Origin: an uncultured Nitrospirota bacterium
GTDB lineage: Bacteria; Nitrospirota; Nitrospiria; SBBL01; CAZSHZ01
Assembly: GCA_964606955.1 (NCBI GenBank)
Contig: CAZSHZ010000093.1
Location: 1 to 58,231 of the forward strand
Direction of reading: 5' to 3'
DNA length: 58,231 bases
Part shown: piece after piece, positions 1-58,231 of the stretch
How positions within the stretch are numbered: the stretch's first letter is position 1
Layout of the letters: the number at the start of each line of letters is the position of its first letter
Notes under the pieces: model-generated
What the model was told of the DNA's origin: nothing
The model's database searches: none
Seen by the model: the letters and a program-made list of their open reading frames with translations, nothing else
Position numbers and translations under genes: made by a program

Positions 1-1
1 G

Positions 2-568
2 GTCTATGCGATCGCGCGCGATTCCAACGGGACCTTCTGGCTCGGGACCGAGGGGGGGCTGAACCGATTCGACGGCAAACATTGGAGCACATTCACGCAT
101 CGCGACGGGCTCGGAGCCGAAGTGCCGGGGGCCGGAAGATCGGCCGAGTCCCCCGGCGGAGATCCGGGCGCCGGTTACGGCCATCACGGAGGTCAGAAAC
201 AAATTGTAGCGAATCCGAACTTCATCCTCGACCTCGCAGTCGACCGCCAAGGAGCGGTCTGGATCGGGACCTGGGGCGCCGGCCTCTCGCGCTTCTCACC
301 GAAAAATCGGTCCGGCCGGCAATGGACGAACTACACTACTGCCCAAGGATTGGGGGGAAACTTCGTCCACGCTGTCGAGATCGATCGCGACGGGGTCGTC
401 TGGGCCGCCACGAACGGCGGCGTCTCGCGCCTGACCGGATCGGGTTGGACGACCTACACGACCGCGGACGGTCTTCTAGATAATAACGTCTTCTCCATCG
501 TCTTCGACGAGCGAGGGGGCCGCTGGTTCGGCACCTGGCGGGGCGTCTCCTACATGACCGGAGAATGA
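2..568 (+). CDS. C-terminal fragment of a beta-propeller repeat protein (two-component-regulator-propeller-like repeats); 5' end is outside the window
   Basis: Frame 2 is open from base 2 (VYAIARDSNGTFWLGTEGGLNRFDGKHWSTFT...) to the stop at 566-568. Units of the form W(I/L)GTxxGGLxRFxxxxWxxYTxxDGL recur about four times. Confidence 0.6.
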   Translation, partial: VYAIARDSNGTFWLGTEGGLNRFDGKHWSTFTHRDGLGAEVPGAGRSAESPGGDPGAGYGHHGGQKQIVANPNFILDLAVDRQGAVWIGTWGAGLSRFSPKNRSGRQWTNYTTAQGLGGNFVHAVEIDRDGVVWAATNGGVSRLTGSGWTTYTTADGLLDNNVFSIVFDERGGRWFGTWRGVSYMTGE

Positions 569-632
569 CGGCGCCCGTTCGGCTCGATTTACCTGAATTG
601 ACAGCCGTTAAACCGATGCGGAGAATAGCCCA

Positions 633-1757
633 ATGGTGCCGATCGGAAGAAAACCGCTCCCCCTGATCATTTTCCTTACGCTCTCTGCATGCACCCCGTC
701 CGCCCCGCCCCGTCCAAGCCCCCTCTTCCCCCCGGTAGAGTACCTGGTCGGCGACAGCCCCTCATTTCTTGCGGCGGCGGACTTCGACAGCGACGGGTTG
801 ATCGATCTCCTCTCCGTGAACGCCGGGAGCAACGACCTCTCGATTCTGACGGGAGATGGTGAGGGGGGCTTTAAAACGGGGGCGCGCATTCCGGTCGGGC
901 AGCACCCGCGCTGGGCCGCGGTGGCCGACTTCAACTCGGACGGCGCGCCGGATATCGCCGTCGTCAATCTCAACAGCGACGATCTCCGCCTCCTCCTCTC
1001 CTCCGGAAAGGGGCGGATGCGTCCGGCTCCCCCTATTCCGGTGGGGCGCTCCCCTTTTTCGGTCGCCGCGGGGGATTTCAACGGAGATCGGAAGCCGGAT
1101 CTGGCGATCACGCTCCGGTTCGACAAGATGATCATTCTCCTTGGAAACGGCAGAGGGGGGTTCACGCAGGGGGCCGGATATGATCCGGGCGACACCCCGA
1201 CCGGGGTGGTGGCAAGCGACCTGAATTCCGACCAGCGCCTTGACCTTGTTGTCGCCAACAACGGCGGGATGTCGGACGATTTCGTCGTCTTCTTCGGGAA
1301 AGGGGACGGCTCCTTCGAGCTTTCGGAAAAGTACAAGACGAAGATGCGCCCCCTCTATCTCGTCTCGGGGGACTTTAACGGGGACGGGAAAATCGACATC
1401 GTCGTTGTAAACGGAGTGCGCGACACGCTGAGCATCTTCTTGGGGAACGGGGATGGGACGCTTGTCCGGGGGAGCGACTTCGGCGCGGAGGGGGGACCGG
1501 TCTCGGCCGCAGCGGCGGATCTGGACGGGGATGGAAGGCTCGACCTCGCCGTCGTGAACGTCCGGAGCGACAATCTCTCGCTGATTATGGGGGAAGGGGG
1601 GGGGCGCTTTCATCACCCCCCCATCAATATCTTCACCGGCGCCGCCCCGTACTCGGTGATCGCCGCCGATTTCAACTCCGACGGACGCTCCGACATCGCA
1701 GTGGCGAACAACGGGAGCAACAGCCTCTCGGTCCTGATCGCCCGACGCGGCGGCTGA
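633..1757 (+). CDS. FG-GAP/VCBS-repeat lipoprotein
   Basis: N-terminal signal with lipobox LSAC. About seven copies of the D(F/L)N(S/G)DGxxD(I/L)(A/V)VxN motif at roughly 50-aa spacing. Confidence 0.8.
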   Translation: MVPIGRKPLPLIIFLTLSACTPSAPPRPSPLFPPVEYLVGDSPSFLAAADFDSDGLIDLLSVNAGSNDLSILTGDGEGGFKTGARIPVGQHPRWAAVADFNSDGAPDIAVVNLNSDDLRLLLSSGKGRMRPAPPIPVGRSPFSVAAGDFNGDRKPDLAITLRFDKMIILLGNGRGGFTQGAGYDPGDTPTGVVASDLNSDQRLDLVVANNGGMSDDFVVFFGKGDGSFELSEKYKTKMRPLYLVSGDFNGDGKIDIVVVNGVRDTLSIFLGNGDGTLVRGSDFGAEGGPVSAAAADLDGDGRLDLAVVNVRSDNLSLIMGEGGGRFHHPPINIFTGAAPYSVIAADFNSDGRSDIAVANNGSNSLSVLIARRGG

Positions 1758-1758
1758 A

Positions 1759-2646
1759 ATGCGCGAGTGGGCTGTCCTCCTCTTCGCCGGCTTCCTCCTC
1801 TTTCTGTTGGTGATCGGATTCGCCTTGCGGATGAGAACCGGCTTCTCCCAGCCGGGGCAGCAGGAGATCGCGGCCCCTCGCCCGGCGGCGGCTGATCCCA
1901 ACCGCTATGCGCATCTGAAGACCATCGTCGGAAAAGACGGCGTCCCGATGGCGATGATCCCGGCCGGAAAGTTTCTGATGGGGACCAAGGAAGAGGTCGG
2001 CGAATTCGACGAGCGCCCGCCGAGGGAGGTCACTCTCAAAGGATACGCCATCGACCTCTACGAGGTGAGCCGCGAATCGTATCTGAAATTCGTCGAGGCG
2101 ACGCGCCACCGCGACCCCGAGGTGATGGTCTTTTTCGATAATCCGAAAAAACTTGAGGCCTCTCCCCGGCAGCCGGTGGTCGGCGTGTCGTGGGATGACG
2201 CCAACGCATACTGCAGATGGGCCGGGAAGAGGCTCCCGACCGAGGCCCAGTGGGAGCGGGCCGCCCGAGGGGAGGATGGCCGCCGTTACCCCTGGGGCGA
2301 AGAGTTTCTAGAGGGGCACACCAACGTCCGGGGAGGGGAGGATGGATTCCTCTATACCGCCCCGGTCGGGTCGTTCGAGGCGGGCCGAAGCCCGTACGGT
2401 CTGTATGACACCGCGGGGAACGCGGCCGAGTGGGTCTTCGATTGGTACGACGAGTTTTACTACCGGGAGGGGCAGGTCACCCTTCCGAAAGGCCCGGAGA
2501 AGGGGATGGCCCGGGTCGTCCGGGGAGGCTCCTGGAACGATCCGAAGGGGGATGCGCGGACGACGAAACGGATGGCGATTGCGCCCTCCCGCTCCGAGGC
2601 GATCATCGGGTTCCGCTGCGCGGTTGATCTCCCGGAGGAGAACTGA
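1759..2646 (+). CDS. FGE-sulfatase (SUMF1/EgtB/PvdO) family protein, membrane-anchored, lacking the FGE catalytic cysteine pair
   Basis: N-terminal hydrophobic anchor. Family signatures: VSWDDANAYCRWAGKRLPTEAQWERAARG, GNAAEWVFDWY, VVRGGSW and GFRCA. No Cys occurs in the region after RGGSW. Confidence 0.8.
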   Translation: MREWAVLLFAGFLLFLLVIGFALRMRTGFSQPGQQEIAAPRPAAADPNRYAHLKTIVGKDGVPMAMIPAGKFLMGTKEEVGEFDERPPREVTLKGYAIDLYEVSRESYLKFVEATRHRDPEVMVFFDNPKKLEASPRQPVVGVSWDDANAYCRWAGKRLPTEAQWERAARGEDGRRYPWGEEFLEGHTNVRGGEDGFLYTAPVGSFEAGRSPYGLYDTAGNAAEWVFDWYDEFYYREGQVTLPKGPEKGMARVVRGGSWNDPKGDARTTKRMAIAPSRSEAIIGFRCAVDLPEEN

Positions 2647-2669
2647 AGCCGCGACGGCGAAGATCGTTA

Positions 2670-3029
2670 TTGCCTCCGGAGGAATTCGAGCGGCTCGTCG
2701 CCGGGGCGATCGAGGGTCTCCCGCCCCAGTTTGCAGATCGTCTGGAGAATATCGCGGTCGTGGTCGAGGAGGAGCCGACCGATGCGGAGCGGACCGAACT
2801 GGGTCTTGGACCGGGCGATCTTCTCTGCGGCGTCTATCGGGGGAGCCCCTACCCGGACCGAACCCCCTCGGGATACTTCGGCGCCCTCCCCGATCGGATT
2901 GTCCTCTATCGTTCGGAGATTCTCCGCCTCGCCCATGGAAAAGAGCGGATCATCCGCGAGATTCAGCGCACGGTGGTTCACGAGATCGGTCACTACTTCG
3001 GCCTGGCCGACCATGAGATGCCTTTTTAG
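2670..3029 (+). CDS. small zincin-like metallopeptidase family protein (DUF1025-type)
   Basis: 119-aa ORF with a TTG start and a C-terminal HEIGHYFG (HExxH) motif. Confidence 0.65.
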   Translation: MPPEEFERLVAGAIEGLPPQFADRLENIAVVVEEEPTDAERTELGLGPGDLLCGVYRGSPYPDRTPSGYFGALPDRIVLYRSEILRLAHGKERIIREIQRTVVHEIGHYFGLADHEMPF

Positions 3030-3086
3030 CGTTGACCCGATTACGCCGCCGTGGTATTTTCCTCTAAAATCTTGAGGAGGGGCGCG

Positions 3087-3767
3087 ATGAACAGACAGAC
3101 GCAGGCGCTAATCGCCGAGGGGATCGGGACCTTCATCTTTTTCACGATCGGAGCAGGGTCGATCATCACCGACCAGATGACGGGGGGAAAGGTCGGTCTC
3201 CTCGGGATCGCGGCGGCCCATGGGGTCATCCTGGCAATCATGGTCTCGGCCTTCGGGCATATCTCCGGCGGTCACTTCAACCCGGCCGTCACTACAGGCC
3301 TCTGGGCGGGAAATAAGATCGGCGGAGCCCTGGCGGCCCTATACATCGGGGCCCAACTGGTCGGGGCCGTCGCCGCCGGAGTCGCGCTTCGGATCGTCTT
3401 TCCGGAAAACGTCTGGCGGCCGGTCCACCTCGGCACGCCCGGGCTGGCGCCCGGAGTCGGGTTCTCCACCGCTGTATTCTTGGAGATTCTGATGACATTC
3501 TTTCTGGTCACCGCCGTCTATGGAACGGCCGTGGATGCCAGGGGACCGAAGATCGGAGGGTTCGCGATCGGCCTGACGGTCTTCTGCGACATTCTGTTGG
3601 GCGGACCGCTCACCGGCGCTTCAATGAACCCCGCGCGGACGTTCGGTCCCGCCCTGGTTTCAGGCTACTGGGATAACCACCTGGTCTACTGGATCGGGCC
3701 GTTGATCGGCGGGGCGCTGGCGGGCCTGGTCTACAACAACTCCTTTCTGGAGACCAGGAGCAGGTAA
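3087..3767 (+). CDS. MIP-family aquaporin/glycerol-facilitator-like channel
   Basis: Two NPA boxes (GGHFNPAVT and ASMNPARTF) and six hydrophobic segments. ATG at 3087 follows GAGGAGG at 3074-3080; the track ORF extends to a GTG at 3051. Confidence 0.9.
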   Translation: MNRQTQALIAEGIGTFIFFTIGAGSIITDQMTGGKVGLLGIAAAHGVILAIMVSAFGHISGGHFNPAVTTGLWAGNKIGGALAALYIGAQLVGAVAAGVALRIVFPENVWRPVHLGTPGLAPGVGFSTAVFLEILMTFFLVTAVYGTAVDARGPKIGGFAIGLTVFCDILLGGPLTGASMNPARTFGPALVSGYWDNHLVYWIGPLIGGALAGLVYNNSFLETRSR

Positions 3768-3789
3768 CGGGTTATTATAGGGGCTTTTG

Positions 3790-3818
3790 CCCCAAGCGCG
3801 CGGCGCTCGGGGACCCCC
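3790..3818. repeat. GC-rich palindromic element, copy 1 (CCCCAAGCGC-GCG-GCGCTCGGGG-ACCCCC)
   Basis: 10-bp arms with one mismatch, a 3-nt loop and an ACCCC tail. Preceded by the mini-hairpin GGGGCTTTTGCCCC at 3780-3793. Same architecture as the copies at 3854, 8315 and 27053. Confidence 0.7.
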
Positions 3819-3853
3819 AGCGTCGCCCCCTCCACCGGCAAAGCCTGATTCCA

Positions 3854-3882
3854 CCCCGAAGGCTCGGCCTTCGGGGACCCCG
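3854..3882. repeat. GC-rich palindromic element, copy 2 (CCCCGAAGGC-TCG-GCCTTCGGGG-ACCCCG)
   Basis: Perfect 10-bp arms, a 3-nt loop and an ACCCCG tail. Confidence 0.75.
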
Positions 3883-3920
3883 CAAAACGCCTCCCCCTCT
3901 CGCTCGCGTTGCTCGCTGGG

Positions 3921-3952
3921 TAGATCCCCCCGCAAGCCGGTGGGGGGATCTA
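3921..3952. repeat. inverted repeat TAGATCCCCCC-N10-GGGGGGATCTA overlapping the tusA stop codon; possible transcript-end hairpin
   Basis: Perfect 11-bp arms at 3921-3931 and 3942-3952. No U-tract follows on either strand, so it is not a canonical intrinsic terminator. Confidence 0.4.
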
Positions 3953-4183
3953 CTTCATCTTCCTGACGTAGCATTTATAGATTTTTCCCTCTTCCACCAG
4001 CTGGAGGAGTTCCTGGCCTGAGGTCCTGCACCAGGCCGGCATATCTTTTTTGATCCCAACATCGTCGGAAAGGACCTCGACCACCTGCCCGATCGTCATC
4101 TGCTTCATCTTTTTGGAGGTCAGGATGATCGGGATCGGACAGTAGAGACCGAGGGTATCGAGGGTAAGATCCGCGACGATCAC
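3950..4183 (-). CDS. tusA: TusA-family sulfurtransferase
   Basis: 77 aa. N-terminal LDTLGLYCPIPI carries the CPxP active-site motif of TusA/SirA proteins. The start overlaps the stop of the upstream desulfurase-like gene by 4 nt. Confidence 0.75.
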   Translation of the reverse strand: MIVADLTLDTLGLYCPIPIILTSKKMKQMTIGQVVEVLSDDVGIKKDMPAWCRTSGQELLQLVEEGKIYKCYVRKMK

Positions 4184-5343
4184 CGGAGCCCCCCGCCCGC
4201 AGCATAGATCGGAGAGAGACGGCGGAGTTGAGCAACCTCCTTAGGAAAGACCTCCAGGACGTAATCGACCTGGGCATCGTCGGTCCCCCTTCCGAGCGAA
4301 AAGACCACCCCGCCGGCGGCGATGTTTGGGGGAAACCCCATTGCGGTGAGGACCGGCGAGATCTTCTGGGCGTGCGAAGCGCAGGAGGAGCCGGAGGCCG
4401 CGATGATTCCGCGGCGCTCAAGACTCTTGATCAGAGCCTCCGCCTCGACATATTCAACGCAGACGGAGGCGATCGTCGGGAGGCGGTGCTCCCGCGAACC
4501 GGTGACATGGACCAGCGGCGTCCGCTCGGCCAATCCGTCGAGAAGCCGGTCGCGAAGAGCGGCGATCCGCTCCCCGTCCGCCGAAAGTCTTTCGATCGCG
4601 ACCTCGGCGGCGGCCCCCATTCCGGCGATCGCGGCGACATTCTCAGTTCCGGCGCGTCTCCCCTCTTCCTGGATCCCCCCCTCAATCAGCGGAAGGATCC
4701 GCACTCCCCGCCGGACAGTAAGAGCCGCCGCGCCTTTGGGGCCGTAAAAGGTCGGGGCCGCCAGGGTCAGCAGGTCAATGCCAAGACGCTCCAGATCGAC
4801 CGGAATGACTCCCACGCTCGCCACCGCATCGACATGGAAGCGAATCCCACGCGAGCGTAGGACTGGCGCAATCTGTTCGATCGGCTGGATCGATCCCATC
4901 TCGCTGCTCGCATGCTGGAGGGAAGCGAGAATCGTATCGGGCCGGAGGGCCCCTTCGATATTCCTCGGATCGACCCTCCCCTCTCGATCGACGGGGAGGA
5001 CGGAAACTTCCCACCCCTCCTTTTGAAGGCTTTGGAAGGGGTGGGCAACCGAGTAGTGCTCGACGGCCGAGGTGATCAGGTGCCCCCGTTTTCCGCGCGT
5101 GCTCCCGCGGATCGCCCAGTTATTCGCCTCACTCCCGGAGGCGGTGAAAAAAATCTCTTCCGGCGAGGCTCCGATCATTCTTGCGACGGCGGCGCGGGCG
5201 TGCGCGAGCGCCTCTTTCGGCTTTTGCCCGAGCGCATGGCGGCTCTGGGCGTTTCCGAAGTCATCGGAGAGAACCGGGAGCATCGCCTCGCGCGCCTCGG
5301 GCGCAAGCGGTGTTGCGCCGATATAATCCAAATAAACTTTCAT
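4180..5343 (-). CDS. cysteine desulfurase-like class V aminotransferase-fold protein in which the PLP-binding His-Lys is replaced by Pro-Thr
   Basis: Aligns along its full length with the bona fide IscS in this window. IDLLTLAAPTFYGPKGAAAL aligns with [20 protein letters not shown]. The persulfide loop Cys is retained (ASGSSCAS versus SSGSACTT). Confidence 0.8.
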   Translation of the reverse strand: MKVYLDYIGATPLAPEAREAMLPVLSDDFGNAQSRHALGQKPKEALAHARAAVARMIGASPEEIFFTASGSEANNWAIRGSTRGKRGHLITSAVEHYSVAHPFQSLQKEGWEVSVLPVDREGRVDPRNIEGALRPDTILASLQHASSEMGSIQPIEQIAPVLRSRGIRFHVDAVASVGVIPVDLERLGIDLLTLAAPTFYGPKGAAALTVRRGVRILPLIEGGIQEEGRRAGTENVAAIAGMGAAAEVAIERLSADGERIAALRDRLLDGLAERTPLVHVTGSREHRLPTIASVCVEYVEAEALIKSLERRGIIAASGSSCASHAQKISPVLTAMGFPPNIAAGGVVFSLGRGTDDAQVDYVLEVFPKEVAQLRRLSPIYAAGGGLR

Positions 5344-5347
5344 GCCG

Positions 5348-5365
5348 GCCTATGATACCATAGGC
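5348..5365. promoter_or_regulatory. perfect palindrome GCCTATG-ATAC-CATAGGC within the 24-nt spacer between divergent start codons
   Basis: Read directly from the DNA. The spacer between the minus-strand ATG (5343) and the plus-strand ATG (5368) is almost entirely this dyad. Confidence 0.35.
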
Positions 5366-5367
5366 AT

Positions 5368-5685
5368 ATGAGGTTCGGCCTTCTCCTCTCCACTCCGCCG
5401 GAAGCGCTTGATTGCGAGACCGCCGTCAATCTGGCAAGTCGTGCGATCGAACGGGGAAATGAGGTCTATCTCTATCTTGTCGACGACGGGGTGAAGAACC
5501 TCGATCGTCCTGAGATCTCCGATCTTACCCGGCGGGGGGCCCACCTCTTCCTCTGCGCATACGGCGGACAGCGGCGTGGGATTCACGCCTCCGATCCGAA
5601 GCATGCCGACTTCTCCGGCGCCTTCGCCGGGCTCGTCGTCCTCTCCGATCTGGTAAAAGGCTGCGACAAGTTCGTCTCCTTTTGA
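5368..5685 (+). CDS. DsrE/TusD-like sulfur relay protein
   Basis: MRFGLLLS start. LFLCAYGGQRRGI matches the TusD NICVAAALRRGV active-Cys region, and the C-terminal GCDKFVSF resembles TCDRVVQF. Confidence 0.65.
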   Translation: MRFGLLLSTPPEALDCETAVNLASRAIERGNEVYLYLVDDGVKNLDRPEISDLTRRGAHLFLCAYGGQRRGIHASDPKHADFSGAFAGLVVLSDLVKGCDKFVSF

Positions 5686-6020
5686 AAGTCGTCGTCCTTA
5701 TCCGGACCGACCCACGATCCTCTCACCGCCCCTGCGAGGGGGTCCGGATCGCGTTAGGGCTCGCCGCCGGCGACCATGAAGTGGACGTTATCCTCTCGGG
5801 GAAGTCCCCGCTGCTGCTCTCCCAGACCGACGATATGGTCGACGGAGAGATGGCCGAGAAATATCTCCCCTCGCTCAAGGAATATGTTCCGAAATTCTAC
5901 GTGGAGAGGGAGACGGTTGATCCGGCCGATCTGGACGGGACCGATTATGAAATCGAGCCGCTGGGTGCAAAGGAGGTCGCGCAGAGGCTAGCTTCGGCCG
6001 ATCGCTCGATCATCTTCTGA
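5682..6020 (+). CDS. DsrF/TusC-like protein
   Basis: 112 aa with a 4-nt overlap with the preceding gene. MKVVVLIRTDP start, DsrE-fold-like pattern, and a C-terminal ...IIF ending as in TusC. Confidence 0.5.
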   Translation: MKVVVLIRTDPRSSHRPCEGVRIALGLAAGDHEVDVILSGKSPLLLSQTDDMVDGEMAEKYLPSLKEYVPKFYVERETVDPADLDGTDYEIEPLGAKEVAQRLASADRSIIF

Positions 6021-6262
6021 TGCCCCGCAAGATTCTTCATATCGTGCGGCGCACCGACGACCCGCACGCCCTCGCGGTGGCGGCGCGCCAGCGCGAGGCA
6101 GGGGAAGAGGTGACGGTGGTGTTGATCCACGAGGCCGCCGGGGTTCCGGTGAGCCCGCCGAAACCTCTGGAGGGGGCGGTCTTTCCGCTGCCCCCCTCCG
6201 CCGAGGGTTACGACCGCCTTTTTGAGCTGATCGCGGTCGCCGACTCGATCGTCACCTGGTAA
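6020..6262 (+). CDS. DsrH/TusB-like protein
   Basis: 80 aa with start overlapping the previous stop. The C-terminal YDRLFELIAVADSIVTW resembles the TusB tail YTDFVRL...MAW. This is a weak call. Confidence 0.4.
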   Translation: MPRKILHIVRRTDDPHALAVAARQREAGEEVTVVLIHEAAGVPVSPPKPLEGAVFPLPPSAEGYDRLFELIAVADSIVTW

Positions 6263-6265
6263 GTC

Positions 6266-6475
6266 CTAGCGATTGGCGCGGTGCTCTTCGAGCCAGGCCA
6301 TCTGGATCGCCTCGAGTTTCCCTTCGGTCGAGACCTTCGGGTCGTCTGCGAAATCGGGGAGTTCGGTCACACAGCGGTGGAGGTCGGTAAAGCGTACGGT
6401 CAGCGGATCGAGATCCGGAAATTTCTCCGCCAGCGCGATTCCAATCTCTTCGGCGTCCTCCCACATCAGGGCCAT
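6266..6475 (-). CDS. iscX: Fe-S assembly protein IscX
   Basis: [46 protein letters not shown] is typical of IscX/YfhJ. Start chosen at the ATG at 6475, which forms an ATGA overlap with the fdx stop; the track ORF extends further upstream. Confidence 0.8.
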   Translation of the reverse strand: MALMWEDAEEIGIALAEKFPDLDPLTVRFTDLHRCVTELPDFADDPKVSTEGKLEAIQMAWLEEHRANR

Positions 6476-6798
6476 CAGTGCTGCTCCGCGACCCGCCAGC
6501 TCTGCGTCTCCGGCAGGATCTCGACGGTGACGTCTCCCTCCTTCAGCCGCGCCTGACAACCGAGGCGGGAGGTCAGGGTGAGCCCTTCGGCGGTGTCGAG
6601 CCGGTCCTCCTCATCCTCCTGCATCTTGGAAAGATGATCTATGCCCGACTTCACGATGACATGGCAGGTCGTGCAGGCGCAGTTTCCGCCGCAGTTGTGT
6701 TCCAGTTCGATGTGATGCTCCAGGGCCACATCCAAAATGCTCTGCCCTTCTTTCCCCTCCACCGTGATGTTCTGGGGAAGAAAGGTGACCTTAGGCAT
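6475..6798 (-). CDS. fdx: ISC-type [2Fe-2S] ferredoxin
   Basis: Cys ligands sit in the [12 protein letters not shown]...C pattern. Positioned after hscA. Confidence 0.9.
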
Positions 6799-8644
6799 CT
6801 TTCTTCTCCAGCGCTTCTTTGACGGCGCGGCTCATCAAGCTCTCGGCCAGCGGCATCGCGGCCGAATCAAGCCTCTCCAGCGCCTGCCGGATCGCCTGAT
6901 GGTCATTTCCGGCAACCGCCTGCTCGACCCCCTTCCTCGCCTCCCGAATCTCGGCGATCATCTCCGGGGCAGCAACCCCCTCCGCCTGCGCCAGCGCCTT
7001 TTCGGCGTGACGCAAGACCCCCTGGGCCTCGGTCCGCGCCTCAATCAGCATCCGCTCGGACATATCGGCGCGGGCGAAATGGATCGACTCCTCGATCATC
7101 CGCTCGACCTCGGCGTCCATCAATCCGTAAGACGGCTTCACCTCGATCCCCGCCTCCTTGTTCGTCCGCAGTTCCTTGGCGCGGACCTGGAGGATGCCGT
7201 TCGCGTCGATCAGAAACGTCACCTCGATCTTGGGGATCCCCGCCGGCATCGGATCGATCTTAAGATCGAAGCGCGCAAGCGAGCGGCAGTCGCGGACCAG
7301 TTCGCGCTCCCCCTGCACCACATGGATCGGCACCCTCGTCTGCCCGTCCATAAAGGTCGTGAACATCTCTTTGGCGGAAGCGGGGATCGTCGTATTGCGC
7401 GCGATCAGCTTGCTGACGACGCCCCCCATCGTCTCCATCCCGAGCGACAGCGGCGTCACGTCCAGCAGGAGAAGATCCTTAATGCCGCCGGCGAGGATGT
7501 CGGCTTGAACCGCCGCGCCGAGCGCGACGACCTCGTCGGGATTGAGCTCCGAGTGCGGCTTCTTGCCGAAGACCTCCTCGACCCGTCGGCGCACCAGAGG
7601 CATCCGGGTAGCCCCGCCCACAAGAATCACCTCATCGAGCTGTTCGGGCGCAAGCCGCGCATCCTCAAGCGCCTGGCGGCAGGGGGGGATCGTCCGCTCG
7701 ACGATGTCGGACGACCACTCCTCCAACTCGCGCCGGCTCAATACCCGGCGGTAGTCGACGCTGTCCCGGCAGACCGCCATCTCGGCGGTTGCTTCGAACG
7801 AGAGGCGGCACTTCGCCTCCTCGGCCGCAAGACGGACCGCCTGCATTAACTCCCGGTCGGCCTCGATCGGGCCTCCCGCCCGCTCGGCGACCTCCCCGGC
7901 CACGCGATCGACGATCCGCCGATCGATGTCGTCTCCTCCCAGGTGGGTATCGCCGTTCGTCGCGAGGACCTCAAAGACCCCCTCCTTGATCTTGAGGATT
8001 GAGATGTCGAACGTCCCGCCCCCCAGATCGTAGACCGCGATGATCCCTTCCTTCTTCTTCTGAAGCCCGTAGGCGAGGGAGGCCGCCGTCGGTTCATTGA
8101 CGATCCGCAAGACCTCCAGCCCCGCGATCTTGCCGGCGTCCTTCGTCGCCTGTCTCTGCGCGTCGTTGAAATAGGCCGGGACAGTGATGACCGCCTGGCC
8201 GACCAGCTCGCCGAAGAAGAGCTCCGCCCTCCGCTTCAACTCCTGGAGGATCAGCGCGGAGATCTCGGGCGGCGTGTAGATCCGCCCCCCCACTACGATC
8301 CGGACGATCTCCCGCCCCGAGCGCTCAGCGCTCGGGGACCCCGACTGCTGGGGCCCCGACTCCTCCGAGAGTCGGAACGGGAAATAGGCCAACTCGCTTT
8401 TGACATCGTCGCTCCCTCTCCCCATGAACCGCTTGATCGAGTAGATCGTCTGCTCCGCGTTCACAACGAGCTGCTTTTTGGCCTCGTATCCGATGCTCGC
8501 CGAGCCTTCCGGAGAGAAAGTCACCACGGAGGGGAGGAGGGGCCTCCCCTTCTCGTCCGGAATGACGCGCGGCTCCCCCCGATCCATGAAGGCCACCAGG
8601 CTGTTGGTCGTTCCGAGATCGATTCCGACCACGCGCGAGCTCAT
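6791..8644 (-). CDS. hscA: Fe-S cluster assembly chaperone HscA (Hsp70 family)
   Basis: [24 protein letters not shown] and the full Hsp70 architecture. Start set at MSSRVVGID (ATG at 8644), an ATGA overlap with the hscB stop. The 63-aa upstream extension in the track overlaps hscB. Confidence 0.95.
8315..8343. repeat. GC-rich palindromic element, copy 3 (CCCCGAGCGC-TCA-GCGCTCGGGG-ACCCCG), inside hscA coding sequence
   Basis: Perfect 10-bp arms, a 3-nt loop and an ACCCCG tail. Translated on the minus strand as ...[10 protein letters not shown]... Confidence 0.7.
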
Positions 8645-9285
8645 GAACGCCTCCCGATCAGAGCATCCCTGTGCGACAGCGCCGCGTCGATATCGGCGAG
8701 AAGGCGGGCGAAGTACCCAGCCTGGCCGAGGATCTGCTTCATCTCCTCGATAATGCGTGGATCCTGGCGGGCATCCCAGTCGCCCTTCATCCTCTCCAAC
8801 CGTTCGAGCCTCTGCCAATCCCGCTCCCGCCACCGGTCGCGCGCCTTCGCGAGTCTCTCCAAGATCTCGGCAGAGCCACCCCTCGCCTCCTCCATCAGTT
8901 CCTGAAGCTCTAGAACCTCCTCAAAAAGGTCGGACGGCGGCTTCTCGGCGCTGTCGGCCACCTCGGAAGGACCCCCAACCAGCCGGACGAGGTAGGCGGT
9001 CCGTTCCATAGGATCCCGAAGGGTGCGGTACGCAAGGTTCACCCGCGCCGTATTGGCGAGCGAGATCTCCCGTTCGGTCTCGGAGGCGCGCTGGAAGTAG
9101 TCGGGGTGAAACCTCCGCGATAATTCGTGGTAGCGCCGCTCGAGATCCTTCGGGTCCAGATGAAAGCAGCGCGGGAGGCCGAACAGGGCGAAATGATCCC
9201 TCTCTGCAAGGGGCTGGATGGCCCCGCAGTGGCCGCAGCGCCCCGCGGTCTCCTCAATCTCTTTTTTGCATCTCCAGCAGGTCAT
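8641..9285 (-). CDS. hscB: co-chaperone HscB with an N-terminal tetracysteine zinc-finger
   Basis: J-domain with HPD (RRFHPDYF) and a C-terminal helical domain. N-terminus is [23 protein letters not shown] (CxxC-x11-CxxC). Confidence 0.9.
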
Positions 9286-9290
9286 TTAAC

Positions 9291-9332
9291 CCAAAAAAAG
9301 AAGAGCCCTGATTCGGGTCGCCTCAGGGCTCT
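9291..9332 (-). terminator. intrinsic-terminator-like hairpin between iscA and hscB
   Basis: Minus strand reads AGAGCCCTGA-ggcgacccgaa-TCAGGGCTCT followed by TCTTTTTTTGGG. The U-tract ends 7 nt before the hscB ATG. Confidence 0.55.
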
Positions 9333-9372
9333 TTCGCGTACAGCGTTTGCGCGGGAGGGGCGGCCGTTTATC

Positions 9373-9762
9373 TCAGGCCGAGAACGACTCCCCGCACCCG
9401 CAACTCCGTTTGGCGTTCGGGTTGCCGAATTTGAAGCCCCCTCCCACCAGCGCATCGGAAAAATCGAGCGTGATGCCGGTGATGTAGAGCGCGCTCTTCG
9501 GATCGAGCAGGACCCGCAACCCATCGAACTCAAAGAGCTGGTCGTGCGGCCCCGGTTCGTTCTCAAATGTAAGCGTATAGCTCAGCCCTGAGCACCCTCC
9601 TCCTTTGACGCCGACCCTCAACGGTTTTCCAACGGCGTTCTCCGCAACGGCCAGCTCGCGGGCTTTTTTTACGGCCGCCGGGGTCAGCACGATCGGAGGG
9701 GCGTCCGAGGCGGGGGACAGGCTCTCTGCCCCCGCATTCATCTGAAGAGGCTTCGTCTCCAT
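9373..9762 (-). CDS. iscA: A-type Fe-S carrier IscA
   Basis: GGGCSGLSY and the C-terminal CGCGESFSA motif of the HesB/IscA family. Confidence 0.9.
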   Translation of the reverse strand: METKPLQMNAGAESLSPASDAPPIVLTPAAVKKARELAVAENAVGKPLRVGVKGGGCSGLSYTLTFENEPGPHDQLFEFDGLRVLLDPKSALYITGITLDFSDALVGGGFKFGNPNAKRSCGCGESFSA

Positions 9763-9769
9763 GATCCTC

Positions 9770-10168
9770 CTAGGCCGGCACCTCCTGCGTCGCCGCGGTC
9801 TTCTTTTTGTAGTCGGCGATCGCGGCCTTGATCGCGTCCTCCGCCAGGACCGAACAGTGGATCTTCACCGGCGGAAGGGAGAGCTCCTCGACGATCGCGG
9901 TATTCCTGATCTTCATCGCCTCATCGATCGTCTTTCCCTTCAGCCATTCGGTCGCCAAAGAAGACGACGCGATCGCGCTGCCGCAGCCGAAGGTCTTGAA
10001 CTTGGCCCCTTCGATGACGCCGTTGCTGACCTTGATCTGCAGTTTCATCACGTCCCCGCACTCGGGGGCCCCCACGATCCCCGTCCCAACGCTCGGATCG
10101 TTCTTGTCGAGGCTCCCGATATTGCGCGGATTGTTGTAATGGTCAATGACTTTTTCGCTGTACGCCAT
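9770..10168 (-). CDS. iscU: Fe-S scaffold IscU
   Basis: GAPECGDVMKL, FKTFGCGSAIASSS and LPPVKIHCSVLAEDA supply the three conserved Cys residues. Confidence 0.95.
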   Translation of the reverse strand: MAYSEKVIDHYNNPRNIGSLDKNDPSVGTGIVGAPECGDVMKLQIKVSNGVIEGAKFKTFGCGSAIASSSLATEWLKGKTIDEAMKIRNTAIVEELSLPPVKIHCSVLAEDAIKAAIADYKKKTAATQEVPA

Positions 10169-10185
10169 TTATCCCCCCGTTCTGT

Positions 10186-11406
10186 TTAATCCCGTGTCCA
10201 CTGGACCGTCTTCAGGTCGATCCCTTCCTTCGCCATCTCGTAAAGCGGGGACATCTCGCGCAGCCGCTTCACAGTCTCGATGACCCTCCCGATCACGTAG
10301 TCGATCTCCTCTTCCGTGTTAAACCGCCCTAAGCCGAAGCGGATCGAGGAGTGAGCCAGGTCGTTCCCCACCCCGAGCGCCCGAAGCACGTAAGAGGGCT
10401 CCAGGCTGGCGGTCGTGCAGGCGGAACCGGACGAGAGGGCGATCTCATTCAAGCCCATCAAGAGCGATTCCCCTTCCACATAGGCGAAACTAATATTCAC
10501 GTTGTTTGGCAGCCGCCGCACCGGATCTCCGTTGAGGTAGACCTCGTCCATGCCGGCGAGAATCCTATCCCGAAGTCTGTCCCGCAGGCAGGTCAGGCGC
10601 TCGCTCTCTTCCGACATGACCTTCGCGCAGATCGCACAGGCCTCCCCGAACCCGACGATCAGCGGGACCGGGAGCGTCCCCGAGCGCATCCCCCGTTCAT
10701 GCCCCCCTCCGTCGATGAGCGGCGCGATCCGCACCCGCGGGTTCCTTTTACGGACATAAAGCGCGCCGACCCCCTTGGGGCCGTAGATCTTGTGCGCGGA
10801 GAATGACATCACATCGATCCCGGCAGCGTTGACATCCACCGGGATCTTCCCGACTCCCTGCGTGGCGTCACAGTGAAAAATGATCCCCCGCTCCTTGGCC
10901 CATTTCCCGATCTCGTTCACCGGATTGATCGTTCCGATCTCATTGTTGGCCAGCATGATCGAGATCAGGATCGTCTTCTCGGTCGTCGCCGCCTTCACGT
11001 CGTCGGGGTTGACGACCCCGTCCGGCCCGACGGAGACATAGGTCACCCGATATCCCATCTTCTCCAGCCGCTTGCAGGTGTCCAAGACCGCCTTGTGCTC
11101 GGTCACCGCGGTGATGATGTGATCGCCCTTCTCCCGATACATCTCCGCGACGCCTTTGAGGGCCAGGTTGTCCGATTCAGTGGCGCCGGAGGTGAAGATG
11201 ATCTCCTTCGAATCGCAGTGGATGAGCGCCGCGATCTGCTTGCGGGCATTTTCCACCGCCTCCTCGGCTTGCCACCCGAAGAGATGATTGCGGCTCGCCG
11301 CATTCCCGAATTTTTCGGTGAAATACGGCAGCATGGCCTCAACCACCTTGGGATCGGTCGGGGTCGTAGAATGGTTATCCATAAAGATCGGGAACTTCAG
11401 CATCAT
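10186..11406 (-). CDS. iscS: cysteine desulfurase IscS
   Basis: [17 protein letters not shown] contains the PLP lysine, and [21 protein letters not shown] contains the active-site Cys. The C-terminal DLKTVQW tail is typical of IscS. Confidence 0.95.
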
Positions 11407-11867
11407 ATCTCCTTCAAGGATCCAGACAAGGATCCCGATTCGACGTTCAGGGTCGCGGCCGGGAGCGGCTCATCCTGTCGGTAGAGATCCTCGACCGTCA
11501 TACTGTCGAGAAAGGCGGTGAGGGAGTCCTGGATCTTCCGAAAAGGGGTGCGGACGGTGCAGAGATCGACGTGCTCGCAGCGCTGGTTCTCGTAGCATGA
11601 GGCAATCCGGACCGGCCCCTCGATCGCGCGGATCACCTCGCCGACCGTGATTTCGTCCAGATCCCTGGAGAGCGTGTATCCCCCCTTCGGCCCATTGTGG
11701 CTCACGATGATTCCGCCTCTGACCAACTTCTGCAAAATTTTCGCTAACAACTCCGGAGGGAGACGGTAGAACTCCGAAATCATCTTCGCGTTGACATTGA
11801 CATCAAGCGACCCCATATACTGGATCGCCATCAGGCCATAGTCGATACGTTTCGTAAGTCTCAGCAT
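11403..11867 (-). CDS. iscR: Rrf2-family Fe-S regulator IscR
   Basis: [15 protein letters not shown] winged-helix N-terminus. Cluster ligands are spaced C-x5-C-x5-C ([13 protein letters not shown]). First gene of the isc operon. Confidence 0.85.
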
Positions 11868-11980
11868 CTTTAACTCCTGGTAGAAAGCCGACTATTTTTA
11901 TCGGACTTAGTTAAAAGGAAGATAACATAGGCCTTTAGGGGTGTCAAGTTATTTCCGATGAAAATTGTCGGAGACCCGGG

Positions 11981-12895
11981 TCAGGCTCTCGCTTGCGCCT
12001 TTCTCTTATCTGATTTCATCAATAAAAGCAATGGGCTGGCGATATACCATGAGGAATAAGTCCCGACGATAATCCCAAGGAGAAGGGCAAGCGAAAAATC
12101 GTGGATCGTCTCCCCGCCGAACAGATAGAGGGCGATGACCGCCAGCAGCGTGGTCAGCGAGGTGTTCAATGTCCGCGAAAGGACCTGGTTGATGCTGGCG
12201 TTGATCGCCTCCTCCAGCGACTCTCTCCTTTTAGTCCGCAGGTTTTCCCGGATCCGGTCAAAGACCACCACCGTGTCTGTCAGAGAATAGCCGGCGATCG
12301 TCAAAAGGGCCGTGACGAGAAGGAGCGTGACCTCCTTATTCATCAGAAAGAAGAGGCCGAGGACCGCCAGGACGTCGTGAACGGTAGCGGTCACCGCGGC
12401 AAGACCGAAACGAAAGTCGAAACGGACGGCGATGTAGAGGATGATTCCGATCAGGGAGAGGAAGATCGCCACTGTGGCGTCCTTCCGCAATTTCTGGCCG
12501 ATCATCGGCCCAATCTCGGTTGCGCTCTCGACGACGAAGCGGTTGTCGGGGACCGCCTCCATGAGCGCCACGACGATCCGGTCCGGAGTCCCCTCCCCCA
12601 CCTCCTGCTTGCGCAGGCGGACCAAAAACCTGTCCCCCCCGGTGAACTCCTGGATCTCCGCGTCGGAAAACCCCTTGGCGCCGAGCGCCTCCCGCACGCG
12701 CTCGATCAGAAGGGGCTTGTCGAGTTTCAATTGCAGGGCCATCCCTCCGGAGAAATCGATCCCGAGATTCGCCCGGCCGCGATAGATCTGCACCACGGCG
12801 GCCAGGCCGATCAGGACCAGAATCGTCGAGAAGACGAAGAAATATCTCCGCTTTCCGATAAAATCGAAACGGGTATCTTTGAAGATCTCGATCAA
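11981..12895 (-). CDS. secF: protein translocase subunit SecF
   Basis: Typical SecF pattern (GIDFSGG, six TM segments). 4-nt overlap with secD. Confidence 0.9.
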   Translation of the reverse strand: MIEIFKDTRFDFIGKRRYFFVFSTILVLIGLAAVVQIYRGRANLGIDFSGGMALQLKLDKPLLIERVREALGAKGFSDAEIQEFTGGDRFLVRLRKQEVGEGTPDRIVVALMEAVPDNRFVVESATEIGPMIGQKLRKDATVAIFLSLIGIILYIAVRFDFRFGLAAVTATVHDVLAVLGLFFLMNKEVTLLLVTALLTIAGYSLTDTVVVFDRIRENLRTKRRESLEEAINASINQVLSRTLNTSLTTLLAVIALYLFGGETIHDFSLALLLGIIVGTYSSWYIASPLLLLMKSDKRKAQARA

Positions 12896-14529
12896 ATCGA
12901 CAGCCTCTCGAGGCGCCTCAGATTCACCAGGTCGAAAACCACCTTGGTCCCGATCAGCGACGTAAAAAGATTGATGATCACCCCCAGCGAGAGGGTAACC
13001 GCGAACCCCTTGATCGGGCCGGTCCCAAAGAGGAACAGGACAAAGGCGGTGATCAGGGTGGTCACATGGGAGTCGAAGATCGTGACGAACGCCTTAGAGT
13101 ATCCGGCGTCCACCGCAAGCCGGGGAGGCTTCCCGGATCGCAACTCCTCGCGGATCCGCTCGAAGATGAGGACGTTGGAGTCGACCGACATCCCGATGGT
13201 GAGGATGATCCCGGCGATGCCGGGGAGGGTCAGCGTGGCGTTGAGGGCGGCCAGGGCCCCGATCAGAAGAATCATGTTGAACACCAGCGTGAAGTCCGCG
13301 ATCACTCCGGAGAGACGGTAATAGAAGATCATGAATCCTCCGACCAGCACCGTCCCCACGATCCCCGCTTTCATCCCGTGATCGATCGAGTCGCGCCCGA
13401 GCGAAGGACCGACGGTGACGTTCTGGATGATCTTCACCGGAGCCGGGAGGGCGCCCGCCCGCAGCACGATGGCAAGATCGCTCGCCTCCTCGGTCGTAAA
13501 CGAGCCGCTGATCTGGGCCCGCCCGCCGGAGATCCTGTCCTGAATCACCGGCGCCGAGTAGACCGTGTTGTCCAGAACGATCGCCAGCCGCCGCTTGACG
13601 TTCTCTCCGGTCACCCGCTCAAAGATTTTCGCCCCCGTGGCGTCGAACGTGATGGAGACATAGGACTGGTTGAAATTGTCGAAGGCGACCCGCGCATCCG
13701 AGAGGAGATCCCCGGTCAATGCGGCCTCCTTTTTCACAAGGAGCGGGGTCTTTGTCACGCGCCCGGTCTCCCGATTCACCCTCCGCTCGAAGAGGATCTG
13801 GCCCCCGGCGGGGACTTTCGGCGAGAACTCGTTGAAGACCTTCTCCTCCTCCTCCGGCGGGATCGAGACGGGGAGCTCCCGCCCGACAGGGGACTCCTCA
13901 TCGATCAGTTTGAATTCGAGCAGCGCCGTCTTGCCGATCAACTCGATCGCCCTCTGGGGGTTCTTCACCCCCGGGAGTTGGACCAGAATCTGCTTGGCCC
14001 CCTGCTTTTGAATCAACGGCTCGGCGACGCCGAACTGGTCCACCCGATTCCGGATCGTCTCCAGCGCCTGTGAGGTCGAGGAGTCGAGCACCCGGCTCAC
14101 CTCGCTCTCCTTGGGGGCGAATACGATCTCGCTTTCGGATTCCCGGACCAATCGAAAGGTCGGGAAATTGTCCGAGACGAGCTTCTCCGCGGCGGTCCGG
14201 GTGGAAGCATCGGCGGTCCGGACCCGGATCCCCTCCTCGATGCGATCGACCCCCACGATCCCCGAAACCTTCTTCTCTTCGAGAACCCTCTTCATGGCCG
14301 GTGCCGTCCGATCGATCATCCCTGCGATCGCCTTCTCCCCTTCGACCTCCAGGACCAGATGCATCCCTCCCTGCAGATCGAGCCCGAGGTTGACCCCGCG
14401 GCTCGGGAGGTATCTCTGCCACCATCCCGGCAGACTCGAATAGAGAGGGGTAGAGGGGAGAAAGAAGATAATCGAGAGAAAGACCGTGGCAAGGATCAGA
14501 AGCGCCCGCCGCTGGATCCTCTTTTTCAC
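12892..14529 (-). CDS. secD: protein translocase subunit SecD
   Basis: LGLDLQGG motif, a large periplasmic domain, and a C-terminal six-TM domain resembling SecF. Confidence 0.9.
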   Translation of the reverse strand: MKKRIQRRALLILATVFLSIIFFLPSTPLYSSLPGWWQRYLPSRGVNLGLDLQGGMHLVLEVEGEKAIAGMIDRTAPAMKRVLEEKKVSGIVGVDRIEEGIRVRTADASTRTAAEKLVSDNFPTFRLVRESESEIVFAPKESEVSRVLDSSTSQALETIRNRVDQFGVAEPLIQKQGAKQILVQLPGVKNPQRAIELIGKTALLEFKLIDEESPVGRELPVSIPPEEEEKVFNEFSPKVPAGGQILFERRVNRETGRVTKTPLLVKKEAALTGDLLSDARVAFDNFNQSYVSITFDATGAKIFERVTGENVKRRLAIVLDNTVYSAPVIQDRISGGRAQISGSFTTEEASDLAIVLRAGALPAPVKIIQNVTVGPSLGRDSIDHGMKAGIVGTVLVGGFMIFYYRLSGVIADFTLVFNMILLIGALAALNATLTLPGIAGIILTIGMSVDSNVLIFERIREELRSGKPPRLAVDAGYSKAFVTIFDSHVTTLITAFVLFLFGTGPIKGFAVTLSLGVIINLFTSLIGTKVVFDLVNLRRLERLSI

Positions 14530-14867
14530 TCCTCTTCCCCTTCGCCGACCAGTTCCTCAATGTGACTCCTCCGGAACTTCAGCCGGACACCGTCCACATC
14601 GACCGTAACGGTATTCTTACCGAGGTTGACAACCCGGCCGACGATTCCTCCGCGGGTGAGGACGCGGTCCCCTTTTTTAAGGTCTGCCAGCGTCTCCCGC
14701 CAGCGCCGGCTTTTTTTCTGCTGGGGCAGAATGAGAAGGATATAGAACACGATAAAGATGAGGATAAAAGGAAAGAAAGAGACGATGACCCCCGAAATGC
14801 CACCGGACTGCCCAGATGGGCCGGGAGCCTGCGCCCACGCCGTCGAAATCGCTTCCCACTTCAACAT
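14526..14867 (-). CDS. yajC: preprotein translocase subunit YajC
   Basis: Single TM followed by LKKGDRVLTRGGIVGRV. Canonical tgt-yajC-secD-secF order. Confidence 0.85.
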   Translation of the reverse strand: MLKWEAISTAWAQAPGPSGQSGGISGVIVSFFPFILIFIVFYILLILPQQKKSRRWRETLADLKKGDRVLTRGGIVGRVVNLGKNTVTVDVDGVRLKFRRSHIEELVGEGEEE

Positions 14868-16027
14868 CCGCTCATTCCCTCCTCCCCCCTCTGATCAGAA
14901 CCCTCTCGGGCCGCCCGGAACTCCCTTTGAAATTCCGCCTCGCGTCCGGCCCTAATCGCGGCGCGGATCCCGCGCATCAGCGAGAGATGATAATAGAGAT
15001 TGTGCAGCGTGAGCAACCGGACCGACAACACCTCGCCCGCGCTGTACAGATGACGGAGGTATGCGCGCGAGAACGTCCGGCAGGTCGGACAGCCGCAGAG
15101 CGGATCGATCGGCCGCTTATCCCCCGAGTATGCGGCGTTTTTAATCAGAAGCCTCCCGAAAGAGGTAAACAGAAAACCGTTGCGCGCATGCCGCGTGGGA
15201 ACCACGCAATCGAAAAGATCAATCCCGCCAAACGCCCCGCAGAGAAGCTCTTCCGGCATCCCGACCCCCATCAGATAGCGGGGACGTCCGACTGGGAGGT
15301 GCGGTAACACCGCCTCCAGCATCTCGCGCCTCTGGGCGGGAGGTTCCCCCACCGCAAGACCCCCGATTGCGTATCCATCAAAACCGATCGCCGTGATCTC
15401 CTGGGCCGAGCGCCGGCGCAGGTCGGCATAGAATCCCCCCTGCGCGATCCCATAGAGGAACCGGGCCCCACGCCTCGCCTCAAATCGATCTTTGCATCGT
15501 CGTCCCCAGGCCGCAGTAAGCGAGACCGCCCTCTCGGCGTCTCCCCGTTCGGAGGGATAAGGAAGACAGAGGTCGAGGGCCATCATGATGTCGGAGCCGA
15601 GATTCTCCTGCGCGTCGATCGCGCGCTCGGGCGAGAGGAAGAGGGACGATCCGTCCAGGTGCGAGCGAAAAGAGATCCCGTCGTCGGTTACGTGCACAAG
15701 GGGAGAGAGGGACATCGCCTGAAATCCGCCCGAGTCGGTCAGAATCGCTCCGGGCCAGGCCATGAATTCATGGAGCCCGCCGAGGGCCGCGATCTTCTCG
15801 TCGCCCGGTCGGAGCATCAGGTGATAGGCGTTGGCAAGCACAATCCGGCAGCCGAGCCCCTCCAGATCCGCCGGCGTCATCCCTTTAACGCTCCCCGCCG
15901 TCCCCACCGGGATGAACGCGGGGGTCTCGACGTCGCCGTGAGCCGTGCGAAGCCGTCCGACCCGCGCCCTCCCCGAGCCCCGAGCAAGAATTTCGAAATT
16001 CGCTTCGGCCACCACCTCGCCGTTCAT
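14861..16027 (-). CDS. tgt: tRNA-guanine transglycosylase
   Basis: TPAFIPVGT, LTDSGGFQ and the zinc motif CxCxxC...H (CGCPTCRTFSRAYLRHL). Start set at MNGEVV (16027) because the track extension would overlap argS. Confidence 0.9.
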   Translation of the reverse strand: MNGEVVAEANFEILARGSGRARVGRLRTAHGDVETPAFIPVGTAGSVKGMTPADLEGLGCRIVLANAYHLMLRPGDEKIAALGGLHEFMAWPGAILTDSGGFQAMSLSPLVHVTDDGISFRSHLDGSSLFLSPERAIDAQENLGSDIMMALDLCLPYPSERGDAERAVSLTAAWGRRCKDRFEARRGARFLYGIAQGGFYADLRRRSAQEITAIGFDGYAIGGLAVGEPPAQRREMLEAVLPHLPVGRPRYLMGVGMPEELLCGAFGGIDLFDCVVPTRHARNGFLFTSFGRLLIKNAAYSGDKRPIDPLCGCPTCRTFSRAYLRHLYSAGEVLSVRLLTLHNLYYHLSLMRGIRAAIRAGREAEFQREFRAAREGSDQRGEEGMSGC

Positions 16028-16037
16028 GCCGACCCCT

Positions 16038-17708
16038 TCACATTCGCTCGGGCGCCGAGACCCCAAGGATCGAAAGCGCGTTGGCCAAAACGATCCGGAC
16101 CGCCTCGACGAGGGCGAGACGGGCAGCGGACAGTTCAATATCGTCCGCGATGACCCGATGCTTGTAGTAGTAATTGTGGAAGATCCCTGCAACCTCCTGC
16201 AGGTAGAAGGTCAACCGGTGCGGCTCGCGCGCGCCGGCAGCCGACTCGATCAGTCCCGGGTAAAAGGAGAGATAGCGAAGGAGCGCCCGCTCCTCCGGGA
16301 GCGTCAGCCGATGGAAGGCTTCGCCGGGTTCGACGCGATGCTCCTCGGCGAAGCGGATGACGGAACAGACGCGGGCGTGCGCGTACTGAACGTAATAGAC
16401 CGGATTCTCCAAGGACTGCTTCTTAGCGATCTCGAGGTCGAAGTCGAGCGGGGTGTCGGACCGGCGGGTCAGGAACATGAAGCGGGCCGCATCGACGCCG
16501 ACCTCATCGACGACATCCGCCAGGGTTACGAATTCGCCCCCCCTCGTCGACATGGCAACCGGCTTTCCGTCCCGCAACAGATTCACCAGTTGAACCAGAA
16601 TGATGGAGAGACGCTCCGGCGGGATGAGAAACGCCGCAAGGGCGGCCTTCATCCTCGGGACGTAGCCGTGGTGATCGGCCCCCCAAACATCGATGACCTC
16701 ATCGAATCCCCGATCGAACTTGTTTTTGTGGTAAGCGATGTCGGAGGCGAAGTAGGTCGGGCGGCGGTCCTGCGCGCGGAGCGCCACCCGATCCTTGTCG
16801 TCGCCGAACCGGGTCGTCTCGATAAAGAGCGCCCCCTCCCGCTCGTAGGCCAAGCCTCTTTTTTCCAAATCCTCCAGGGAAGAGGCGACCTCCCCCTTCT
16901 CATAGAGAGACGATTCAGAAAACCAGTGATCGAAGCGAACTCTGAATTGCTCCAGATCCTTCCGGATCCCCTTCATGATCTCTCCGGCCGCAAAATTTCT
17001 TAAGGTTGCGATCCCCTCCGCCTCGTCCGCCAAAAGCCGGTCTCCCTCCCGCCTGTGCGCTTCGCGGGCGATCCGGACGATATACTCCCCCTGGTAATAC
17101 CCTTCAGGGAGAGGGGAGATCTCTTCCGACCCCGAACCGAGTTTCCCCGCGCAGAGATCTCTGTATCGCAGGAAGACCGATTTTCCAAGGGTCTCCATCT
17201 GGTTTCCGATGTCGTTGATGTAATACTCGCGTTCGACGTCGTAGCCCACGGCCTCCAGCAGGCAAGCCAAGGCGTCTCCGAGCGCGGCGCCCCGGCCATG
17301 CCCCACATGGAGGGGACCGGTCGGATTTGCCGAGACGAACTCCACCTGAATTCTTTTTCCCTTTCGAGGAGCCCGGCCGAAGCGATCCCCCTTCTCCCGC
17401 ACCTCCCTCAGCACATCGTGCCAGAAGCCGGAGAAAAGGAAGAAGTTTAAATACCCGCCGCCGGCCACCTCAACCCGTTCTATCGGAGGGGCGACCGCAA
17501 TCCTCTTCTTGAGGATTTCAGCGACCTGCCGGGGAGATTTCCTCTCGGCGCGTCCGAGGATCATCGCGACCGGAGAGGCAAAATCACCATGACCCTCCCG
17601 GCGCGGGATCTCCAGGGTGATCGGCGGAAAAGGCTCCGCCTTCAACTCCCCGCTCTCTTTGCATTGTCGGATCGCCTCCGTCAGGAGGCCGACGAGGGTC
17701 TCTCGCAT
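16038..17708 (-). CDS. argS: arginine--tRNA ligase
   Basis: SANPTGPLHVGHGR (HIGH motif), a class I fold and the C-terminal anticodon-binding DALR domain. Confidence 0.95.
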   Translation of the reverse strand: MRETLVGLLTEAIRQCKESGELKAEPFPPITLEIPRREGHGDFASPVAMILGRAERKSPRQVAEILKKRIAVAPPIERVEVAGGGYLNFFLFSGFWHDVLREVREKGDRFGRAPRKGKRIQVEFVSANPTGPLHVGHGRGAALGDALACLLEAVGYDVEREYYINDIGNQMETLGKSVFLRYRDLCAGKLGSGSEEISPLPEGYYQGEYIVRIAREAHRREGDRLLADEAEGIATLRNFAAGEIMKGIRKDLEQFRVRFDHWFSESSLYEKGEVASSLEDLEKRGLAYEREGALFIETTRFGDDKDRVALRAQDRRPTYFASDIAYHKNKFDRGFDEVIDVWGADHHGYVPRMKAALAAFLIPPERLSIILVQLVNLLRDGKPVAMSTRGGEFVTLADVVDEVGVDAARFMFLTRRSDTPLDFDLEIAKKQSLENPVYYVQYAHARVCSVIRFAEEHRVEPGEAFHRLTLPEERALLRYLSFYPGLIESAAGAREPHRLTFYLQEVAGIFHNYYYKHRVIADDIELSAARLALVEAVRIVLANALSILGVSAPERM

Positions 17709-17718
17709 CTTTCCTTAT

Positions 17719-18429
17719 CTAACGGACCGTGGCGCGCGGCGAGCTGGATTTCAGGATCGGCCCGGGAACCGAGGCGAGCCTGGGGGTCAGCAGGATCAAA
17801 AGTTCCCTCCCCTCCCGTTGAAAGGAACGATCGGCATGCCAATATTCATACCAATACTGGAAGAAGGGGATGCCGGCCAGCCACGCGCGCACTCCGGAAT
17901 CGGAGGGAGAGGCTCTGCGCCCGAGCGCGAGGGTGTTCCCCGGCCTCAAGAGAAAGTCCTTTTCCTCGGGAGCGGGAGGGGTCGCCCTGACATGAATCAA
18001 AAAATCCCCTTGGAGGGTCATCTGCAAAGTCACATCAATCTTCAATCCCGATGGCGTCCCCTCCCCGCCGAATCCCGCATCGATCCCCTTCTCCCCCGTA
18101 ATCTCGATTTCTTGATTCTCCTGGGTCCGGAACGTGGCGTCGATGAGAACCTCGGCTCCCTCCCCCGCCGCAGCCCGGAATTCTGTGGCAGAGGGATCGA
18201 GGTCTCCGAAGAGGAGCGGAGAACGGGAATCAATCTCTCCGTCCCACTGAAGCCCGAGGGTCTGGAAAAGGAAAGCGGGACCACGAAGGATCGCCGTCTC
18301 GATCGCGATCTGGACAGGAGCATCGGCATCGGCAAACGCGAGTGACGCACCGATCAGAATAAGAATTGCCGAGAGGAGAACGCGGCTCATCTGGCGAAAA
18401 AGTGTAGCGGCTCGCCGAAGGTGAGTCAA
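17719..18429 (-). CDS. secreted protein with a secretin-like C-terminal segment
   Basis: Signal peptide (LLSAILILIGASLAFA). The C-terminus AGIPFFQYW...ELLILLTPRLA resembles the conserved end of secretin domains, but 236 aa is short for a secretin. Confidence 0.4.
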   Translation of the reverse strand: MTHLRRAATLFRQMSRVLLSAILILIGASLAFADADAPVQIAIETAILRGPAFLFQTLGLQWDGEIDSRSPLLFGDLDPSATEFRAAAGEGAEVLIDATFRTQENQEIEITGEKGIDAGFGGEGTPSGLKIDVTLQMTLQGDFLIHVRATPPAPEEKDFLLRPGNTLALGRRASPSDSGVRAWLAGIPFFQYWYEYWHADRSFQREGRELLILLTPRLASVPGPILKSSSPRATVR

Positions 18430-18470
18430 TCTTCTTTACATTTCTTGAGCAGGGCCCTAAGATTGCGCGG

Positions 18471-18995
18471 ATGATTTCGGGCCTCTTGATCCTGGCGCTC
18501 CTGACCGTTGCGGACAGTCTCCCAGGAAAGCCGGTGCCGATCCTCGGAAACGATCACATCGAGCGACCCGATTCTCCACACCGGCCGTACAACAGCAACC
18601 CGCCGACCTCCGGTCCGCACACCCCGTTCATCGCCCGGTGGGGAATCTATCGGGGACCGATCCCGAAGGAGGTGCAGGTCCATAATCTGGAGGATGGAGG
18701 GGTGGTCCTGAACTATAATTGCAGCCGTCTTCCAAAAGGCGCTTCCTGCGAGAGTATGCGCCAAGCGCTTGAGAAGGTCGCCGCCGGGTACTTAAGCCGC
18801 GCGGATCAGGAAAAGAAAGGAAGGTCCGAGTCGCGCTTTGAGCACCTCCTCCTCGCCCCCTATCCGGAGATGGATAGCGCCATCGCGCTGACCGCCTGGG
18901 GCCGGATCGATAAATTCAACGAATTCGAAGAGGGGCGCGTCCGGCGATTCATTGAGGCGTTCATCGGCATCGACCACCATCCCGCGCACGAATAA
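18471..18995 (+). CDS. DUF3105-like secreted/membrane protein
   Basis: The NPPTSGPH...VHNLEDGGVVLNY pattern is recalled from the DUF3105 family. N-terminal hydrophobic segment. Confidence 0.55.
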   Translation: MISGLLILALLTVADSLPGKPVPILGNDHIERPDSPHRPYNSNPPTSGPHTPFIARWGIYRGPIPKEVQVHNLEDGGVVLNYNCSRLPKGASCESMRQALEKVAAGYLSRADQEKKGRSESRFEHLLLAPYPEMDSAIALTAWGRIDKFNEFEEGRVRRFIEAFIGIDHHPAHE

Positions 18996-20499
18996 GATTT
19001 TTACGTTCCGCCTTCTCCTCGCTCTCCTCTCCGGCGTTCTTCTCACCCTCTCATTCCCGACGTACGACCTCTGGCCGCTCGCATGGATCTCCCTTGTCCC
19101 GCTCCTTTTCGCCCTTCGCGCCTCCGGAGGCGTTCCCAAAAGGGAGGCCTTCCTTCTCGGCTGGGCGGCGGGCACGATCCATTTCGCCTCGACGATCTAC
19201 TGGGTGACCATCAGCATGATCGATTTTGGCGGGATGCGCCCTCTCGTCGCATACCCCTTGATGCTCCTTTTGGCCGCATACCTTGGGCTCTATCCCGCCC
19301 TCTTCTCGATTGCCATGGTCCGGCTCCCCTGGGCGGCCGCCCCTTTTCTCTGGACGGCGCTCGAACTGGCGCGAGGCCGCCTTCTGACGGGATTCCCTTG
19401 GGCTTTGATCGGATATTCCCAATACCGGAATCTGACGCTGATTCAGATCGCCGACATCGGAGGGGTCTATCTGGTCGGTTTCATCGTCGTGCTGGTCAAC
19501 GCCGCCCTCGCGTCCGTCATCGTCCAGCGCCGCCGGCGCGCCGTCACCGCGCCATTGACCTGGGTCGCCCTCTCGCTCCTCCTCGCCACCCTCCTCTACG
19601 GCAGAGCCCGGCTGGCCGAGCCGTACGGCGCCGAGCAGCTGCGGGTGGCCGTCATTCAGGGAAATATTCCGCAGGAGCGCAAATGGGACGATCAGTACCG
19701 CCGCGAGGCGATCGACATCTACAGCCGGCTGACGCGCGGCTTCGCCGGCAGCGATCTTGTCGTCTGGCCGGAGACGGCTGCGCCCTTCTTTTTCGAAGCG
19801 GAGAGCCGCTGGCGGGAGGAACTGATCAACCTTGCACGGCGGGAAAGGGTCCCGCTCCTTTTCGGAAGCCCCGCCATGCGTATCATTCCCGACCAAAAAC
19901 CCGTTCTCCTCAACTCGGCGTACCTGATCTCTCCTCTCGACGAGGGGGTGAAGATCGCGCGGTACGACAAGATCCATCTCGTCCCGTTCGGCGAGTACGT
20001 TCCGATCAAGGCGCTCCTTTTCTTTGTCGACAAAATGGCGGAGGGGATAGGAGATTTCATCCCGGGCTCGCAGATCGTCGTCTTGGAGGGGGCGAAAGAG
20101 AAAGTTGGAGTCGTCATCTGTTTTGAGGTGATTTTTCCGGAGCTGGTCCGGCAATTCGTCTTGCAGGGAGCGCGGGTGATGACCACCATCACAAACGACG
20201 CATGGTTCGGCCGATCGGCCGGCCCCTATCAACACTTCTCGATGGCCGTCTTCCGCGCGGTCGAAAACCGGGTTCCCTTTGCGCGGGCCGCGAACAGCGG
20301 GATCTCCGGGTTGATCGATCCCTACGGCCGCGTTCTCGTTCAGACGGAACTCTTCACCGAGGCGACCGCGAGCGCCACCCTGCGGTCCGCAGGCCGTCCG
20401 GCGCTCTATCCCCGAATCGGCGACCTCTTCGCCTGGGCCTGTGCTATAATCGCGCTCGTCGGAACGGCCTTCCGCTTCAAAGGAGAGAGATCCGGATGA
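18952..20499 (+). CDS. lnt: apolipoprotein N-acyltransferase
   Basis: N-terminal multi-TM region followed by a CN-hydrolase domain (VVWPE, ...KxHLVPFGEYVP, VVICFE). The start at 18952 overlaps the previous gene by 44 nt and is uncertain. Confidence 0.85.
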   Translation: MRRSSASTTIPRTNKIFTFRLLLALLSGVLLTLSFPTYDLWPLAWISLVPLLFALRASGGVPKREAFLLGWAAGTIHFASTIYWVTISMIDFGGMRPLVAYPLMLLLAAYLGLYPALFSIAMVRLPWAAAPFLWTALELARGRLLTGFPWALIGYSQYRNLTLIQIADIGGVYLVGFIVVLVNAALASVIVQRRRRAVTAPLTWVALSLLLATLLYGRARLAEPYGAEQLRVAVIQGNIPQERKWDDQYRREAIDIYSRLTRGFAGSDLVVWPETAAPFFFEAESRWREELINLARRERVPLLFGSPAMRIIPDQKPVLLNSAYLISPLDEGVKIARYDKIHLVPFGEYVPIKALLFFVDKMAEGIGDFIPGSQIVVLEGAKEKVGVVICFEVIFPELVRQFVLQGARVMTTITNDAWFGRSAGPYQHFSMAVFRAVENRVPFARAANSGISGLIDPYGRVLVQTELFTEATASATLRSAGRPALYPRIGDLFAWACAIIALVGTAFRFKGERSG

Positions 20500-21594
20500 C
20501 GACAGATCCGCAACAGAGACTTGCCGCGATACGCCGGGAACTCGATCGCGTCCGGGGGCACCTTTGACCCCGGCAAAATCAACGAGCGGCTCGAGCGACT
20601 CTCGCGAGAGGCCTCCGATCCCGATTTCTGGAAGAATCCAGAAAGCGCAAAGAAAACCCTCGGAGAAAAGTCCCGCCTCGAAAAAGAGCTGAAACGTTTT
20701 GAGGAGTTGGACCGGCGGATGAAGAACGCCTCGGAGCTCCTCGACCTCGCCGGCGCAGAGGAGGATCTCCCGCTGATGGAGGAGCTCTCACGAGAACTCT
20801 CCCTCCTCTCCGAACAGGTCTCCCGCCTGGCGGTCGAAAAGATCCTTTCGGGGCCGAAGGACGCCAACAACGCGATCGTCACCATCCACCCGGGGGCGGG
20901 CGGGACCGAATCGCAGGATTGGGCGCAGATGCTGATGCGGATGTACCTTCGGTGGGCCGAACGGAAAGGATTCAAGACCGACATCCTCGACCTTCAACCG
21001 GGGGAGGAGGCCGGAATCAAAAGCGTCACCTTTTCGGTCTCGGGAGAGTTCGCGTACGGATATCTGAAATCCGAATCGGGGGTCCACCGGCTTGTCCGGA
21101 TTTCCCCCTTCGACGCCAACAAGCGCCGCCATACCTCGTTCGCCTCCGCCTTTGTCTCACCGGAGGTCGGCGAAGAGCCGGAGGTGATGCTCGACGACAA
21201 GGATCTTAAAACCGATACCTACCGCGCCTCCTCGGCCGGCGGCCAGCATGTCAACAAAACCTCCTCCGCCGTCAGAATCACGCATCTCCCTACGGGGACA
21301 GTGGTCCAGTGCCAGAATGAACGCTCCCAGCACCAGAATCGGGCCGTGGCCTTGAAGGTCCTCCGCTCCCGCCTGTACGAGATGGCCATGAAGAAGAAGA
21401 AAGAGGAGATCGCGCGGCTTGCGGGGGAAAAGAAGGAGATCGGATGGGGGAGCCAGATCCGTTCCTACGTCTTCCAGCCCTATCAGATGGTGAAAGACCA
21501 TCGGAGCGGGCTGGAGAAGGGAAATGTCGAGGCGGTGATGAACGGAGAGATCGACGACTTTATAGACGCCTATCTCTTGGCGTCGGCGGGCTAA
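20496..21594 (+). CDS. prfB: peptide chain release factor 2, programmed +1 frameshift: join(20496..20564,20566..21594)
   Basis: Frame 0 encodes MTTDPQQRLAAIRRELDRVRGHL and stops at TGA 20565-20567, within GGGGGCACCTTTGAC (SD-like GGGGG, then CTT TGA C). The +1 frame continues DPGKINERL... through SPF and GGQHVNKTSSAVR. Confidence 0.92.
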
Positions 21595-21833
21595 ACGGTA
21601 ATCAGGCCTTTGCGAATCGCGTATCGGATCAGATCGGCCATTGTCCGGAGCGCCAGTTTGTTCATGATGTTGGCGCGGTGCGTCTCGACGGTCTTGATGG
21701 AGATCGACAGCCGATCGGCGATTTCCCGGTTGCGGAGACCTCCCGCCACCAGGCGGGCAATCTCGGTCTCCCGGGGCGTCAACCGCCTCAGTCCCTCTCC
21801 CTCCTCTCTTCTTCCTCTGCTTCCTATCGGCAT
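21591..21833 (-). CDS. LuxR/GerE-type HTH protein (DNA-binding domain only)
   Basis: LTPRETEIARLVAGGLRNREIADRLSISIKTVETHRANIMNKL. Start uncertain: M27 at 21833 or the ORF start at 21911. Confidence 0.7.
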   Translation of the reverse strand: MPIGSRGRREEGEGLRRLTPRETEIARLVAGGLRNREIADRLSISIKTVETHRANIMNKLALRTMADLIRYAIRKGLITV

Positions 21834-21949
21834 AGGCCCTCCTCCGCACAGTTGGGCAAAAACTGCGTGACTATGCAGAAGAACAAGGGTGTTGTAAATA
21901 GGTAGAAACACGTTAAATTACCGGAGATTAAAGACGAGAGCGGCGTTCG

Positions 21950-22381
21950 TCAGCGCCGCCCGGTGGAGAGGCTCCGCACGAAGAGGAGGACCAGCCACCC
22001 CTCCTCGTCGTTGATCACGCTCCCGATCATCGGCATCATCGCAGTCCCGGGGCTGCCATGTTTCAATATCCAAAAGAGTTCGCCGTCGGTGCGGGAGCGA
22101 TGAAAGAGGGGATTTGTAAAGTTCCGGGGAGAGGGGTCGAGTCCGACCGCCGCTAATCCGTCCCCCTTCCCCTCCTTTCCATGGCAGACGAGGCAAGTCC
22201 CCTTTCCGACAAAAATCGCCTTTCCCCGGGCGATGTTCTTGGGCGTCGGAGCAAAAGGATTTTTCAGGGAGCGGGCTTGGGCAAGGTGCTCCGGCGGGAC
22301 CCGGGGAGCGATGACGTCACGCTCCGCGGCGTTCCCGCCGGATGGGAAAAACAAAAAGAGAAGAAAAAGTAGAAAACTCAA
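21950..22381 (-). CDS. monoheme c-type cytochrome (paralog 1 of 3)
   Basis: Signal peptide, a single CLVCHG haem site and a distal GSPGTAMMP Met region. Confidence 0.8.
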   Translation of the reverse strand: MSFLLFLLFLFFPSGGNAAERDVIAPRVPPEHLAQARSLKNPFAPTPKNIARGKAIFVGKGTCLVCHGKEGKGDGLAAVGLDPSPRNFTNPLFHRSRTDGELFWILKHGSPGTAMMPMIGSVINDEEGWLVLLFVRSLSTGRR

Positions 22382-22386
22382 AATCG

Positions 22387-22881
22387 CTACGGCTGCTTTG
22401 CCAGGCTCCGCTCAAAGAGGATGATCAGAGACATCTCCTCCTCGGTAATGATCGCGGGAACATACGAGATCATCCCGGTTCCAGGGCTCCCGTTCATAAT
22501 CACCCAGCGCATCTCCCCTTCGCTCTTGGTCGCCGCGAACCTTTGGTTATGGAAGTTGCGCGGGGAAGGATCGAGCCCCGCTCCGGCGGGACCGTCCCCC
22601 CTCCCCTCGTTGCCGTGGCAGGTGAAACAGGTCGCTTTCCCGGTGAAGAACTCCTTCCCCTTTGCGATGTTCTCCGGCGTCGGCGGAAAAGGGTTCTTCC
22701 AGGCCCTCGCCGCCCCGATCTGATCGGGTGGAACACGGAGCGCCAAAGGGTCCTTCTCCGCAGCATGCGCCGCGACGATCGCCAGCACCGCCGCGATCGA
22801 AGCCAAGACGGCGTACTTACTCACACTTTGCGCCGCCGAGGCTCTTTTCGAAGATGATGATCTGCCAGAGCTCGTTCTCAT
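22387..22881 (-). CDS. monoheme c-type cytochrome (paralog 2 of 3)
   Basis: CFTCHG haem site and GSPGTGM. An alternative GTG start at 22824 would cut the overlap with paralog 3 from 65 to 8 nt. Confidence 0.8.
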   Translation of the reverse strand: MRTSSGRSSSSKRASAAQSVSKYAVLASIAAVLAIVAAHAAEKDPLALRVPPDQIGAARAWKNPFPPTPENIAKGKEFFTGKATCFTCHGNEGRGDGPAGAGLDPSPRNFHNQRFAATKSEGEMRWVIMNGSPGTGMISYVPAIITEEEMSLIILFERSLAKQP

Positions 22882-23344
22882 CCACGGTTGGAGTCCCGGT
22901 TAGCCCGAGCGCCGACTCGGCGTCAATCAGATAGGGAACCATCCCCGTCCCATCCGGGTGGCTCGGAGCGTCTTTCTTGGAGAAATCCCCTTTGGTCCCG
23001 TTGGAGGTGACCCAGAACATCTCTCCGCAGCTCTTTTTCTTATGAAACTCCGGGTTGGTGAAATTCCGGGGACCGACCTGCGTTCCGGCCGCTCCCGCGC
23101 CGTCCCCTTTCCCTTCGTTCCCATGGCAGACAAAGCAGGTCGCCTTCCCGACAAAGAGCTCCTGCCCCGCCGCGACATTTTCCGGCGTGCTCGGAAGGGG
23201 GTTCTTCCTGGCCTTGGCGGCCGCTATCAAGTCGGGTGGGACTCTCGGTTTGAGCGGCTCATGTTCCGGCTTTACATCCTGTGCAACCACGTTGAGTGCA
23301 AAAAGGGCGGTGAATATCCCTGCGAGAAACCATGCTCTTTTCAT
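22817..23344 (-). CDS. monoheme c-type cytochrome (paralog 3 of 3, with an internal insertion)
   Basis: Start set at MKRAWFLAGIFTALFALNVVA (signal peptide). CFVCHG haem site. About 30 extra residues before the distal Met region compared with paralogs 1 and 2. Confidence 0.8.
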   Translation of the reverse strand: MKRAWFLAGIFTALFALNVVAQDVKPEHEPLKPRVPPDLIAAAKARKNPLPSTPENVAAGQELFVGKATCFVCHGNEGKGDGAGAAGTQVGPRNFTNPEFHKKKSCGEMFWVTSNGTKGDFSKKDAPSHPDGTGMVPYLIDAESALGLTGTPTVDENELWQIIIFEKSLGGAKCE

Positions 23345-23447
23345 CTTGATCTCCTCTAGGTTGTCCTCTGGCGATCCGTGTAGCCCTCTGTCGAAAGCGC
23401 ACTGTTTAGCACGTTCGGGCGGCTTTTTCAACTTTTTTCCGATTTTC

Positions 23448-23477
23448 TTGACACCCTTTCCGGCCAGGACTTAAGAT
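23448..23477 (+). promoter_or_regulatory. candidate sigma70-type promoter (TTGACA-N18-TAAGAT) upstream of the FGE-like gene
   Basis: TTGACA at 23448-23453 and TAAGAT at 23472-23477. This would give a nearly leaderless TTG start at 23487. Confidence 0.25.
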
Positions 23478-23486
23478 GGCCGAACT

Positions 23487-24281
23487 TTGTGGGTTTTCGC
23501 GCTGCTCGTCTCCCTCTTGTTCGTCGGATGCTCGGCAACCCCCTCCGACATGGTCCGGGTCCCCGCGGGAGAATTCATCAGGGGCACGGATGAGGAGGAT
23601 GTGGAACATAAGGCCGACGAATTCGGGATCGTCAAGCCCTGGTTCGTCGATGAACACCCGATGCGCAAGATCCGCCTTCCGGAATTCAAAATCGACCGTT
23701 ATGAAACGACCAACGAACGGTACCTTTCGTTTGTCCGCGCGACAGGACATCGTCCTCCCCCCCACTGGAACTCTGGGGTGCCCGACGAAAAGATCTTAAA
23801 GAAGCCGGTTGTCCTGGTCACCTGGGATGATGCGCGGGCGTTCTGTCGCTGGGCCGGGAAGAGGCTCCCGACCGAGGCCGAGTGGGAGAAGGCCTCGCGG
23901 GGGGAGGACGGCCGCCCTTATCCCTGGGGCTCCCGTTTCGAGACGAACCGGGCGAACGTTGGGGGGTCCTACGGCGACCTCCTCCCGGTCGGCACCTTTG
24001 AATCGGGAAAGAGTCCCTACGGCGCCTACGATATGGTCGGAAACGTCTGGGAATGGGTGGAGGATTGGTACAAACCCTATCCGGGAAACGGCTATGAGAA
24101 CCCGAATTTCGGGGAGAAGGTCCGGGTGATCCGGGGGAACTCCTGGTCCACCATCGGCCACTTCCCTCCCGAGATCCATCGCGAACTGGTGGAGCACCAC
24201 TCCACGACGACATTCCGCCTCTTCGCACGGCCCGACTCGGTGATTGCCGACGTGGGGTTCCGATGCGCCAAAAGCCGCTGA
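23487..24281 (+). CDS. FGE-sulfatase (SUMF1/EgtB/PvdO) family lipoprotein, lacking the FGE catalytic cysteine pair
   Basis: LLFVGCSA lipobox-like signal. VTWDDARAFCRWAGKRLPTEAEWEKASRG, GNVWEWVEDWY, IRGNSW and GFRCA. No Cys after RGNSW. Confidence 0.8.
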   Translation: MWVFALLVSLLFVGCSATPSDMVRVPAGEFIRGTDEEDVEHKADEFGIVKPWFVDEHPMRKIRLPEFKIDRYETTNERYLSFVRATGHRPPPHWNSGVPDEKILKKPVVLVTWDDARAFCRWAGKRLPTEAEWEKASRGEDGRPYPWGSRFETNRANVGGSYGDLLPVGTFESGKSPYGAYDMVGNVWEWVEDWYKPYPGNGYENPNFGEKVRVIRGNSWSTIGHFPPEIHRELVEHHSTTTFRLFARPDSVIADVGFRCAKSR

Positions 24282-24325
24282 AGCCTTTTAAAACTTCAGG
24301 GATCATCGCCCTCCCCCTCCCCTGG

Positions 24326-25669
24326 ATGACGCCGCAGGAGGCCGCCGCCCGCCTCCGTTCGGAGAGACTCGTCCTCCTTGAGAGTCCGCCGGGCTGCCCC
24401 GTTCCGGCGACCTCCCGTTACTCTTTTCTGGCCGTCGATCCTTTTTTGACGATCACCTCAAGAGGGGAGCGGACGGAGATCAACGGGGCGGATCAGCCGG
24501 GAGACCCCTTTCACATCTTAAAAGAGCTGCTGGCACGGCACCAGACGCCCCGGGTGGCGGGGCTCCCCCCGTTTCAGGGAGGCGCTGCGGGATATTTCGC
24601 CTACGATCTTGTCCGACATCTCGAGAGGGTCCCACTCTCCCCGTGCGACCAGAAGGGGCCGGAGATGGCGATCGGATTTTACGACCTCTGTCTTGCCTGG
24701 GACCATGCAGAAGAGAGCCTGACCGCCATCTTTTCTCCTGCCGGACGCCGAAGCGGGCCCGCCCTTCGTGAGGAGGGAGAGGCGCGGCTCTTTCGCCTGT
24801 GGGAACGCCTCCAAAAGAGGCCGGAAAAATCGACGTTTCGCGCCGCGCCGCGCGACCTGCAGGGAAACATGACGCGGGAGGGGTTCCTCGCCGCGGTCTT
24901 AAGGTGCAAGGAGTACATCGCCGCCGGGGACGTCTTTCAGGTCAACCTCTCCCATCGTCTTACCCTTCCGTTTCGCGGAGATCCCTTTGCCTACTACCGC
25001 CGTCTGATGTCAATCAATCCATCGCCGTTCTCCTCCTTCCTGGAGTTTCCCGATGTCTCGATCGTCTCCGCCTCGCCGGAGCGGCTGGTCCGTCTCCTGC
25101 GCCAAGAGGCGGAGACCCGGCCGATCGCGGGGACGCGCCCTCGGGGTAAAAGCGCACGGGAGGAGGAGAGGATGCGGCAGGAACTCCTCGCAAGCCCGAA
25201 GGAGCGGGCGGAGCATCTGATGCTCGTTGATCTTGAGCGGAACGATCTCGGCAGGGTCGCCCGATACGGGACGATCAAGGTGGATGAGCTGATGACGCTG
25301 GAGAGGTATTCTCATGTCCTTCATATCGTCTCGAATATCAGGGGAGAACTCCCGGAGGGACTCGGGCCGGTCGATCTGCTGCGAGCGGTCTTTCCGGGGG
25401 GGACCGTGACCGGCGTCCCGAAGATCCGCTGCATGGAGATCATCGCAGAACTGGAGCCGACGTCGCGCGGGATCTACACCGGCGCGATCGGCTATCTCTC
25501 CTTCTCGGGCGATATGGATCTGGCGATTCCGATCCGAACGGCGGTCATCTCGCAGGGGAAAGCACACATTCAGACAGGGGCCGGCATCGTCGCGGACTCG
25601 ATTCCCGAGGCGGAATATGACGAGACGATGGCAAAGGCGGCTGCGCTCCTTCAGGCATTGGGTAAATGA
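24326..25669 (+). CDS. chorismate-utilising enzyme, component I (aminodeoxychorismate/anthranilate synthase family; PabB-like by context)
   Basis: Chorismate-binding domain motifs (SPERLV, PIAGTRPRG, DLERNDLGRV, FPGGTVTGVPK, GAIGY, GAGIVADS). 4-nt overlap with a class IV aminotransferase-fold gene. Start at 24326 preferred over 24263, which overlaps the previous gene. Confidence 0.75.
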   Translation: MTPQEAAARLRSERLVLLESPPGCPVPATSRYSFLAVDPFLTITSRGERTEINGADQPGDPFHILKELLARHQTPRVAGLPPFQGGAAGYFAYDLVRHLERVPLSPCDQKGPEMAIGFYDLCLAWDHAEESLTAIFSPAGRRSGPALREEGEARLFRLWERLQKRPEKSTFRAAPRDLQGNMTREGFLAAVLRCKEYIAAGDVFQVNLSHRLTLPFRGDPFAYYRRLMSINPSPFSSFLEFPDVSIVSASPERLVRLLRQEAETRPIAGTRPRGKSAREEERMRQELLASPKERAEHLMLVDLERNDLGRVARYGTIKVDELMTLERYSHVLHIVSNIRGELPEGLGPVDLLRAVFPGGTVTGVPKIRCMEIIAELEPTSRGIYTGAIGYLSFSGDMDLAIPIRTAVISQGKAHIQTGAGIVADSIPEAEYDETMAKAAALLQALGK

Positions 25670-26523
25670 ACTGGATCTGGGTCGACGGAGGGCTCCATCC
25701 GGTCCGACGACCCGTAAAAGGGGCCCTCTCCCCACTGGACCGCGGCCTCTTATATGGGGACGGACTGTTCGAGACGCTTCGAATCGAAAATGGCCGCCCG
25801 CTCTTCTGGGACGAGCACTTCGAGAGGCTCGCGAAATCGGCCGGACGGATCGTCCTCCTTCTTCCCTCGCGACGCTCTCTGGGGGCCGCGCTTGCAAAGA
25901 CATTGGCCGCGAACCGAATGGAGAGAGGCCTTGCCCGCCTTACCGTCACCCGGGGGAGCGGGACCGCGTCGAACGCTCCGGCGCTGGCGCCGCCGAAGAG
26001 AAGCCAGCCCTCTCTTATCGTCACCTTGAGGAGACGGACGTTCTCAGAAGAGGCGATGCGGGCGACGATCTGCCGGACAAGGCGCGAGGGGACCTACGGG
26101 CTGAAGAGCACCAATCTGATCTGGGCGGTCCTCGCGCAGGCCGAGGCGGAGGAAAAGGGGGCCGACGAAGGGATCGTCCTCTCGCACGACGGCCGGATCG
26201 TCGAGGGGACGATCACCAATATCTTCTTTGTCCGAAAAGGGGTCATCAAAACCCCTTCAGAGGCCTGCGGGATCGTCCCAGGGATCACCCGCCGGCTCGT
26301 CATAGACCTCTGCGCGAAAATGGGGCTCCGGGTCGAGGAGGGGACCTTCTCCCCTTCCGACCTTCTCTCCTCGAACGAAGCGTTTCTCACCGGAACCGGA
26401 GTGGGTGTGCGGCCGCTGATCCGGGTCGACCAGAAGAAAATCGGCCGGGGGGAGAGCGGAGCAATCACAAATTTACTGGCGAAGGAATACGAGCGACTGG
26501 TGAAGCGGGAGGCTGAAGAGTAG
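25666..26523 (+). CDS. class IV aminotransferase-fold protein (aminodeoxychorismate lyase PabC-like)
   Basis: RGLLYGDGLFETLR, the Lys-containing GLKSTNL region, EGTITNIFF and size (285 aa). Translationally coupled to the PabB-like gene. Confidence 0.65.
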   Translation: MNWIWVDGGLHPVRRPVKGALSPLDRGLLYGDGLFETLRIENGRPLFWDEHFERLAKSAGRIVLLLPSRRSLGAALAKTLAANRMERGLARLTVTRGSGTASNAPALAPPKRSQPSLIVTLRRRTFSEEAMRATICRTRREGTYGLKSTNLIWAVLAQAEAEEKGADEGIVLSHDGRIVEGTITNIFFVRKGVIKTPSEACGIVPGITRRLVIDLCAKMGLRVEEGTFSPSDLLSSNEAFLTGTGVGVRPLIRVDQKKIGRGESGAITNLLAKEYERLVKREAEE

Positions 26524-26527
26524 CGCG

Positions 26528-27979
26528 TTACTTGCGGGCAGGCGCCGCCGCCGGGATCCGCTCCGCCTTGACCTTGGCGATCCGCCGGCCGTCCATGTCG
26601 ACCACGGTAAACTTGAAATCGCCGTAATAGATGATATCCCCACCGCGCGGGACCGCCTGAAGTTGGGAGAGGACGAAACCGCCGAGCGTCTCATATTCGG
26701 GAGATTCAGGAAGGACCAGACCCCAGTCCGAGGCGAGGTCGCGGATCGCCAAAGAGGCGTCGACGGCCAACGAGCCATCTTTCAGGCGCTCCACGGGCCG
26801 CTCTTCGATATCGTATTCATCCCGGATCTCGCCGACGATCTCCTCGATCAGATCCTCCATCGTGACGAGCCCCTCTACGCTTCCATACTCATTGACGACG
26901 ATCGCCATCTGCATCCGCCGCCGCTGCAGCTCTTTTAAAAGATGGCTCACCTTCATCGTCTCGGGGACGAAAAAGACCGGATGCAACAGATCGACGAGTT
27001 TGACCTCGGCGGCGCCGCCCTCCGGATTCCTGCGAGCGTCGGGCTTTGATAGCCCCAAAGACGCGGTCTTTGGGGACCCCGGGTCCTGCGCGAGCGCCTG
27101 AGGTCTGGGGGTTGGCTCGGAAGGGGGCAGGCCCCCTTCCGCATCATTCTTGGTCACCTTCTCGGCGAGGGTGGCCAGGAGATCCTTAAACACCAGGATC
27201 CCGCAGATATCGTTGATATTGGTCTTGTAGACCGGATAGCGGGAGAACTTGTTCTCGGCGACGAACTTCAAGACCTCCTGAACGGGGGTGTCGCTCTGGA
27301 GGGCGTGAATGTTGAGACGGTGAACCATCACCTCCCGGACGGAGATGTCGTGGAACTCGAAAACGGAATGGATCAGCTCCTGCTCGGTTGGATCGAACAC
27401 CCCCTTCTCCCTCCCCTCTTTTAAAAGGAGTCTGATCTCCTCTTCAGTCACAAAGGGGCCTGCCGGACCGGGACCCAACGGCTTTAAGATCCAGCGGCTC
27501 GTGGCGGTCAGAATCCGGGTCAACCAGGAGGAACTGCGGGCAAAAAACTCCATCGGAATGGCCACCCAAAGGGCAAGACGCTCGGGGTAGCGGATCGCCA
27601 ACGACTTCGGGACGAGCTCGCCAAAGGTCACGTTCAGATATGAGATCAGGACGACGGCGATGATCATTGCGATCGCCTCGCTGAAGCCGGCAAGAACCGG
27701 ATTGTCGAGACCCGCCAGATACGGCTTGAGGCTCTCAACCGCAGCCACCCCTCCGACCGCAGCGGCAGCCGATCCGACGATCGTGATCCCTACCTGCACG
27801 GTGGCAAGGAGCCGCTCAGGGTCCCCCTGGAGGAGGGCAGCCGCCCGGGCCGCCCGGTTCCCTTTCTCGGCCAACTCCTTGATGTTGCTCTTACGGGCCG
27901 CAATCAGCGAAATCTCGGCGCAGGCGAAAAACCCGTTTGCTAGGATCAGAAGGAGGATGAGGAGAATCTGCCAGGGCAT
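26528..27979 (-). CDS. CNNM/HlyC-CorC family transporter (DUF21 + CBS pair + CorC_HlyC) with a low-complexity insert in the CBS region
   Basis: N-terminal DUF21 TM domain (ANGFFACAEISLIAARK), CBS pair and the C-terminal CorC_HlyC domain (LGGFVLSQLQAVPRGGD). Start set at MPWQILL (27979). Confidence 0.85.
   Translation of the reverse strand: MPWQILLILLLILANGFFACAEISLIAARKSNIKELAEKGNRAARAAALLQGDPERLLATVQVGITIVGSAAAAVGGVAAVESLKPYLAGLDNPVLAGFSEAIAMIIAVVLISYLNVTFGELVPKSLAIRYPERLALWVAIPMEFFARSSSWLTRILTATSRWILKPLGPGPAGPFVTEEEIRLLLKEGREKGVFDPTEQELIHSVFEFHDISVREVMVHRLNIHALQSDTPVQEVLKFVAENKFSRYPVYKTNINDICGILVFKDLLATLAEKVTKNDAEGGLPPSEPTPRPQALAQDPGSPKTASLGLSKPDARRNPEGGAAEVKLVDLLHPVFFVPETMKVSHLLKELQRRRMQMAIVVNEYGSVEGLVTMEDLIEEIVGEIRDEYDIEERPVERLKDGSLAVDASLAIRDLASDWGLVLPESPEYETLGGFVLSQLQAVPRGGDIIYYGDFKFTVVDMDGRRIAKVKAERIPAAAPARK
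27053..27081. repeat. GC-rich palindromic element, copy 4 (CCCCAAAGAC-GCG-GTCTTTGGGG-ACCCCG), inside the CorC-family coding sequence
   Basis: Perfect 10-bp arms, a 3-nt loop and an ACCCCG tail. Preceded by GGGCTTTGATAGCCC (27041-27055) as in copy 1. Translated as ...PGSPKTASLG... Confidence 0.7.
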
Positions 27980-28110
27980 AAGGACAGAAGTAGCATAGCA
28001 TACCGGGTTCCCACCCACAAGAAGAAGGGAGGCGAAAAAATTATTGACAGAGAACAAAAATGCCCGTAATATCAGCAATCACGATTTAATCGATCGGAGT
28101 TATATACATC

Positions 28111-28533
28111 ATGAAGTTCTCGGCAAAAGTCGAATATGGGGTCTTTGCGGCGATCGATCTGGCAGCCAACTATGAGGGGGGTGCGGTCCGCGGGAGGGAG
28201 CTTGCGCAGCGCCAGGGGATTCCACTCCGTTTCCTAGAGCAGGTGATGAACGGTTTAAAGCAGCGCGGAATTGCGATCAGCGTGCGAGGCCCGCATGGGG
28301 GATACGCCCTGGCAAAGCCCCCTGATCAGATCCGGCTGTCTGAGGTAATCACCGCCCTGGACAGCGGAGAGCGGCCGCGAAAATCGAGCGAGCCGGGCGG
28401 CTGGGCAGGCCGGGAGATCCTCAATGAGGTCAAAAAAGAGATGGAGGGATTCCTTTCGGAGACGACCCTCCGCGATCTCGCCCGGCGGAAGGGAGAGAAG
28501 GAAGAGCGGCGTTTTTTGATGTACCACATCTAA
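28111..28533 (+). CDS. Rrf2-family transcriptional regulator without any cysteine (CymR-like)
   Basis: MKFSAKVEYGVFAAIDLA winged-helix N-terminus. The 140-aa product contains no Cys. Confidence 0.8.
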   Translation: MKFSAKVEYGVFAAIDLAANYEGGAVRGRELAQRQGIPLRFLEQVMNGLKQRGIAISVRGPHGGYALAKPPDQIRLSEVITALDSGERPRKSSEPGGWAGREILNEVKKEMEGFLSETTLRDLARRKGEKEERRFLMYHI

Positions 28534-28540
28534 AGAGACC

Positions 28541-30259
28541 ATGGAGCGAAAATACCTCGACACGGACATCCTGATCATCGGAGGGGGAACGGCCGGCTGC
28601 ATGGCCGCCGTTGAGACGAAGGAGCGCTATCCGCAGCTGAAGGTCGCGATCCTGGAGAAGGCGCATATCGACCGCTCCGGTTGCCTGGCCGGGGGGATGA
28701 ACGCGATCAACGCCTATCTGAATCCGGGCGAGACGCCGGAGTCGTTTGCCCGTTACGTCCGGTTCGACTCCTGCGGGTTGATCCGGGAGGACCTGGTCAC
28801 CTCGATGTCCGAGCTTTTTGAATACGCGGTAAAAAAGGTCGAGAAGTGGGGGCTTCCGATCCTCACCGACAAGAACGGGAACTATGTCCCGCGCGGCCGG
28901 TGGAATATCAAGATCAACGGAGAATCGCTCAAGCCGATCCTGGCAAAGGCCGCCCGGGAAGCAGGGGCCGTCGTCCACAACTGGATCGTCGTGACCAATC
29001 TTTTGACAACGGAGTCCGATCCGCGAAGGGTCATCGGAGCGACCGGTTTCTCGATCCGGACCGGGGTCTTTTTCATCGTCCGCGCCAAGGCGACGATCAT
29101 CGCCACCGGCGGCGCCGCCGGGATCTATCGATCCCTCAACGTCTTCGACGCGCAGCATAAGACTTGGTATTGCCCCTACAACACCGGAGCGGGATACGCG
29201 ATGGGGATACGGGCCGGCGCGGAGATGACCTCCTTCGAGATGCGGTACGTCGCCTTGAGAACCAAAGATGTCATCGCCCCGACCGGAACAATCGCGCTTG
29301 GGGTGAATGCCCCACAGATCAATGCAAAGGGGGAAAAGTTCATGCAGACCCGCTACGCCCATCTCGGCGGGGATGCCGCACCCACCCCCTATCGCGCCTA
29401 CGCCCCGATTCAGGAGATCAAGAGCGGGAGAGGACCGGTCTACCTCGACACCCGTGGCATCACCCCCGAGCAGGTCCATAACTTAAAGGGGGCATTTCTC
29501 GACATGTACCCCTCGCAAGTCCTCTACTGGGTCTCCAACGATATCGATCCCTCAAAAGAGCCGGTCGAGGTGCAGACGACCGAACCCTATATCGTCGGTG
29601 GGCATTGCCAGGCAGGCTATTGGGTGGATGGGGAGCGGCGCACAACCCTCCCCGGCCTCTATGCGGCGGGGGATGTGGCCGGCGGCGCGCCGTTCAAGTT
29701 CATCTCCGGCTGCTGGGCGGAGGGGGTCATCGCGGCTCGGGCAGCCGGCCGAGACGTCATCGCTCTGCCGTGGGAGGTGATCGACCCGGGTCAGGTAGAG
29801 ACCGAGGAGAAACGGGTCTTCGCGCCTCTACGCGCCCACGGCAAAATCAGAGGCGGCGTGATCCCCTATGAGATGGAGGTCCGCCTTCAAAAGATCATGG
29901 AGGAGTACGCAGGCGGCGCCTCCAGCTACTATGAGATGAACGAGGAGAGGCTTCTCATCGCCCGGCGCGAACTGGCAAGGCTCCCCGCCCAGACCCCGCA
30001 TCTGATGAGCGATGATCTGCATTCTCTCATGAAGGCGCACGAGATCATCGACCGGATCGACGTCGCGCGCGTGCTGGTGGAGCATCTGATCTATCGAAAA
30101 GAGACCCGCTGGCCCTCGTATCAGACCCGCGTCGATTATCCCCAGCGGGATGATGAGAACTGGTTAAAATTCGTTAATTCCGTCGCAAAAAACGGCGAGA
30201 TCGTGATGATGACGCGCCCCTATGAACAGATGATTGCCGGGGACCGCTACAAACCTTAA
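28541..30259 (+). CDS. aprA: adenylylsulfate (APS) reductase alpha-subunit-like flavoprotein
   Basis: FAD motif DILIIGGGTAGC. ...RSGCLAGGMNAINAYL...YVRFDSCGLIREDLV resembles archaeal/bacterial AprA as I recall it. Followed by an AprB-like ferredoxin and sat. At 572 aa it is shorter than typical AprA. Confidence 0.7.
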   Translation: MERKYLDTDILIIGGGTAGCMAAVETKERYPQLKVAILEKAHIDRSGCLAGGMNAINAYLNPGETPESFARYVRFDSCGLIREDLVTSMSELFEYAVKKVEKWGLPILTDKNGNYVPRGRWNIKINGESLKPILAKAAREAGAVVHNWIVVTNLLTTESDPRRVIGATGFSIRTGVFFIVRAKATIIATGGAAGIYRSLNVFDAQHKTWYCPYNTGAGYAMGIRAGAEMTSFEMRYVALRTKDVIAPTGTIALGVNAPQINAKGEKFMQTRYAHLGGDAAPTPYRAYAPIQEIKSGRGPVYLDTRGITPEQVHNLKGAFLDMYPSQVLYWVSNDIDPSKEPVEVQTTEPYIVGGHCQAGYWVDGERRTTLPGLYAAGDVAGGAPFKFISGCWAEGVIAARAAGRDVIALPWEVIDPGQVETEEKRVFAPLRAHGKIRGGVIPYEMEVRLQKIMEEYAGGASSYYEMNEERLLIARRELARLPAQTPHLMSDDLHSLMKAHEIIDRIDVARVLVEHLIYRKETRWPSYQTRVDYPQRDDENWLKFVNSVAKNGEIVMMTRPYEQMIAGDRYKP

Positions 30260-30270
30260 GAGGAGGACAG

Positions 30271-30651
30271 ATGCCGGTCTGGGTCGATCCTGAGAAGTGC
30301 AACGGCTGCTACGGCGCGGCCCAACCCCCTTGCCTGCGGATGTGCCCCGGAGATCTGATCGTCAAGGACATGAAGGCCGACAAGGCCTATCTGAAATATC
30401 CGGAGGACTGCTGGGACTGCCTCCCCTGCGTGAAGGCCTGCCCGGAGGAGGCGATTGAGTTTGTCCTCTCCTACCAGATCGGCTTTAGAAACGCCCGGCT
30501 GATTCCGCATGTCGCGAAGGGCCGCGACAAGATTACCTGGGAGTGCCACGACAGCCGCGGGAATATCGAGGAGTTTGTGATTCCGACGAAGATCCTCCCG
30601 ATGGCGCTCGACGAGAAGGTCGAGGGGGCCCCGATCGATTTCTCAATATGA
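30271..30651 (+). CDS. aprB: APS reductase beta-subunit-like 2x[4Fe-4S] ferredoxin
   Basis: Cys spacing C-x2-C-x7-C-x3-CP (CNGCYGAAQPPCLRMCP) and C-x2-C-x2-C-x3-CP (CWDCLPCVKACP) matches the AprB pattern. MPVWVDPEKCNGC start. Confidence 0.7.
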   Translation: MPVWVDPEKCNGCYGAAQPPCLRMCPGDLIVKDMKADKAYLKYPEDCWDCLPCVKACPEEAIEFVLSYQIGFRNARLIPHVAKGRDKITWECHDSRGNIEEFVIPTKILPMALDEKVEGAPIDFSI

Positions 30652-31820
30652 TGGCTTCGATCCCGCACGGAGGAAGGCTGGTCACCCTTTTGGCGGAGCA
30701 GCGGGATCGGGCCGATCTGGCCCGCAAGGCCTCGGGCCTGCCGAGGCTGGTGCTGACGGCCCGCCAGATGTCGGACCTGGAGCTTCTCGTCCACGGGGCG
30801 CTCTCCCCGCTGGAGGGTTTCATGGGGAGCGCCGAGTTCGAATCGGTCCTCTCCGGGATGCGACTCCCCTCCGGGCTGATCTGGTCGATTCCGATTACCC
30901 TGGCGACAAGCCGCGAGACGGCCTCCCAACTCCGCGAAGGGGGGGAGGTCGCCCTTGCCGATCCCTCCGGGAGGCCTGTGGCCCTTCTCGCGTTGGCCGA
31001 AAAATTCCCTCACAAAAAAGAGCCGGAGGCCTTGAGCGTCTACGGGACCGCGGATCCGAAACACCCCGGGGTCGCGTATGTCCTATCGATGCCCCAGATC
31101 CTTTTGGGTGGGAAAGTGATCGCTTTCTCCGATCTCCTTGGGACCGACTTCTCTGAATTCAGGCTGACGCCAAGTGAGACGCGCGGGCTTTTTGAGGAAC
31201 GGGGATGGAAGCGGATCGTCGCCTTCCAGACCCGGAACCCGATTCACCGGGCCCACGAATATATCCAGAAGTGCGCGCTTGAGATCGCCGACGGACTCCT
31301 GGTTCACCCGATCGTCGGGGAGACAAAGGGAGACGACATCTCCGCCGAGGTTCGGATGCGCTGTTACCGCGTCCTCCTCGACAACTATTATCCCAAGGAG
31401 CGCACGTTACTCGCCGTCTTTCCGGCCTCCATGCGGTATGCCGGCCCCCGGGAGGCGATCTTTCACGCCATGATCCGGAAGAACTACGGCTGCACCCACT
31501 TCATCGTCGGCCGCGACCACGCCGGAGTCGGAAACTACTACGGTCCCTTCGACGCCCAGAAGATCTTTCACCGCTTCACCGAACAAGAGCTCGGAATCAC
31601 GCCGCTCTTCTTCGACAACACCTTTTACTGCCGCCGTTGCCTCGGGATGGTATCGGCAAAGACCTGTCCCCACGACGCCACCGAGCATATCGCCCTGTCC
31701 GGGACAAAGGTTCGGGAGATGTTGATCGCGGGGATCGCCCCGCCGCCCGAATTCACCCGTCCCGAGGTCGCCGCGATATTAATTGAGGCGATGCGTGACG
31801 GGACAGGGCCGAAGCCGTGA
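30648..31820 (+). CDS. sat: sulfate adenylyltransferase (ATP sulfurylase)
   Basis: QTRNPIHRAHE and GRDHAGVGNYYGP motifs. Start at the ATGATG overlapping the aprB stop (30648/30651); the track extension upstream lies inside aprB. Confidence 0.9.
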   Translation: MMASIPHGGRLVTLLAEQRDRADLARKASGLPRLVLTARQMSDLELLVHGALSPLEGFMGSAEFESVLSGMRLPSGLIWSIPITLATSRETASQLREGGEVALADPSGRPVALLALAEKFPHKKEPEALSVYGTADPKHPGVAYVLSMPQILLGGKVIAFSDLLGTDFSEFRLTPSETRGLFEERGWKRIVAFQTRNPIHRAHEYIQKCALEIADGLLVHPIVGETKGDDISAEVRMRCYRVLLDNYYPKERTLLAVFPASMRYAGPREAIFHAMIRKNYGCTHFIVGRDHAGVGNYYGPFDAQKIFHRFTEQELGITPLFFDNTFYCRRCLGMVSAKTCPHDATEHIALSGTKVREMLIAGIAPPPEFTRPEVAAILIEAMRDGTGPKP

Positions 31821-31937
31821 CGGGGCGTCTTTACCCCAGGGGTTGACCTTCCAGTCGCTGGAACGCGTATCTCAATATGGAAAAGCTTCCCTTAGGTTGG
31901 GAAGCCCGGGAGCGTTTGGCTCCCTCAGCACAGGAGG

Positions 31938-32594
31938 TTGAACATGAAAAGGGTGATCTGGCTCTCGATAATCCTGATTTTCAGTTTCGGTTGTGTTGCG
32001 TCCCCCGTTACGGCGCAGGAGCACCCGGATCGGAATAAGTTTCACGCCGACGTGGCGCATACGTTACTTGATATGAATACGACGCTCGACATGATCGAGG
32101 CCTTTCGCGCCCAAGAGAAGATGCCTCCCGACCGCGACGCCGTCCATGAGAAGGCTGCACACGGTTTCAAGCACGGGCTGGAGCTCTTCGGGGTCGAGGT
32201 CAAAATGAAGGAGCACGCTGATCGAAACAAGTTCCATGCAGATGTGGCCCATTCGCTTCTGGATATGAATGTTGCCCTGGACCGGATCGAGGGCTTCCGC
32301 GCGCAGGGGACGATGCCACCGGATCGGGATGAGATGCATGAGAAGACGGCCCACGGTTTCAAGCAGGCGCTGGAGCTCTTTGGAGTTCAGTTCACCATGC
32401 CGAAGCATCCCGATCGAAACAGATTCCATGCTGATGTGGCGCACGCGCTCCTGGAGATGAATACCACACTGGACATCATTGAGAGCTTCCGGGCCGAGCA
32501 GAAGATGCCCCCGAACCGGGATGAGATGCATGAGAAGGCGGCCCACGGTTTCAAGCAGGCGCTGGAGCTCTTTGACGTGAAGATCAAAATGTAA
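31938..32594 (+). CDS. secreted His-rich protein built from three tandem 64-aa repeats (unknown family)
   Basis: Signal peptide (VIWLSIILIFSFGCVASPVTA), then three units of HPDRNKFHADVAHxLLDMNxxLDxIExFRAQxxMPPDRDxxHEKxAHGFKxxLELFGV. GGAGG lies before the ATG. Confidence 0.65.
   Translation: MNMKRVIWLSIILIFSFGCVASPVTAQEHPDRNKFHADVAHTLLDMNTTLDMIEAFRAQEKMPPDRDAVHEKAAHGFKHGLELFGVEVKMKEHADRNKFHADVAHSLLDMNVALDRIEGFRAQGTMPPDRDEMHEKTAHGFKQALELFGVQFTMPKHPDRNRFHADVAHALLEMNTTLDIIESFRAEQKMPPNRDEMHEKAAHGFKQALELFDVKIKM
32019..32591 (+). repeat. three tandem ~192-nt coding repeats (32019-32210, 32211-32402, 32403-32591)
   Basis: Repeat period of exactly 64 codons (His29, His93, His157 are equivalent). High identity is visible at both protein and DNA level. 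Confidence 0.85.
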
Positions 32595-32610
32595 GAAAGG
32601 AGGCTTAGGC

Positions 32611-33330
32611 ATGGACACGGGATTCGAGGGGAAGATCGAAGAGGTCTCGCGGCCCCTCTCCGATGGCGACCCGCGGCGTCGCCTTGCAGCCTTGCGGAAA
32701 CTGACCGAGATCGGGATCTGCCTCCCCTGGGAGGAGAGGCCAGTCGTGGTCCGACGGATGGCGGAACTCGTCGGGGACAGGGAGCCCTTTATTCGCTGGA
32801 ATCTCGCCATCTCGCTCGGTATTCTCGGTCATGAAGAGGGGCTCGTGCCGCTCGGAAACCTGGCAACGGATGAGCATGCGAATACCCGCTTTCGGGCCGC
32901 TCTCGCGATCGGGCTGATCGGAGAGGAGCGAGGAATCGAAACCCTGGAATCGATGGTCGGCGATCCCTACGAGATCGGGGGCCATGCGGCAGTCCGCGCC
33001 TTCGTGGCGATCGCCCTGGGAAAACTGGGGAGGGAACGCGGGATTCCTCTCTTAAAGAAGCTCGCCGCCGACGCCGATCCAGTCGTCCGGTGGCATACCG
33101 CCGTGGCCCTGGGAGATATCGGCCATGTGACGGGAGTTCCCGTCCTCTTTAAGTTGGCGGAAGACCCGATCCCCTTTGTCCGCGCCCACGCGGCAATCGC
33201 CCTCTCCCAGATCGGGGACCCAAGCGCGATCCCCTGTCTAGAACGGATCGCGAGCGATCCGGTGCCTAAAGTCGCCAAGATGGCGGAGGAATCCCTCCGG
33301 CTTCTCAAATCTCTAGGTCCAGACAGGTGA
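32611..33330 (+). CDS. HEAT-repeat (PBS-lyase-type) protein
   Basis: Recurrent DPxVRxxAAxALGxIG(D/H) units (for example DPVVRWHTAVALGDIGH, PFVRAHAAIALSQIGD). AGGAGG lies 8 nt upstream of the ATG. Confidence 0.8.
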   Translation: MDTGFEGKIEEVSRPLSDGDPRRRLAALRKLTEIGICLPWEERPVVVRRMAELVGDREPFIRWNLAISLGILGHEEGLVPLGNLATDEHANTRFRAALAIGLIGEERGIETLESMVGDPYEIGGHAAVRAFVAIALGKLGRERGIPLLKKLAADADPVVRWHTAVALGDIGHVTGVPVLFKLAEDPIPFVRAHAAIALSQIGDPSAIPCLERIASDPVPKVAKMAEESLRLLKSLGPDR

Positions 33331-33740
33331 GGATCGGCCAAGCGGGGAGAGAGGTAGGCCTGCATCCCAGGACGATCCGCTATTACGAGGAGATCGGGCT
33401 CCTCAGGCCGAAACGGAGCTTCAGTCCCCACGGGAACGGATATCGAATATACGGCCGAGACGATCTCGAACGCCTCACGTTCATCAAAGAGGCGAGGCTT
33501 CTGGGGTTCTCGCTAGCCGAGGTCAAAACCGCGCTCCAATCGATAGACGAGGGCTGCTGCGAAGCCGCGCGTCCGCTCATGACCCGCCTCCTGGAAGAGA
33601 AACTCCCCGAGATCGACAGGCGGGTTCAAAACCTCCAGGGGCTTCGCCGTCGGCTCCTCCGGCTGAAGGAGCAGGTCGCCTCAAGGCGACAAACCGTTGC
33701 CACTCCCTCTTGCAAAGGAGTCACCAATTGCGCCTTCTAG
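33327..33740 (+). CDS. MerR-family transcriptional regulator with C-terminal cysteines (metal-sensor-like)
   Basis: IGQAGREVGLHPRTIRYYEEIGLL HTH, a coiled-coil segment, Cys-Cys at DEGCCEA and the C-terminal SCKGVTNC. GTG start overlaps the previous stop (GTGA). Confidence 0.8.
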   Translation: MRIGQAGREVGLHPRTIRYYEEIGLLRPKRSFSPHGNGYRIYGRDDLERLTFIKEARLLGFSLAEVKTALQSIDEGCCEAARPLMTRLLEEKLPEIDRRVQNLQGLRRRLLRLKEQVASRRQTVATPSCKGVTNCAF

Positions 33741-33750
33741 GCCCCTACGG

Positions 33751-33779
33751 TTGACTGAGCACGCGCTCTTTCTTATAGT
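33751..33779 (+). promoter_or_regulatory. candidate promoter TTGACT-N17-TATAGT with the dyad GAGC-N4-GCTC in the spacer
   Basis: Read directly from the DNA. Lies between the merR-like stop (33740) and the YVTN gene start (33795). Confidence 0.35.
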
Positions 33780-33794
33780 TCCGTCGTTCCGTCC

Positions 33795-34745
33795 ATGAGC
33801 GTGATTGTTTTCATCCTGGCATTTTTCATCTCAACGGCTGTCCGGGCCGAGCCGGTCTACACGGCGGATGAGAAAGGGGGGACGATCTCGGCGGTCGATG
33901 CCGAGACCGGGGAGTTGATCGGCCGGCTCGAGGGGCTGGCCGCGCCGCATAACATTCATCTCGGACCAGACGGCCTTCTCTACGCAACGGAGGGGAAGGC
34001 CGATCGCGCGGTCCGGATCGATCCGAAAAAGTTGGCGATCGAGGCTCGTTTTCAGACCGGAAAAGCCCCCGCCCACATTTTCGTCACGCCGGACCGAAAA
34101 TATATCCTTGTCACCAACACCGGCTCGGACGACCTGTCGGTCATCAACTACAACTCCCTCTTTACGGTCCGCCGGCTCGCGGTGGGAGACGGTCCGCACG
34201 GGCTGTCCGTCTCCGCAGACGGCCGGTGGGCGTTCGTCCCCAACTGGAACAGCGGGGATCTGGCGATCGTCGATCTGGCCGAGCTGAAGCTCGCCGCGCG
34301 CATCCCAATCGGCAAGGTCGGCGTTCAGTCATGGGTCACCCCCGATGGCCGGTTCATCTTCGTCACCGATCTGAAGTCAAACAGCGTCTCTAAGATCGAT
34401 GTGGCCGGCCGGAAGGTCGTCGCCACAATCCCGGTCGGCGAGGCCCCCGCGCAACTGGCGGTGACCCCCGACGGGAAGTGGATGATCTCCTGCGACCAGA
34501 AATCGGGAACGATCACCGTCGCGGAGGTGGAGAGCGGGCGGGTCGTCAAAAAGGTGCCTCTGGGGAAATGGCCGCATGGGATCTCTTTCTCCGCCGACGG
34601 CCACTTCGCGTATGTGAGCAATACCGAAAGCAATGATCTGTCGGTGGTCGATCTTGAAAAACTGGTCGAGGTCAGACGGATCTCTGTCGGCCTCGGACCG
34701 AACGGCGTGGCGGCCAGTTATCCGATTCGTCCGCAGAAACCCTAG
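33795..34745 (+). CDS. YVTN-family beta-propeller repeat protein (secreted)
   Basis: Signal peptide. Repeated units of the form Y(V/A)(T/S)NxxSxxLSV(I/V)D and P(H/A)G(L/I)xx(S/T)PDG. Confidence 0.75.
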   Translation: MSVIVFILAFFISTAVRAEPVYTADEKGGTISAVDAETGELIGRLEGLAAPHNIHLGPDGLLYATEGKADRAVRIDPKKLAIEARFQTGKAPAHIFVTPDRKYILVTNTGSDDLSVINYNSLFTVRRLAVGDGPHGLSVSADGRWAFVPNWNSGDLAIVDLAELKLAARIPIGKVGVQSWVTPDGRFIFVTDLKSNSVSKIDVAGRKVVATIPVGEAPAQLAVTPDGKWMISCDQKSGTITVAEVESGRVVKKVPLGKWPHGISFSADGHFAYVSNTESNDLSVVDLEKLVEVRRISVGLGPNGVAASYPIRPQKP

Positions 34746-34796
34746 TCTCCTTTACTTTTTCTCATTCTGATATTATGATGTTGTTTCGCTCTTATC

Positions 34797-35717
34797 ATGA
34801 ACGAGAATTCCCTTAAATCGATCTTAAAAAAGATCGCCTACCCGGACGACGCCAAGGTCATGCAGCAGATCGTCGACCAGCAACTGGCTGTGAAACTCCG
34901 GATGGGTCAGGTCAAGCGGAAGATCGTTGTCCTCTCGGGCAAGGGGGGGGTCGGCAAAAGCATGACGACCGTGAACCTCGCCCTCGCCTTCGCCCGGAAG
35001 GGGCACAAGGTCGCGATCCTCGATGTCGATCTGAACGGGCCGTGCGTGCCGAAGATGCTCGGGATAGCCGGGAAACGGTTCGAGATCACTCCGGAAGGGG
35101 CGATCCCGCCGGTCGGGCCGCTCGGGATCAAGGTCGGCTCGATGGACTTCTTCCTCTCGGATGAGACGGCGCCGGTCCGCTGGAAAGGGCCGATGGACCT
35201 CTCGCCGGTCTGGCTCGGGATGATGGAGATGAGCGTGATCCGCGAATTTTTGGCCGATATCGTCTGGGGCGAGGTCGATTTTCTCTTCACCGATCTCCCC
35301 CCGGGTGCCGCCGCTGATAAGCCTCCGGTGATCGCCTCGTTCATCCCGGAACTCGACGGCGCGGTCGTCGTGACGACCCCTTCCGAGGTCGTAAAGAGCA
35401 TCGTGAAAAAATCGATCGTCTACGCCCGCGACTTGGGGATCCCGATCCTCGGGATGATCGAGAACATGAGCGGCGCCTTCTGCCCGAACTGTTCCACCGA
35501 GGTCCATTTTTTCGACAGCGATTCGCAGGCAATGGCCGAGGAGTTGTCGGTCCCGTTTTTGGGAAAGATCCCGTTTGATGGCGAGATCTCCCGGGCCTGC
35601 GATCGGGGCGAGCCGCTGTTGGATTCCGATCACCCGATCGCGCGGCGCTTCACCGAGATTGCGGAGAAGATCGAGCAATTCCTCTCGTTTAAAAGACTAC
35701 TGGCGGAAAAACTATAG
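34797..35717 (+). CDS. Mrp/NBP35/ApbC-family Fe-S cluster carrier ATPase
   Basis: Deviant Walker A LSGKGGVGKS and the CxxC motif (FCPNCS) following GMIENMS. Confidence 0.9.
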   Translation: MNENSLKSILKKIAYPDDAKVMQQIVDQQLAVKLRMGQVKRKIVVLSGKGGVGKSMTTVNLALAFARKGHKVAILDVDLNGPCVPKMLGIAGKRFEITPEGAIPPVGPLGIKVGSMDFFLSDETAPVRWKGPMDLSPVWLGMMEMSVIREFLADIVWGEVDFLFTDLPPGAAADKPPVIASFIPELDGAVVVTTPSEVVKSIVKKSIVYARDLGIPILGMIENMSGAFCPNCSTEVHFFDSDSQAMAEELSVPFLGKIPFDGEISRACDRGEPLLDSDHPIARRFTEIAEKIEQFLSFKRLLAEKL

Positions 35718-35730
35718 CGGAGATGCGAAA

Positions 35731-36423
35731 ATGAAGTTTGTCTGCATGAAATGCGAAAAATTCATGATGTTCGAGAAGGTGGAAAATCCGGCCTCCGAAT
35801 CGCTCGGCGTGACGTTCGGCTGTCCGAGTTGCGGGAACAAGGTGGCGATGGTCACAAACCCGGGCGAGACCAGCCTCGTTCATGCGCTCGGCGTCAAGCT
35901 CGGGGGGCGGACCGCGGCGGCGGAGCCGATGGAGCTGACACGCGAGACCTTAAAGGAGGGGGCGCCGGCGACGACGGCCGCCGCGACGGCGACCGCGGTA
36001 GAAGCCGCGGTTGAAAAGTCGGGGGGCACCTGTCCCTTTTCATCGATGCTCGCCGGAATGGGGGGGGCGGAGGGCGCAAAGGAGACCGGCCCGGGACCGA
36101 TCTCCTGGTCGGCCGAGGCCGAGGAGCGCCTCTCCAAGATCCCGACATTCATGCGGCCCATGGTCCAGATGGGGATCGAGGCCTACGCAAAAAAGAACGG
36201 CGTCTCGATGATCACGGCGGAGGTCATGGACGCCTCGCGCAACGATTCCGCAGAGCTGGTCTGGACGGCGGCCGCCGAGTCCCGGCTTTCAAACATCCCC
36301 TCGTTCATCCGGCCGATGGCGCGCAAAGAGATCGAGCGGATCGCCAAGGAGAAGGGGTACAAGCAGATCGACGAGAGGATGATGGACGAGGCGAAAGAGA
36401 AGTTCATGTCGATGGGATATTAA
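35731..36423 (+). CDS. zinc-ribbon protein with two PCP_red-like (protochlorophyllide reductase subunit-B C-terminal-like) domains
   Basis: Start at ATG 35731 (MKFVCMKCEKF...GCPSCGNK gives CxxC...CxxC). Ala-rich linker, then the duplicated units ISWSAEAEERLSKIPTFMRPMVQMGIEAYAKKNG and LVWTAAAESRLSNIPSFIRPMARKEIERIAKEKG. Confidence 0.55.
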   Translation: MKFVCMKCEKFMMFEKVENPASESLGVTFGCPSCGNKVAMVTNPGETSLVHALGVKLGGRTAAAEPMELTRETLKEGAPATTAAATATAVEAAVEKSGGTCPFSSMLAGMGGAEGAKETGPGPISWSAEAEERLSKIPTFMRPMVQMGIEAYAKKNGVSMITAEVMDASRNDSAELVWTAAAESRLSNIPSFIRPMARKEIERIAKEKGYKQIDERMMDEAKEKFMSMGY

Positions 36424-36446
36424 AAAGCGGAAGGGGGCACGCCCGA

Positions 36447-37139
36447 ATGCCGACCGCCGGCGAGACCTTCGTCCATGAACTGGAACAGGAGATCCTCAAA
36501 CATCCGGCGGTCCATCACCCCTTCTTAAAACGGTTTGCCTCCGAGCCGCTCTCGCTCGATCAGATCCGGACGTTCGGGCTTCAGCATTACCAGTTGGTAA
36601 AGGTCTTCGTGAACTACATGACGAATCTCCTCCCGAAGATCCCGGATAAAGACGCCGCGCGGCTCTTCCGGGTCGTCTTCAACGACGAGTACGGCCAGTG
36701 GACGATCTTCCGCAGCCATCCCGCACTCTACCGGAATTTTTTACGCGCGCTGGGGCTCCCCGACGAGGCCTGGGGGCGCGTGCCGCTCCTCCCCGAAACC
36801 TCGGGATATATCGAGGGACATATGCGGTTGACCCGCGAGGGGGACTTTCTCGTCGGCTTAGGCGCGATCGGGCCTGGGCATGAGTTCTCGATTCCGACGA
36901 TGTTCGCCTATCTGGTGAAGGGGTTTAAGAAGAACAGCGGCCTGTCGCCCTCCGAGATAGAGTACTTCACGATGCACATCGAGGAGGATGTCGAGCACGC
37001 GAAGGTCTTCAACGAGCTGATCGTCCGGCACGCCGCCCCCGAGGAGAATCAGAAGAGAATCCGCGACGGCGTGATGACCTCGCTCCGCTGGCGCACGCAC
37101 TTCTGGGACGGCTGCTCCCGCGCGGTATTCGGGGGCTGA
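36447..37139 (+). CDS. haem-oxygenase-like iron-containing redox enzyme family protein (TenA/PqqC/CADD-like fold)
   Basis: HPAVHHPFLKRFASEPLSLDQIRTFGLQHYQLVKVF..., the later EFSIP...HIEEDVEHA pattern with E/H ligands, and size (230 aa). Confidence 0.6.
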   Translation: MPTAGETFVHELEQEILKHPAVHHPFLKRFASEPLSLDQIRTFGLQHYQLVKVFVNYMTNLLPKIPDKDAARLFRVVFNDEYGQWTIFRSHPALYRNFLRALGLPDEAWGRVPLLPETSGYIEGHMRLTREGDFLVGLGAIGPGHEFSIPTMFAYLVKGFKKNSGLSPSEIEYFTMHIEEDVEHAKVFNELIVRHAAPEENQKRIRDGVMTSLRWRTHFWDGCSRAVFGG

Positions 37140-37371
37140 GCCCAACAGAGGAGAGTCCACATGACCTACGACATCTATCGTTCATTGATGATCGAAAGAA
37201 AAGATAAAAGTGGTGGCAATACTTTCGGAAGAATCAACGCAGTGAGGAAAGCCTTGACCGATCTCGGGATTCACCTCTCAAAGTAAGCAGCATCCCACAT
37301 CAGGCCTTTCGGAGCTTCTTTCTACCTCTCTCGACGGAAGCAAAGCAAACTGGACGCAACTGTATCAAGTT

Positions 37372-37385
37372 GCTACAATCGTAGC
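37372..37385 (+). promoter_or_regulatory. palindrome GCTACAATCGTAGC overlapping an extended -10 (TGCTACAAT) upstream of the antitoxin gene
   Basis: TACAAT at 37374-37379 is preceded by TGC. The 5-bp arms flank it, the position expected for an autoregulated toxin-antitoxin operator. Confidence 0.4.
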
Positions 37386-37401
37386 CACGAGGGGGAAAAC
37401 G

Positions 37402-37665
37402 ATGAAGTTTGCCAACGTGAGGGAATTAAAAAATAAGACTTCAGCGGTCCTGCGAAGAGCGGAAAAAGACGATGTGGTGATCACCTCGAAGGGAAAACCT
37501 CGGGCGATTATCACCGGAATCACCGAAGAGGACTTCGATGACTATCTCCTGGAGCGCAGCCCGAAACTCATCCAGGCCCTGGAGGACGCCTGGACCGAAT
37601 ATCTAAAAAAGGGCGGAATCAGTCTCGAAGAATATCTGAAGAAACGAAAGCGCAGGGGTGGATAA
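37402..37665 (+). CDS. Phd/YefM-family type II antitoxin
   Basis: MKFANVRELKNKTSAVLRRAEKDDVVITSKGKPRAIITGI is a typical Phd/YefM N-terminus. 87 aa. Confidence 0.85.
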   Translation: MKFANVRELKNKTSAVLRRAEKDDVVITSKGKPRAIITGITEEDFDDYLLERSPKLIQALEDAWTEYLKKGGISLEEYLKKRKRRGG

Positions 37666-37825
37666 ATTTTCCCTGGCGCTCTCTCCCGCCGCTCAGCGCG
37701 ATCTTGATCGGTTGGAGGAGAGAGTAGTCCAGACCGTTAATGGTCACCTTCACGTACTCCGCGAGAACCCCTTCCCTAGGGGCAAACTCATCAAAAAGAT
37801 CAAAGGAAAAGGCTCGGAATTCTAG
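37658..37825 (+). pseudogene. truncated RelE/ParE-family toxin remnant (N-terminal about 55 codons only)
   Basis: GTG at 37658 overlaps the antitoxin stop. It encodes VDKFSLALSPAAQRDLDRLEERVVQTVNGHLHVLRENPFPRGKLIKKIKGKGSEF then TAG. This matches the N-terminal half of RelE/ParE toxins but lacks the catalytic C-terminal half. Confidence 0.55.
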
Positions 37826-37852
37826 CGGAAAAATTCCTCCGAAACCTTTAAA

Positions 37853-38294
37853 TCAGACCTCCAGCCAGAAGGTGGCCGGGCCATCGTTTTCGATCTCGAC
37901 GAGCATCGAGGCCCCGAACCGGCCGGTCCGGACGGGACGGCCGGTGACCTGCTGCAGGCGGTCGCAAAAGAACCGGTACAGCCGCTCCGACTCGGGCGGC
38001 TTCATCGCCCGTTCAAAGCCGGGGGCGTTTCCCCTTTCGTAAGTCGGCGCAGAGCGTAAATTGCGAGACCACGAGGGACTCGCCGCCGATCTCCTCATTT
38101 GACAGATTCATTTTCCCGGCCGGATCGTCAAAAATCCGGAGACCAGAGATCTTCTTTGCCATCGCCTCGGCGCTCGCGTCCGTATCCCCGCTTGCAACAC
38201 CGAGGAAGATGACGATCCCGCGGCCGATCTCGGCGTGAATGTCCCCGGCGATCCGAACCGCGCCGCGGCGAACGCGCTGGATCAGCGCCTTCAC
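37853..38294 (-). pseudogene. dtd: D-aminoacyl-tRNA deacylase interrupted by a 1-nt frameshift in a G5/C5 run (or an assembly error)
   Basis: ORF 38013-38294 gives MKALIQRV...VVSQFTLCADLRKGKRP. ORF 37853-38098 continues in another frame with GFERAMKPPESERLYRFF...TGRFGASMLVEIENDGPATFWLEV. Deleting one G from GGGGG at 38021-38025 restores ...KRPGFERAM... Confidence 0.8.
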
Positions 38295-38299
38295 CGGAT

Positions 38300-39466
38300 T
38301 CAGGAAAACAGCCCTTTGAAATTCCTCCCCGGGACGATCTTCCCGAGGACGACCGGGTGCGTCGCTCCGGTCGCCGACGGGACGTTCGACGGCTCCCCCG
38401 TGGCGGTCTGGTAGGCGAAGAGCGCAAAGGCCGTCGCCTCGATCGCACGGCTGGCAAAACCAAAATCCTCAAAGGTTCGGAGCGGGATCGGTGCGACCCT
38501 TTCTGCGAGCATCCGCATCAGCGTCGGATTATGTCCCCCGCCCCCTCCCACGATCATCTCCGCCGCCGGCTCCTTCGGAAGAAAGGTTCTCACGTTATAG
38601 GAAATCGCATCCGCCGTGAAGGCGGTCGCGGTGGCGATGAGGTCGGCGGTTGAAAACCTGCCTCCCATCGAGCGGAGCCGTTCGATCATCGGGAGCCCGA
38701 ATACCTCCCGGCCGGTCGTCTTCGGAGGGCGGGACCGGACAAACGGATGCCGCACCAGACACGCCAGAAGCGGCCGGACCACCCTCCCAGAGGCGGCCAC
38801 CCTCCCTCCCCGGTCCATCGCCCTCTTCCCTCTCGAGAGATCGTGGACCAGGCCGTCGATCAACATGTTCCCGGGACCGACGTCGAAGGCCAGAATTCGG
38901 TCGAACCGCCCACCGGGAGGGAGATAGGTCACATTCGAAATCCCTCCGATATTGACGACGATCCGCGCCGTTCGATCGCCTGAAAAGAGGATGGCGTGCA
39001 GAAATGGCGTCAGCGGCGCCCCCTGCCCGCCGGCGGCGAGGTCGCGCGGCCGAAAATCTGCGATGGTGGTAATTCCGGTCCGCTCCGCAATGACGGAGGG
39101 CTCGGCGATCTGCAACGTCGAGCGGATGGCAAACCCGGCGTCCTTCCGGGGGACCGGGAGGTGATGCACGGTCTGACCGTGCGAGCCGATCAGGGCGACC
39201 TCGTCAAGGGGGACCTCGGCCTCTTCGGCGATCTTCATCGCCGCCCGGGCGAAGAGTTCTCCGAGCAAAAAGTTGAAATGGCAGATCTGCGCCACCGATC
39301 CGCTCGCCTGCGCCGCGATCAGCCGCCTTTTCACGCCGGCAGGATAGGGATAGGTCTTGAAACGGATAAGGCCGATTTTCGGGTGCGGGGCCCTCCCAGA
39401 AATCTCGACGAGGGCCGCGTCAATCCCGTCGGTTGAAGTCCCCGAGATCAGCCCGATGACCTTCAC
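38300..39466 (-). CDS. anmK: anhydro-N-acetylmuramic acid kinase
   Basis: MKVIGLISGTSTDGIDAALVE N-terminus and the full-length AnmK pattern (388 aa). Confidence 0.9.
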   Translation of the reverse strand: MKVIGLISGTSTDGIDAALVEISGRAPHPKIGLIRFKTYPYPAGVKRRLIAAQASGSVAQICHFNFLLGELFARAAMKIAEEAEVPLDEVALIGSHGQTVHHLPVPRKDAGFAIRSTLQIAEPSVIAERTGITTIADFRPRDLAAGGQGAPLTPFLHAILFSGDRTARIVVNIGGISNVTYLPPGGRFDRILAFDVGPGNMLIDGLVHDLSRGKRAMDRGGRVAASGRVVRPLLACLVRHPFVRSRPPKTTGREVFGLPMIERLRSMGGRFSTADLIATATAFTADAISYNVRTFLPKEPAAEMIVGGGGGHNPTLMRMLAERVAPIPLRTFEDFGFASRAIEATAFALFAYQTATGEPSNVPSATGATHPVVLGKIVPGRNFKGLFS

Positions 39467-39525
39467 CAGGGCAAATTATCTCCTCCACCCTTGCGAAAGT
39501 AAAGGCGGCTCTATAGGATGGGACG

Positions 39526-40446
39526 ATGCGGCCGACCTTCCGAAACTCTTGTTGTCCTGCGGTTTTTCTCTTATTTCTCATCTCGGCGCCGGCCGAAGCA
39601 AAGGTCAAGGTGGTGGCGACCCTCCCCGTGCTGAAGGATTTCGTCGAGGCGGTCGGGAAAGAGCGCGTGGAGGTGAGAAGCCTGATCAGCGGCCTGGAGA
39701 GCGAGCACACCTATACGCCACGCCCTTCCGATCTTGCCACGGTGGCCGAAGCGCGGATGCTGGTCAAAATCGGCCTCGGTCTTGAGATCTGGGTGGATGG
39801 GCTCGTGAAAAACGCGGGGAACTCAACGCTCCTGGTGATCACGACGTCGGACGGGGTTCCGCTGCTGCGGGATCAGGCGGGGGAAGAACATCGAGAGCGA
39901 AGGAGGTTCAAGGAGCGGCATTCGATGGGGAATCCGCACATCTGGCTGGACCCGGAGAATGCGAAGATCATGATCCGCCACATCACCGCGGGGCTGATTA
40001 AGGTCGATCCGGAGAATCGAGCGGCCTACCTGAAAAACCAGTCGGACTTCTTCGAGCAGATCGACTCACTTGAGCGGACGCTCAAAAGGCGGGTGAGCCT
40101 CCTTCCGGACCGGAGGATCATCACGCATCATCCGGCCTGGCCCTACTTCGCCCGCCGCTTCGGGTTCGTGATCGTAGGGAACATCCAGGCACAGGTCGGG
40201 AGCGAGCCCTCGGCGCGCCGCCTCTCTCAACTGATCGACCGGATCCGGCGGGAGAAGATCCGCGTGGTCGTTTCGGAGCCGCAACTCTCCCCTCGCATCC
40301 CCGACACGCTCCGGCGCGAGACCGGGGTAAAGGTCGTGCTCCTCTCTCCGCTTCCCGGCGCGATCCCGGGGACCGAGAGTTATCTGAAACTAATCTCCTA
40401 CTCTGTCGGCGTTCTGGCCAACGCCCTGGAAAAGGACCGGACATGA
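39526..40446 (+). CDS. metal ABC transporter substrate-binding protein (ZnuA/TroA/MntC cluster 9 family)
   Basis: Signal peptide, VVATLPVLKDFV, EHTYTPRPSD, GNPHIWLDP and the HPAWPYFARRFG motifs of the family. Confidence 0.85.
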   Translation: MRPTFRNSCCPAVFLLFLISAPAEAKVKVVATLPVLKDFVEAVGKERVEVRSLISGLESEHTYTPRPSDLATVAEARMLVKIGLGLEIWVDGLVKNAGNSTLLVITTSDGVPLLRDQAGEEHRERRRFKERHSMGNPHIWLDPENAKIMIRHITAGLIKVDPENRAAYLKNQSDFFEQIDSLERTLKRRVSLLPDRRIITHHPAWPYFARRFGFVIVGNIQAQVGSEPSARRLSQLIDRIRREKIRVVVSEPQLSPRIPDTLRRETGVKVVLLSPLPGAIPGTESYLKLISYSVGVLANALEKDRT

Positions 40447-41222
40447 GGCCGGCGATCATCTGCGAAGGGGTCACGGTCGCCCTCGGCCGGCGCGTGATTC
40501 TTGAAAATCTTACGATGGAGGTCGCGCAGGGGGAATTCGCCGGCATCATCGGCCCGAACGGCGCGGGAAAAACGACGCTCCTGCGGGCGATCCTCGGCCT
40601 GGTCCCGCTCTCCGGCCGTCTGACAATCTTCGACTGCAATCACAAGGATCTCCGCTGCTCTCACCGCGCGCAGATGGGATATGTCCCGCAGAAGGAGCGG
40701 GTTGATCCGAATTTCCCGATCACGGTCTGGGAGGTAGCGGCGATGGGGAGATTCTCCTCGATCGGCCTTCTCCGCCGACCTGCTCTCCTTGACCGGAAGA
40801 TCGTTTCGGAGGCGCTGGAGGCGGTCGGGATGCTCGAGCGGGAGACGGCCCCCTTCGGAAGCCTCTCCGGCGGTCAGCAGCAGCGCGTCCTGAGTGCGCG
40901 GGCCCTGGCGCAGCAGCCCCGCGTCCTTTTACTGGACGAGCCGACCACCGGGGTCGACGCACCGACGCAGCACAGCATCCTCGAGTTGATCCGGCGGCTC
41001 CATCGGGAGAGAGGGCTGCTGGTCCTCTTCGTCACGCACGATATCAATCTGATCTCCCCCTTCGCCGACTCCCTGATCCTGCTGAACCGCCGCCTCTACG
41101 CCAAGGGACCCCGGGAGGGGGTTTTAAGAAAAGAGATCCTCCAGGAGGTCTACGGAAAGGAGGTGATCGTCACGTCCGACGCCGGGCGGTTCGTGATCAT
41201 CTCCGATCACCACCGCGGATAA
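40443..41222 (+). CDS. metal ABC transporter ATP-binding protein
   Basis: Walker A GPNGAGKTT, signature LSGGQQQR and Walker B LLLDEPT. 4-nt overlap with the binding-protein gene. Confidence 0.9.
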   Translation: MRPAIICEGVTVALGRRVILENLTMEVAQGEFAGIIGPNGAGKTTLLRAILGLVPLSGRLTIFDCNHKDLRCSHRAQMGYVPQKERVDPNFPITVWEVAAMGRFSSIGLLRRPALLDRKIVSEALEAVGMLERETAPFGSLSGGQQQRVLSARALAQQPRVLLLDEPTTGVDAPTQHSILELIRRLHRERGLLVLFVTHDINLISPFADSLILLNRRLYAKGPREGVLRKEILQEVYGKEVIVTSDAGRFVIISDHHRG

Positions 41223-41223
41223 G

Positions 41224-42057
41224 ATGTTCGATCTCCTTGCATACGGTTTTATGCAGCGCGCCCTTGCCGCCTCGATCGTCGTGGGACTTGTCTGCTCCAT
41301 CATCGGGGTCTTCGTCACGTTGCGGGGGCTCTCCTTCATCGGCGCCGGAACAGCCCACGCCGCCTTCGCGGGGGTCACGCTCGCTTATCTCGTCGGTCTC
41401 CCCCCCTTCCCCCTGGCCGTCTCGTTCAGCCTAGCCACCGCCTGGATCACCGGATTTTTGGAGCGGGCCGGAAAGATGAAGCTCGACGTTTCGGTCGGAA
41501 TCTTTTACACGACCACGATGGCGATGGCGGTCCTCTTTCTCGGAATGATGCAGGAGTACAATCCGGAGGTCTACGGATATCTCTTCGGGAGCATTCTCTC
41601 GGTCACCCAGGAGGATCTGATTGTGATCGTGATTCTCTCCATCGTCATCCTCGCCCTCCTCTGGGCATTCTTTAAAGAGTTTCACTTCATCACGTTCGAC
41701 CCGGAGATGGCGGAAGCGAGCGGCATTCCCGGCCGCCGGCTCTTTTTCCTTCTGCTGACTCTCATCTCGTTGACAATCGTCCTGGCGTTGAAGGCGGTCG
41801 GCGCGATCCTGGTCTTTGCCCTGATCGTCATCCCCCCAGCGGCCGCCCATCAGTTTGCCTTCAGTATGCGGGGGATGCTCCTCAGATCGGCCCTCTTCGG
41901 GGTCGGGTCGGCCGTCGCGGGGGTCTTCCTCTCCTATCTTTTTGACCTCCCCTCGGGGGCCACGATTGTCCTGATCGCCGCGGCCCTCTTTTTTCTCTCC
42001 GTCTTTGTCTCGCCCAAACGCCAAACATGGGGGCGGGTCGAAGGGCACGGCGGATAA
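41224..42057 (+). CDS. metal ABC transporter permease (ZnuB/TroC/MntB family)
   Basis: About eight TM segments. The FMQRALAASIVVGLVC start is typical of ABC-3 permeases. Confidence 0.9.
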   Translation: MFDLLAYGFMQRALAASIVVGLVCSIIGVFVTLRGLSFIGAGTAHAAFAGVTLAYLVGLPPFPLAVSFSLATAWITGFLERAGKMKLDVSVGIFYTTTMAMAVLFLGMMQEYNPEVYGYLFGSILSVTQEDLIVIVILSIVILALLWAFFKEFHFITFDPEMAEASGIPGRRLFFLLLTLISLTIVLALKAVGAILVFALIVIPPAAAHQFAFSMRGMLLRSALFGVGSAVAGVFLSYLFDLPSGATIVLIAAALFFLSVFVSPKRQTWGRVEGHGG

Positions 42058-42067
42058 AATTTTGGAC

Positions 42068-42096
42068 TTGACAGCCCGAAAAAGAAGGGATATAAG
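42068..42096 (+). promoter_or_regulatory. candidate sigma70-type promoter TTGACA-N17-TATAAG upstream of the giant multicopper oxidase gene
   Basis: TTGACA at 42068-42073, a 17-nt spacer, and TATAAG at 42091-42096. About 105 nt upstream of the ATG at 42202. Confidence 0.45.
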
Positions 42097-42201
42097 GAAA
42101 ATTCTCATGGTTTGGGAATCCTGTTCTTCAGTCCCGTTTCACCCGCAATTCTCTGACCGAGTTAAGTCAACGAACAGATTAAAATTGAAAAGGGGGGAAT
42201 A

Positions 42202-45200
42202 ATGCAGATCGCAGCAGCTTATAATTTTCGGAAGGGTTTGCTTATCTTCGCGCTGGTCCTGGCGGTCCCGGCGTGGGCCTTAGGCGCGGATAACGCAGAC
42301 CAAAACATCAACGACATGCACGCCATGCACGGCGGAACCGGCACCGAGGTCTCGCGAGAGAACGCGGGCCCCGCCCTCATGGGGGCCCTGACCAACCGCC
42401 TCGACTCCGAAATCGCGCGCGCAGGCGGCCAGATGGGCGGTTTTACCTCAAGCGGACAGGCGCACGCGATGTCGCAGGGGGTCCCACTTCGGATCTCGAC
42501 TACCGAGGAGTCTGTGACGTCGGGCGGCCGGTGCCCGGACGGGGTCCCCATCAAGAACTTCGATATCTCTGCGATCAACGTCCAGATTACCCTCAACCGC
42601 TTCATGCAGTTTTTCCCCGGCTACCTCTACGCCCTGACCGAGGATCTCCCGAAGGTCCGCGAGGAGGAGAAGAAGAACGCCGAGGCCCGGAAGAGCGCCG
42701 ATGAGTTCCGCGACGCCGGGGTCTCCACCGGACTTCAGGGCGATTTGATCCAGCCGCTGGTCATCCGCGCCGGCGCGGGCGACTGCGTCCGGATCATCCT
42801 CCGCAATCAGACGACGAACGAGGAGCCGGTCAGCATCCATATCCACGGTTCAAGCCTGATCATCCGCGCCACCGGCCAAGCGGCGACGATGATAAACAAG
42901 GACTCTCTCGTCATGCCTGGAAAGAGCCAGGAGTTTGAGTGGTACATCCCCGGAGACCAGCCGGACAACGCGCACCACTTCCACAGCCATGCGGTCCGCG
43001 AGCAGTGGAACCTCGGGATGTTCGGAGCGTTGGTGGTTGAGCCGCGCGGCTCGCGCTATCTCTCCCCCTGGAGCGGAAAAGAGATGAAGAGCGGGTGGAT
43101 GGCGATGATCGAGGACCCGAACGGTCCGGACTTCCGCGAGTTCGCGATCTTCTATATGGAGATCGGGGATGAGGTCGTCCGGATTCTCGACCGCAAGGGC
43201 GAACTCCTTCCGCAGCGGGACCCCATGACCGACACGTATCGGCCCGCCGCGCGCGGCCTCAATTTAAGGAGCGAGAACCATGGGACCCGCCTTACGCTCC
43301 AGAAGGAGAAGCACGGGATCCATGACGAGTCGATGGCCTACGGATCGTACACCTTCGGAGATCCGGCCACGACTGTTCCCCGCTCCTATCTCGGCGATCC
43401 GGTCAAGTTCCGGATGATGGGGGGGGCCGAGATCATCCATTCCCATCATCTTCACGGCGGAAGCGACCGCTGGCCGCGCTCCCCCGAGGCGGTCACGAAG
43501 GCGGAGTTTGACTTTGCCGCCACATCCAGCGGGACCGGACCGGTGAAGTTCCCGCCGATTCGGACCTCCTCCGAGCGGCTGGATGTCCAGGCGATCGGCG
43601 CCGCGGAATCATTTAACGAGGTGATCGAGTGCGGTTCCGGCGGCTGCGCCTACGGCGCCGGAGACTACACCTTCCACTGCCATATTCCTCAGCACTACGT
43701 GACCGGAATGTGGGGCTTCTGGCGGGTCTACACCACCCTTCAGGCGGCGGGCTCGCAGGACGACATCATGCCGGCGCTGGCGGAGCTCCCCGATCGGAAG
43801 GGTAAGATGAAGGAGGCGGTCGATTCCTCCAAACTGGTCGGCACCACAGTGGACTGGTTTGCCGGAAAGAAGTTCAAGATTACGGCGGACAAGACCGACT
43901 GGAGTGCAAATCCCCAGATGGTTTCGATCAAGGATTGGGTGGAGATGCAGCTTCCGGCCCAGGGACTTCCGGGCGGCCAGGAGGACGAGCATAAGCAGAT
44001 CGTCTCTTACGACGCTAGCGTCTATAACTGGAAGTGGGAGAGGAATGTCGCGTTGAACGAGCCCGAGACCAAGCAGGTCTGGGCCAATTATAAATCGCCT
44101 GCCCCGGGGAAACGGCTCCCGATCCGATGGGATTCGGCCACTGGCAAGCCCTCGATTCCGTGGGAGCGACCACACCTGGGTAAGCGCCCCCCATTCTCGC
44201 CCGACCACAATCCGGCCCCGTTCTTTGAGCCGATCCGGCTCAATAAGGATGGGAAACGGACGACCGAGCCGGCCCAGCCCGGGGAAAACGGCCCTTGGAG
44301 CCTCTGCCCCTCGAACGCGCCGCGCAAATACTACACGATCAACGCGATCGGACTTCCGATCACGTTGAAAACGGCGACCGCCAAAACGCCGGCGATCGTC
44401 GATCCGGACGCCCAGATCTTCGTCCTGGAGGAGGAAGAGGCGGCGGTCCGGGTGACACCCGCCAAGCAGGTGCCGCTGGCGATCCGCGCGAACGTCTACG
44501 ACTGCGTGGACGTCGTCTTCAAGAGTAAACTTCCGGACGACAAGCGGGTGGCCAATTCCAGCAAGGTCAACATGCACCCGCACTTCTTCCAGTTCGACAT
44601 CACCGCCACCGACGGGGTGATCATCGGATTCAACTATGAGCAGTCGGTCCGGCCGTTCAACCTGTTGAAGTCGGAAGACCGGGAAGAGACACACCACGGA
44701 ATGCCGATGCCGCAGAATACAACGCTGACAAAGGCGGCCAAGGCAGGGGATCTCTCGATTACGGTCGCCTCGACAGTCCGGCATATCGACGTGAACGAGG
44801 ACAAGTTCGACACCCCGATGTTCCACCCGGGAACTGTGATCGGAATCGGCCTGGACGGAGTCGGAGAATTCGAGGCGAGAAGGATCAAGGAGATCAATGG
44901 GAACAAGGTGATCTTCACCGAACCGCTGATCAACGACCACGCGGCCGGACGGATCGTCAGCGTTGAGTACGTCCGCTACCGCTGGTATCCGGACGTCGAT
45001 CTCGGGATCGTCTTCTGGCATGACCATGTCTTCGGGCTCGACTCCTGGGGACACGGGCTGTTCGGCTCGACGATCGTCGAGCCGCCTCGCTCCACCTATC
45101 ACGATCCAACGACCGGCAAGGAGGTCCGAAGCGGTCTGGTCGTCGATATCCACACCACCGATCCGGTCTCGGCAAAAGTGACAGGGAGTTTCCGGGAGAT

Positions 45201-46986
45201 CGTCATGCGGATCATGGACTCGAATCCGCGGACTGCCGAATTGATTTCGGCCGACAACCCGATGGCTGGGAGGCCATCGGTCGACGGAACCCCATCTGCA
45301 AAGTATCCCGATAAGATCAACAAATCGCCGATGAGCTTTCTCAATGGTGGGGAGGCGACCACCGGGAGCGGACTTGATATGCGGGTGGAGCCGCTCTCGG
45401 TCCGGCTGGCCAACAACCCCGATCCCGCACTCCTCTTCTCCAGCAAGATCCATGGGGATCCGGAGACGGCGCTGGTCCGGGCCTATCTGGGCGACCCGAT
45501 CGTCTTTAGGGTCCTTCAGCCTGCAGCCAACGAGGCGCACACCTGGCATGTGAGCGGCCACTGGTTCCCGGAGGATCGGTACAACGACGACGCCCTTCCG
45601 CGCAACACACTTCGGATCGCGATCGCCGAGCGGATGGACGTGGTGCTCCCGGCGGCGGGAGGACCGCAGCGGATGGCGGGAGACTATCTCTACTACTCCG
45701 GCCGGGCCTCCCACTTCGCGGAGGGGTCATGGGGGCTCATTCGCGTACTGGATAAAATGGACAAGGGCCTGCAGCCTCTGCCGAGCCGTGAAGAGATCCC
45801 GACCTCGGTGAAGGAGCTCTGCCCGGGCGACGCGCCTGTGAAGAACTTCGCGGTCTCGGCCGTCGACCACACCCTGAAGTTCAACCCCGGAATCCCGGAG
45901 GTGATGGAGGTCGATCTTGGACGGAATCTGAAGCTCGGCAACAAGGAGGGGAAGGTTTATCTCCTCGACGATGAGGTCACCCGGGTCAAGAGCGGGATGC
46001 TCTCACCGCACCCGCTGACCCTTCGGGTGAATGTCGGCGACTGCATCAAGATCAAATTGACCAACCGGATGGCGAAGGAGCGGGCCGGTCTACATGCGGA
46101 CGGGCTTGCCTTTGACCCGAAGGATTCGATGGGGATCAACGTCGGAAACAACGGCGGCGACCAGACCGTCGCTCCGGGCCAGAGCCGCCTCTACACGTTC
46201 TATGCGCATCCGGAGCTGGGCGAGAACGCGGCGCTGATCCAGGACTGGGGGAACGTGATCGACAATCCGCGGAACGGCCTGTTCGGGGCGATCATCATCG
46301 GTCCGAGAGGGTCGAAGTATCGCGATCCGGCCGGCGGAGCGGATATTTCGATGCGGAACTCCTGGCAGGCGGATGTGATCGTGGACCGGTCGGTCCCGGG
46401 GAACGAGACCCGGGAGAACTATCGGGACTTCGCCCTGATCTTCCAGGACGAGGACAACCTGATCGGCACCAGCTTTATGCCGTACGCCCAGAAGGTGGCG
46501 GGTTTGACCGGGATCAACTATCGCGCCGAGCCGAAAGACTACTACCTCGACGAGAAGGGGTGCGCGGTCGGTCTGGTCTTCCAGTGCATCTCCGAGAGCA
46601 GCAAGGGGGCCATCAACACGCCGGTTCTGGAAGCGCACGCCGGGGACAAGGTCCTCATCCATGTCTTCGGCGGGTTCATGGAGCAGGTGGGGGTCTTCGC
46701 GCTCGATGGTCACGAATGGCCGGTGGATAATTTTCGAGGGGCGCACCTCCACAGCTCTCTGGAGTTCGGCGGCAGTTCCTATGTCCGTGTCGATCTTCGG
46801 GGCGGCGCCGGCGGACCGCATCAGCTCCCCGGTGACTACATCTATATGAACCATCGGGCGGCCTACATCGACGCCGGTCAGTGGGGGATCTTAAGAGTCC
46901 TCCCGAAGGGGGAGAAGAGAATCCTGGCGCTCAATCCGACCGAGTCGAAAGTCCGGCCGGTCTCTCTTTCGGCGAACGGCCGCTAG
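42202..46986 (+). CDS. giant (1594 aa) secreted multicopper oxidase, internally triplicated
   Basis: Sec-type signal (ALVLAVPAWALG). Complete copper-ligand set in the first ~510 aa: HIHG (42838-42849), HHFHSH (42973-42990), HSHHLHGG (43438-43461) and HCHIPQHYVTGM (43675-43710). Degenerate second and third units follow (WHDH at 45016-45027, HTWHVSGH, and others). Confidence 0.88.
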   Translation: MQIAAAYNFRKGLLIFALVLAVPAWALGADNADQNINDMHAMHGGTGTEVSRENAGPALMGALTNRLDSEIARAGGQMGGFTSSGQAHAMSQGVPLRISTTEESVTSGGRCPDGVPIKNFDISAINVQITLNRFMQFFPGYLYALTEDLPKVREEEKKNAEARKSADEFRDAGVSTGLQGDLIQPLVIRAGAGDCVRIILRNQTTNEEPVSIHIHGSSLIIRATGQAATMINKDSLVMPGKSQEFEWYIPGDQPDNAHHFHSHAVREQWNLGMFGALVVEPRGSRYLSPWSGKEMKSGWMAMIEDPNGPDFREFAIFYMEIGDEVVRILDRKGELLPQRDPMTDTYRPAARGLNLRSENHGTRLTLQKEKHGIHDESMAYGSYTFGDPATTVPRSYLGDPVKFRMMGGAEIIHSHHLHGGSDRWPRSPEAVTKAEFDFAATSSGTGPVKFPPIRTSSERLDVQAIGAAESFNEVIECGSGGCAYGAGDYTFHCHIPQHYVTGMWGFWRVYTTLQAAGSQDDIMPALAELPDRKGKMKEAVDSSKLVGTTVDWFAGKKFKITADKTDWSANPQMVSIKDWVEMQLPAQGLPGGQEDEHKQIVSYDASVYNWKWERNVALNEPETKQVWANYKSPAPGKRLPIRWDSATGKPSIPWERPHLGKRPPFSPDHNPAPFFEPIRLNKDGKRTTEPAQPGENGPWSLCPSNAPRKYYTINAIGLPITLKTATAKTPAIVDPDAQIFVLEEEEAAVRVTPAKQVPLAIRANVYDCVDVVFKSKLPDDKRVANSSKVNMHPHFFQFDITATDGVIIGFNYEQSVRPFNLLKSEDREETHHGMPMPQNTTLTKAAKAGDLSITVASTVRHIDVNEDKFDTPMFHPGTVIGIGLDGVGEFEARRIKEINGNKVIFTEPLINDHAAGRIVSVEYVRYRWYPDVDLGIVFWHDHVFGLDSWGHGLFGSTIVEPPRSTYHDPTTGKEVRSGLVVDIHTTDPVSAKVTGSFREIVMRIMDSNPRTAELISADNPMAGRPSVDGTPSAKYPDKINKSPMSFLNGGEATTGSGLDMRVEPLSVRLANNPDPALLFSSKIHGDPETALVRAYLGDPIVFRVLQPAANEAHTWHVSGHWFPEDRYNDDALPRNTLRIAIAERMDVVLPAAGGPQRMAGDYLYYSGRASHFAEGSWGLIRVLDKMDKGLQPLPSREEIPTSVKELCPGDAPVKNFAVSAVDHTLKFNPGIPEVMEVDLGRNLKLGNKEGKVYLLDDEVTRVKSGMLSPHPLTLRVNVGDCIKIKLTNRMAKERAGLHADGLAFDPKDSMGINVGNNGGDQTVAPGQSRLYTFYAHPELGENAALIQDWGNVIDNPRNGLFGAIIIGPRGSKYRDPAGGADISMRNSWQADVIVDRSVPGNETRENYRDFALIFQDEDNLIGTSFMPYAQKVAGLTGINYRAEPKDYYLDEKGCAVGLVFQCISESSKGAINTPVLEAHAGDKVLIHVFGGFMEQVGVFALDGHEWPVDNFRGAHLHSSLEFGGSSYVRVDLRGGAGGPHQLPGDYIYMNHRAAYIDAGQWGILRVLPKGEKRILALNPTESKVRPVSLSANGR

Positions 46987-47006
46987 GCCGGTTCCGAGAT
47001 AGATCA

Positions 47007-47041
47007 GGGGCGCGAGGTTGAGGCCTCGCGCCCCTTTTTTA
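47007..47041 (+). terminator. intrinsic terminator after the multicopper oxidase gene
   Basis: GGGGCGCGAGG-ttgagg-CCTCGCGCCCC (11-bp stem) followed by TTTTTTA. Confidence 0.7.
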
Positions 47042-47497
47042 TTCCCCGGTCAGGCGCCGATAGAGTCGATGAAACTCTTCGGTATCGAGGGGCGGGTCCG
47101 ACAGCCTCTGAAGATCTTCCGGGCGGATTGGCACCTGCACAATTTCATCAAAGATCGAGGTCCCGATCGCAATGTAGCCGGGCCGGATCCTCTTCTGCGG
47201 GATCAAGAACTTCACGCCCCGGTTGTGGGTCGTCGCAAGACGGATCGCCAGCCGGGCCACATCGGCGGGAATCTCTCTCCCGATTGCGATATTCGCCGGA
47301 GGATTGCCGGCTGCGAAGAATTGATGCCGGATCCGGGTCACCGAGAGGGCCGCGAACTCTTTTTTGATCTGGTCCAGATCTCCCCTCCGCTCCGCCGCAA
47401 GAGAAATCTCTACGAGGACGGGTCCCGCCAGGGCAGGCGACGGCGCGGGTAGAAGCAGGAGCGTAAGAAAAAGCGCTTCAAATATTTTAATGGACAG
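47039..47497 (-). CDS. small secreted hypothetical protein, probable non-canonical (CTG or ATT) start
   Basis: The track ORF (47039-47341) is open further upstream in the same frame and encodes a signal-peptide-like SIKIFEALFLTLLLLPAPSPALA-GP. This is preceded by AGGAG. No ATG, GTG or TTG is available; CTG lies at 47497 and ATT at 47491. Confidence 0.4.
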   Translation of the reverse strand: MSIKIFEALFLTLLLLPAPSPALAGPVLVEISLAAERRGDLDQIKKEFAALSVTRIRHQFFAAGNPPANIAIGREIPADVARLAIRLATTHNRGVKFLIPQKRIRPGYIAIGTSIFDEIVQVPIRPEDLQRLSDPPLDTEEFHRLYRRLTGE

Positions 47498-47524
47498 TCG
47501 GATCTCCTTTCGATATATTTTACT

Positions 47525-48586
47525 ATGATAAGGACAATGGTGCAGAGAAAACCTCTCCTCGCCCTCCTCCTTCTGATCGCGCTCCCCGTTTCCCAGATTC
47601 CAGGTGCCGACCCGGTAAAATGGACCTACTCAACGGGAAATACCATCTTCTCGGCCGTCGCCCTCGGCGGAGAGGGGAGAATCTATGTCGCCTCCTTCGA
47701 CGGGTATCTCTACGCCTTGACATCGGCCGGAACCCTGAGGTGGCGATACAGAGTCGGCCGCTTCGCCAATTCGACCCCGGCGCTCGACAGGGACGAGACT
47801 CTCTACGTCGGTTCGGAGGACCATTTCCTCTACGCCCTGACGACCGGGGGCGACCTGAAATGGCGCTATACCGCCGGCGCAGGGATCTTCTCATCCCCGG
47901 CGATCGGCAGCGGGGGGGCGATCTACTTCGGATCCGAGGACGGCTATCTCTATGCGCTGGACCCGCGCGGAACGCTCCTCTGGCGGCGCAAGATCGGCAC
48001 TCCCGTCAGTTCGGACCCGGCCGTCGGGAGAGACCAAACGGTCTATCTCGGCTCGGAGGACGGCCGGCTCTACGCCTTCGCCTCCGACGGAGAGTTGAGA
48101 TGGCACGCACTCCTCGATTCGGGCCTCTCCTCCCCCACGGTCGGACCGGACGGCGCCATCTACGTCGGATCAACAGGGGGATACCTTTACAGCATCGCCC
48201 CCGACGGGAAGACGCGCTGGCGCTATCGGACTGAAAAATTCGTCTCCGCCGCCCCGGCGATCGGAGTAGACGGAACCATCTACGCCGGATCTTACGAGGG
48301 GGATCTATACGCGCTCACGCCCGATGGGGCGCTGAAGTGGCGCTCCCCGGTGCAAAGCTCGCTCCATTCCACCTCCGGGATCGGACCGGACGGCAAGATC
48401 TTCATCGGATCGGTGGACGGTTTCCTCTATGCTCTGACCCCCAACGGGGAGCCCGTCTGGCAGTTCCGGCCGGGCCACGCCGTCTCCTCCATCCCGACGC
48501 TTGCAAAGGACGGGACGGTCTATGTTGGATCCCACGACGGCTTTCTCTTCGCCCTCGTGGTCAAGAAAAGGCAGTTTCTTTCCTAA
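47525..48586 (+). CDS. PQQ-like/BamB-like beta-propeller repeat protein (secreted)
   Basis: Signal peptide, then about eight units of the form G(T/A)(L/I)(Y/F)(V/F)GSxDGxLYAL(T/D)xxGxL(K/R)W(R/Q). Confidence 0.8.
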   Translation: MIRTMVQRKPLLALLLLIALPVSQIPGADPVKWTYSTGNTIFSAVALGGEGRIYVASFDGYLYALTSAGTLRWRYRVGRFANSTPALDRDETLYVGSEDHFLYALTTGGDLKWRYTAGAGIFSSPAIGSGGAIYFGSEDGYLYALDPRGTLLWRRKIGTPVSSDPAVGRDQTVYLGSEDGRLYAFASDGELRWHALLDSGLSSPTVGPDGAIYVGSTGGYLYSIAPDGKTRWRYRTEKFVSAAPAIGVDGTIYAGSYEGDLYALTPDGALKWRSPVQSSLHSTSGIGPDGKIFIGSVDGFLYALTPNGEPVWQFRPGHAVSSIPTLAKDGTVYVGSHDGFLFALVVKKRQFLS

Positions 48587-48627
48587 TAGGGGACCGCCAT
48601 TTGACCTTACTCCTCAACCTTCCTATC

Positions 48628-49377
48628 ATGAAACCGATGAAATTGGTAGGCCTTCTCCTCCCGACTCTCCTCCTTCTTCCCGTCCTGGGAATCCAGGAAC
48701 CCCGGAAGATTGCCGATATCGAGCGCTATTTTCCCGACAACATCGGCGAGCACTGGACATACCGGGGAATCGTGGTCGACCAGATCCGCCGGGTGGGAGA
48801 TGCGGGTGAATATACCAACACCGCCACCATCACCGGGACCACGGTGAAAAAGGGGGTGACAGTGAAGGTCTTCGTCGAATCGAACCAGGCGAACAACGGC
48901 CCCGCCGAGAGTTATTTTTTGAAGGACAAGAACGGCATCACCTACTACGGCGGAAACCCGACGACGACGTTTGAAACTGGAATCACTCCGTATCGGGTCG
49001 TCCCCTTCCCCTTCGAGATCGGCCTCTCGTTCCGGCAGTTGGAGAAAAAGGGGGTCAACTTCGGGCGGGATCTCGATCATGACGGAAAGGACGAGACTGC
49101 GGATGTCGTCGCTGAAATTAAATTCTCCCGTTTCGAGACGATCACCGTCCCCGCCGGCACATTTAAAGACTCTCTGCGGACCGAGGGGCTGATGGATATT
49201 GCGATCAGCCTTTCCAAGAGCGGCCGGGTAGTCCATCTGATCGACCGGACGACCAACTGGTTCGCCTATCAGATCGGCCTGATCAAAGGGATTGAGCGGA
49301 CGGAGTGGCCGGTCATCGACGCCGCCCCGCCGCGCATTCTCACCGTGACCGAAGAGCTGGAAGAGTTCGCGTTCTAA
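48628..49377 (+). CDS. secreted hypothetical protein
   Basis: Start set at MKPMKLVGLLLPTLLLLPVLG (signal peptide) because the track extension overlaps the previous gene. No family recognised. Confidence 0.5.
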   Translation: MKPMKLVGLLLPTLLLLPVLGIQEPRKIADIERYFPDNIGEHWTYRGIVVDQIRRVGDAGEYTNTATITGTTVKKGVTVKVFVESNQANNGPAESYFLKDKNGITYYGGNPTTTFETGITPYRVVPFPFEIGLSFRQLEKKGVNFGRDLDHDGKDETADVVAEIKFSRFETITVPAGTFKDSLRTEGLMDIAISLSKSGRVVHLIDRTTNWFAYQIGLIKGIERTEWPVIDAAPPRILTVTEELEEFAF

Positions 49378-49383
49378 CCTGAC

Positions 49384-50367
49384 TTAAGGGAGCGCCTGCT
49401 GAAGGATTGTCGCCACCAGCCAGCCGATCGCCCCGCAGACAGGGAAGGTAAGAATCCAGGCGAGCACCACCTCACCGACCACTCCCCAGCGGACCGCCGA
49501 GAGCCGCCGAGAGGCCCCCACCCCCATGATCGACGTGCCGATTGTATGGGTTGTGCTCAGCGGGATCCCCAGGCGTGAGGCGAGTTCGATGACCACGGCT
49601 GCGCCGGTTTCAGCGGCAAAGCCCTGGTGAGGTTCGAGCGTGACCATCCGGATCCCCAGGGTCCGGATGATCCGCCACCCGCCGACCGACGTCCCGATCC
49701 CCATCATCAGGGAGCAGAGGAGAATCACCTCCCATGACACATGAAACTCCGGGCGCACCCCCCCCAGCACGAGGGCCAGCGCGAAGACCCCCATGAACTT
49801 CTGACCGTCGTTGCTCCCGTGACTGAAGGCCATGAACGCGGCCGAGAGGATCTGAAGCTTTCCGAAGAGCCTCCGGACCGTTCCAGGGGTTGACCTCCGG
49901 AACAGCCAGGAGATGGCGACGATAATGAGCAGTCCCACCCCGAACCCGAAAAAGGTCGAGAAAATCAGCCCTGTCCCGACTTTTTGCCATCCGCCCAATA
50001 GGAGCGCCTTGGGCCCCGAAGTCGCCAGGGTTGCACCCGCCAGCCCCGAGACGAGCGCATGGGTCTCGCTGGTGGGAAGACCAGAATACCAGGCAGCAAG
50101 CGTGCTCCAGAGAACGATGGCGACCATGGCGGCCCCGACCGTGGTCAGGTTGATCGCCTGCAACTGCACGATACCCCTCCCGATCGTCTCCGCGACGGCC
50201 GTACCCGACATGACCCCGACCGCATTGAAAACGGTCGCCATGATCACGGCCCTCCTGGGAGAAAGAACCCGCGTCGAAACGACGGTAGCGATCGCATTGG
50301 GGGCGTCGGTCCATCCATTGACAAATTCTGCGGCCAGCACCAACGCGAGCACGACAATCAGGCCCAT
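49384..50367 (-). CDS. inorganic phosphate transporter, PiT family
   Basis: EFVNGWTDAPNAIATVVSTR and SHGSNDGQKFMG are the duplicated PiT signature motifs. Start at M27 (50367) or M21 (50385). Confidence 0.85.
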   Translation of the reverse strand: MGLIVVLALVLAAEFVNGWTDAPNAIATVVSTRVLSPRRAVIMATVFNAVGVMSGTAVAETIGRGIVQLQAINLTTVGAAMVAIVLWSTLAAWYSGLPTSETHALVSGLAGATLATSGPKALLLGGWQKVGTGLIFSTFFGFGVGLLIIVAISWLFRRSTPGTVRRLFGKLQILSAAFMAFSHGSNDGQKFMGVFALALVLGGVRPEFHVSWEVILLCSLMMGIGTSVGGWRIIRTLGIRMVTLEPHQGFAAETGAAVVIELASRLGIPLSTTHTIGTSIMGVGASRRLSAVRWGVVGEVVLAWILTFPVCGAIGWLVATILQQALP

Positions 50368-50614
50368 TGAAATTTCTCCGCCCATGGGATTCTCTACCGC
50401 GAGACAACCTCCGGAGCATGACAAGAAACGTAACGCCGGGCGCATCCTGCCACACGGTTCTCGCCAGAGTCAATCTAAAATCGCCTTTCTAAGGGGCGGG
50501 AAGGCGCCGAATTGGGGCACGATCACCTCCAGTGAAGATTGCGCAAAAAACGCTCGAAGAGGTCCGCGAGGCCGTCGGTTTGTGGTAAAATTCTGTCACT
50601 CCCTAGAAAACTGA

Positions 50615-51580
50615 ATGAAACGGGAAGAAGACCTCGACCTCTACTATTATCTTAGGCTGACCCGGGAGTTTGAGGATCGTGTCAGCAAACTCCACCTGCA
50701 GGGGAAGATCCTGGGGGGCGTCTATTCCGGCCTCGGCCAGGAAGCGATCGTCGTCGGGATCTGTTACGGCTTAAAAAAAGAGGACTTCATCGCCCCGCTC
50801 CACCGCGACATGGGGGCATTTCTCGTCAAGGGGGTCGAGCCGAAGCTCCTGATGGCCCAACTAATGGGGAAGGCGACCGGACTCTCCAAAGGGAAGGACT
50901 CGTTCCTTCATGCCGGCGATCTCTCCGTCGGCGTTTTCGGGTCGACCAGCATGCTCGGCTCCTCCCTCCCGGTCGCCACCGGTGCTGCCCTGAAATTCAA
51001 ACTGAAGAAGGAGCCGCACGTCGCGGTCGCCTTCTTCGGGGAAGGGGCGAGTTCGCGCGGCGACTTTCACGAAGCGCTCAACTTCGCAGGGATCCACAAA
51101 CTCCCCGTCGTCTATGTCTGCGAAAATAATTTTTACGCCTACTCCACACCGCAGAGCCTTCAGATGGCCATCGATGATGTCGCGAGCCGGGCGGAGGGAT
51201 ACGGCTTCAAAGGCGCGGTCTGCAGCGGGAACGATCTTTTCGCCGTGATAAAGACGGCGCGCGAGGCGATCCGGCGGGCGCGCAAGGGGGAGGGACCGAC
51301 GCTGATCGAGTGCAAGACCTACCGGATGCACGGCCACTCGGAGCACGACCAGCCCTGGTACCGTCCCGAGGATGAGGTGGTCGAATGGGAGAGCCGGGAC
51401 CCGATCCTCCGCTTTGAGATCTACATGGAGAAGAAGGGATACGATCTGAAAGCGATCAAAGAGGAGACGGAGAGGCGGGTCGCGGCTGTCGTGGAGGAGG
51501 CGGTGGCATTCGCCGAAAACTCGCCGTATCCGAATCCAAAAGAAGCGCTCCAGGACCTTTATGCCGACCCAATCGACTGA
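50615..51580 (+). CDS. 2-oxoacid dehydrogenase E1 component alpha subunit (TPP-dependent)
   Basis: TPP-binding region FFGEGASSRGDFHEALNFAG...VCENNFYA, plus YRMHGHSEHD. Confidence 0.9.
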   Translation: MKREEDLDLYYYLRLTREFEDRVSKLHLQGKILGGVYSGLGQEAIVVGICYGLKKEDFIAPLHRDMGAFLVKGVEPKLLMAQLMGKATGLSKGKDSFLHAGDLSVGVFGSTSMLGSSLPVATGAALKFKLKKEPHVAVAFFGEGASSRGDFHEALNFAGIHKLPVVYVCENNFYAYSTPQSLQMAIDDVASRAEGYGFKGAVCSGNDLFAVIKTAREAIRRARKGEGPTLIECKTYRMHGHSEHDQPWYRPEDEVVEWESRDPILRFEIYMEKKGYDLKAIKEETERRVAAVVEEAVAFAENSPYPNPKEALQDLYADPID

Positions 51581-52562
51581 CGGCCGGACGACCTATATCC
51601 GGGCGATCCGGGACGCCCTCTTCGAGGAGATGAAGCGGGACGAGAATGTCTTCATCCTGGGAGAGGATGTGGCAGTGCTCGGCGGCGCCTTCAAGGCGAC
51701 GGAGGGGCTCTACCAGGAGTTCGGCCCCGAGCGGGTGATCGACACGCCGATTGCCGAGTCGCTGATCGTCGGCGCCGCGATCGGCGCGGCAATCCTGGGG
51801 ATGCGGCCGGTCACCGAGATGCAGTTCGGGGACTTCATCTCATGCGCCTTCGATCAGATCGTCAACATGGCGGCGACGCTCCGTTATCGACACGGCGGGA
51901 AGGCGTCGGTGCCGATCGTCATCCGCTGTCCTTCGGGCGCTGGGGTCCACGGGGGGCTCTTCCACTCCCAGAATCCGGAATCCTGGTTCATGCCGACGCC
52001 GGGACTGAAGATCGTCGCACCGGCGACCGCTTACGACGCCAAGGGACTCTTGAAGGCCGCAATCCGGGACAATGACCCCGTAATTTTTTTCGAGCATAAG
52101 GGGCTCTACCGGAGGATCAGCGAACCGCTCCCCGCGGAGGAGTACGTCGTCCCCCTCGGAAAAGGAGAGGTTCGCCGATCGGGGAGAGACTTGACGATCG
52201 TGACCTACAGTGCGATGGTGCATACGGCGCTGAAGGCGGCCGAGCGATTGGCCTCGGAGGAGAGGATCGAGGCTGAAGTGATCGACTTGAGGACCTTAAA
52301 ACCTTGGGACCGTCGGATGGTCGCCGAATCGGTGAAAAAGACCAGTAAGGTGATGATCGTACACGAGGACCGCAGGACCGGAGGGATCGGGGCGGAGATC
52401 GCGGCCACGATCGGGGAGACCCTCTTCGAACACCTCGACGGCCCGGTCGTAAGGCTCTGCGCCGAAGATACACACTACGCCTTCTCGCCGCCGCTGGAGG
52501 ATTTCATTCTTCCGAACGAAGAGAAGATCGTCGCAAAGGCGAAGTGGCTTGCGGCGTACTGA
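51561..52562 (+). CDS. 2-oxoacid dehydrogenase E1 component beta subunit
   Basis: Typical E1-beta pattern: LGEDVAVLGGAFKATEGL, DTPIAESLIVGAAIGAA and HSQNPESWF. Confidence 0.9.
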   Translation: MPTQSTDGRTTYIRAIRDALFEEMKRDENVFILGEDVAVLGGAFKATEGLYQEFGPERVIDTPIAESLIVGAAIGAAILGMRPVTEMQFGDFISCAFDQIVNMAATLRYRHGGKASVPIVIRCPSGAGVHGGLFHSQNPESWFMPTPGLKIVAPATAYDAKGLLKAAIRDNDPVIFFEHKGLYRRISEPLPAEEYVVPLGKGEVRRSGRDLTIVTYSAMVHTALKAAERLASEERIEAEVIDLRTLKPWDRRMVAESVKKTSKVMIVHEDRRTGGIGAEIAATIGETLFEHLDGPVVRLCAEDTHYAFSPPLEDFILPNEEKIVAKAKWLAAY

Positions 52563-52601
52563 AGCGGCGGAAGGGGACCTGTCCCCTTCCGCAGGAGCGC
52601 G

Positions 52602-53780
52602 ATGCCGACAAAGGTGATCATGCCGCAACTCGGTGAGAGCGTGGTTGAAGGGACGATTGCGAAGTGGCTCGTCTCCGAGGGGGATCGGATCAAGCGGGAT
52701 CAGCCGATCGCGTTAATATCGACAGACAAGATCGACGTCGAGATCCCCGCGCCTGCCGAAGGGATCCTAAAATTTCTGATCCCCGAGGGGGGGGTCGCCC
52801 CGGTCGGGAGCGAAATCGCCCTGATCGGGCAGGAGGGGGAGGCCGAGCCCTCCAAGACGGCGGTTCCCACGCCGGAAAAATCTGAAGCGCCCCTTAAGGG
52901 AGAGGAACCCCGTCTCTCGCCGCTGGTCCGGCGATTGGCGGCGGAGCACCGGGTTGATCTTTCCAAGGTCAAAGGGAGCGGCCTCTCCGGCCGGATCACA
53001 AAAGAAGACATCCTCGCCACCGCGGCTCCGGGACGGACCGCAGCACCTCCCGCCGCGCCGCCGCCTGCCGAGGACCATACCTACAAGCCTCCGGTCGTCG
53101 AGCCGCAAGAGGGGGACCGCGTCCTCCCCTTCTCGCGCCTCCGGAAGTTGACCGCCGAACATATGGTGTTCAGCAAGAGGAACGCCGCCCATGTCACCAC
53201 GGTCGCCGAGATTGATATGTGGAATGTCGGCCGTGCCCGGGAGGGGACCGACCTTTCCTATCTCCCCTTCGTCGTCTTCGCCGCGATCGAGGCGCTCAAG
53301 GAATTTCCCCAGATGAACGCGGCGGTCCAGGGCGATTCGCTGATCATTCGAAAGGCGATCAATATCGGAATCGCCGTGGAGACCGAACGCGGATTGGTCG
53401 TGCCGGTCATCCGCAGGGCGGACGAGAAATCGCTCAAAGGGCTCGCCGCGATGATCTTGGATCTGGCGGTTCGCGCCCGCGAACAGCGACTCCTTCCGGA
53501 CGACATCGCGGGGGGGACGTTCACCGTAACGAATCCGGGGAAGAAGGGAAATCTTTTCGGAACGCCGATCTTGATGCAGCCGCAGGTCGGCATTCTCCGA
53601 TTGGGAGAGGTCACCAAGCGGCCGGTCGCCGTGGAACGCGACGGCCAGGACACGATTGCGATCCACCCGATGATGTTTCTCGCCCTTTCCTACGACCACC
53701 GGGTGATCGACGGGGTCGCCGGAAACGAGTTTCTACATCGGGTCAAGGAGATCCTTCAGGAGGGGAAGTTTGCCCTCTGA
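52602..53780 (+). CDS. dihydrolipoamide acyltransferase E2 component
   Basis: Lipoyl domain ([13 protein letters not shown]...[13 protein letters not shown]), E3-binding domain ([22 protein letters not shown]) and catalytic DHRVIDG. Confidence 0.9.
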
Positions 53781-54585
53781 GAAATCGACCCTTCTCGCCG
53801 TCAACAATCTCTCCGTCCGCTTCGGACCGCTGAAGGCGGTTGACGGGATCTCTTTTTCAATCGGAGAGGAGGAGACGCTGGCCCTTGTCGGCGAGTCGGG
53901 GTGCGGAAAGACGATCACCGCTCTCTCGATCCTCCGCCTGGTCCCGCCTCCGGGGGAGATCGTCGCGGGGGAGATCCGCTTCGAGGGGACGGACCTGATG
54001 CGTCTCTCCGAGCGGGAGATGCGGGAGATCCGGGGGGCAAAGATCGCAATGATCTTCCAGGAGCCTTCGACCGCCTTAAATCCGGTGCTGACGATCGGGG
54101 ACCAGGTTTCCGAAGCGCTCCGGGCCCATCAACGAGTCTCCGCGCGCTCGGCCCAGGAGGCGGCGGTCGAGATGCTCCGCCGGGTGGAAATTCCCTCTCC
54201 CGAACAGAGGATTCACGACTATCCGCATCAGCTCTCCGGTGGGATGCGGCAGCGCGCAATGATCGCAATGGCCCTAATGACCCGGCCCAAACTCCTCTTA
54301 GCGGATGAGCCGACCACGGCGCTCGACGTGACCATTCAGGCCCAGATCCTGGATTTGTTGAAACGCCTCAAGGACGAATTTGCGATGTCGGTCCTGCTGA
54401 TCACGCATAACCTCGGAATCGTCGCTGAGACGGCGGACCGGATCGTCGTGATGAACGAGGGGCGGATCGTCGAGGAGGCGCTGACCGGGCCCCTTTTCGC
54501 TCACCCGCGCCACCCTTATACGAACACCCTCCTTGCCGCGGTGCCGAGGCTGGGAAGCCGCCTGCGAGGCCGTCCTGCTCCCTGA
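53770..54585 (+). CDS. ABC transporter ATP-binding protein, DppD/OppD-like
   Basis: Walker A GESGCGKT, signature LSGGMRQR, Walker [13 protein letters not shown]. Confidence 0.85.
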
Positions 54586-55634
54586 TGTCCTTCCTCACAG
54601 TTAAAAATCTCGTCAAGCACTTCCCGGTCGGGCGAGGCTGGTTCTCGCGGACCACGGAGGTTGTGCATGCGGTGGACGGCGTTACCCTCTCGATGCGCGA
54701 GGGGGAGACGCTCGGGCTGGTCGGAGAGTCGGGCTGCGGCAAGAGCACTCTGGCCCGCCTGATCCTCCGCTTAATTGAGCCGACGTCGGGGGAGATCTTC
54801 TTCGACGGAGAAGATCTCCTCCGGATGGACAAAGAGGCGCTTCGCCGAACGCGCAGAAAGATCCAGATGATCTTCCAGGACCCTTACGCCTCGCTCAATC
54901 CGCGCATGCGGGTCCGAGACATTGTCGGCGAGCCGCTGATCATTCACGGAGCCGGCAACGGCCGGACGCGCCCTCTCTCGAAAGCGGAGCGCGAGGATCG
55001 GGTGGCACAGATCCTGGATCGGGTCGGGCTCTCCCGCGAGGCGATGGAGCGATATCCCCACGCCTTCTCCGGGGGGCAGCGCCAGCGGATCGGCATCGCG
55101 CGCGCCCTGATTTTAAATCCCAAACTGATCGTCGCCGACGAGCCGGTCTCGGCTTTGGACGTCTCCATCCAGGCGCAGGTGATCCGGCTCCTGTTCGACC
55201 TCAAGCGCGAGTTCTCCCTCTCCTATCTCTTCATCGCGCATGATCTGGCCCTAGTCGAGCAGGTCTCCGATCGCGTTGCGGTGATGTATCTGGGAAAGAT
55301 CGTGGAGACGGCCTCCGCCGAGGATCTCTACCAGGCGCCCCTCCATCCCTACACGGAGGCGCTCCTCTCGGCGGTCCCGATCCCCGACCCGACGGTCAAG
55401 CGCAAACGGCTCCTCCTCCCCGGAGACGTCCCCTCGCCCATCTCGCCCCCCTCGGGCTGCCGCTTCCATCCCCGCTGTCCCCTTTACGCCAAATATCGGG
55501 AGCCGATCTGCGTCAATGAAGAACCTCCCCTTACGGAGATCCTGCCGGCTCACTTCGCCTCCTGCCATCTGCGCCAGGCCGGGTACGATATGCCGACGCG
55601 ATCGCCGATCGCTGAAGGGGATTCCGCAAAGTGA
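54585..55634 (+). CDS. ABC transporter ATP-binding protein, DppF/OppF-like with a C-terminal oligopeptide domain
   Basis: [28 protein letters not shown], and a C-terminal [11 protein letters not shown] motif. Confidence 0.85.
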
Positions 55635-56401
55635 GCCGGACCCGAATGGAGAGGGTTCTCCCGCCGATCCCGGAGGAACTCTCAACGCAGCGCCTAAAAA
55701 ATTATCACGGCGAGGAGTGGCACACGCCTCGCGGCCGGCGGATCCGCGAGGTCGTCTTCGGAATCAACGACGGCGTGATCACCACAATCGGATTCCTCGC
55801 CGGGGTCACCGGCTCCGCCATTCCGCACTCGGTCGTCACGCTGGCCGGGATCGTCATGGTGGCGGCCGGAGCCGTCTCCATGGCGATCGGGGCGTTCGTC
55901 TCCAGTAAGGCGCAGATGGAGTTTTTCGAGCAGGAGATCGCCCGCGAGCGGGAGGAGATCGAGACGGCCCCGGAGAAGGAACGCCAGGAGGTGCACGAGA
56001 TCGTCTCGGAGATGGGTTTTCTTCCCGACGAGGCCGGAATGATCTCCCGCCGGATCACCTCGGACAAGAATCTCTGGCTGTCGTTTATGATGAAGGAGGA
56101 GCTGGGGATCGGCGCTCTGCAGTTCGACAATCCGCTCCATCTCGGGCTCCTCATCGGTTTCTCTTTTCTGCTCGGCGGGGTCCCCCCTCTGTTTCCCTAT
56201 ATCATCCTCGATCGGCCGCTGACGGCCCTCGGCGCCGCGGTGCTGACATCTCTGCTGATCCTTTTTGCGACCGGCGCGATCAAAACCGTCGTGGCGAAAG
56301 GACATTGGTGGAAAAGCGGTCTTTCGATGATGGGGTTCGGAACGGCCGCGGCGGGGATCGGTTTCGCCGCCGGCCTGCTGATCCGAAGTTTCATCGGTTG
56401 A
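55631..56401 (+). CDS. VIT1/CCC1-family iron/manganese transporter
   Basis: [23 protein letters not shown], an acidic cytosolic helix ([19 protein letters not shown]) and C-terminal TM segments. GTG start overlaps the previous stop. Confidence 0.8.
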
Positions 56402-56508
56402 TCGGCTATGTCCGCGAGGCCTCGCGGCAGCTCGACCTGACCTATGGAAAGATGCGGCTGGAGGAGGGACGATCCCCACCCAGCGGAAAAGGAGGGATAA
56501 TTTCATCA

Positions 56509-56895
56509 CTAGGATTGCAGGAGCTTTTCGATGTTCTGGATGAACTGTTTGGTGGCGCCGATTTCCTCTCGGACCGTGCCCTCGTCAAAGATCGTAGCGG
56601 GGGAGTAGTCGGCGTCTTCTCGATACGCCGCTAATTTCGTGAACAGGCGTGCGTCTGCGGGATCGACCTTGCCGCTCCGTACAAAATGCAGGCCGAACAG
56701 GGTCTTCACTCCGTCGTGCGTCTTCGGATCGAATCCGGAATCAAAGAGAAGGGCTCTCACGTGATGAAAGAGGGCATAGTATAGGCGCGAGATCGCCCCG
56801 CGGAGAAAACCGCTTTCAAAAAGCTTCTCTGCCTCTTTCAGGGCTTCACGGCCGATCTCGAGTTCCAGCTTGACCCGCTCTTCCTGTCCGCTCAC
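56509..56895 (-). CDS. HEPN domain protein (toxin of a HEPN/MNT pair)
   Basis: FLRGAISRLYYALFHHVRALL and ...AAYREDADY near the C-terminus. 4-nt overlap with the upstream nucleotidyltransferase gene. Confidence 0.75.
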   Translation of the reverse strand: MSGQEERVKLELEIGREALKEAEKLFESGFLRGAISRLYYALFHHVRALLFDSGFDPKTHDGVKTLFGLHFVRSGKVDPADARLFTKLAAYREDADYSPATIFDEGTVREEIGATKQFIQNIEKLLQS

Positions 56896-57242
56896 AATTC
56901 AATCCCTTCCGATCTGAGCGCGCGTCCCAGGCCAAGCCCATCCTCCGCATCACGTGCGGTCAGCGCGTGCGGCGAGAGATCAAGACCGGTTTCAAAAGAG
57001 ATTTTCCAAGCGAGGTCGATGAGAAGGTCGCGCACTCGGCCGATCTCTGAATGGACCCCTTCCCGGAAGACCACGGCGATATCAAGATCGGAGTACTCGT
57101 CTGCCTCCCCTCGCGCCCTCGAGCCGAAGAGGATAATCCGCCCGACCTGCGAACCGAGGGATTGCCGCGCCTGATGGGCAAATCGGCTGAGTGCTTCCTG
57201 TTCCAGCGAAGAGATCTTCATCATTAGAACATTATCGCCCAT
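56892..57242 (-). CDS. minimal nucleotidyltransferase (MNT) domain protein
   Basis: ILFGSRARGEADEYSDLDIAVVF matches the GSxxxG...DxD nucleotidyltransferase motif. 116 aa. Confidence 0.8.
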   Translation of the reverse strand: MGDNVLMMKISSLEQEALSRFAHQARQSLGSQVGRIILFGSRARGEADEYSDLDIAVVFREGVHSEIGRVRDLLIDLAWKISFETGLDLSPHALTARDAEDGLGLGRALRSEGIEL

Positions 57243-57328
57243 TGAGATCTAAATTTCAAAACACCTATGAGAACGGGTTGACTTGGGGGCCTGAGCAATG
57301 GTACACAGACCTCTCTAAAGGTCAATCA

Positions 57329-58231
57329 ATGGCCCAATTTATCGAGCGTAGACGCGCAGAGAAGCCAGCCACTTTTCCCGATCGGCGCAGACAGATGCGG
57401 CGACAAAAAACCGGGCCGGTGGAGGCGGAGCACAGGCGGCCGGAGAAGCGCTGGTCGATACGCCGGCGGGTCGAGGCGCAACTTGAGCTCTCCTGCCGCG
57501 GGAGTCCGGTCGCATGCCTCCCGGGTGAAATCAATTCGGAAGGGGTAGACGTCGTCGTGCAGACCCTCCCCGACCTCCTTGCGCGTTACGCAGTCAGGAT
57601 CGATTTTCCCGCGCGGTTTCCGCTGGAGTTCTCCGCAAAAATCGTCCACACAGAGAGGATCGATCCGGAAGGTTTTCGGATCGCCCTTCAGTTCGACCCC
57701 TGCTCTTCCTGGGACAAAAGCCTGCTGGCCGCACTGATTTCCGGCGCCTTCCCGGCGATCTCCGTCGCCGCGCCCGTCGAGAACGCCCCCGCGGAAAAGA
57801 TCGAGGAAATATTCGGGCGGGCACGCGAAGCGTTCGAGGCCTGGAGAAATTTCCCCGTCGAGGAACGGGTGCGGCGGATCCGGCTTTTCTTAAGCGAACT
57901 CTTCAGGCACAAGGACGAGATCATCCGGATCCTCCACGAGGAGACCGGAAAACCGCTCCCTGAGATCGAGATGATGGAGATCGGCGCGATCGACCTGATC
58001 CTCAAGTATTTCGCACAAAACGCCTCCCGCATCCTAAGAGATCGATCGGTCAGGGTCCCGTGGATCTTCGCGAACAAAAAGGCGCTGATCCGCCATATCC
58101 CGCGAGGGATCGTGGGACTGATCACCCCCTGGAACCTCCCGCTGATGATCCCGCTGGGAGACGCCATTCCGGCGCTGATTGCCGGGAATGCGGTTGTCCT
58201 GAAACCCTCCGAGTGGACCTCTCGGACCGCC
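57329..58231 (+). CDS. aldehyde dehydrogenase family protein with an N-terminal PilZ-like domain; 3' end is outside the window
   Basis: This frame is not listed in the track because it is open to the window end. From ATG 57329 it reads MAQFIERRR...HRRPEKRWSIRRRVEAQLEL...GEINSEGVDVVV...FRIALQFD (PilZ-like). It continues EKIEEIFGRAREAFEAWRNFPVEER...GIVGLITPWNLPL...AGNAVVLKPSEWT (ALDH motifs). Confidence 0.75.
   Translation, partial: MAQFIERRRAEKPATFPDRRRQMRRQKTGPVEAEHRRPEKRWSIRRRVEAQLELSCRGSPVACLPGEINSEGVDVVVQTLPDLLARYAVRIDFPARFPLEFSAKIVHTERIDPEGFRIALQFDPCSSWDKSLLAALISGAFPAISVAAPVENAPAEKIEEIFGRAREAFEAWRNFPVEERVRRIRLFLSELFRHKDEIIRILHEETGKPLPEIEMMEIGAIDLILKYFAQNASRILRDRSVRVPWIFANKKALIRHIPRGIVGLITPWNLPLMIPLGDAIPALIAGNAVVLKPSEWTSRTA

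Follow-up and report, generated by a model that had tools for sequence, protein, structure and literature searches.

A probable mosaic of selfish REP-like palindromic repeats in the aquaporin/tusA spacer of an uncultured Nitrospirota bacterium

Introduction

In the genome of an uncultured Nitrospirota bacterium (GCA_964606955.1), an aquaporin-like gene and tusA converge on a spacer crowded with GC-rich hairpins. The question raised by this locus is whether these hairpins serve the two genes, arose by chance in GC-rich DNA, or are repeats that propagate on their own account. The window, that is, the whole stretch of DNA analyzed, comprises 58,231 nt (CAZSHZ010000093.1:1-58231) and lies on contig C93 of a 1.88-Mb draft genome (187 contigs, 61% GC, 94% complete, 0.1% contaminated). 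A first-pass annotation, made from the sequence alone, had reported three hairpins in this spacer, two of them copies of a dispersed palindromic element recurring at two further sites in the window. The features discussed below are as follows (window coordinates):

3051-3767, plus strand: aquaporin-like gene (open reading frame, MIP-type by eye); its stop codon TAA (3765-3767) bounds the spacer on the left
3776-3920, plus strand: unit X, one copy, doubly interrupted, X being TATAGGGGCT / GTCGCCCCCTC-CACCGGCaaaGCCtGAT / GCCTCCCCCTCtCGCTCGCgTTGCTCGCTGGG
3786-3819, plus strand: element copy 1, TTTG + core 3790-3817 + about 2 nt, in the loop of X hairpin 1 (GGGGC...GCCCC)
3850-3888, plus strand: element copy 2, TCCA + core 3854-3881 + GCAAAAC, at the 3' foot of the X central hairpin
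3920-3953, no strand assigned: third hairpin, GTAGATCCCCCC-N10-GGGGGGATCTAC; the 5' arm continues the 3' end of X (GGGTAGATCC) and the 3' arm covers the tusA stop codon
3950-4183, minus strand: tusA (open reading frame, 77 aa), the right boundary of the spacer
8315-8342, plus strand: core inside hscA and antisense to it (HSP70 Pfam match), common to a related strain
27030-27142, plus strand: copy of unit Y with its own core (27053-27080), inside an open reading frame of 516 aa (26528-28078)

The reported spacer length of 182 nt was borne out (3768-3949). An identical copy of the TusA protein, with a Pfam TusA match, was present in the related assembly GCA_947085945.1.

Structure and copy number of the small hairpin element

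The core of the element is a rigid 28-nt unit, CCCC-N6-N3-N6'-GGGG-A-CCCC, usually with T-C-Y-R on its 5' side. Its geometry is constant: a 10-bp stem and a 3-nt loop form a 23-nt hairpin within the 28 nt. Copy 2 of the spacer (CCCCGAAGGC-TCG-GCCTTCGGGG-ACCCC) has the perfect 10-bp stem described for it (10/10 pairs), and the recurrences at 8315-8342 and 27053-27080 show an identical 28-nt architecture, exactly as claimed. Copy 1 (CCCCAAGCGC-GCG-GCGCTCGGGG-ACCCC) has the same architecture, but nine of its ten pairs form, with one A.C mismatch in the stem.

The pattern CCCC-N15-GGGGACCCC was found at 61 sites in the genome, and the reversed control pattern at none. The inner stem was paired at all six positions at 45 sites and at five or more at 57, and no such site appeared in 20 dinucleotide-preserving shuffles of the genome. 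When one mismatch and an A/G linker were allowed, 70 copies were counted genome-wide, and about 77 were retrieved with a covariance model trained on 44 different cores. A pattern count set against shuffled sequence and a covariance model had been proposed as checks by the first-pass annotation, which had considered that only its four copies might exist; the genome carries 45-61 sites (70-77 copies) against an expectation of about zero.

Covariation among the 44 distinct cores was strong. Paired cells made up 96.8% of the alignment, changes on both sides occurred at 6 of the 10 pairs (62 cells), and the covariation score was reached by 0 of 500 shuffles. These rows had been pre-selected for at least 9/10 pairs, and the unfiltered scan counts given above agree without that circularity. 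At least 16 arm variants were distinguished, compensated in every case, so that the arm changes are compensatory, as proposed. Near-identical subfamily copies with unique flanks also exist. Selection on structure, which had been suggested from this pattern, is best understood as acting on how the element itself propagates and not as benefiting the genes next to it.

When 41 copies whose flanks are unrelated were profiled, they revealed conserved unpaired positions (T at -4, C/T at -3, a purine at -1), a purine-rich 5' arm (RRR-G-G/A-C), an A linker and the CCCC run, often followed by G. The conserved unpaired flanks therefore indicate a strand-asymmetric element about 33 nt long. The conserved tag ACCCC on the 3' side of the stem corresponds to GGGGT on the 5' side on the other strand, and the GGGG(T) tag is complementary to the first four bases of the stem.

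Cores are mostly single and not arranged as inverted doublets. BIME-like mosaic arrays of cores with units X and Y (see below) were found on contigs C77, C104, C117, C54 and C175 and in the window spacer. The assignment to a dispersed REP/BIME-like or MITE-like family is supported by copy number, covariation and these clusters. A core, X or Y lay within 300 nt of 18 of 374 contig ends (4.8%), compared with 1.9% of random 300-nt windows. The repeats are thus one cause of breaks in the assembly, and the copy numbers given here are lower bounds.

Other sequence features were noted besides the core itself. In a longer variant, an outer stem surrounds the core (CGCGCCGG-TCTCTAAATCCA-core-GGA-CGGCGCG; C62:9116, C117:15167, C139:449, C140:131, C162:12236 and C170:22115), and a sister subfamily (C1:13604, C173:1142) shows compensatory changes in this outer stem. 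Small hairpins of another class also occur, with the form CCCC-N5-N3-N5'-GGGG; TAAGG comes after them at 7 sites and AATAG at 4. GATC, which often adjoins the hairpin elements (GATCTCTG-core-GATCT), occurs 26,872 times genome-wide against about 6,650 expected from base composition, an approximately fourfold excess.

Distribution in other genomes

Searches for the strict pattern gave 0-1 sites in each of 30 genomes of the order to which this bacterium belongs and 0-2 in each of 400 genomes of the phylum, with no family among the sites listed in either search. The strict 28-nt pattern matched 21 isolated stretches from unrelated taxa in the genome_contigs set of species genomes, which is about chance level. 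A two-copy match in Oscillospiraceae was rejected as a family, being a tandem duplication in DNA of 47% GC. The strict pattern with its 5' extension gave no match in JGI metagenome contigs.

The strict pattern under-reports in comparison with the more tolerant covariance model. With the latter, related families were detected in two genomes, G005 (27 copies, with a 2-nt loop) and G009 (17 copies, with an 11-bp stem), and 1-5 copies in genomes of one genus of the same order. All of these retain the shell YCYR-CCCC-AA...TT-GGGG-ACCCC. No match was obtained under stricter filters in 150 genomes of other orders in the phylum. These searches favor a distribution at the level of the order; for other phyla they provide only the strict-pattern result at chance level.

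The lone same-shell look-alikes in the 21 unrelated stretches, some of them followed by T-runs, would suit a compositional accident of GC-rich DNA, or terminator-like palindromes sharing CCCC/GGGG ends by chance. The counts refute this explanation, the probability of which is practically negligible in view of the excess over shuffled genomes, the fixed 10/3 geometry, the conservation of the unpaired 5' T-C-Y-R and 3' ACCCC, and the 0-2 sites in each of the other genomes of the phylum.

Unit X and its nested insertions

When the spacer was compared with its own genome by BLAST, almost its entire length proved to be repeated DNA in separable modules. The spacer had been described as three separate hairpins; it consists instead of one three-hairpin unit of about 80 nt, unit X, with two hairpin insertions. 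This delineation is based on the BLAST comparison, on intact and filled copies placed side by side, and on a consensus from 15 genomes. The full sequence of X is TATAGGGGCT-ygc-GTCGCCCCCTC-CACCGGC-raa-GCCGGATG-GAGCCTCCCCCTCA-CGCTCGC-gtt-GCTCGCTGGGG. About 30-37 copies, single and tandem, are present in this genome, including intact copies at C77:8975-9053 and C77:9169-9251.

The third hairpin had been given 11-bp arms at 3921-3952 and called unrelated to the others. Its overlap with the tusA stop codon (CTA, 3950-3952) was confirmed, but its arms measure 12 bp (3920-3931 and 3942-3953, with a 10-nt loop). Nor is it unrelated: the 3' end of X supplies its 5' arm, and its one look-alike in the genome (C1:20942-20972) likewise follows an X unit.

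The first interruption, between GGGGCT and GTCGCC, consists of TTTG, the core and CAGC (net +33 nt), where empty X has 3 nt (YGC). This site was filled in 12 and empty in 15 copies of the present genome, and empty in all 29 X copies sampled from 14 other genomes (TYGCGTC, with minor variants), which makes the insert seen here the derived state. The second interruption, after GCCGGAT, replaces 3-4 nt (net about +36 nt) relative to intact X (GCCGGATGGAGCCTCCCCC), and the same site is filled likewise at C54:2795-2822 and C117:431-458.

Further nesting was found elsewhere in the genome. At C155:~1000-1070, a reverse-oriented core (TTTCA + core + CTC, 36 nt) lies within the loop and 3' arm of another core, and the loop of the X central hairpin holds a 36-nt core at both C147:17155 and C175:230. 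Hairpin loops account for three of the four defined insertion targets. The insertions showed neither sharp element boundaries nor a consistent target-site duplication; they add 33, 36, 36 and about 36 nt, with variable extra nucleotides at the 3' side. GRTCT direct repeats flank some of the single copies and none of the nested ones. The composite X of the window was 94% identical over 142 nt to C54:2759-2900 and was therefore duplicated en bloc.

Of the components of the mosaic, X is the more intriguing one. A BLAST search against 30 genomes of the order retrieved it from 23 of them, with identities of 80-92% and as many as about 30 copies (for example, G017:C1:4048-4206 and 5653-5809). Across families, invariant C-rich single-stranded boxes (GTCGCCCCCTC, GAGCCTCCCCCTCA) surround a covarying 7-bp stem. 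An orientation bias of X was considered as a sign of function (17 vs. 1 in tandem contexts here) and was dropped because it was not reproduced in G009 (3 vs. 3, with rough gene calls). Complete genomes of one genus share a segment of about 1.45 kb that is flanked by two tandem pairs of X; the sole long open reading frame in it had no Pfam match.

Copies inside genes

Genes were called with a crude home-made codon-usage caller (1,855 genes, 88% coding). By these calls, 35 of the 70 copies were intergenic, 34 lay within predicted reading frames and one did so partially, several of the genic calls being artefacts of reading-frame extension near starts or ends. Many copies, of either orientation, lie well within conserved genes and leave the host frame open throughout. 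Their insertion is in frame, as in RPE-type elements, and Pfam domains span the insert in TsaD, glycogen synthase (GlgA), uroporphyrinogen decarboxylase (HemE) and ribonucleotide reductase. These four hosts were confirmed by Pfam and HscA through its HSP70 match, while ValRS (valS) and GrpE were identified from the gene calls of the related assembly. With the 516-aa open reading frame of the window, at least eight conserved host genes were confirmed; MutS, CheA and an HD-GYP response regulator were recognized as further hosts by eye only. The longer variant is in frame in three unrelated proteins, the HD-GYP response regulator, glycogen synthase and CheA, where it encodes an identical peptide of about 22 residues, VAPSGVPKSPAFGVDLETGAQS.

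Sixty-four percent of the copies were free of stop codons in all six frames, compared with 28% of random genomic 33-mers and 33% of shuffled elements. Copy orientation relative to gene direction was unbiased, and none of the 21 intergenic copies with two called neighbors lay between divergent genes. At C1:2479-3194, two cores of the same orientation with identical 5' flanks (TTTGAA) bracket a gene, and one of them is in frame within the adjacent gene for an ABC-transporter ATPase. The bracketed gene was considered as a transposase and rejected, as it encodes a NikR-like regulator.

Comparison with a near-identical strain

Over window positions 3951-14183, contig CAMTYH010000048.1 of GCA_947085945.1 aligns collinearly at 99.85% identity without gaps, and it also matches 3663-3766. 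Since the alignment is gap-free, this strain carries the hscA copy at 8315 too. Its aquaporin/tusA spacer is different: in place of the 182 nt of the window, a 119-nt unit Y extends from stop codon to stop codon (CAMTYH010000048.1, reverse complement, 105-223), with the sequence CTGCGAGCGCCGGGCTTTGATAG + CCCCAAAGAC-GCG-GTCTTTGGGG-ACCCC + GGGTCCCGCGCGAGCGC...GGAAGGGGACCAGTCCCCTTCCGC. The stop codons differ as well (aquaporin, TAA in the window vs. TAG in the strain; tusA, TAG vs. TAA). At least five full copies of Y are present in the genome of the window, among them the one at 27030-27142, which is 90% identical to the Y filling the spacer of the strain. GTAG-CTAC stands exactly at the aquaporin stop codon in the strain, and GTAG...CTAC forms the ends of the third hairpin in the window.

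The copies in hscA, valS and grpE are common to both strains. In all, four of four comparable genic copies are shared, which counts against a mobile-element reading and gives no sign of current transposition. With the spacer swapped between near-identical strains and the genic copies shared, the intergenic repeat content turns over very rapidly, whereas the genic copies are fixed and of greater age. The two sequences come from metagenome assemblies; in both, the sequence runs unbroken between unique flanks, which makes an assembly artefact improbable.

These data bear on the possibility that the hairpins are functional RNA for the convergent genes, either terminators lacking a U-tract or 3' stabilizers that block exonucleases. 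The position between convergent genes fits such a role, the spacer RNA folds more stably than shuffled sequences on both strands (z = -3.9 and -2.8), and both mRNA stabilization and transcription termination have been reported for REPs (PMC3733652, PMC6006769). A promoter/terminator scan of the spacer region found nothing, with no U-tract and no terminator-like site between 3650 and 4050 on either strand. Rfam searches gave nothing credible for window positions 3500-4300 and no match for intact X copies from five genomes, the only good one being an unrelated tRNA. Further, half of the copies lie within reading frames, in both orientations and in essential genes too, their orientation relative to neighboring genes is unbiased, and the near-identical strain has a different sequence in this very spacer. 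We therefore regard this explanation as quite unlikely. Specifically, a terminator or stabilizer role as the primary function is not supported, because a U-tract is lacking, genic copies occur in both orientations and the spacer is replaceable. The hairpins may have a side effect on the convergent transcripts, and nothing in the present evidence ties the element to aquaporin or TusA function.

The strain difference could also mean that no transposition occurs any more, the mosaic and the exchanged spacer being products of homologous recombination or gene conversion among dispersed modules, as in the neisserial intergenic mosaic elements (NIME), and the hairpin family a fossil. The whole spacer was exchanged from stop to stop, and the differences cluster in the last codons of both genes. 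In addition, the composite X, though a block copy of the C54 sequence, has only 94% identity to it, the compared genic copies are fixed in both strains, and no dedicated transposase was found. Recombination alone leaves unexplained the clean insertions into hairpin loops of unrelated repeats and into about a dozen unrelated genes, the near-identical subfamily copies with unique flanks, and the separate expansions in three genomes of the order (77, 27 and 17 copies). As a full account it holds a minority share of the probability; the spacer swap itself possibly took place through recombination between repeats.

Candidate mobilization systems

A PF01797 search found no RAYT gene in the 94%-complete genome, and no PF01797 gene flanked by cores. 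The three PF01797 matches were all of IS605 type, tnpA (138 aa) accompanied by tnpB, the third being a tnpA fragment at the end of contig C3. The IS605-type element (tnpA, 138 aa; tnpB, 392 aa) is present in at least two copies (C33:147-1850 and C89:2167-2656), one of which, inserted after CTTCA, interrupts a cation/proton antiporter gene. Its end hairpins, CCCCGGAC-TGAA-GTCCGGGG and CCCCGCAC-TTTA-GTGCTGGG, have 8-bp stems and 4-nt loops, and derivation of the core from an IS200/IS605 element (PATE) was rejected on this difference from its 10-bp stem and 3-nt loop. A MITE was likewise rejected, as there is no consistent duplication, GRTCT repeats accompany some copies only, and no insertion sequence with matching ends was found. 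Across 30 relatives, Y1 genes showed no correlation with X or core expansions, and RAYT-like open reading frames of 240-340 aa in relatives do not track X or core abundance. No strand bias relative to local GC skew was observed (27/60).

We consider it probable, at roughly three chances in four, that the spacer is a mosaic of selfish REP-like palindromic repeats moved as single-stranded DNA hairpins by a putative enzyme. The anatomy, in which a short hairpin bears a conserved unpaired tag next to the stem, fits the structural definition of REPs and of the ends of IS200/IS605 elements (PMC6006769). Movement as single-stranded DNA through a trans-acting enzyme is the model with the best support; weighing against it are the negative RAYT search, the different IS end hairpins, the lack of consistent element boundaries and the absence of strand bias. 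In this model, the element would spread as a single-stranded hairpin, and a structure-specific enzyme acting in trans would read the stem together with the adjacent unpaired tag, as in the REP/RAYT system and at IS200/IS605 ends. Stems would stay perfect as only foldable copies propagate. At the present locus, an X backbone has received two REP-like elements of about 33-39 nt each, one in the loop of hairpin 1 and the other at the foot of the central hairpin; the composite was later duplicated en bloc, with a paralogue on C54, and now fills the gap from stop to stop. If the hairpins terminate transcription or stabilize mRNA of the two convergent genes, they would do so only incidentally.

The core and the order-wide unit X share features that might point to a single non-RAYT mobilization system, with the core a miniaturized X hairpin, although we regard this as unlikely. 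The X central hairpin matches the core in geometry: if CTC/GAG is counted, its stem has 10 bp, its loop has 3 nt, the apex reads GC-nnn-GC, and a C-run comes next. Some cores carry X arm sequence (CCCC-ACCGGC-aga-GCCGGT-GGGG at C155:947), and one X copy in another genome (G023) has a typical core arm (CGAAGGC-aaa-GCCTTCG). Under such a shared system, the putative enzyme could recognize a hairpin plus a C-tract and target hairpin loops.

Significance and comparison with known repeat systems

The feature in the spacer is a real selfish repeat mosaic, ordinary in kind. For annotation, it matters that these repeats fill intergenic gaps and break assemblies, and gene models and protein alignments for this lineage must account for them. 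Conserved proteins gain loops of 11-20 residues, as in TsaD, ValRS, GrpE, HscA and ribonucleotide reductase. In addition, the filled and empty X sites, together with the spacer of the sister strain, provide internal controls that make movement without a known transposase testable.

Rickettsia palindromic elements (RPEs) are about 100-150 bp long. The core resembles them in being inserted in frame in conserved genes and read as an extra peptide, with few stop codons, and is set apart from them by its length of about 33 nt (11-13 residues); here, too, we know of no likeness in sequence. The neisserial NIME, composed of dRS3 hairpins and RS modules, are intergenic regions of interchangeable repeat modules that vary among strains, and the core mosaic is alike in this; we know of no sequence relation between the two. 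The end hairpins of the resident IS605 element share the CCCC...GGGG shell with the core. Unlike these ends, the core has the ACCCC tag and the 10/3 geometry, and no core flanks this IS605 element.

A further likeness is to the GTAG-tagged REP/BIME/REPIN elements of Enterobacteria and Pseudomonas, mobilized by RAYT (TnpA_REP), which are GC-rich hairpins of about 30 nt with an unpaired tag at the foot, present in tens of copies (PMC3733652, PMC6006769). The size range of 21-65 nt for short dispersed REP hairpins includes the core. Like REPs, the core has species-specific sequence, mosaic clusters and some genic copies (PMC3733652, PMC6006769), and it shares with them the avoidance of spacers between divergent genes (PMC3733652). 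The core differs from GTAG-type REPs in two defining traits, its tag, GGGG(T), with no GT[AG]G or CGTC, and the lack of a detectable RAYT gene, and further in having about half of its copies in genes and in its mostly single copies.

CGTC-tagged REPs are tagged palindromes for which no dedicated transposase has been identified (Di Nocera, De Gregorio & Rocco 2013, PMC3733652). Dimers of these REPs, and GTAG-family REPs, have been found inserted in other palindromes, and REPs also occur in coding regions (PMC3733652). As transposase-less CGTC REPs, REPs within palindromes and REPs in genes have all been described there, the kind of element is already known. The tag and stem sequence of the core differ from those of CGTC REPs, and Nitrospirota are not among the phyla named in that work (PMC3733652). 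The new parts are the GGGGT tag, the order-level distribution in Nitrospirota and the nesting in a second conserved structured repeat; with them, a GGGGT-tagged and apparently RAYT-less Nitrospirota family joins the REP-like elements.

Follow-up and report, generated by a model that had tools for sequence, protein, structure and literature searches.

We find that a protein encoded in the 58,231-nucleotide stretch of Nitrospirota DNA analyzed here (the window) has lost the residues that contact PLP and substrate in cysteine desulfurases, while both the IscS fold and the cysteine-bearing loop are conserved; among the related genes sampled, linkage to TusA is exclusive to proteins that lack the PLP lysine (Lys-less proteins), and linkage to DsrE-family genes recurs. 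On balance we favor the reading that this is a PLP-free, desulfurase-dead protein of the IscS fold (below, the pseudo-desulfurase), which would dock TusA, relay sulfur via Cys321, and feed a probable acceptor, IscU. Textbook Fe-S and thio-cofactor synthesis begins with a PLP-dependent cysteine desulfurase. To our knowledge, the only characterized exception is IscS2 of Archaeoglobus fulgidus, which has been treated as an oddity of the archaea, with free sulfide as its presumed sulfur source.

Fold and active-site residues of the pseudo-desulfurase

The gene and the codons of interest are as follows, with Gln183, His205, Lys206, and Arg354 given in E. coli IscS numbering:

4180..5343, minus strand: PLP-site-less IscS/NifS-fold protein (pseudo-desulfurase), 387 aa (Pfam Aminotran_5, AlphaFold, Foldseek)
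4819..4821, minus strand: Ala175, replacing Gln183 (PLP O3' hydrogen bond)
4750..4755, minus strand: codons CCG ACC, Pro197 (4755..4753) and Thr198 (4752..4750), replacing the His205-Lys206 PLP pair
4381..4383, minus strand: Cys321, on the mobile SGSSC loop; counterpart of Cys328 in E. coli IscS
4303..4305, minus strand: Val347, replacing Arg354 (substrate cysteine carboxylate binding)

The Aminotran_5 domain (PF00266) spans this ORF end to end (residues 3-361 of 387; E = 2e-60, 205 bits, cut-off 21.5), and in pairwise alignment the protein is 38% identical to the genuine IscS of the window (10186..11406, minus strand). Its AlphaFold model (pLDDT 91.5) has a complete IscS/NifS fold, with TM scores of 0.92-0.95 against IscS and NFS1 structures; the top Foldseek match is the A. 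fulgidus IscS-IscU structure 4eb7 (TM 0.92, 42% identity). The protein scores below the NCBIfam equivalog cut-offs for NifS (TIGR03402, 415 vs. 530.75) and IscS (TIGR02006, 307 vs. 643.2; PRK14012, 321.5 vs. 548).

An earlier note on this DNA had described a paralog with Pro-Thr in place of the invariant His-Lys, encoded by CCG ACC rather than arising from a frameshift, and with the SGSSC loop and remaining fold signatures retained. Each of these points holds. A 12-residue stretch of IscS aligns with TLAAPTFYGPKG, which places Pro197-Thr198 opposite the His-Lys pair; stops are present in both other frames; and the Cys321 loop is in place within a full-length Aminotran_5 domain and a complete fold. 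Whether the alignment is pairwise, of the family, or of the 118 sequences, the residue in the Lys206 column is Thr198. The lysine is absent from all 120 of the closest homologs, whose identities range from 51% to 99%, and 47 columns are invariant in a 59-sequence family alignment. As judged from these alignments, the loss is a property of the family and not the mark of a pseudogene. The family-wide loss, the invariant columns, and the confident model together indicate that the proteins are under selection.

His205 is the ligand of the PLP phosphate. The roles of Gln183, His205, and Arg354 as PLP or substrate contacts have been described (PMC9978102). To compare classes we used a neighborhood sample of 118 IscS-like genes from genomes and metagenomes, of which 34 are Lys-less and 84 Lys-containing. 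Only four columns separate the two classes among these homologs (Gln183, His205, Lys206, and Arg354), and all four are PLP or substrate contacts. Arginine occupies the Arg354 column in 84/84 Lys-containing and 0/34 Lys-less sequences; the Gln183 column holds Gln in 82/84 of the former and Ala, Gly, Ser, Asp, or Asn in 33/34 of the latter. Across the family the Lys206 column is degenerate, with Gln, Ser, Pro, Thr, Ala, Asp, and Leu all represented. The pseudo-desulfurase shows one further loss, Ser203 to Ala.

Other parts of the site persist. The His104, Asp180, Thr243, and Cys328 columns are kept in Lys-less proteins. Cys321, which lies in the sequence ASGSSC in the window protein, is invariant in 121/121 family members and in 22 diverse Lys-less sequences, and the SGSxC loop is kept in Lys-less sequences whose identity to the window protein is just 37-60%. 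Low pLDDT at loop residues 322-325 of the model would fit a flexible loop. A search for a compensating lysine found the GPKG Lys, which is universal, and Lys327 on the loop, which is enriched in the class (29/34 Lys-less vs. 7/84 Lys-containing) yet the nearest relative that contains the PLP lysine (PDB 9wep) has it too.

From the residue losses alone we infer that the pseudo-desulfurase would not bind PLP. The earlier proposal that the protein does not itself make sulfane sulfur gains support from the four lost contacts, their degenerate replacements, and the scores below the NifS and IscS cut-offs, and further from the reported inactivity of A. fulgidus IscS2, which shares the losses (PMC7585200). 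A large set of proteins shares this loss of the PLP site; among them is the Nitrospirota family of the window, to which aerobic nitrite and manganese oxidizers belong. The four-residue signature can be used to re-annotate such genes, and it suggests that the "cysteine desulfurase" labels they carry in genome annotations are wrong.

Genomic linkage to TusA, DsrE-like proteins, and the isc operon

The pseudo-desulfurase gene lies among the following features:

3950..4183, minus strand: tusA, 77 aa; its GTG start overlaps the pseudo-desulfurase stop (Pfam TusA)
5348..5365, strand not applicable: 18-bp palindrome GCCTATGATACCATAGGC within the 24-bp gap between divergent start codons
5368..5685, plus strand: DsrE/TusD-like protein, 105 aa, with a conserved FLCAYG cysteine (Pfam DsrE, 7e-07)
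5682..6020, plus strand: DsrF/TusC-like protein, 112 aa (Pfam DsrE, 3e-07, and a weak TusC match)
6020..6262, plus strand: 80-aa ORF, TusB/DsrH-like by position and C-terminal V(T/A)W motif; kept in loci L004 and L007
6266..11867, minus strand: complete isc operon, comprising iscR (11403..11867), iscS (10186..11406), iscU (9770..10168), iscA (9373..9762), hscB (8641..9285), hscA (6791..8833), fdx (6475..6798), and iscX (6266..6559)

The tusA product matches Pfam TusA (PF01206; E = 1.8e-21, 76 bits, cut-off 28.6) and falls under the TusA equivalog cut-off (59 vs. 78); its CPxP cysteine is conserved, LYCPIP aligning with E. coli Cys19. The stop-start overlap described in the earlier note is confirmed at a GGTGA junction, in which the TGA (4182..4180) overlaps the tusA GTG (4183..4181). 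An identical 4-nt overlap with tusA occurs in Nitrospira defluvii (L002) and in L003.

Of the 34 Lys-less loci, 18 have a same-strand TusA gene no more than 2.5 kb away, vs. none of the 84 Lys-containing loci (P = 2.8e-12, Fisher's test); the counts become 14 of 19 vs. none of 49 when at least 1.5 kb of flank is available on both sides (P = 9e-11). Both P-values overstate independence if the Lys-less genes form one clade, since the linkage may then reflect few independent events. In neighbor-joining trees built with the signature columns removed, one version places all 34 Lys-less genes in one clan (8% bootstrap), and in the other A. fulgidus IscS2 does not join the main clan of Lys-less sequences (12% bootstrap). 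Beside the 84 Lys-containing genes no TusA was found even at E ≤ 1, so that within the sample examined TusA is a neighbor solely of the Lys-less class; the frequency of IscU neighbors is equal in the two classes of the 118-gene sample. Five gene orders carry the TusA linkage (with IscS* denoting the Lys-less gene): IscS*-TusA, IscR-IscS*-IscU-TusA, IscS*-IscU-Zn ribbon-DrsE_2-TusA, TusA-DrsE_2-IscS*-IscU, and TusA-IscS*. The linkage thus survives reordering. In the literature searched, which did not include the MIS/SMS paper of Garcia et al. 2022, no TusA-linked class of Lys-less desulfurases is described.

E. coli IscS binds TusA through Trp45, Glu49, Asp52, Arg55, and Asp65 (PMC2854127). The IscS of the window keeps all five; the pseudo-desulfurase keeps Glu49 and Arg55 only, with Trp45, Asp52, and Asp65 changed. 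The window TusA in turn differs from that of E. coli at Arg27, Phe58, and Met59, residues that match the IscS contacts, a mismatch to be set against the relay proposed below.

The three small genes at 5368..6262 on the plus strand are transcribed divergently from the pseudo-desulfurase. The DsrE matches of the first two are weak (about 30 bits) and far under the TusD and TusC equivalog cut-offs, and the 80-aa ORF has no Pfam match at E ≤ 10. The FLCAYG cysteine is kept in three orthologs, including those of L004 and L007, and both of these loci also have orthologs of the DsrF/TusC-like protein. Neighbors of the DsrE family recur, in several arrangements, at the Lys-less loci of the window, L004, L007, L035, L036, L037, L091, and A. 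fulgidus. Proteins of the DsrE3 type have been shown experimentally to give sulfur to TusA (PMC11094781). The palindrome GCCTATGATACCATAGGC, present once in the window, may be an operator; comparison of this intergenic region with that of L004 revealed no common site. Together with the invariant cysteine loop, these gene neighborhoods lend support to the partnership with TusA and DsrE-like proteins that the earlier note had envisaged.

The IscS of the isc operon scores above the PRK14012 equivalog cut-off (659.7 vs. 548), and IscX matches Pfam. Synteny between the pseudo-desulfurase and the isc operon is kept in L007 (60% identity) and partly in L004 (47%). In the window IscU is encoded in the isc operon, 4.4 kb from the pseudo-desulfurase and outside the operon of the latter; other Lys-less lineages have an adjacent IscU. 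A competent IscS lies 5 kb away, so a second route for sulfur is not obviously needed, which counts against the relay that we propose.

A possible sulfur relay and its alternatives

Under our proposal the protein would no longer bind PLP or remove sulfur from cysteine but would keep the dimeric fold and the flexible Cys321 loop, and so could both dock the co-translated TusA and relay its sulfur. The DsrE/F/H-like proteins, or possibly the genuine IscS, would load persulfide onto Cys15 of TusA; TusA would then dock on the pseudo-desulfurase and exchange its sulfane sulfur with Cys321; and the Cys321 loop would hand the sulfur to an acceptor, most plausibly the IscU of the adjacent isc operon. 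The same cysteine could also ligate the nascent [2Fe-2S] cluster on IscU, as in A. fulgidus IscS2. The result would be a cysteine-sparing supply of sulfur for Fe-S assembly or for another thio-cofactor pathway. Of these steps, we infer that persulfide is exchanged with TusA, which way the sulfur moves, and that IscU accepts it. The choice of IscU as destination is suggested by the A. fulgidus precedent and by the IscR-IscS*-IscU-TusA operons; given the DsrEFH-like genes nearby, tRNA 2-thiouridine or Moco synthesis would fit equally well. The additional residue losses, the family-wide loss, the A. fulgidus precedent, and IscU Fe-S assembly as destination all go beyond the earlier note.

More tentatively, PLP-free IscS-fold proteins might form a widespread bacterial and archaeal class, with hosts from aerobic Nitrospira and Ca. 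Manganitrophus to Archaeoglobi, Bathyarchaeia, and Hadarchaea, in which sulfur passes from DsrE-family proteins to TusA, to the mobile cysteine, and to IscU as a cysteine-independent entry into Fe-S assembly. If true, this would answer the question of where an inactive IscS of the A. fulgidus type obtains its sulfur and would define an entry into ISC/MIS-type assembly. The TusA and DsrE neighborhoods together provide a specific candidate, open to experiment, for the sulfur donor of PLP-free IscS systems.

A rather unlikely alternative is that the protein is an adaptor for thio-cofactor synthesis rather than for Fe-S assembly: The pseudo-desulfurase would take persulfide from the genuine IscS, or pair with it as a heterodimer, and pass the sulfur to TusA and then to the TusBCD-like DsrEFH proteins for tRNA 2-thiouridine (s2U) or molybdopterin synthesis; as a subunit dedicated to docking, it would spare IscS a contest between TusA and IscU. 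Such a role would suit a locus in which TusA is joined by a TusD/C/B-like trio, the same set of parts as in the s2U relay of E. coli, and it would suit the pairing of the pseudo-desulfurase with TusA alone, without IscU, in both the window and Nitrospira; competition of TusA and IscU for E. coli IscS has been described (PMC11302665). However, no TusE/DsrC or MnmA gene is found near the window locus or among the annotated neighbors in related loci, and the Nitrospira loci lack the DsrEFH-like trio. The window IscS, which keeps Trp45, Glu49, and Arg55, could bind TusA directly, and many IscR-IscS*-IscU-TusA operons have no Lys-containing IscS-like gene in their flanks (5-8 kb per side where the contig allows).

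We give little credence to a regulatory pseudoenzyme that would sequester TusA, IscU, or IscS to tune sulfur flux, with a cysteine that carries no sulfur. A dead active site with preserved fold and surface is the usual pattern of pseudoenzyme regulators, and co-translation with TusA would suit such a role, but the invariance of Cys321 and SGSxC across sequences 37-60% identical to the window protein would be pointless in a decoy, and the homologous cysteine of A. fulgidus is a cluster ligand (PMC7585200).

It is very improbable that the protein is still an enzyme, holding PLP or PMP noncovalently or through another lysine such as Lys327 and acting on cysteine or another sulfur compound. Noncovalent or alternative cofactor binding is conceivable given the invariant His104 and Asp180 and the position of Lys327 on the loop; Thr243 is invariant as well, Lys327 is enriched in the Lys-less class, and E. 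coli IscS K206A keeps noncovalent PLP and a very slow reaction (PMC9978102). Against this, Gln183, His205, and Arg354 have given way to a varying set of residues, most of them small or hydrophobic, which indicates that no alternative catalytic residue has been selected there; the lysine at the 327-equivalent position of 9wep, a Lys-containing protein, argues that Lys327 is no replacement; and inactivity is reported for A. fulgidus IscS2, whose losses follow the same pattern (PMC7585200).

Finally, a decaying, nonfunctional IscS paralog, as the missing catalytic residues and the intact IscS nearby might suggest, can be practically dismissed in view of the intact ORF, the confident predicted fold, the invariant columns shared across Nitrospirota and beyond, and the conserved operon structure and 4-nt tusA overlap. 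A pseudogene or frameshift reading was likewise rejected on the loss of the lysine in 120/120 closest homologs and the stops in the other two frames, the comparative data refuting decay.

Comparison with known systems

We take E. coli IscS to be represented by PDB 1P3W and its complex with TusA by 3LVJ. The pseudo-desulfurase shares with type I IscS/NifS the Aminotran_5 fold, a dimer-type architecture, the SGSxC loop, a C-terminal LRxxSPxY helix, and genomic partnership with TusA and IscU; unlike them, it lacks the PLP Lys, His205, Gln183, and Arg354, and two of the TusA contacts, Trp45 and Asp52, have changed. In E. coli it is IscS that passes sulfur to TusA, whereas the pseudo-desulfurase of the window is predicted to be unable to generate sulfur.

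As in the DsrE3/DsrE2-TusA cascades of sulfur oxidizers (sHdr, rDsr) and in E. coli TusA-TusBCD, a CPxP TusA adjoins DsrE-family proteins with a conserved cysteine. In contrast to the sHdr and rDsr cascades, the partner of TusA at the window locus is an IscS-fold protein, and no sHdr, LbpA, DsrAB, or DsrC gene was identified there.

Neighborhoods of IscS-like, IscU/NifU, TusA, and ThiI-NFACT-R genes have been described in Aquificae (Burroughs and Aravind 2014; PMC4075521). These are an earlier instance of IscS-like/IscU/TusA clustering outside the classical pathways, read as an active desulfurase for 4-thiouridine synthesis (PMC4075521). Neither the window nor the annotated neighbors of related loci yielded a ThiI-NFACT-R gene.

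The closest precedent in residue losses is A. fulgidus IscS2, which we take to be AF0564 (PDB 4EB5, 4EB7, 4HVK, and 4R5F), of the archaeal minimal IscS-IscU (MIS-type) system. It is reported to be inactive, with Lys replaced by Asp, and to ligate the IscU cluster through its cysteine (PMC7585200, PMC13066941). In both proteins Gln183 is replaced by Ala, His-Lys is replaced, and Arg354 gives way to a hydrophobic residue, while the Cys loop, His104, and Asp180 are kept; in the alignment A. fulgidus IscS2 reads DATA, ND, and LLL at the signature columns. A DsrE-family gene lies 10 nt upstream of A. fulgidus IscS2, and the window protein likewise has a DsrE-family neighbor. The two proteins are, however, only about 41-42% identical. 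The Lys site of the A. fulgidus protein is a conserved Asp (SSND in 117/118 homologs), whereas that of the window family is variable (Pro-Thr, Gln-Gln, and others). The operon partner of A. fulgidus IscS2 is IscU, whereas that of the window protein is TusA, with IscU encoded apart from it, in a complete ISC operon with its own active IscS; and the hosts of the Lys-less family include aerobic Nitrospira, not strict anaerobes alone.

The Lys-less protein and its PLP site

Three genes of the window carry the analysis:

3950..4183 (-): tusA, 77 aa (Pfam TusA, E = 1.8e-21), with the CPxP cysteine present
4180..5343 (-): Lys-less IscS-fold protein (IscS*), 387 aa, matched end to end by Pfam Aminotran_5 (E = 2e-60)
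10186..11406 (-): genuine IscS, scoring 659.7, above the cut-off of 548 of the NCBIfam equivalog PRK14012

The Lys-less protein is 38% identical to the genuine IscS in pairwise alignment, where the 12-letter segment of IscS holding the PLP-binding Lys lies opposite TLAAPTFYGPKG. The earlier note had claimed a replacement of His-Lys by Pro-Thr that is not a frameshift, with the persulfide Cys loop retained, and all three points are borne out: the codons CCG (4755..4753) and ACC (4752..4750) stand opposite His-Lys, a frameshift artefact is ruled out since both other reading frames carry stops, and the ASGSSC loop is present with its Cys321. The protein misses the equivalog cut-offs for NifS (415 vs 530.75) and IscS (307 vs 643.2). 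An AlphaFold model built from an alignment of 59 sequences has high confidence (pLDDT 91.5), and its only disordered parts are the Cys loop and a second loop.

The 120 nearest database homologs of the window protein (51-99% identical to it; those bearing names come from Nitrospira defluvii, Ca. Manganitrophus, and Nitrospiria/Nitrospirota MAGs) were aligned with it, the window IscS serving as ruler. The substitution noticed in the single gene extends to the whole family: none of the 121 sequences has the Schiff-base Lys, which is replaced by Gln, Ser, Pro, Thr, or Ala. The loss is wider than this one residue (roles and numbering of E. coli IscS; PMC9978102). The phosphate ligand His205 is Gln, Asp, Pro, Asn, or Ser; Gln183, which contacts PLP O3', is Ala or Gly in nearly all sequences; and Arg354, the ligand of the substrate cysteine's carboxylate, gives way to Val, Leu, Ile, or Met in every one. 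Little or no variation is seen at His104, Asp180, Thr243, the GPKG turn, or the catalytic-loop Cys. The Lys-less protein is thus conserved and under selection.

To see how far the class extends, 1.84 billion cluster representatives were searched exhaustively with HMMER: among the best 150 matches, 21 are missing the Lys, and almost all of these also lack Gln183 and Arg354. For linkage we assembled 115 loci from a genome-contig scan, a metagenome-contig scan seeded with a diverse Lys-less alignment, and exact-protein look-ups; they hold 118 IscS-like genes, 34 without the Lys and 84 with it. Gln-His-Lys-Arg occupies the four positions in 82 of the 84 Lys-containing genes; Arg354 is absent from all 34 Lys-less genes, and Gln183 from all but one. 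Covariation of the four positions is essentially perfect. When the two classes are contrasted column by column, exactly four positions (183, 205, 206, and 354) abandon the active-enzyme residue: the catalytic apparatus has been surgically removed and the remainder of the protein preserved.

One cluster representative (P0122; 46% identity to the window protein) keeps His-Lys but already has Ala for Gln183 and Leu for Arg354; a neighbor-joining (NJ) tree places it with the Lys-less clan, and it may represent an intermediate. Lys327 (4363..4365), which lies six residues past the loop Cys and corresponds to E. coli Glu334, is encoded by 29 of the 34 Lys-less genes and by 7 of the 84 Lys-containing ones, and Asn74, Ser98, and Phe199 are likewise enriched in the Lys-less class. 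The closest solved sequences (PDB 9wep, 9wer, 9wew, 9wf8, 9wfb, 9wfe, and 9wfy) are one 406-aa "cysteine desulfurase" and its multi-site variants, whose changes (GGTEANN Thr to Ile, DAVQ to DAAP, SFSAHK to SFTAHK or SFTAHL, VRF to VVF) hit the same kind of positions as those that differ in the Lys-less class.

Linkage to TusA and DsrE-family genes

The junction with tusA reads GGTGA, and therefore the TGA stop of the Lys-less gene overlaps the GTG start of tusA, as the earlier note had it; the two genes are predicted to be co-translated. A TusA HMM made from eight sequences, E. coli TusA among them, detects a same-strand TusA gene no more than 2.5 kb away from 18 of the 34 genes without the Lys and from none of the 84 that have it (P = 2.8e-12, Fisher's test). 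Restricting the comparison to loci flanked by 1.5 kb or more of sequence on each side gives 14 of 19 and 0 of 49, respectively (P = 9e-11). All the Lys-less genes may belong to one clade (NJ trees put them together, with bootstrap values of 8-12%), so these P-values overstate the count of independent events. Beside the 84 Lys-containing genes there is still no TusA at a relaxed threshold of E <= 1. IscU is an equally frequent neighbor in the two classes (11/19 vs 29/49). TusA linkage is thus specific to the Lys-less class in the sample examined, with DsrE-family proteins and IscU often linked too, and it persists through gene rearrangement. In the Lys-less protein, conservation does not extend to the residues that contact TusA in E. 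coli IscS.

Gene orders linking Lys-less genes (IscS*) to TusA
IscS*-TusA, 4-nt overlap or gap of at most ~45 nt: window, L001 (Ca. Manganitrophus), L002 (N. defluvii), L003, L008
IscS*-TusA: P0124, a 46%-identical lineage
IscR-IscS*-IscU-TusA: L009-L012, L014
IscS*-IscU-Zn ribbon-DrsE_2-TusA: L036, L037
TusA-DrsE_2-IscS*-IscU: L091
TusA-IscS*: L033, A. fulgidus-like "ND" type

Two separate DsrE-type Pfam families recur beside Lys-less genes: PF02635 (window, L004, L007, and L035) and PF13686 (L036, L037, and L091). Among Lys-containing loci only L075 has a DsrE-family neighbor; this IscS-IscU locus (~1295..6143) with divergent DsrE/F-like genes suggests that the DsrEFH-like trio can join isc operons independently of the Lys-less protein. 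The window order (isc operon, iscX, divergent DsrE/F/H-like trio, IscS*, TusA) is partly reproduced in L004 (47% identity) and reproduced in L007 (60% identity), the closest syntenic relative, with two insertions: a gene for a membrane protein of the TauE/SafE sulfite-exporter family (7148..7951) separates the DsrE-like genes from the Lys-less gene, and a small toxin-antitoxin-like pair (9923..10434) separates the latter from tusA.

A perfect 7+7 palindrome, GCCTATG-ATAC-CATAGGC (5348..5365), takes up most of the 24 bp that separate the divergent start codons of the Lys-less and DsrE-like genes, and may be an operator. The window has a single copy of it; 11 of 100 shuffles contain the pattern at least once when up to two mismatches are allowed, and no equivalent was found in L004. 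A ~290-aa FA_desaturase-family gene, absent from the window, lies directly upstream of the Lys-less gene on the same strand in L001 (7024..7890), L002 (7046..7918), and L003, a third Nitrospirota contig (7036..7905). Just 3' of tusA, L001 (9510..11955) and L007 (10779..12753) carry convergent genes for DUF3501 and CCG/Fer4 (HdrD/GlpC-like) proteins, with rubrerythrin in addition in L001.

Elsewhere in the window, a 572-aa AprA-like or fumarate-reductase-like flavoprotein (FAD_binding_2 and Succ_DH_flav_C; 28541..30259, +) adjoins an ATP sulfurylase (PUA_2 and ATP-sulfurylase; 30543..31820, +), a pair suggestive of APS-based sulfur metabolism in this genome. There are also a Mrp/NUBPL-type P-loop NTPase, a candidate Fe-S carrier (34797..35717, +), and a 1594-aa ORF with multicopper-oxidase domains near its N-terminus (42202..46986, +); the closest genomes include Ca. 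Manganitrophus-like Nitrospirota.

Possible roles of the Lys-less protein

Judged by its residues, the window protein should be unable to form the internal aldimine; it lacks the ligands for O3', phosphate, and substrate carboxylate, and retains the fold and the mobile Cys. The earlier note's reading of a pseudo-desulfurase serving TusA as an adaptor holds up as far as sequence evidence reaches, in the residue losses and the TusA linkage. We lean toward an inactive, Cys-loop-dependent relay partner of TusA. TusA, probably loaded by DsrE-like proteins, would dock on the pseudo-desulfurase and exchange a persulfide with Cys321, whose loop would then serve an acceptor, most plausibly IscU by the A. 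fulgidus example. DsrE3-type proteins donate sulfur to TusA (PMC11094781). A specific Fe-S route for the relayed sulfur is a more tentative proposal, and a caveat to the relay model is that the window already encodes an active IscS.

A relay that instead leads via a TusBCD-like trio to tRNA 2-thiouridine or Moco synthesis seems rather unlikely. A regulatory decoy is improbable, as the invariant Cys speaks against it, and residual enzyme activity, resting on a non-covalently bound cofactor or on the class-specific Lys327, is still less probable. A pseudogene or decaying paralog has next to no chance, given the family conservation and the confident model.

Comparison with A. fulgidus IscS2

In the literature searched, A. 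fulgidus IscS2 and M. acetivorans IscS1 are the only Lys-less proteins mentioned, and the MIS-type IscS (MisS) is treated as a cysteine desulfurase, with no mention of a TusA link. Burroughs and Aravind (PMC4075521) described Aquificae neighborhoods of IscS-like, IscU, and TusA genes with ThiI-NFACT-R and took the IscS-like protein as an active desulfurase.

The best structural match to the Lys-less model is A. fulgidus IscS2 (4eb7, in complex with IscU; TM 0.92), in which Lys is replaced by Asp; it is reportedly without desulfurase activity, and its Cys is a ligand of the IscU [2Fe-2S] cluster in the crystal (PMC7585200, which summarises Marinoni 2012, Yamanaka 2013, and Pagnier 2014; PMC13066941). 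It shares the coordinated losses (DATQ to DATA, HK to ND, IRF to LLL), and SSND is found in all 117 of its homologs among the matches listed, an engineered D199K entry apart; those named are from Archaeoglobi, Hadarchaea, and Bathyarchaeia. Since a PLP-free IscS is already known, the Lys-less protein is not categorically new. Three elements have no description in the literature searched: a bacterial family coupled to TusA, a linkage to TusA that in our sample is exclusive to the Lys-less class as a whole, and the DsrE-family neighbor of A. fulgidus IscS2.

In the A. fulgidus genome (AE000782.1), the crystallised, inactive IscS2 is AF0564, with IscU following it and a TusA gene ~6 kb upstream that adjoins a Pyr_redox_2 gene. 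A 94-aa DsrE/DrsE_2-family gene (5707..5991) ends 10 nt upstream of IscS2-IscU, and the characterised system therefore shares the sulfur-transferase neighborhood of the Lys-less genes. Through these TusA and DsrE links, the sulfur source of inactive IscS systems becomes a testable question.

Follow-up and report, generated by a model that had tools for sequence, protein, structure and literature searches.

The hscA gene and its insertion

The DNA considered here is a 58-kb window (the whole stretch analysed, a contig from an environmental metagenome assembly of an uncultured Nitrospirota bacterium), together with ~12.6 kb of a sister strain that encodes exactly the same HscA protein (contig CAMTYH010000048.1 of assembly GCA_947085945.1, hereafter L108). 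In the window, the hscA start codon overlaps the stop codon of hscB in the arrangement ATGA, and the gene carries an in-frame segment built in part from a palindrome:

6791..8644, minus strand: hscA, 617 aa plus stop, in the cluster iscR-iscS-iscU-iscA-hscB-hscA-fdx-iscX
8315..8356, minus strand: in-frame insertion in hscA, 42 nt or 14 codons, HscA residues 97-110, boundaries good to about 2 codons
8315..8337, plus strand: hairpin of family-1 copy C, CCCCGAGCGC-TCA-GCGCTCGGGG, with a perfect 10-bp stem, inside hscA
8338..8343, plus strand: conserved 3' tail of copy C, ACCCC(G)

An earlier note on this DNA had described the palindrome CCCCGAGCGC-TCA-GCGCTCGGGG-ACCCCG at 8315-8343 as being translated in frame, on the minus strand, within the HscA nucleotide-binding domain. 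The sequence agrees letter for letter, and the minus strand of hscA does read it in frame, as GSPSAERSG. The note had also put the number of extra HscA residues at ~12. The residues are present, and an alignment with 22 homologues, all of which lack them, raises the count to 14-15 at 8315-8356. The RFMG and TPPEISA motifs are separated by 48 aa in the window HscA, and by 33-37 aa in every one of the 116 further top homologues in which this segment was measurable. The earlier note had singled out one observation as contradicting its reading, an equally long loop in unrelated orthologues, and such a loop was seen in none of the homologues examined, including those 116.

The closest HscA among 5.8 billion proteins is 65% identical, and its MAGs of origin bear the label Nitrospirae or Candidatus Manganitrophaceae. 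The data contain no empty-site allele of hscA, or of the corC gene described below, the nearest orthologues being 65-69% identical. For this reason, the orthologue alignment suggested for defining the insertion places the segment at 8315-8356 but leaves its edges uncertain by ~2 codons. In a 23-sequence alignment, the window HscA agrees with the other sequences at all 184 invariant columns, which fits a functional gene.

The extra residues are absent from solved DnaK structures, and the turn at which they lie corresponds to residues ~96-102 in E. coli DnaK, which we take to be a beta-hairpin of nucleotide-binding subdomain IB of the Hsp70 structure. Structure prediction had been proposed as a means of deciding whether the insert is a surface loop, and the AlphaFold2 model of HscA (mean pLDDT 81.7) answers in the same sense, with pLDDT below 50 at residues 100-110 and residues 93-112 lacking secondary structure. 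The insert is thus predicted to form a disordered surface turn. Read on the coding strand, the hscA insert has local direct repeats, AGTCGGGGCCCC and AGTCGGGGTCCCC, as well as three occurrences of TCGGGG. The TCGGGG motif is found on both flanks of the insert but is shared with the hairpin stem, and a clear target-site duplication was not found at this site.

A family of hairpins in the window

The hscA palindrome is a member of a repeat family, and not a lone palindrome. Matches to the pattern CCCCRA-N11-TYGGGG start at 3790, 3854, 8315 and 27053 in the window, and all four extend directly 3' into ACCCC. By chance, 0.09 matches would be expected in the 58 kb, and at least four were reached in none of 100 shuffles. 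In addition to copy C, the family and its surroundings comprise the following features:

3790..3817, plus strand: family-1 copy A, in the intergenic DNA just 3' of the aquaporin gene, with one A/C stem mismatch
3854..3881, plus strand: family-1 copy B, intergenic, oriented like copy A and 64 nt beyond it, with compensatory stem changes relative to the other copies
3920..3953, unstranded: third hairpin of the aqpZ-tusA spacer, GTAGATCCCCCC-GCAAGCCGGT-GGGGGGATCTAC, with a 12-bp stem starting with GTAG, the right arm overlapping the tusA stop codon (3950-3952)
27053..27080, plus strand: family-1 copy D, CCCCAAAGAC-GCG-GTCTTTGGGG-ACCCC, inside corC, reading GSPKTASLG

The unit of family 1 is a 23-nt hairpin, consisting of a 10-bp G+C-rich stem closed by CCCC/GGGG and a 3-nt loop, followed by the 5-nt ACCCC tail, giving ~28 nt in all. 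The stem is perfect in three of the four window copies, the mismatch in copy A being the exception, and in four of the ten pairs both sides have changed with pairing kept. Overall, 97.5% of stem cells are paired, as compared with 87% in shuffles. A covariance model trained on the four window copies scores those same copies at ~55-57 bits (E ~1e-14), and finds nothing else under E = 0.1 in the window. Copy C is identical to the intergenic copy A at 26 of 29 nt, beyond which the likeness stops. The extra HscA residues had been claimed to coincide with a dispersed palindrome, and so it proves, the other window copies being two in an intergenic spacer and one in frame in corC.

Perfect hairpins with a stem of at least 9 bp number eight in the window (2.1 ± 1.4 in simulated sequence), and five of the eight belong to family 1 or to the second family described below. 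Neither GTAG nor CGTC is conserved beside the four family-1 copies, the invariant flank being ACCCC. The module is open in 21 of 24 readings (4 copies in 6 frames).

Intrinsic terminators were considered for these hairpins and rejected, there being no U-run on the 3' side; a canonical terminator does occur elsewhere in the window, at 47006-47035, where it is followed by a T-run. The copies are not arrayed, and CRISPR or tandem repeats were likewise rejected.

The corC insertion and a composite element

The second coding copy lies in a gene for a CorC/HlyC/CNNM-type protein, as part of a longer insertion that also includes a hairpin of a second family:

26528..27979, minus strand: corC/HlyC/CNNM-family gene (DUF21-CBS-CorC_HlyC), 483 aa as compared with 425-465 aa in homologues
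27008..27157, minus strand: in-frame insertion in corC, 150 nt or 50 codons, residues 275-324, between CBS1 and CBS2
27030..27142, plus strand: composite element, made up of a family-1 hairpin, a 42-nt linker and a family-2 hairpin
27118..27141, unstranded: family-2 hairpin in corC, CGGAAGGGGG-CAGG-CCCCCTTCCG
52567..52592, unstranded: intergenic family-2 copy, GCGGAAGGGGA-CCTG-TCCCCTTCCGC, between pyruvate-dehydrogenase-type E1-beta and E2 genes

The 50 residues of the CorC insert are absent from 17 aligned homologues (58-69% identity), and AlphaFold2 assigns pLDDT below 50 to residues 283-323. The insert contains two perfect 10-bp hairpins, one of each family, and copy D is translated in the same frame as copy C in hscA. 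Family 2 has the general form GCGGAAGGGG...CCCCTTCCGC at both of its sites (27118 and 52567), and a Logan contig of run ERR3478687 has the 52567 hairpin without any difference. The ends of the composite, CTGCGAGCG... and ...CCCCTTCCGC, are not complementary, and terminal inverted repeats are therefore absent. A HMMER search with the 50-aa insert against 1.84 billion cluster representatives gave no match, at a sensitivity that is low because the proteins of this lineage are probably represented by relatives without the insert.

The corresponding DNA of the sister strain bears directly on the origin of these inserts. L108 and window positions 16319-3951 differ by 16 mismatches over 12,369 nt (99.87% identity), and the hscA insert is present in both, with none of the 16 mismatches falling inside it. 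The spacer between the convergent aqpZ and tusA genes, on the other hand, is entirely different in the two strains. In the window it is ~183 nt long, and contains copies A and B and the GTAG-headed 12-bp hairpin. In L108 it is ~117 nt long, and 113 ungapped nt of it (L108 12372-12484) are 90% identical to positions 27030-27142 of the corC insert, leaving ~36 nt of that insert outside the homology. The two composites have the same family-1 hairpin and tail, differ in the family-2 stem by one compensatory exchange of A-T for G-C, and have their other nine differences in loops and linkers. CGTC is present in just one of the two copies (corC, GCGTCGGGC; sister strain, GCGCCGGGC). No target-site duplication was seen at the corC site or at the sister-strain site.

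The 90% identity between the corC insert and an intergenic spacer of L108 shows that the insert was copied from a dispersed element, one whose content varies between strains, and the sister-strain spacer is the strongest evidence for dispersal. With this copy included, the module takes three forms, being single in hscA, a pair in direct orientation in the window's aqpZ-tusA spacer, and a composite with family 2 in corC and in the sister-strain spacer. The route by which the two spacers came to differ is a separate matter. Four SNPs are clustered in ~110 nt near the spacer, as against 12 in the remaining 12 kb, and neither of the stop codons that border the spacer is the same in the two strains, such that the difference may reflect allele replacement by homologous recombination and not transposition.

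The same comparison bears on the possibility that the palindrome arose in place, by replication slippage or template switching during the expansion of a G/C-rich hscA loop, its likeness to other copies reflecting no more than a shared composition of alternating G4 and C4 blocks. The local direct repeats AGTCGGGGCCCC and AGTCGGGGTCCCC and the triple TCGGGG of the hscA insert speak for such a process, the minimum-energy fold in the mRNA context splits the insert into two smaller hairpins formed from these repeats, and the likeness to other copies ends after ~29 nt. Composition does not readily explain, however, why 26 of 29 nt are shared with intergenic copy A, why every copy ends in the same ACCCC tail, or why the motif count is far above chance, and the 113-nt match of the corC insert to an unlinked intergenic site is not the product of a local process. 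We consider an origin in place improbable.

That the inserts are artefacts of assembly or binning, created by chimeric joining at a short repeat, is more improbable still, to the point of being negligible. The contig is metagenome-derived and the corC insert is seen in the window assembly only, which would be compatible with such an error, but an identical hscA insert is found in a second assembly, from which the window is set apart by 16 SNPs and a whole spacer, both inserts keep the reading frame and leave the downstream domains intact, and the sister-strain composite is 90%, and not 100%, identical to the corC copy, meaning that it is a separate locus.

Distribution in related genomes

A syntenic relative, GCA_016200325.1, was compared with the window ORFs over 43 kb. 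Only two insertions of at least 10 aa were found in well-conserved proteins, those in hscA and corC, and both sit on perfect 10-bp hairpins. No family-1 copy is present in the 43 kb of the relative that were compared. A scan of a genome collection with CCCCRA-N11-TYGGGGACCCC returned, among the matches listed, scattered sites in unrelated genomes and one in a related Nitrospirota MAG (L046). Two metagenome scans with copy-specific patterns returned no match. The L046 site is intergenic, and has the family-1 tail behind a weaker hairpin of family-1 type. The large multicopper-oxidase-like protein of L046 is 72% identical to its window counterpart; the hairpin hints that the distribution of family 1 may be wider than the window and its sister strain. 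No Rfam family matches anywhere in the window at gathering thresholds, and no account of repetitive extragenic palindromes (REPs) in Nitrospirota came up in our search of the literature. Neither a transposase nor a RAYT (REP-associated tyrosine transposase, of IS200/IS605 type) was detected among the 20 window ORFs scanned against Pfam.

Comparison with known repeat elements

Among the closest known elements are the REPs, including the intragenic ones described by Di Nocera et al. (2013, PMC3733652). Like REPs and BIMEs, family 1 is a G+C-rich stem-loop of ~28 nt with a conserved unpaired end, falls within the 20-40 nt expected of a short stem-loop palindrome, and occurs as singles, pairs and clusters (PMC3733652). 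Three of the five family-1 copies seen here are extragenic and lie 22 to ~70 nt from a stop codon, in a spacer between convergent genes, which resembles the usual location of REPs. Also shared with REPs are a content that varies between strains, and the presence of some copies in frame, where they encode loop-like segments (PMC3733652). The family differs in having ACCCC where REPs carry a terminal GTAG or CGTC tag, in that the pair in the spacer is direct and not inverted, in the lack of a RAYT gene among the 20 scanned window ORFs, and in its host, as Nitrospirota is not among the phyla of GTAG-repeat hosts named in the sections of PMC3733652 used here. The GGGGWSAS motif of TIRYT-associated inverted repeats, as given in the same sections, was also considered and rejected, since the hairpins read GGGGWCCC and fail at the seventh position.

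REPINs consist of two REPs in inverted orientation with a spacer, and are mobilised by RAYTs (PMC3116915, PMC3337134). The aqpZ-tusA spacer and the composite similarly have two hairpin units with ~40 nt between them. However, copies A and B are direct, both on the plus strand and 64 nt apart, the hairpins of the composite are of two families, and the scanned window ORFs include no RAYT. A likeness to MITEs also exists, the composite being a small (~114 nt, in the MITE size range), non-autonomous repeat able to fuse in frame with host ORFs, but it lacks the terminal inverted repeats of 15-30 bp and a clear target-site duplication. For a review of MITEs and RPEs in frame, see PMC10969869. Thus, failing the GTAG/CGTC tag, the inverted pair of REPINs and the terminal inverted repeats of MITEs, family 1 is best described as REP-like, and not as a member of any of these classes.

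The earlier note had likened the hscA palindrome to the Rickettsia palindromic elements (RPEs), with the remark that such in-frame colonisation is rarely reported elsewhere. RPEs are palindromic repeats found in frame in unrelated housekeeping genes, at sites compatible with the protein fold (Ogata et al. 2000, as summarised in PMC10969869 and the sections of PMC3733652 used here), and end in CGTC (PMC3733652, same sections). As an analogy of behaviour the comparison is apt, the inserts in hscA and corC being in frame in conserved genes at predicted surface loops, with further copies in intergenic DNA, and the 150-nt corC insert falling within the RPE size range. The phenomenon is not confined to Rickettsia, though. 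The same sections of PMC3733652 list intragenic REPs with GTAG and CGTC tags from a number of species, Opitutus terrae, Thauera and Thioalkalivibrio among them, and give 20-30 aa as encoded by in-frame REP dimers and 43-82 aa by clusters. The hscA unit also differs from RPEs in being just 42 nt long, the CGTC end is not conserved in the composite, which would count against a place in RPE-1 to RPE-10, and no relationship to RPEs in sequence is evident. In addition, the host is G+C-rich and environmental, with a broad set of metabolic genes, in contrast to the reduced, obligate intracellular hosts of RPEs.

Origin and maintenance of the inserts

In the sequences at hand, a repeat family, two lineage-specific in-frame inserts at predicted disordered loop sites, and an element content that varies between strains are all documented. 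We conclude that the hscA palindrome is very probably a copy of a lineage-specific, dispersed, REP-like hairpin module that surface loops can accommodate in frame. A unit of 39-42 nt would have landed at the tip of the beta-hairpin of the HscA nucleotide-binding domain (about residues 96-102 of DnaK, in subdomain IB), and may have persisted because its length is a multiple of three, the frame used has no stop codon, and the product is a short, disordered surface loop rich in Gly, Ser and Pro. More generally, the units would have been inserted as DNA and survived where the frame was preserved and where the fold tolerates a flexible loop, and we infer that the inserts are selectively neutral. 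As for movement, the most plausible routes would be recombination between copies or, in the manner of REPs, a single-stranded hairpin on which a tyrosine or HUH-type transposase acts in trans. The five family-1 copies (four in the window and one in the sister strain) share one orientation, as expected for strand-specific insertion of a single strand, but five copies are too few to give this weight.

A different emphasis would be that the hairpins are selected as functional cis-elements, acting as mRNA 3' ends or decay boundaries (for instance, of the isc operon transcript) or as protein-bound sites, and that the coding copies have been co-opted. This possibility overlaps with the dispersed-module reading, as the origin could lie in dispersal and the maintenance in function. 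In favour of it, the intergenic copies abut the stop codons of convergent genes, and all five family-1 copies have a single orientation. Moreover, both coding copies have perfect 10-bp stems as against the mismatch in intergenic copy A, and the 40 stem nt compared between corC and the sister copy have undergone just the one compensatory exchange, while nine differences accumulated in loops and linkers. That exchange could nevertheless predate insertion, if the two composites derive from different source copies. The hairpins also have no U-tract, even though a canonical terminator exists at 47006-47035, their folding z-scores in the coding context are unremarkable (-1.8 and -1.3), no Rfam family is matched, and the syntenic relative GCA_016200325.1 has the same operons without the elements. 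A role as selected cis-elements is on balance unlikely.

Returning to dispersal, the module could belong to a class of untagged REP-like mobile elements (CCCC...GGGG-ACCCC) that is currently active in environmental Nitrospirota and repeatedly seeds surface loops in conserved proteins. This is a speculative extension, and we hold it to be doubtful. If true, such a class would provide a tractable natural system for studying protein segments born from selfish DNA outside obligate intracellular bacteria, and possibly a new mobilising enzyme.

Rickettsia and a few REP-rich bacteria were already the main known examples of in-frame palindromic repeats in conserved genes, and the hscA and corC inserts do not alter what is understood of the behaviour of such elements. 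The additions are a G+C-rich Nitrospirota host lineage, known from environmental metagenome assemblies only, and two targets, an Fe-S cluster chaperone (HscA) and a CNNM/CorC-type transporter, with the intergenic composite of the sister strain tying the corC coding insert directly to a dispersed element. The main remaining value of the case is the untagged type of hairpin and the variation at the level of strains. For annotation, it advises caution, in that lineage-specific loops in conserved proteins may have a repeat-derived origin. Material for testing is provided by the two protein inserts, a predicted HscA tryptic peptide of 17 residues, and a spacer that differs between assemblies.

Strain differences around the aqpZ-tusA spacer

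Between window positions 3663-4058 and positions 12260-12592 of L108, the sister-strain contig, the density of single-nucleotide differences is approximately 30 times that of the remaining 12 kb, and this divergent stretch adjoins the swapped aqpZ-tusA spacer. The mismatches near the spacer fall at 3953, 4049, 4052 and 4058, and the final codons of aqpZ read AGC AGG TAA in one assembly and ACC AGG TAG in the other. This pattern suggests that a divergent allele was brought in at this site by recombination. The tusA end carries a hairpin of its own:

Window 3920-3953: hairpin GTAGATCCCCCC-GCAAGCCGGT-GGGGGGATCTAC with a 12-bp stem.

This hairpin, present as a single copy within the window, starts with GTAG, the classical REP tag. 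Its right arm provides the tusA stop codon, which is TAG in the window and TAA in the sister strain, as well as a synonymous change in the last lysine codon of the gene.

Family-2 hairpin and the edge of the corC insert

The second hairpin family is represented outside corC by the following copy:

Window 52567-52592: family-2 hairpin GCGGAAGGGGA-CCTG-TCCCCTTCCGC.

This copy separates the genes for E1-beta and E2 of a 2-oxoacid dehydrogenase, in a spacer of 39 nt. It shares 92% identity with the hairpin of the corC insert and has an exact counterpart in a Logan contig (run ERR3478687). The corC insert also has at one edge a perfect 12-nt palindrome, GGCGGCGCCGCC (window 27008-27019), that translates as GGAA and lies beyond the 113-nt stretch homologous to the element of the sister strain. 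About 36 nt of the insert fall outside that homology.

Related hairpins, terminators and look-alike motifs

Two further structures were noted:

L046 515-562 (CAZOFJ010000005.1, uncultured Nitrospirota MAG): family-1-like hairpin CCCCAAAAGC-AGG-CGTTTTGGGG-ACCCCGG with an 8-bp stem.
Window 47006-47035: canonical intrinsic terminator with the 12-bp stem AGGGGCGCGAGG...CCTCGCGCCCCT and a downstream T-run, TTTTTATT.

The L046 hairpin has the same tail as family 1, the REP-like repeat found in hscA and corC, and is located approximately 500 nt upstream of a multicopper-oxidase-like gene, whose 1608-aa product is 72% identical to that of the 1594-aa ORF in the window (42202-46986). The terminator follows this ORF, and its presence indicates that U-tract terminators are used by the organism, from which the family-1 hairpins differ.

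Among the matches listed, a conserved motif, CTCCTCCTCT-CCCCAAAATC-N3-GATTTYGGGG-ACCCC, occurs in many gut Firmicutes MAGs (Ruminococcus and Clostridia MAGs; loci L019, L026, L033, L039, L040, L044, L045, L062, L071, L081, L087, L090, L099 and L107). Read on the opposite strand, it forms a hairpin followed directly by AGAGGAGGAG, a Shine-Dalgarno-like run. The structure probably represents a conserved hairpin of a leader or regulatory type, unrelated to the hairpins in hscA and corC.

Other insertions and gene neighbourhood

Compared with the syntenic relative (GCA_016200325.1), a cytochrome c ORF at 22817-23431 (minus strand) contains two insertions of 11-13 aa, in an alignment made less certain by an identity of just 41%. 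Neither insertion is accompanied by a notable hairpin, the best stem being 5 bp.

The isc cluster and corC are flanked by sulfur-related genes (window 3951-6260 and 28111-31820). One flank holds tusA, a gene call of 77 aa taken from the sister contig, together with two DsrE-like genes and a second class-V aminotransferase. The other holds an Rrf2 regulator as well as genes in synteny with those for the relative's AprA-like flavoprotein, ferredoxin and ATP sulfurylase.

Follow-up and report, generated by a model that had tools for sequence, protein, structure and literature searches.

A probable REP/BIME-like palindromic repeat read in frame within a CorC/CNNM transporter gene of an uncultured Nitrospirota bacterium

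RESULTS

The CorC/CNNM gene contains a lineage-specific insert

The stretch of DNA analyzed here, hereafter the window, is 58 kb long (58,231 nucleotides). On its minus strand, it encodes a CorC/CNNM-family transporter with an insert in the linker between two CBS domains, and several short hairpins lie inside this insert. The features at this locus are:

26528..27979, minus strand: CorC/CNNM-family transporter gene, 483 aa, intact, with CNNM, a CBS pair, and CorC_HlyC domains
27011..27157, minus strand: lineage-specific CorC insert V275-A323, 147 nt or 49 codons, in the CBS1-CBS2 linker
27030..27148, minus strand: composite (mosaic) core of the insert, 119 nt
27041..27055, plus strand: mini-hairpin GGGCTTTGATAGCCC (GGGCT-ttgat-AGCCC), overlapping the main stem by 3 nt (CCC)
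27053..27080, plus strand: copy 4 of the family-1 unit, CCCCAAAGAC-GCG-GTCTTTGGGG-ACCCC, with a 10-bp stem, 3-nt loop, and ACCCC tail
27074..27086: small palindrome GGACCC-c-GGGTCC, overlapping the ACCCC tail of copy 4
27118..27141: family-2 hairpin CGGAAGGGGG-CAGG-CCCCCTTCCG, 10-11-bp stem

The CorC open reading frame was examined for a split or frameshift and is unbroken, with the two halves of the gene in frame on either side of an insert of exactly 49 codons that holds no stop. An earlier reading, made from the sequence alone, had described an insert of about 45 aa between the CBS motifs; its position stands, and its length is corrected to 49 aa. Aligning CorC homologues, a check which that sequence-only reading had proposed, demonstrated that the insert is lineage-specific, as it was missing in 13 of 13 aligned sequences (58-69% identity) and at the syntenic orthologous locus (L110). 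The 119 other CorC homologues listed are 372-465 aa long against 483 aa here, and none is long enough to hold the insert. The longest aligned homologues, P0101 and P0103, owe their extra length to N-terminal extensions. An AlphaFold2 model of CorC from 14 sequences was unusable (mean pLDDT 54), so we located the insert by alignment to PDB chains, and on chain 7m1t the insertion site is a 4-residue linker (residues 258-263).

Among the peptides predicted from the CorC insert is TASLGLSKPDAR. G+C content at codon positions 1/2/3 is 0.69/0.63/0.73 in the insert and 0.64/0.38/0.78 in the remainder of the gene, and the composition of the insert resembles that of non-coding DNA. The 49-aa peptide had no match among 1.84 billion representative proteins. 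Because of this and of the G+C content at codon position 2 (0.63 versus 0.38), we judge that the insert is not a protein module. The short direct repeat GCCGAG is present on both sides of the insert.

A 28-nt hairpin unit is present in four copies

Copy 4, the perfect hairpin within the CorC insert, belongs to a family of 28-nt units (family 1) that occurs four times in the window, always on the plus strand, twice between genes and twice within them. The remaining family members and related features are:

3790..3817, plus strand: family-1 copy 1, intergenic, 22 nt past the aquaporin stop codon
3854..3881, plus strand: family-1 copy 2, intergenic, 86 nt past the aquaporin stop codon
8315..8342, plus strand: family-1 copy 3, inside hscA, codons G102-S-P...G110
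8321..8362, minus strand: lineage-specific HscA insert E95-R108, 14 codons, at a beta-hairpin turn of the nucleotide-binding domain
52567..52592: family-2 hairpin GCGGAAGGGGA-CCTG-TCCCCTTCCGC, intergenic, between the E1beta and E2 genes

Copies 1 and 2 share one spacer between the convergent aquaporin and tusA genes. The claim that CorC and hscA carry the same element is borne out by a covariance model: all four copies scored 44-47 bits, against 15 bits for the next site distinct from them and 16-23 bits for the same palindromes read on the opposite strand. A relaxed family-1 pattern likewise matched four times in the window against 0.07 expected. Every copy has a 10-bp stem, a 3-nt loop, and a CCCC/GGGG foot. 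Stem cells were 97.5% paired, with both sides changed in 4 of 10 pairs, whereas slid controls were 25-58% paired. The sole stem mismatch, in copy 1, reads A.C on the plus strand and G.U/G.T on the transcribed minus strand, and G.U likewise falls on the transcribed strand in look-alike hairpins from Ruminococcus. The flank that does not vary is ACCCC 3' of the plus-strand stem (GGGGT 5' on the minus strand), while the other flank reads TTTG, TCCA, CCCG, or ATAG. Across the window, perfect hairpin records of at least 9 bp numbered 15, compared with 3.9 +/- 2.5 in Markov simulations.

The DNA fold of copy 4 has an energy of -9.9 kcal/mol (z -3.9). On the minus strand, this copy is a GGGGT tag followed by the hairpin, and it lies within CorC codons P300-G309. 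Its sequence is unique in the window at up to 3 mismatches, with 0 expected from shuffles. As the sequence-only reading had noticed, the mini-hairpin before copy 4 (27041-27055) mirrors one ahead of copy 1, GGGGC-tttt-GCCCC (3780-3793). Gene-associated copies are all oriented alike relative to transcription. GC skew is flat near 27 kb, and for this reason we made no use of an argument from replication strand.

An intrinsic terminator was considered for these G+C-rich hairpins and rejected, as they have no T-run: no terminator-like site was found in 3600-4100, where the tail is ACCCC without a T-tract. A genuine terminator with TTTTTTATT lies at 47006-47044, for contrast. Rfam 15 gave no covariance-model match at gathering score in the window, nor any match at E<=1 at the hairpins of four look-alike loci.

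The HscA insert was missing in 15 of 15 homologues, and its site on PDB chain 8w1m is a hairpin turn (residues ~96/97). It is identical in an independent second assembly (L112) 16 SNPs apart. Direct repeats of (A)GTCGGGG flank or occur at the insert, with TCGGGG present three times.

The CorC insertion is a 119-nt mosaic with copies elsewhere

The second assembly, GCA_947085945.1, is of the same species and 99.87% identical. Its aquaporin/TusA spacer (L112 12366-12484) is 89% identical to the 119-nt mosaic, which consists of the mini-hairpin, the 28-nt hairpin, the GGACCC-c-GGGTCC palindrome, and the family-2 hairpin. These data change two points of the sequence-only reading. First, the 28-nt hairpin is not the whole inserted unit; what entered is larger, a mosaic of ~119 nt. 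Second, the other hairpin in the insert, which had been placed at 27119-27140, is present and extends over 27118-27141, and it is no separate feature: since the whole mosaic recurs elsewhere at 89% identity, this hairpin and copy 4 are parts of one insertion. The family-2 hairpin at 52567-52592 is related to it and differs by one compensated stem pair, G-C to A-T.

A further copy was seen at the protein level, where the translated mosaic, in the same frame, matches residues 3-43 of P0241 at 78% identity. The mosaic makes up the first 43 residues of this annotated Asd-type protein, and the Pfam domain begins at residue 46; the open reading frame may be over-called in this case. In all, six family-1-bearing sites are known (four in the window, one in L112, and one implied by P0241), which is a small census.

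We found no terminal inverted repeats joining the ends of 27011-27157 or of 27030-27148, and a short direct repeat, TCCTGCG..AGCG, lies inside the mosaic. Between the two mosaic copies, substitutions affected 3 of 58 stem positions and 10 of 61 positions outside the stems, a difference that is not significant (Fisher p = 0.08). The two near-identical assemblies differ in the spacer at 3767-3950, and of the 16 SNPs that separate them, 4 fall no more than 110 nt away from this spacer. As SNPs cluster beside the spacer, this difference looks like allelic replacement by recombination rather than a transposition caught in the act.

Both intragenic copies are read in the same frame

The family-1 unit has the same orientation and codon phase in both genes, giving G301-S-P-K-T-A-S-L-G309 in CorC and G102-S-P-S-A-E-R-S-G110 in HscA, and the G-S-P match reported from the sequence alone is thereby upheld. 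Because so many frames are open (three of six across the mosaic and five of six across the hscA copy), agreement between two genes has p ~0.2; the shared frame is real, yet statistically weak. The frame in use is the sole open one that gives a near-neutral peptide rich in Pro/Ser/Gly/Thr. It had been argued that the shared frame reflects frame-compatible insertion or survival. Survival filtering is a plausible cause, and nothing shows frame-aware insertion.

DISCUSSION

A probable selfish repeat tolerated in surface loops

We consider the CorC feature to be one copy of a selfish palindromic repeat of REP/BIME-like character, tolerated in frame where the host protein forms a surface loop, and assign this reading a probability of about 0.72. 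Such tolerance is best read as a parallel to the Rickettsia palindromic elements (RPEs). On the minus strand, the unit would consist of a 5' GGGGT tag and a hairpin built from a CCCC/GGGG foot, 6 interior base pairs of variable sequence, and a 3-nt loop, and units would join other small hairpins into mosaics of ~120 nt. Their recurrence indicates that units and mosaics have spread by copying to other genomic sites. Spacers at gene ends appear to hold the majority, with two of the four copies in the window being intragenic. At least two intragenic copies add a length divisible by three that contains no stop codon, and each is placed in a surface linker or turn. The host genes would stay functional, with the repeat translated into a disordered loop rich in Pro, Ser, and Gly. 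This peptide would have no function of its own, and the shared frame would reflect which insertions survive.

The last step that we propose is tentative. Spread may depend on an HUH/Y1-type (RAYT-like) enzyme acting in trans that recognizes the folded single-stranded hairpin and its tag, with perfect stems kept by selection for recognition or by hairpin-templated repair. Pfam searches of the open reading frames in the 58-kb window found no transposase of any kind, and a crude regular-expression screen found no HUH/Y1-motif open reading frame within 1.5 kb of similar hairpins at 108 other loci. Separately, the direct repeats (GCCGAG, (A)GTCGGGG, and TCCTGCG..AGCG) would be more in keeping with microhomology or with a mechanism that generates duplications than with an IS200/REP-type mechanism, though each could be chance. 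A region of this kind should contain ~1 7-mer repeat by chance alone, and the insert boundaries are ambiguous. Programmed translational bypass, suggested by the matching TCG GGG and GCC GAG codons flanking the inserts, was set aside; it is unneeded because the inserts are open and in frame, with no stop after the take-off codon.

Look-alike multi-copy hairpin families occur in unrelated genomes, among the matches listed from a medium-strict pattern scan that drew on 185,579 species genomes; these matches do not include the source genome. With a stricter pattern, a metagenome scan returned 18 loci, none from the source organism. Literature searches with the literal strings GGGGACCCC and GGGGTCCCC returned irrelevant matches only. 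A bolder reading, which we think unlikely, is that the 28-nt unit belongs to a third, undescribed REP-like superfamily defined by a GGGG-W-CCCC junction (GGGGT tag plus CCCC foot) in place of GTAG or CGTC. This superfamily would be multi-copy in unrelated phyla, some enzyme that has yet to be associated with it would recognize its folded single-stranded DNA, and its mosaics could colonize coding sequence in frame. Besides the Nitrospirota described here, its hosts would be Ruminococcus and other Bacillota, a Campylobacteraceae MAG, and sediment bacteria of both low and high GC, and some of the shared features may be imposed by the search pattern itself.

Alternatives to a mobile selfish element

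We regard it as distinctly unlikely that no dedicated mobility is involved, with slippage or template switching at G-runs creating the inserts, ectopic recombination or gene conversion acting between G+C-rich palindromes, and homologous recombination spreading inserts from strain to strain. In its support, short direct repeats or microhomologies flank both inserts (TCGGGG three times at hscA; GCCGAG at CorC), the altered spacer at 3767-3950 with its neighboring SNPs is a recombination-tract signature, and neither the window nor the look-alike screen yielded a transposase. Local slippage, however, does not account for a 119-nt mosaic at no fewer than three unrelated loci with 78-89% identity, which implies copying over a distance. 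The fixed 28-nt design, with its one-sided conserved tag and variable paired interior, indicates recognition by a protein, and the look-alike families (among the matches listed) also count against this explanation.

Alternatively, the hairpins could be RNA or DNA structures selected for a local job and persisting for function rather than as selfish DNA. Proposed jobs are the slowing of ribosomes between CBS domains or Hsp70 strands, protection of mRNA 3' ends, and protein binding, and even taken jointly they make an improbable account. In its favor, compensatory changes keep stems perfect, folds in the mRNA sense exceed those of shuffles in stability (z -2.3 for CorC and -4.3 for hscA), gene-associated copies share one orientation relative to transcription, and the lone mismatch becomes G.U on the transcribed strand, as in Ruminococcus. 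The intergenic copies also sit at convergent-gene 3' ends, where REPs stabilize mRNA (PMC3733652). However, the inserts are missing in every homologue, so the proteins fold without them, and one mosaic occurs in contexts as unrelated as a spacer, a 5' region, and a linker. The lack of a T-tract and of any Rfam match speaks against terminators or a catalogued RNA. Quasipalindrome correction is a hairpin-templated repair that maintains perfect palindromes, and it can do so without selection.

There is very little chance that assembly or binning produced the insert artefactually, by chimeric joining through a repeat, or that CorC is a pseudogene: repeats do break and confuse assemblers, the CorC insert is found in one assembly only (P0001 is a singleton cluster), and a 1-kb Logan contig with part of the CorC region (L113) ends short of it, but a chimera would link unrelated loci whereas here halves of the same gene flank 49 stop-free codons in one frame, an independent assembly carries an identical hscA insert, and the mosaic itself is present in other contigs.

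Implications and comparison with known systems

If translated selfish repeats are the correct reading, low-complexity inserts in conserved proteins and N-terminal extensions like the one in P0241 may stem from the translation of repeats and not be real domains, which matters for annotation. Since the repeat-bearing spacers differ between near-identical strains, they are usable as strain markers and are likely break points of contigs. If the tag defines a wider family, it would provide a handle for finding the enzyme that moves the element.

Several known elements resemble this one in part. Like the small non-autonomous MITEs (Correia/NEMIS, ERIC, and Chunjie), it has stable RNA folds and sometimes lies in frame in open reading frames; it differs in having no terminal inverted repeats at the mosaic ends, in being G+C-rich rather than A+T-rich, and in conserving structure over sequence. 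Elements of the IS200/IS605 type (for example, IS608) have subterminal hairpins that are recognized as folded single-stranded DNA. The likeness here is a CCCC/GGGG-foot hairpin, a one-sided guide or tag, and local copies on one strand. In contrast, the unit occurs singly or within mosaics and has no tnpA or tnpB close to it, and there are possible flanking direct repeats, which IS200/IS605 elements are not known to make.

In REPs, the stem measures 7-20 bp, its loop 2-5 nt, and the tag lies 0-2 nt to the 5' side of the stem (PMC6006769), and all four family-1 copies fall within these stem and loop ranges. The repeat resembles REPs and BIMEs (REPINs) as a 20-40-nt unit with a single-stranded tag at the foot of a G+C-rich hairpin, here with a 10-bp stem and a 3-nt loop. 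It is also multi-copy (four copies in 58 kb), has two copies at convergent-gene 3' ends, forms mosaics as in BIMEs, and varies in locus content by strain. It departs from them in its tag, which is GGGGT (ACCCC), with no GTAG or GTGG 0-2 nt 5' of the foot. Furthermore, the copies at 3790 and 3854 are direct and not inverted doublets, half of the window copies are intragenic, and no RAYT gene is among the window genes. The CGTC tag of REP/RPE-4 and RPE-6 (Di Nocera 2013) does not mark the family-1 palindromes either; copies 2 and 3 have no CGTC beside them, and the CGTC near copies 1 and 4 differs in distance and side.

A close parallel in outcome is with the RPEs of Rickettsia (Ogata et al. 2000/2002, summarized in PMC10969869 and PMC3733652); within genes, REPs and RPEs add 20-82 residues to the encoded protein (PMC3733652; PMC10969869). 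RPEs are palindromic, ~100-150 nt long, and found both between genes and in frame within conserved genes, as is our mosaic at 119-147 nt. In both cases, tens of residues are added at tolerant sites, frame and orientation recur, and host genes are intact. The RPE host is a reduced intracellular alphaproteobacterium, whereas the host here is a free-living, G+C-rich Nitrospirota. Several short perfect hairpins stand in place of a single long palindrome, CGTC does not consistently mark an end, and two to three intragenic cases stand against dozens in Rickettsia; the two are likened by description, not sequence. Events of this kind have been described before, in Rickettsia and in a few further bacteria, and what we describe is a variant without the usual tag. 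It would extend selfish DNA inside coding genes to a free-living, G+C-rich Nitrospirota, through a repeat that carries neither a GTAG nor a CGTC tag.

A 28-nt hairpin family in the window

The gene for a CNNM/CorC/HlyC-family transporter (CorC) had been proposed from the sequence to contain a tailed hairpin, and this was borne out: CCCCAAAGAC-GCG-GTCTTTGGGG-ACCCC lies at 27053-27080. The general design, CCCC-RA...C-NNN-G...TY-GGGG-ACCCC (28 nt), had four matches in the window against 0.07 expected, all four on the plus strand.

Copies of the 28-nt unit in the window
3790-3817, plus strand: copy 1, in the spacer of the convergent aquaporin (MIP) and tusA genes
3854-3881, plus strand: copy 2, in the same aquaporin/tusA spacer, together with copy 1
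8315-8342, plus strand: copy 3, within hscA, an Hsp70-type gene
27053-27080, plus strand: copy 4, within CorC

The six inner stem pairs vary among the four copies yet stay complementary. Across the stems, 97.5% of cells were paired and 4 of 10 pairs were altered on both sides; sliding the partner by 1-3 columns as a control reduced pairing to 25-58%. With a covariance model trained on them, the four copies scored 44-47 bits, the next distinct window site 15 bits, and the opposite strand of the four palindromes 16-23 bits; in the closest relatives, ~37 kb of syntenic DNA gave zero matches to the model. The sole non-Watson-Crick pair among the copies, an A.C in copy 1, becomes G.U/G.T on the minus strand. 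Read on that strand, a 5' GGGGT tag runs straight into a hairpin whose stem (10 bp) has a G+C foot and whose loop is 3 nt. The copies form a repeat family that is both structured and tagged. More broadly, perfect hairpins of at least 9 bp were about fourfold in excess across the whole window (15 records versus 3.9 +/- 2.5 in first-order Markov simulations).

CorC and HscA carry lineage-specific in-frame inserts

We then examined the two genes that contain a copy.

Features of the CorC region
26528-27979, minus strand: CorC ORF, 483 aa, with CNNM transmembrane domain, two CBS motifs, and CorC_HlyC domain
27041-27055: mini-hairpin GGGCT-ttgat-AGCCC, a small stem before the 28-nt unit
27118-27141: second hairpin, 10-bp stem CGGAAGGGGG-CAGG-CCCCCTTCCG

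The 483-aa product exactly matches one database protein, known from a single contig. The 119 other homologues listed span 372-465 aa, and the longest of those aligned, P0101 (465 aa) and P0103 (461 aa), have their extra length at the N-terminus. Alignment of homologues upheld the suggestion of a lineage-specific insert, with a 49-residue block, V275-A323 (27011-27157), missing in 13 of 13 (58-69% identity). One of these 13, without the insert like the others, comes from a syntenic locus (order Rrf2 - CorC - aminotransferase IV - chorismate-binding enzyme). In an alignment to the solved structure of a CNNM/CorC protein, 7m1t, residues 4-270 and 327-384 of the query matched chain residues 10-258 and 263-320; since the alignment breaks at chain 258/263, the extra residues replace the four-residue CBS1-CBS2 linker. 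As the ORF is unbroken and its halves share one frame, CorC is neither split nor frameshifted. The insert is unlike coding sequence in composition, with GC at codon positions 1/2/3 of 0.69/0.63/0.73 versus 0.64/0.38/0.78 in the rest of the gene, and a search of 1.84 billion representative proteins with its 49-aa translation gave zero matches (E <= 0.001). Folded as single-stranded DNA, the hairpins at 27053-27080 and 27118-27141 reached -9.9 kcal/mol (z -3.9 versus shuffles) and -12.1 kcal/mol (z -4.2), respectively.

HscA (617 aa) has 14 additional residues, E95-R108 (8321-8362), missing in 15 of 15 aligned homologues and falling, by comparison with DnaK structures, in a beta-hairpin turn of the nucleotide-binding domain. 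An identical HscA protein is encoded on contig L112 of a second assembly of the same species (GCA_947085945.1), which independently confirms the insert. Both inserts are in frame, at a linker in CorC and a turn in HscA.

The CorC insert is a copy of a hairpin mosaic

The principal new result concerns the unit present in CorC, which proved to be a mosaic made up of small hairpins. Between L112 and window 3951-16319 there are 16 substitutions (99.87% identity). The aquaporin-tusA spacer is 184 nt in the window, with copies 1 and 2 and a GTAG...CTAC palindrome; in L112 it is a different sequence of 119 nt, which matches the opposite strand of window 27030-27148 at 89% identity. The 119 nt common to the L112 spacer and the core of the CorC insert include the second hairpin, a GGACCC-c-GGGTCC palindrome, the mini-hairpin, and the 28-nt unit, which does not differ between them. 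Of the differences, 13 in all, 3 fall at the 58 stem positions and 10 at the 61 outside, which is not significant (p = 0.08); one change in the second hairpin, G-C to A-T, is compensated. The 119-nt mosaic has been copied between unrelated loci.

When all six frames of the mosaic were translated, concatenated, and used as query, a single additional protein was returned: P0241, a semialdehyde dehydrogenase of the Asd type whose residues 3-43 are 78% identical to the CorC-used frame and whose Pfam NAD-binding domain starts at residue 46. In this NCBI protein (16134-nt contig), the annotated 44-residue N-terminal extension is translated mosaic. Most likely the true start lies just downstream of the mosaic and the annotated start codon is over-called. 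A relative of the second hairpin stands alone at 52567-52592: this perfect 11-bp hairpin, GCGGAAGGGGA-CCTG-TCCCCTTCCGC, fills most of the 39-nt gap between the 2-oxoacid dehydrogenase genes E1beta (51561-52562) and E2 (52602-53780) and is immediately followed by AGGAG. The mosaic in the L112 spacer, P0241, and the relative at 52567 together identify the CorC insert as one copy of a spacer-occurring hairpin mosaic. The second hairpin seen by the sequence-only reading arrived together with the mosaic.

Reading frame of the inserts

The claim that both genes read the element in the same phase was correct (HscA G-S-P-S-A-E-R-S-G, CorC G-S-P-K-T-A-S-L-G). Because 3 of 6 frames are open in the mosaic and 5 of 6 in the hscA copy, the two genes would agree in orientation and frame by chance with a probability of ~0.2; including P0241, which may lack translation, lowers this to ~0.07. 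Translations showed that the CorC-used frame is the only open mosaic frame giving a near-neutral, Pro/Ser/Gly/Thr/Ala-rich peptide, the other two being strongly basic, with Trp and Cys. Frame-compatible insertion or survival had been proposed; filtering by survival is the economical explanation, and nothing suggests frame-aware insertion. The inserts are probably translated and tolerated, and their peptides are probably without function.

Repeat turnover at the aquaporin-tusA spacer

Repeat content turns over at this one spacer between near-identical strains. The spacers (window 3767-3950, L112 12370-12488) are wholly different despite 99.87% identity, and the aquaporin end codons and both stop codons are also unlike. 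Since 4 of the 16 substitutions fall within 110 nt on the tusA side (3953, 4049, 4052, 4058), the difference between the assemblies is best read, from the sequences, as allelic replacement by recombination. A 12-bp palindrome at 3920-3953, GTAGATCCCCCC-gcaagccggt-GGGGGGATCTAC, is bounded by GTAG...CTAC and overlaps the tusA stop codon. Such bounds are the "double-foot" form of REPs, and this genome may hold a canonical GTAG-type REP family (one palindrome copy in the window) besides the 28-nt family.

Look-alike hairpins and other repeats

Pattern scans of public genomes and metagenomes found, among the matches listed, hairpins with the same build, present in multiple copies in unrelated organisms: Ruminococcus MAGs (with A.C at pair 5, as in copy 1), a Campylobacteraceae MAG, other Bacillota, and sediment contigs, both G+C-rich and low-GC (one of the latter with three tandem copies). 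Their resemblance stems in large part from the search pattern, in which foot, tail, and two inner pairs were preset; among non-seed copies, the tail is present in L094 and a one-base variant in L033. We treat this distribution as a lead only. Several Ruminococcus MAGs carry multi-copy hairpins CCCCAAAATC-NNN-GATTT(C/T)GGGG-ACCCC, often beside a conserved stretch and a tRNA gene; example look-alike loci (L002-L090) include L005 4621-4648, L017 7343-7370, and L073 5712-5945. One Campylobacteraceae MAG has CCCCAAAAGCGTTGCTTTTGGGGACCCC on four of its contigs, and Lawsonibacter faecis has two look-alike copies 206 nt apart. Low-GC (39-43%) sediment contigs L093, L094, L098, and L101 have the same build in A+T-rich spacers, and at L094 9704-9807 three copies follow one another in tandem every 38 nt, separated by identical 10-nt spacers. 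In metagenome Ga0315281, G+C-rich contigs L092, L097, L099, L105, and L106 share a conserved ~130-nt repeat whose central hairpin sits within a longer C-run/G-run palindrome; that of L099 matches copy 1 at 27 of 28 positions.

The window has other repeats: three tandem 192-nt repeats at 32015-32596, adjoining a HEAT-repeat ORF; three ~143-nt repeats at 22158-23242, 434-508 nt apart, where L110, the syntenic CorC locus lacking the insert, has two small cytochrome c genes; and a 128-nt stretch (2171-2298 and 23803-23930, 80% identity) common to two FGE-sulfatase paralogues.

Possible mechanism and relation to known systems

REPs and IS200/IS605 ends are recognised as a folded single strand plus tag by HUH/Y1-type enzymes. 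By analogy, the family may have spread through such an enzyme acting in trans, a tentative reading to which we give roughly one chance in three. Against it, the tag is non-canonical, no gene for such an enzyme was found (the window encodes no transposase by gene lists and Pfam), and short direct repeats bracket the inserts, although each is alone compatible with chance.

Direct repeats at the inserts
27005-27010 and 27161-27166: GCCGAG, around the whole CorC insert
27028-27038 and 27084-27096: TCCTGCG(CG)AGCG, around mini-hairpin plus 28-nt unit, also in the L112 copy
8315-8359: (A)GTCGGGG two to three times in hscA, with TCGGGG three times in the insert

These repeats may be target duplications or microhomologies; none is significant alone.

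A classical MITE was rejected since no terminal inverted repeats join the mosaic ends, and an intrinsic terminator since the element lacks a T-run; for contrast, an ordinary terminator, AGGGGCGCGAGG-ttgagg-CCTCGCGCCCCT then TTTTTTATT, lies at 47006-47044, 20 nt past a 1594-aa ORF (42202-46986). By eye, the product of that ORF has a candidate copper-site motif, H-C-H-x3-H-x4-M.

Rfam gave zero family matches, and GTAG, GTGG, and consistent CGTC tags were not found at the 28-nt unit. Because it lacks these tags and terminal inverted repeats, we do not file the element under GTAG/CGTC REPs or MITEs. Its interest would grow if a genome-wide census and an associated enzyme revealed a distinct and widespread superfamily with the GGGG-W-CCCC tag. 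The observation is real and the sequence-only reading was largely right, for a phenomenon already established elsewhere. REPs have a tag 0-2 nt 5' of a 7-20-bp stem with a 2-5-nt loop (PMC6006769); the 28-nt unit shares this architecture but has GGGGT in place of GTAG/GTGG, and the mosaic resembles a BIME. By behaviour, the closest systems are the Rickettsia palindromic elements (PMC10969869) and the intragenic REPs of Di Nocera et al., in which conserved proteins gain 20-82 residues from single units, dimers, and clusters (PMC3733652).
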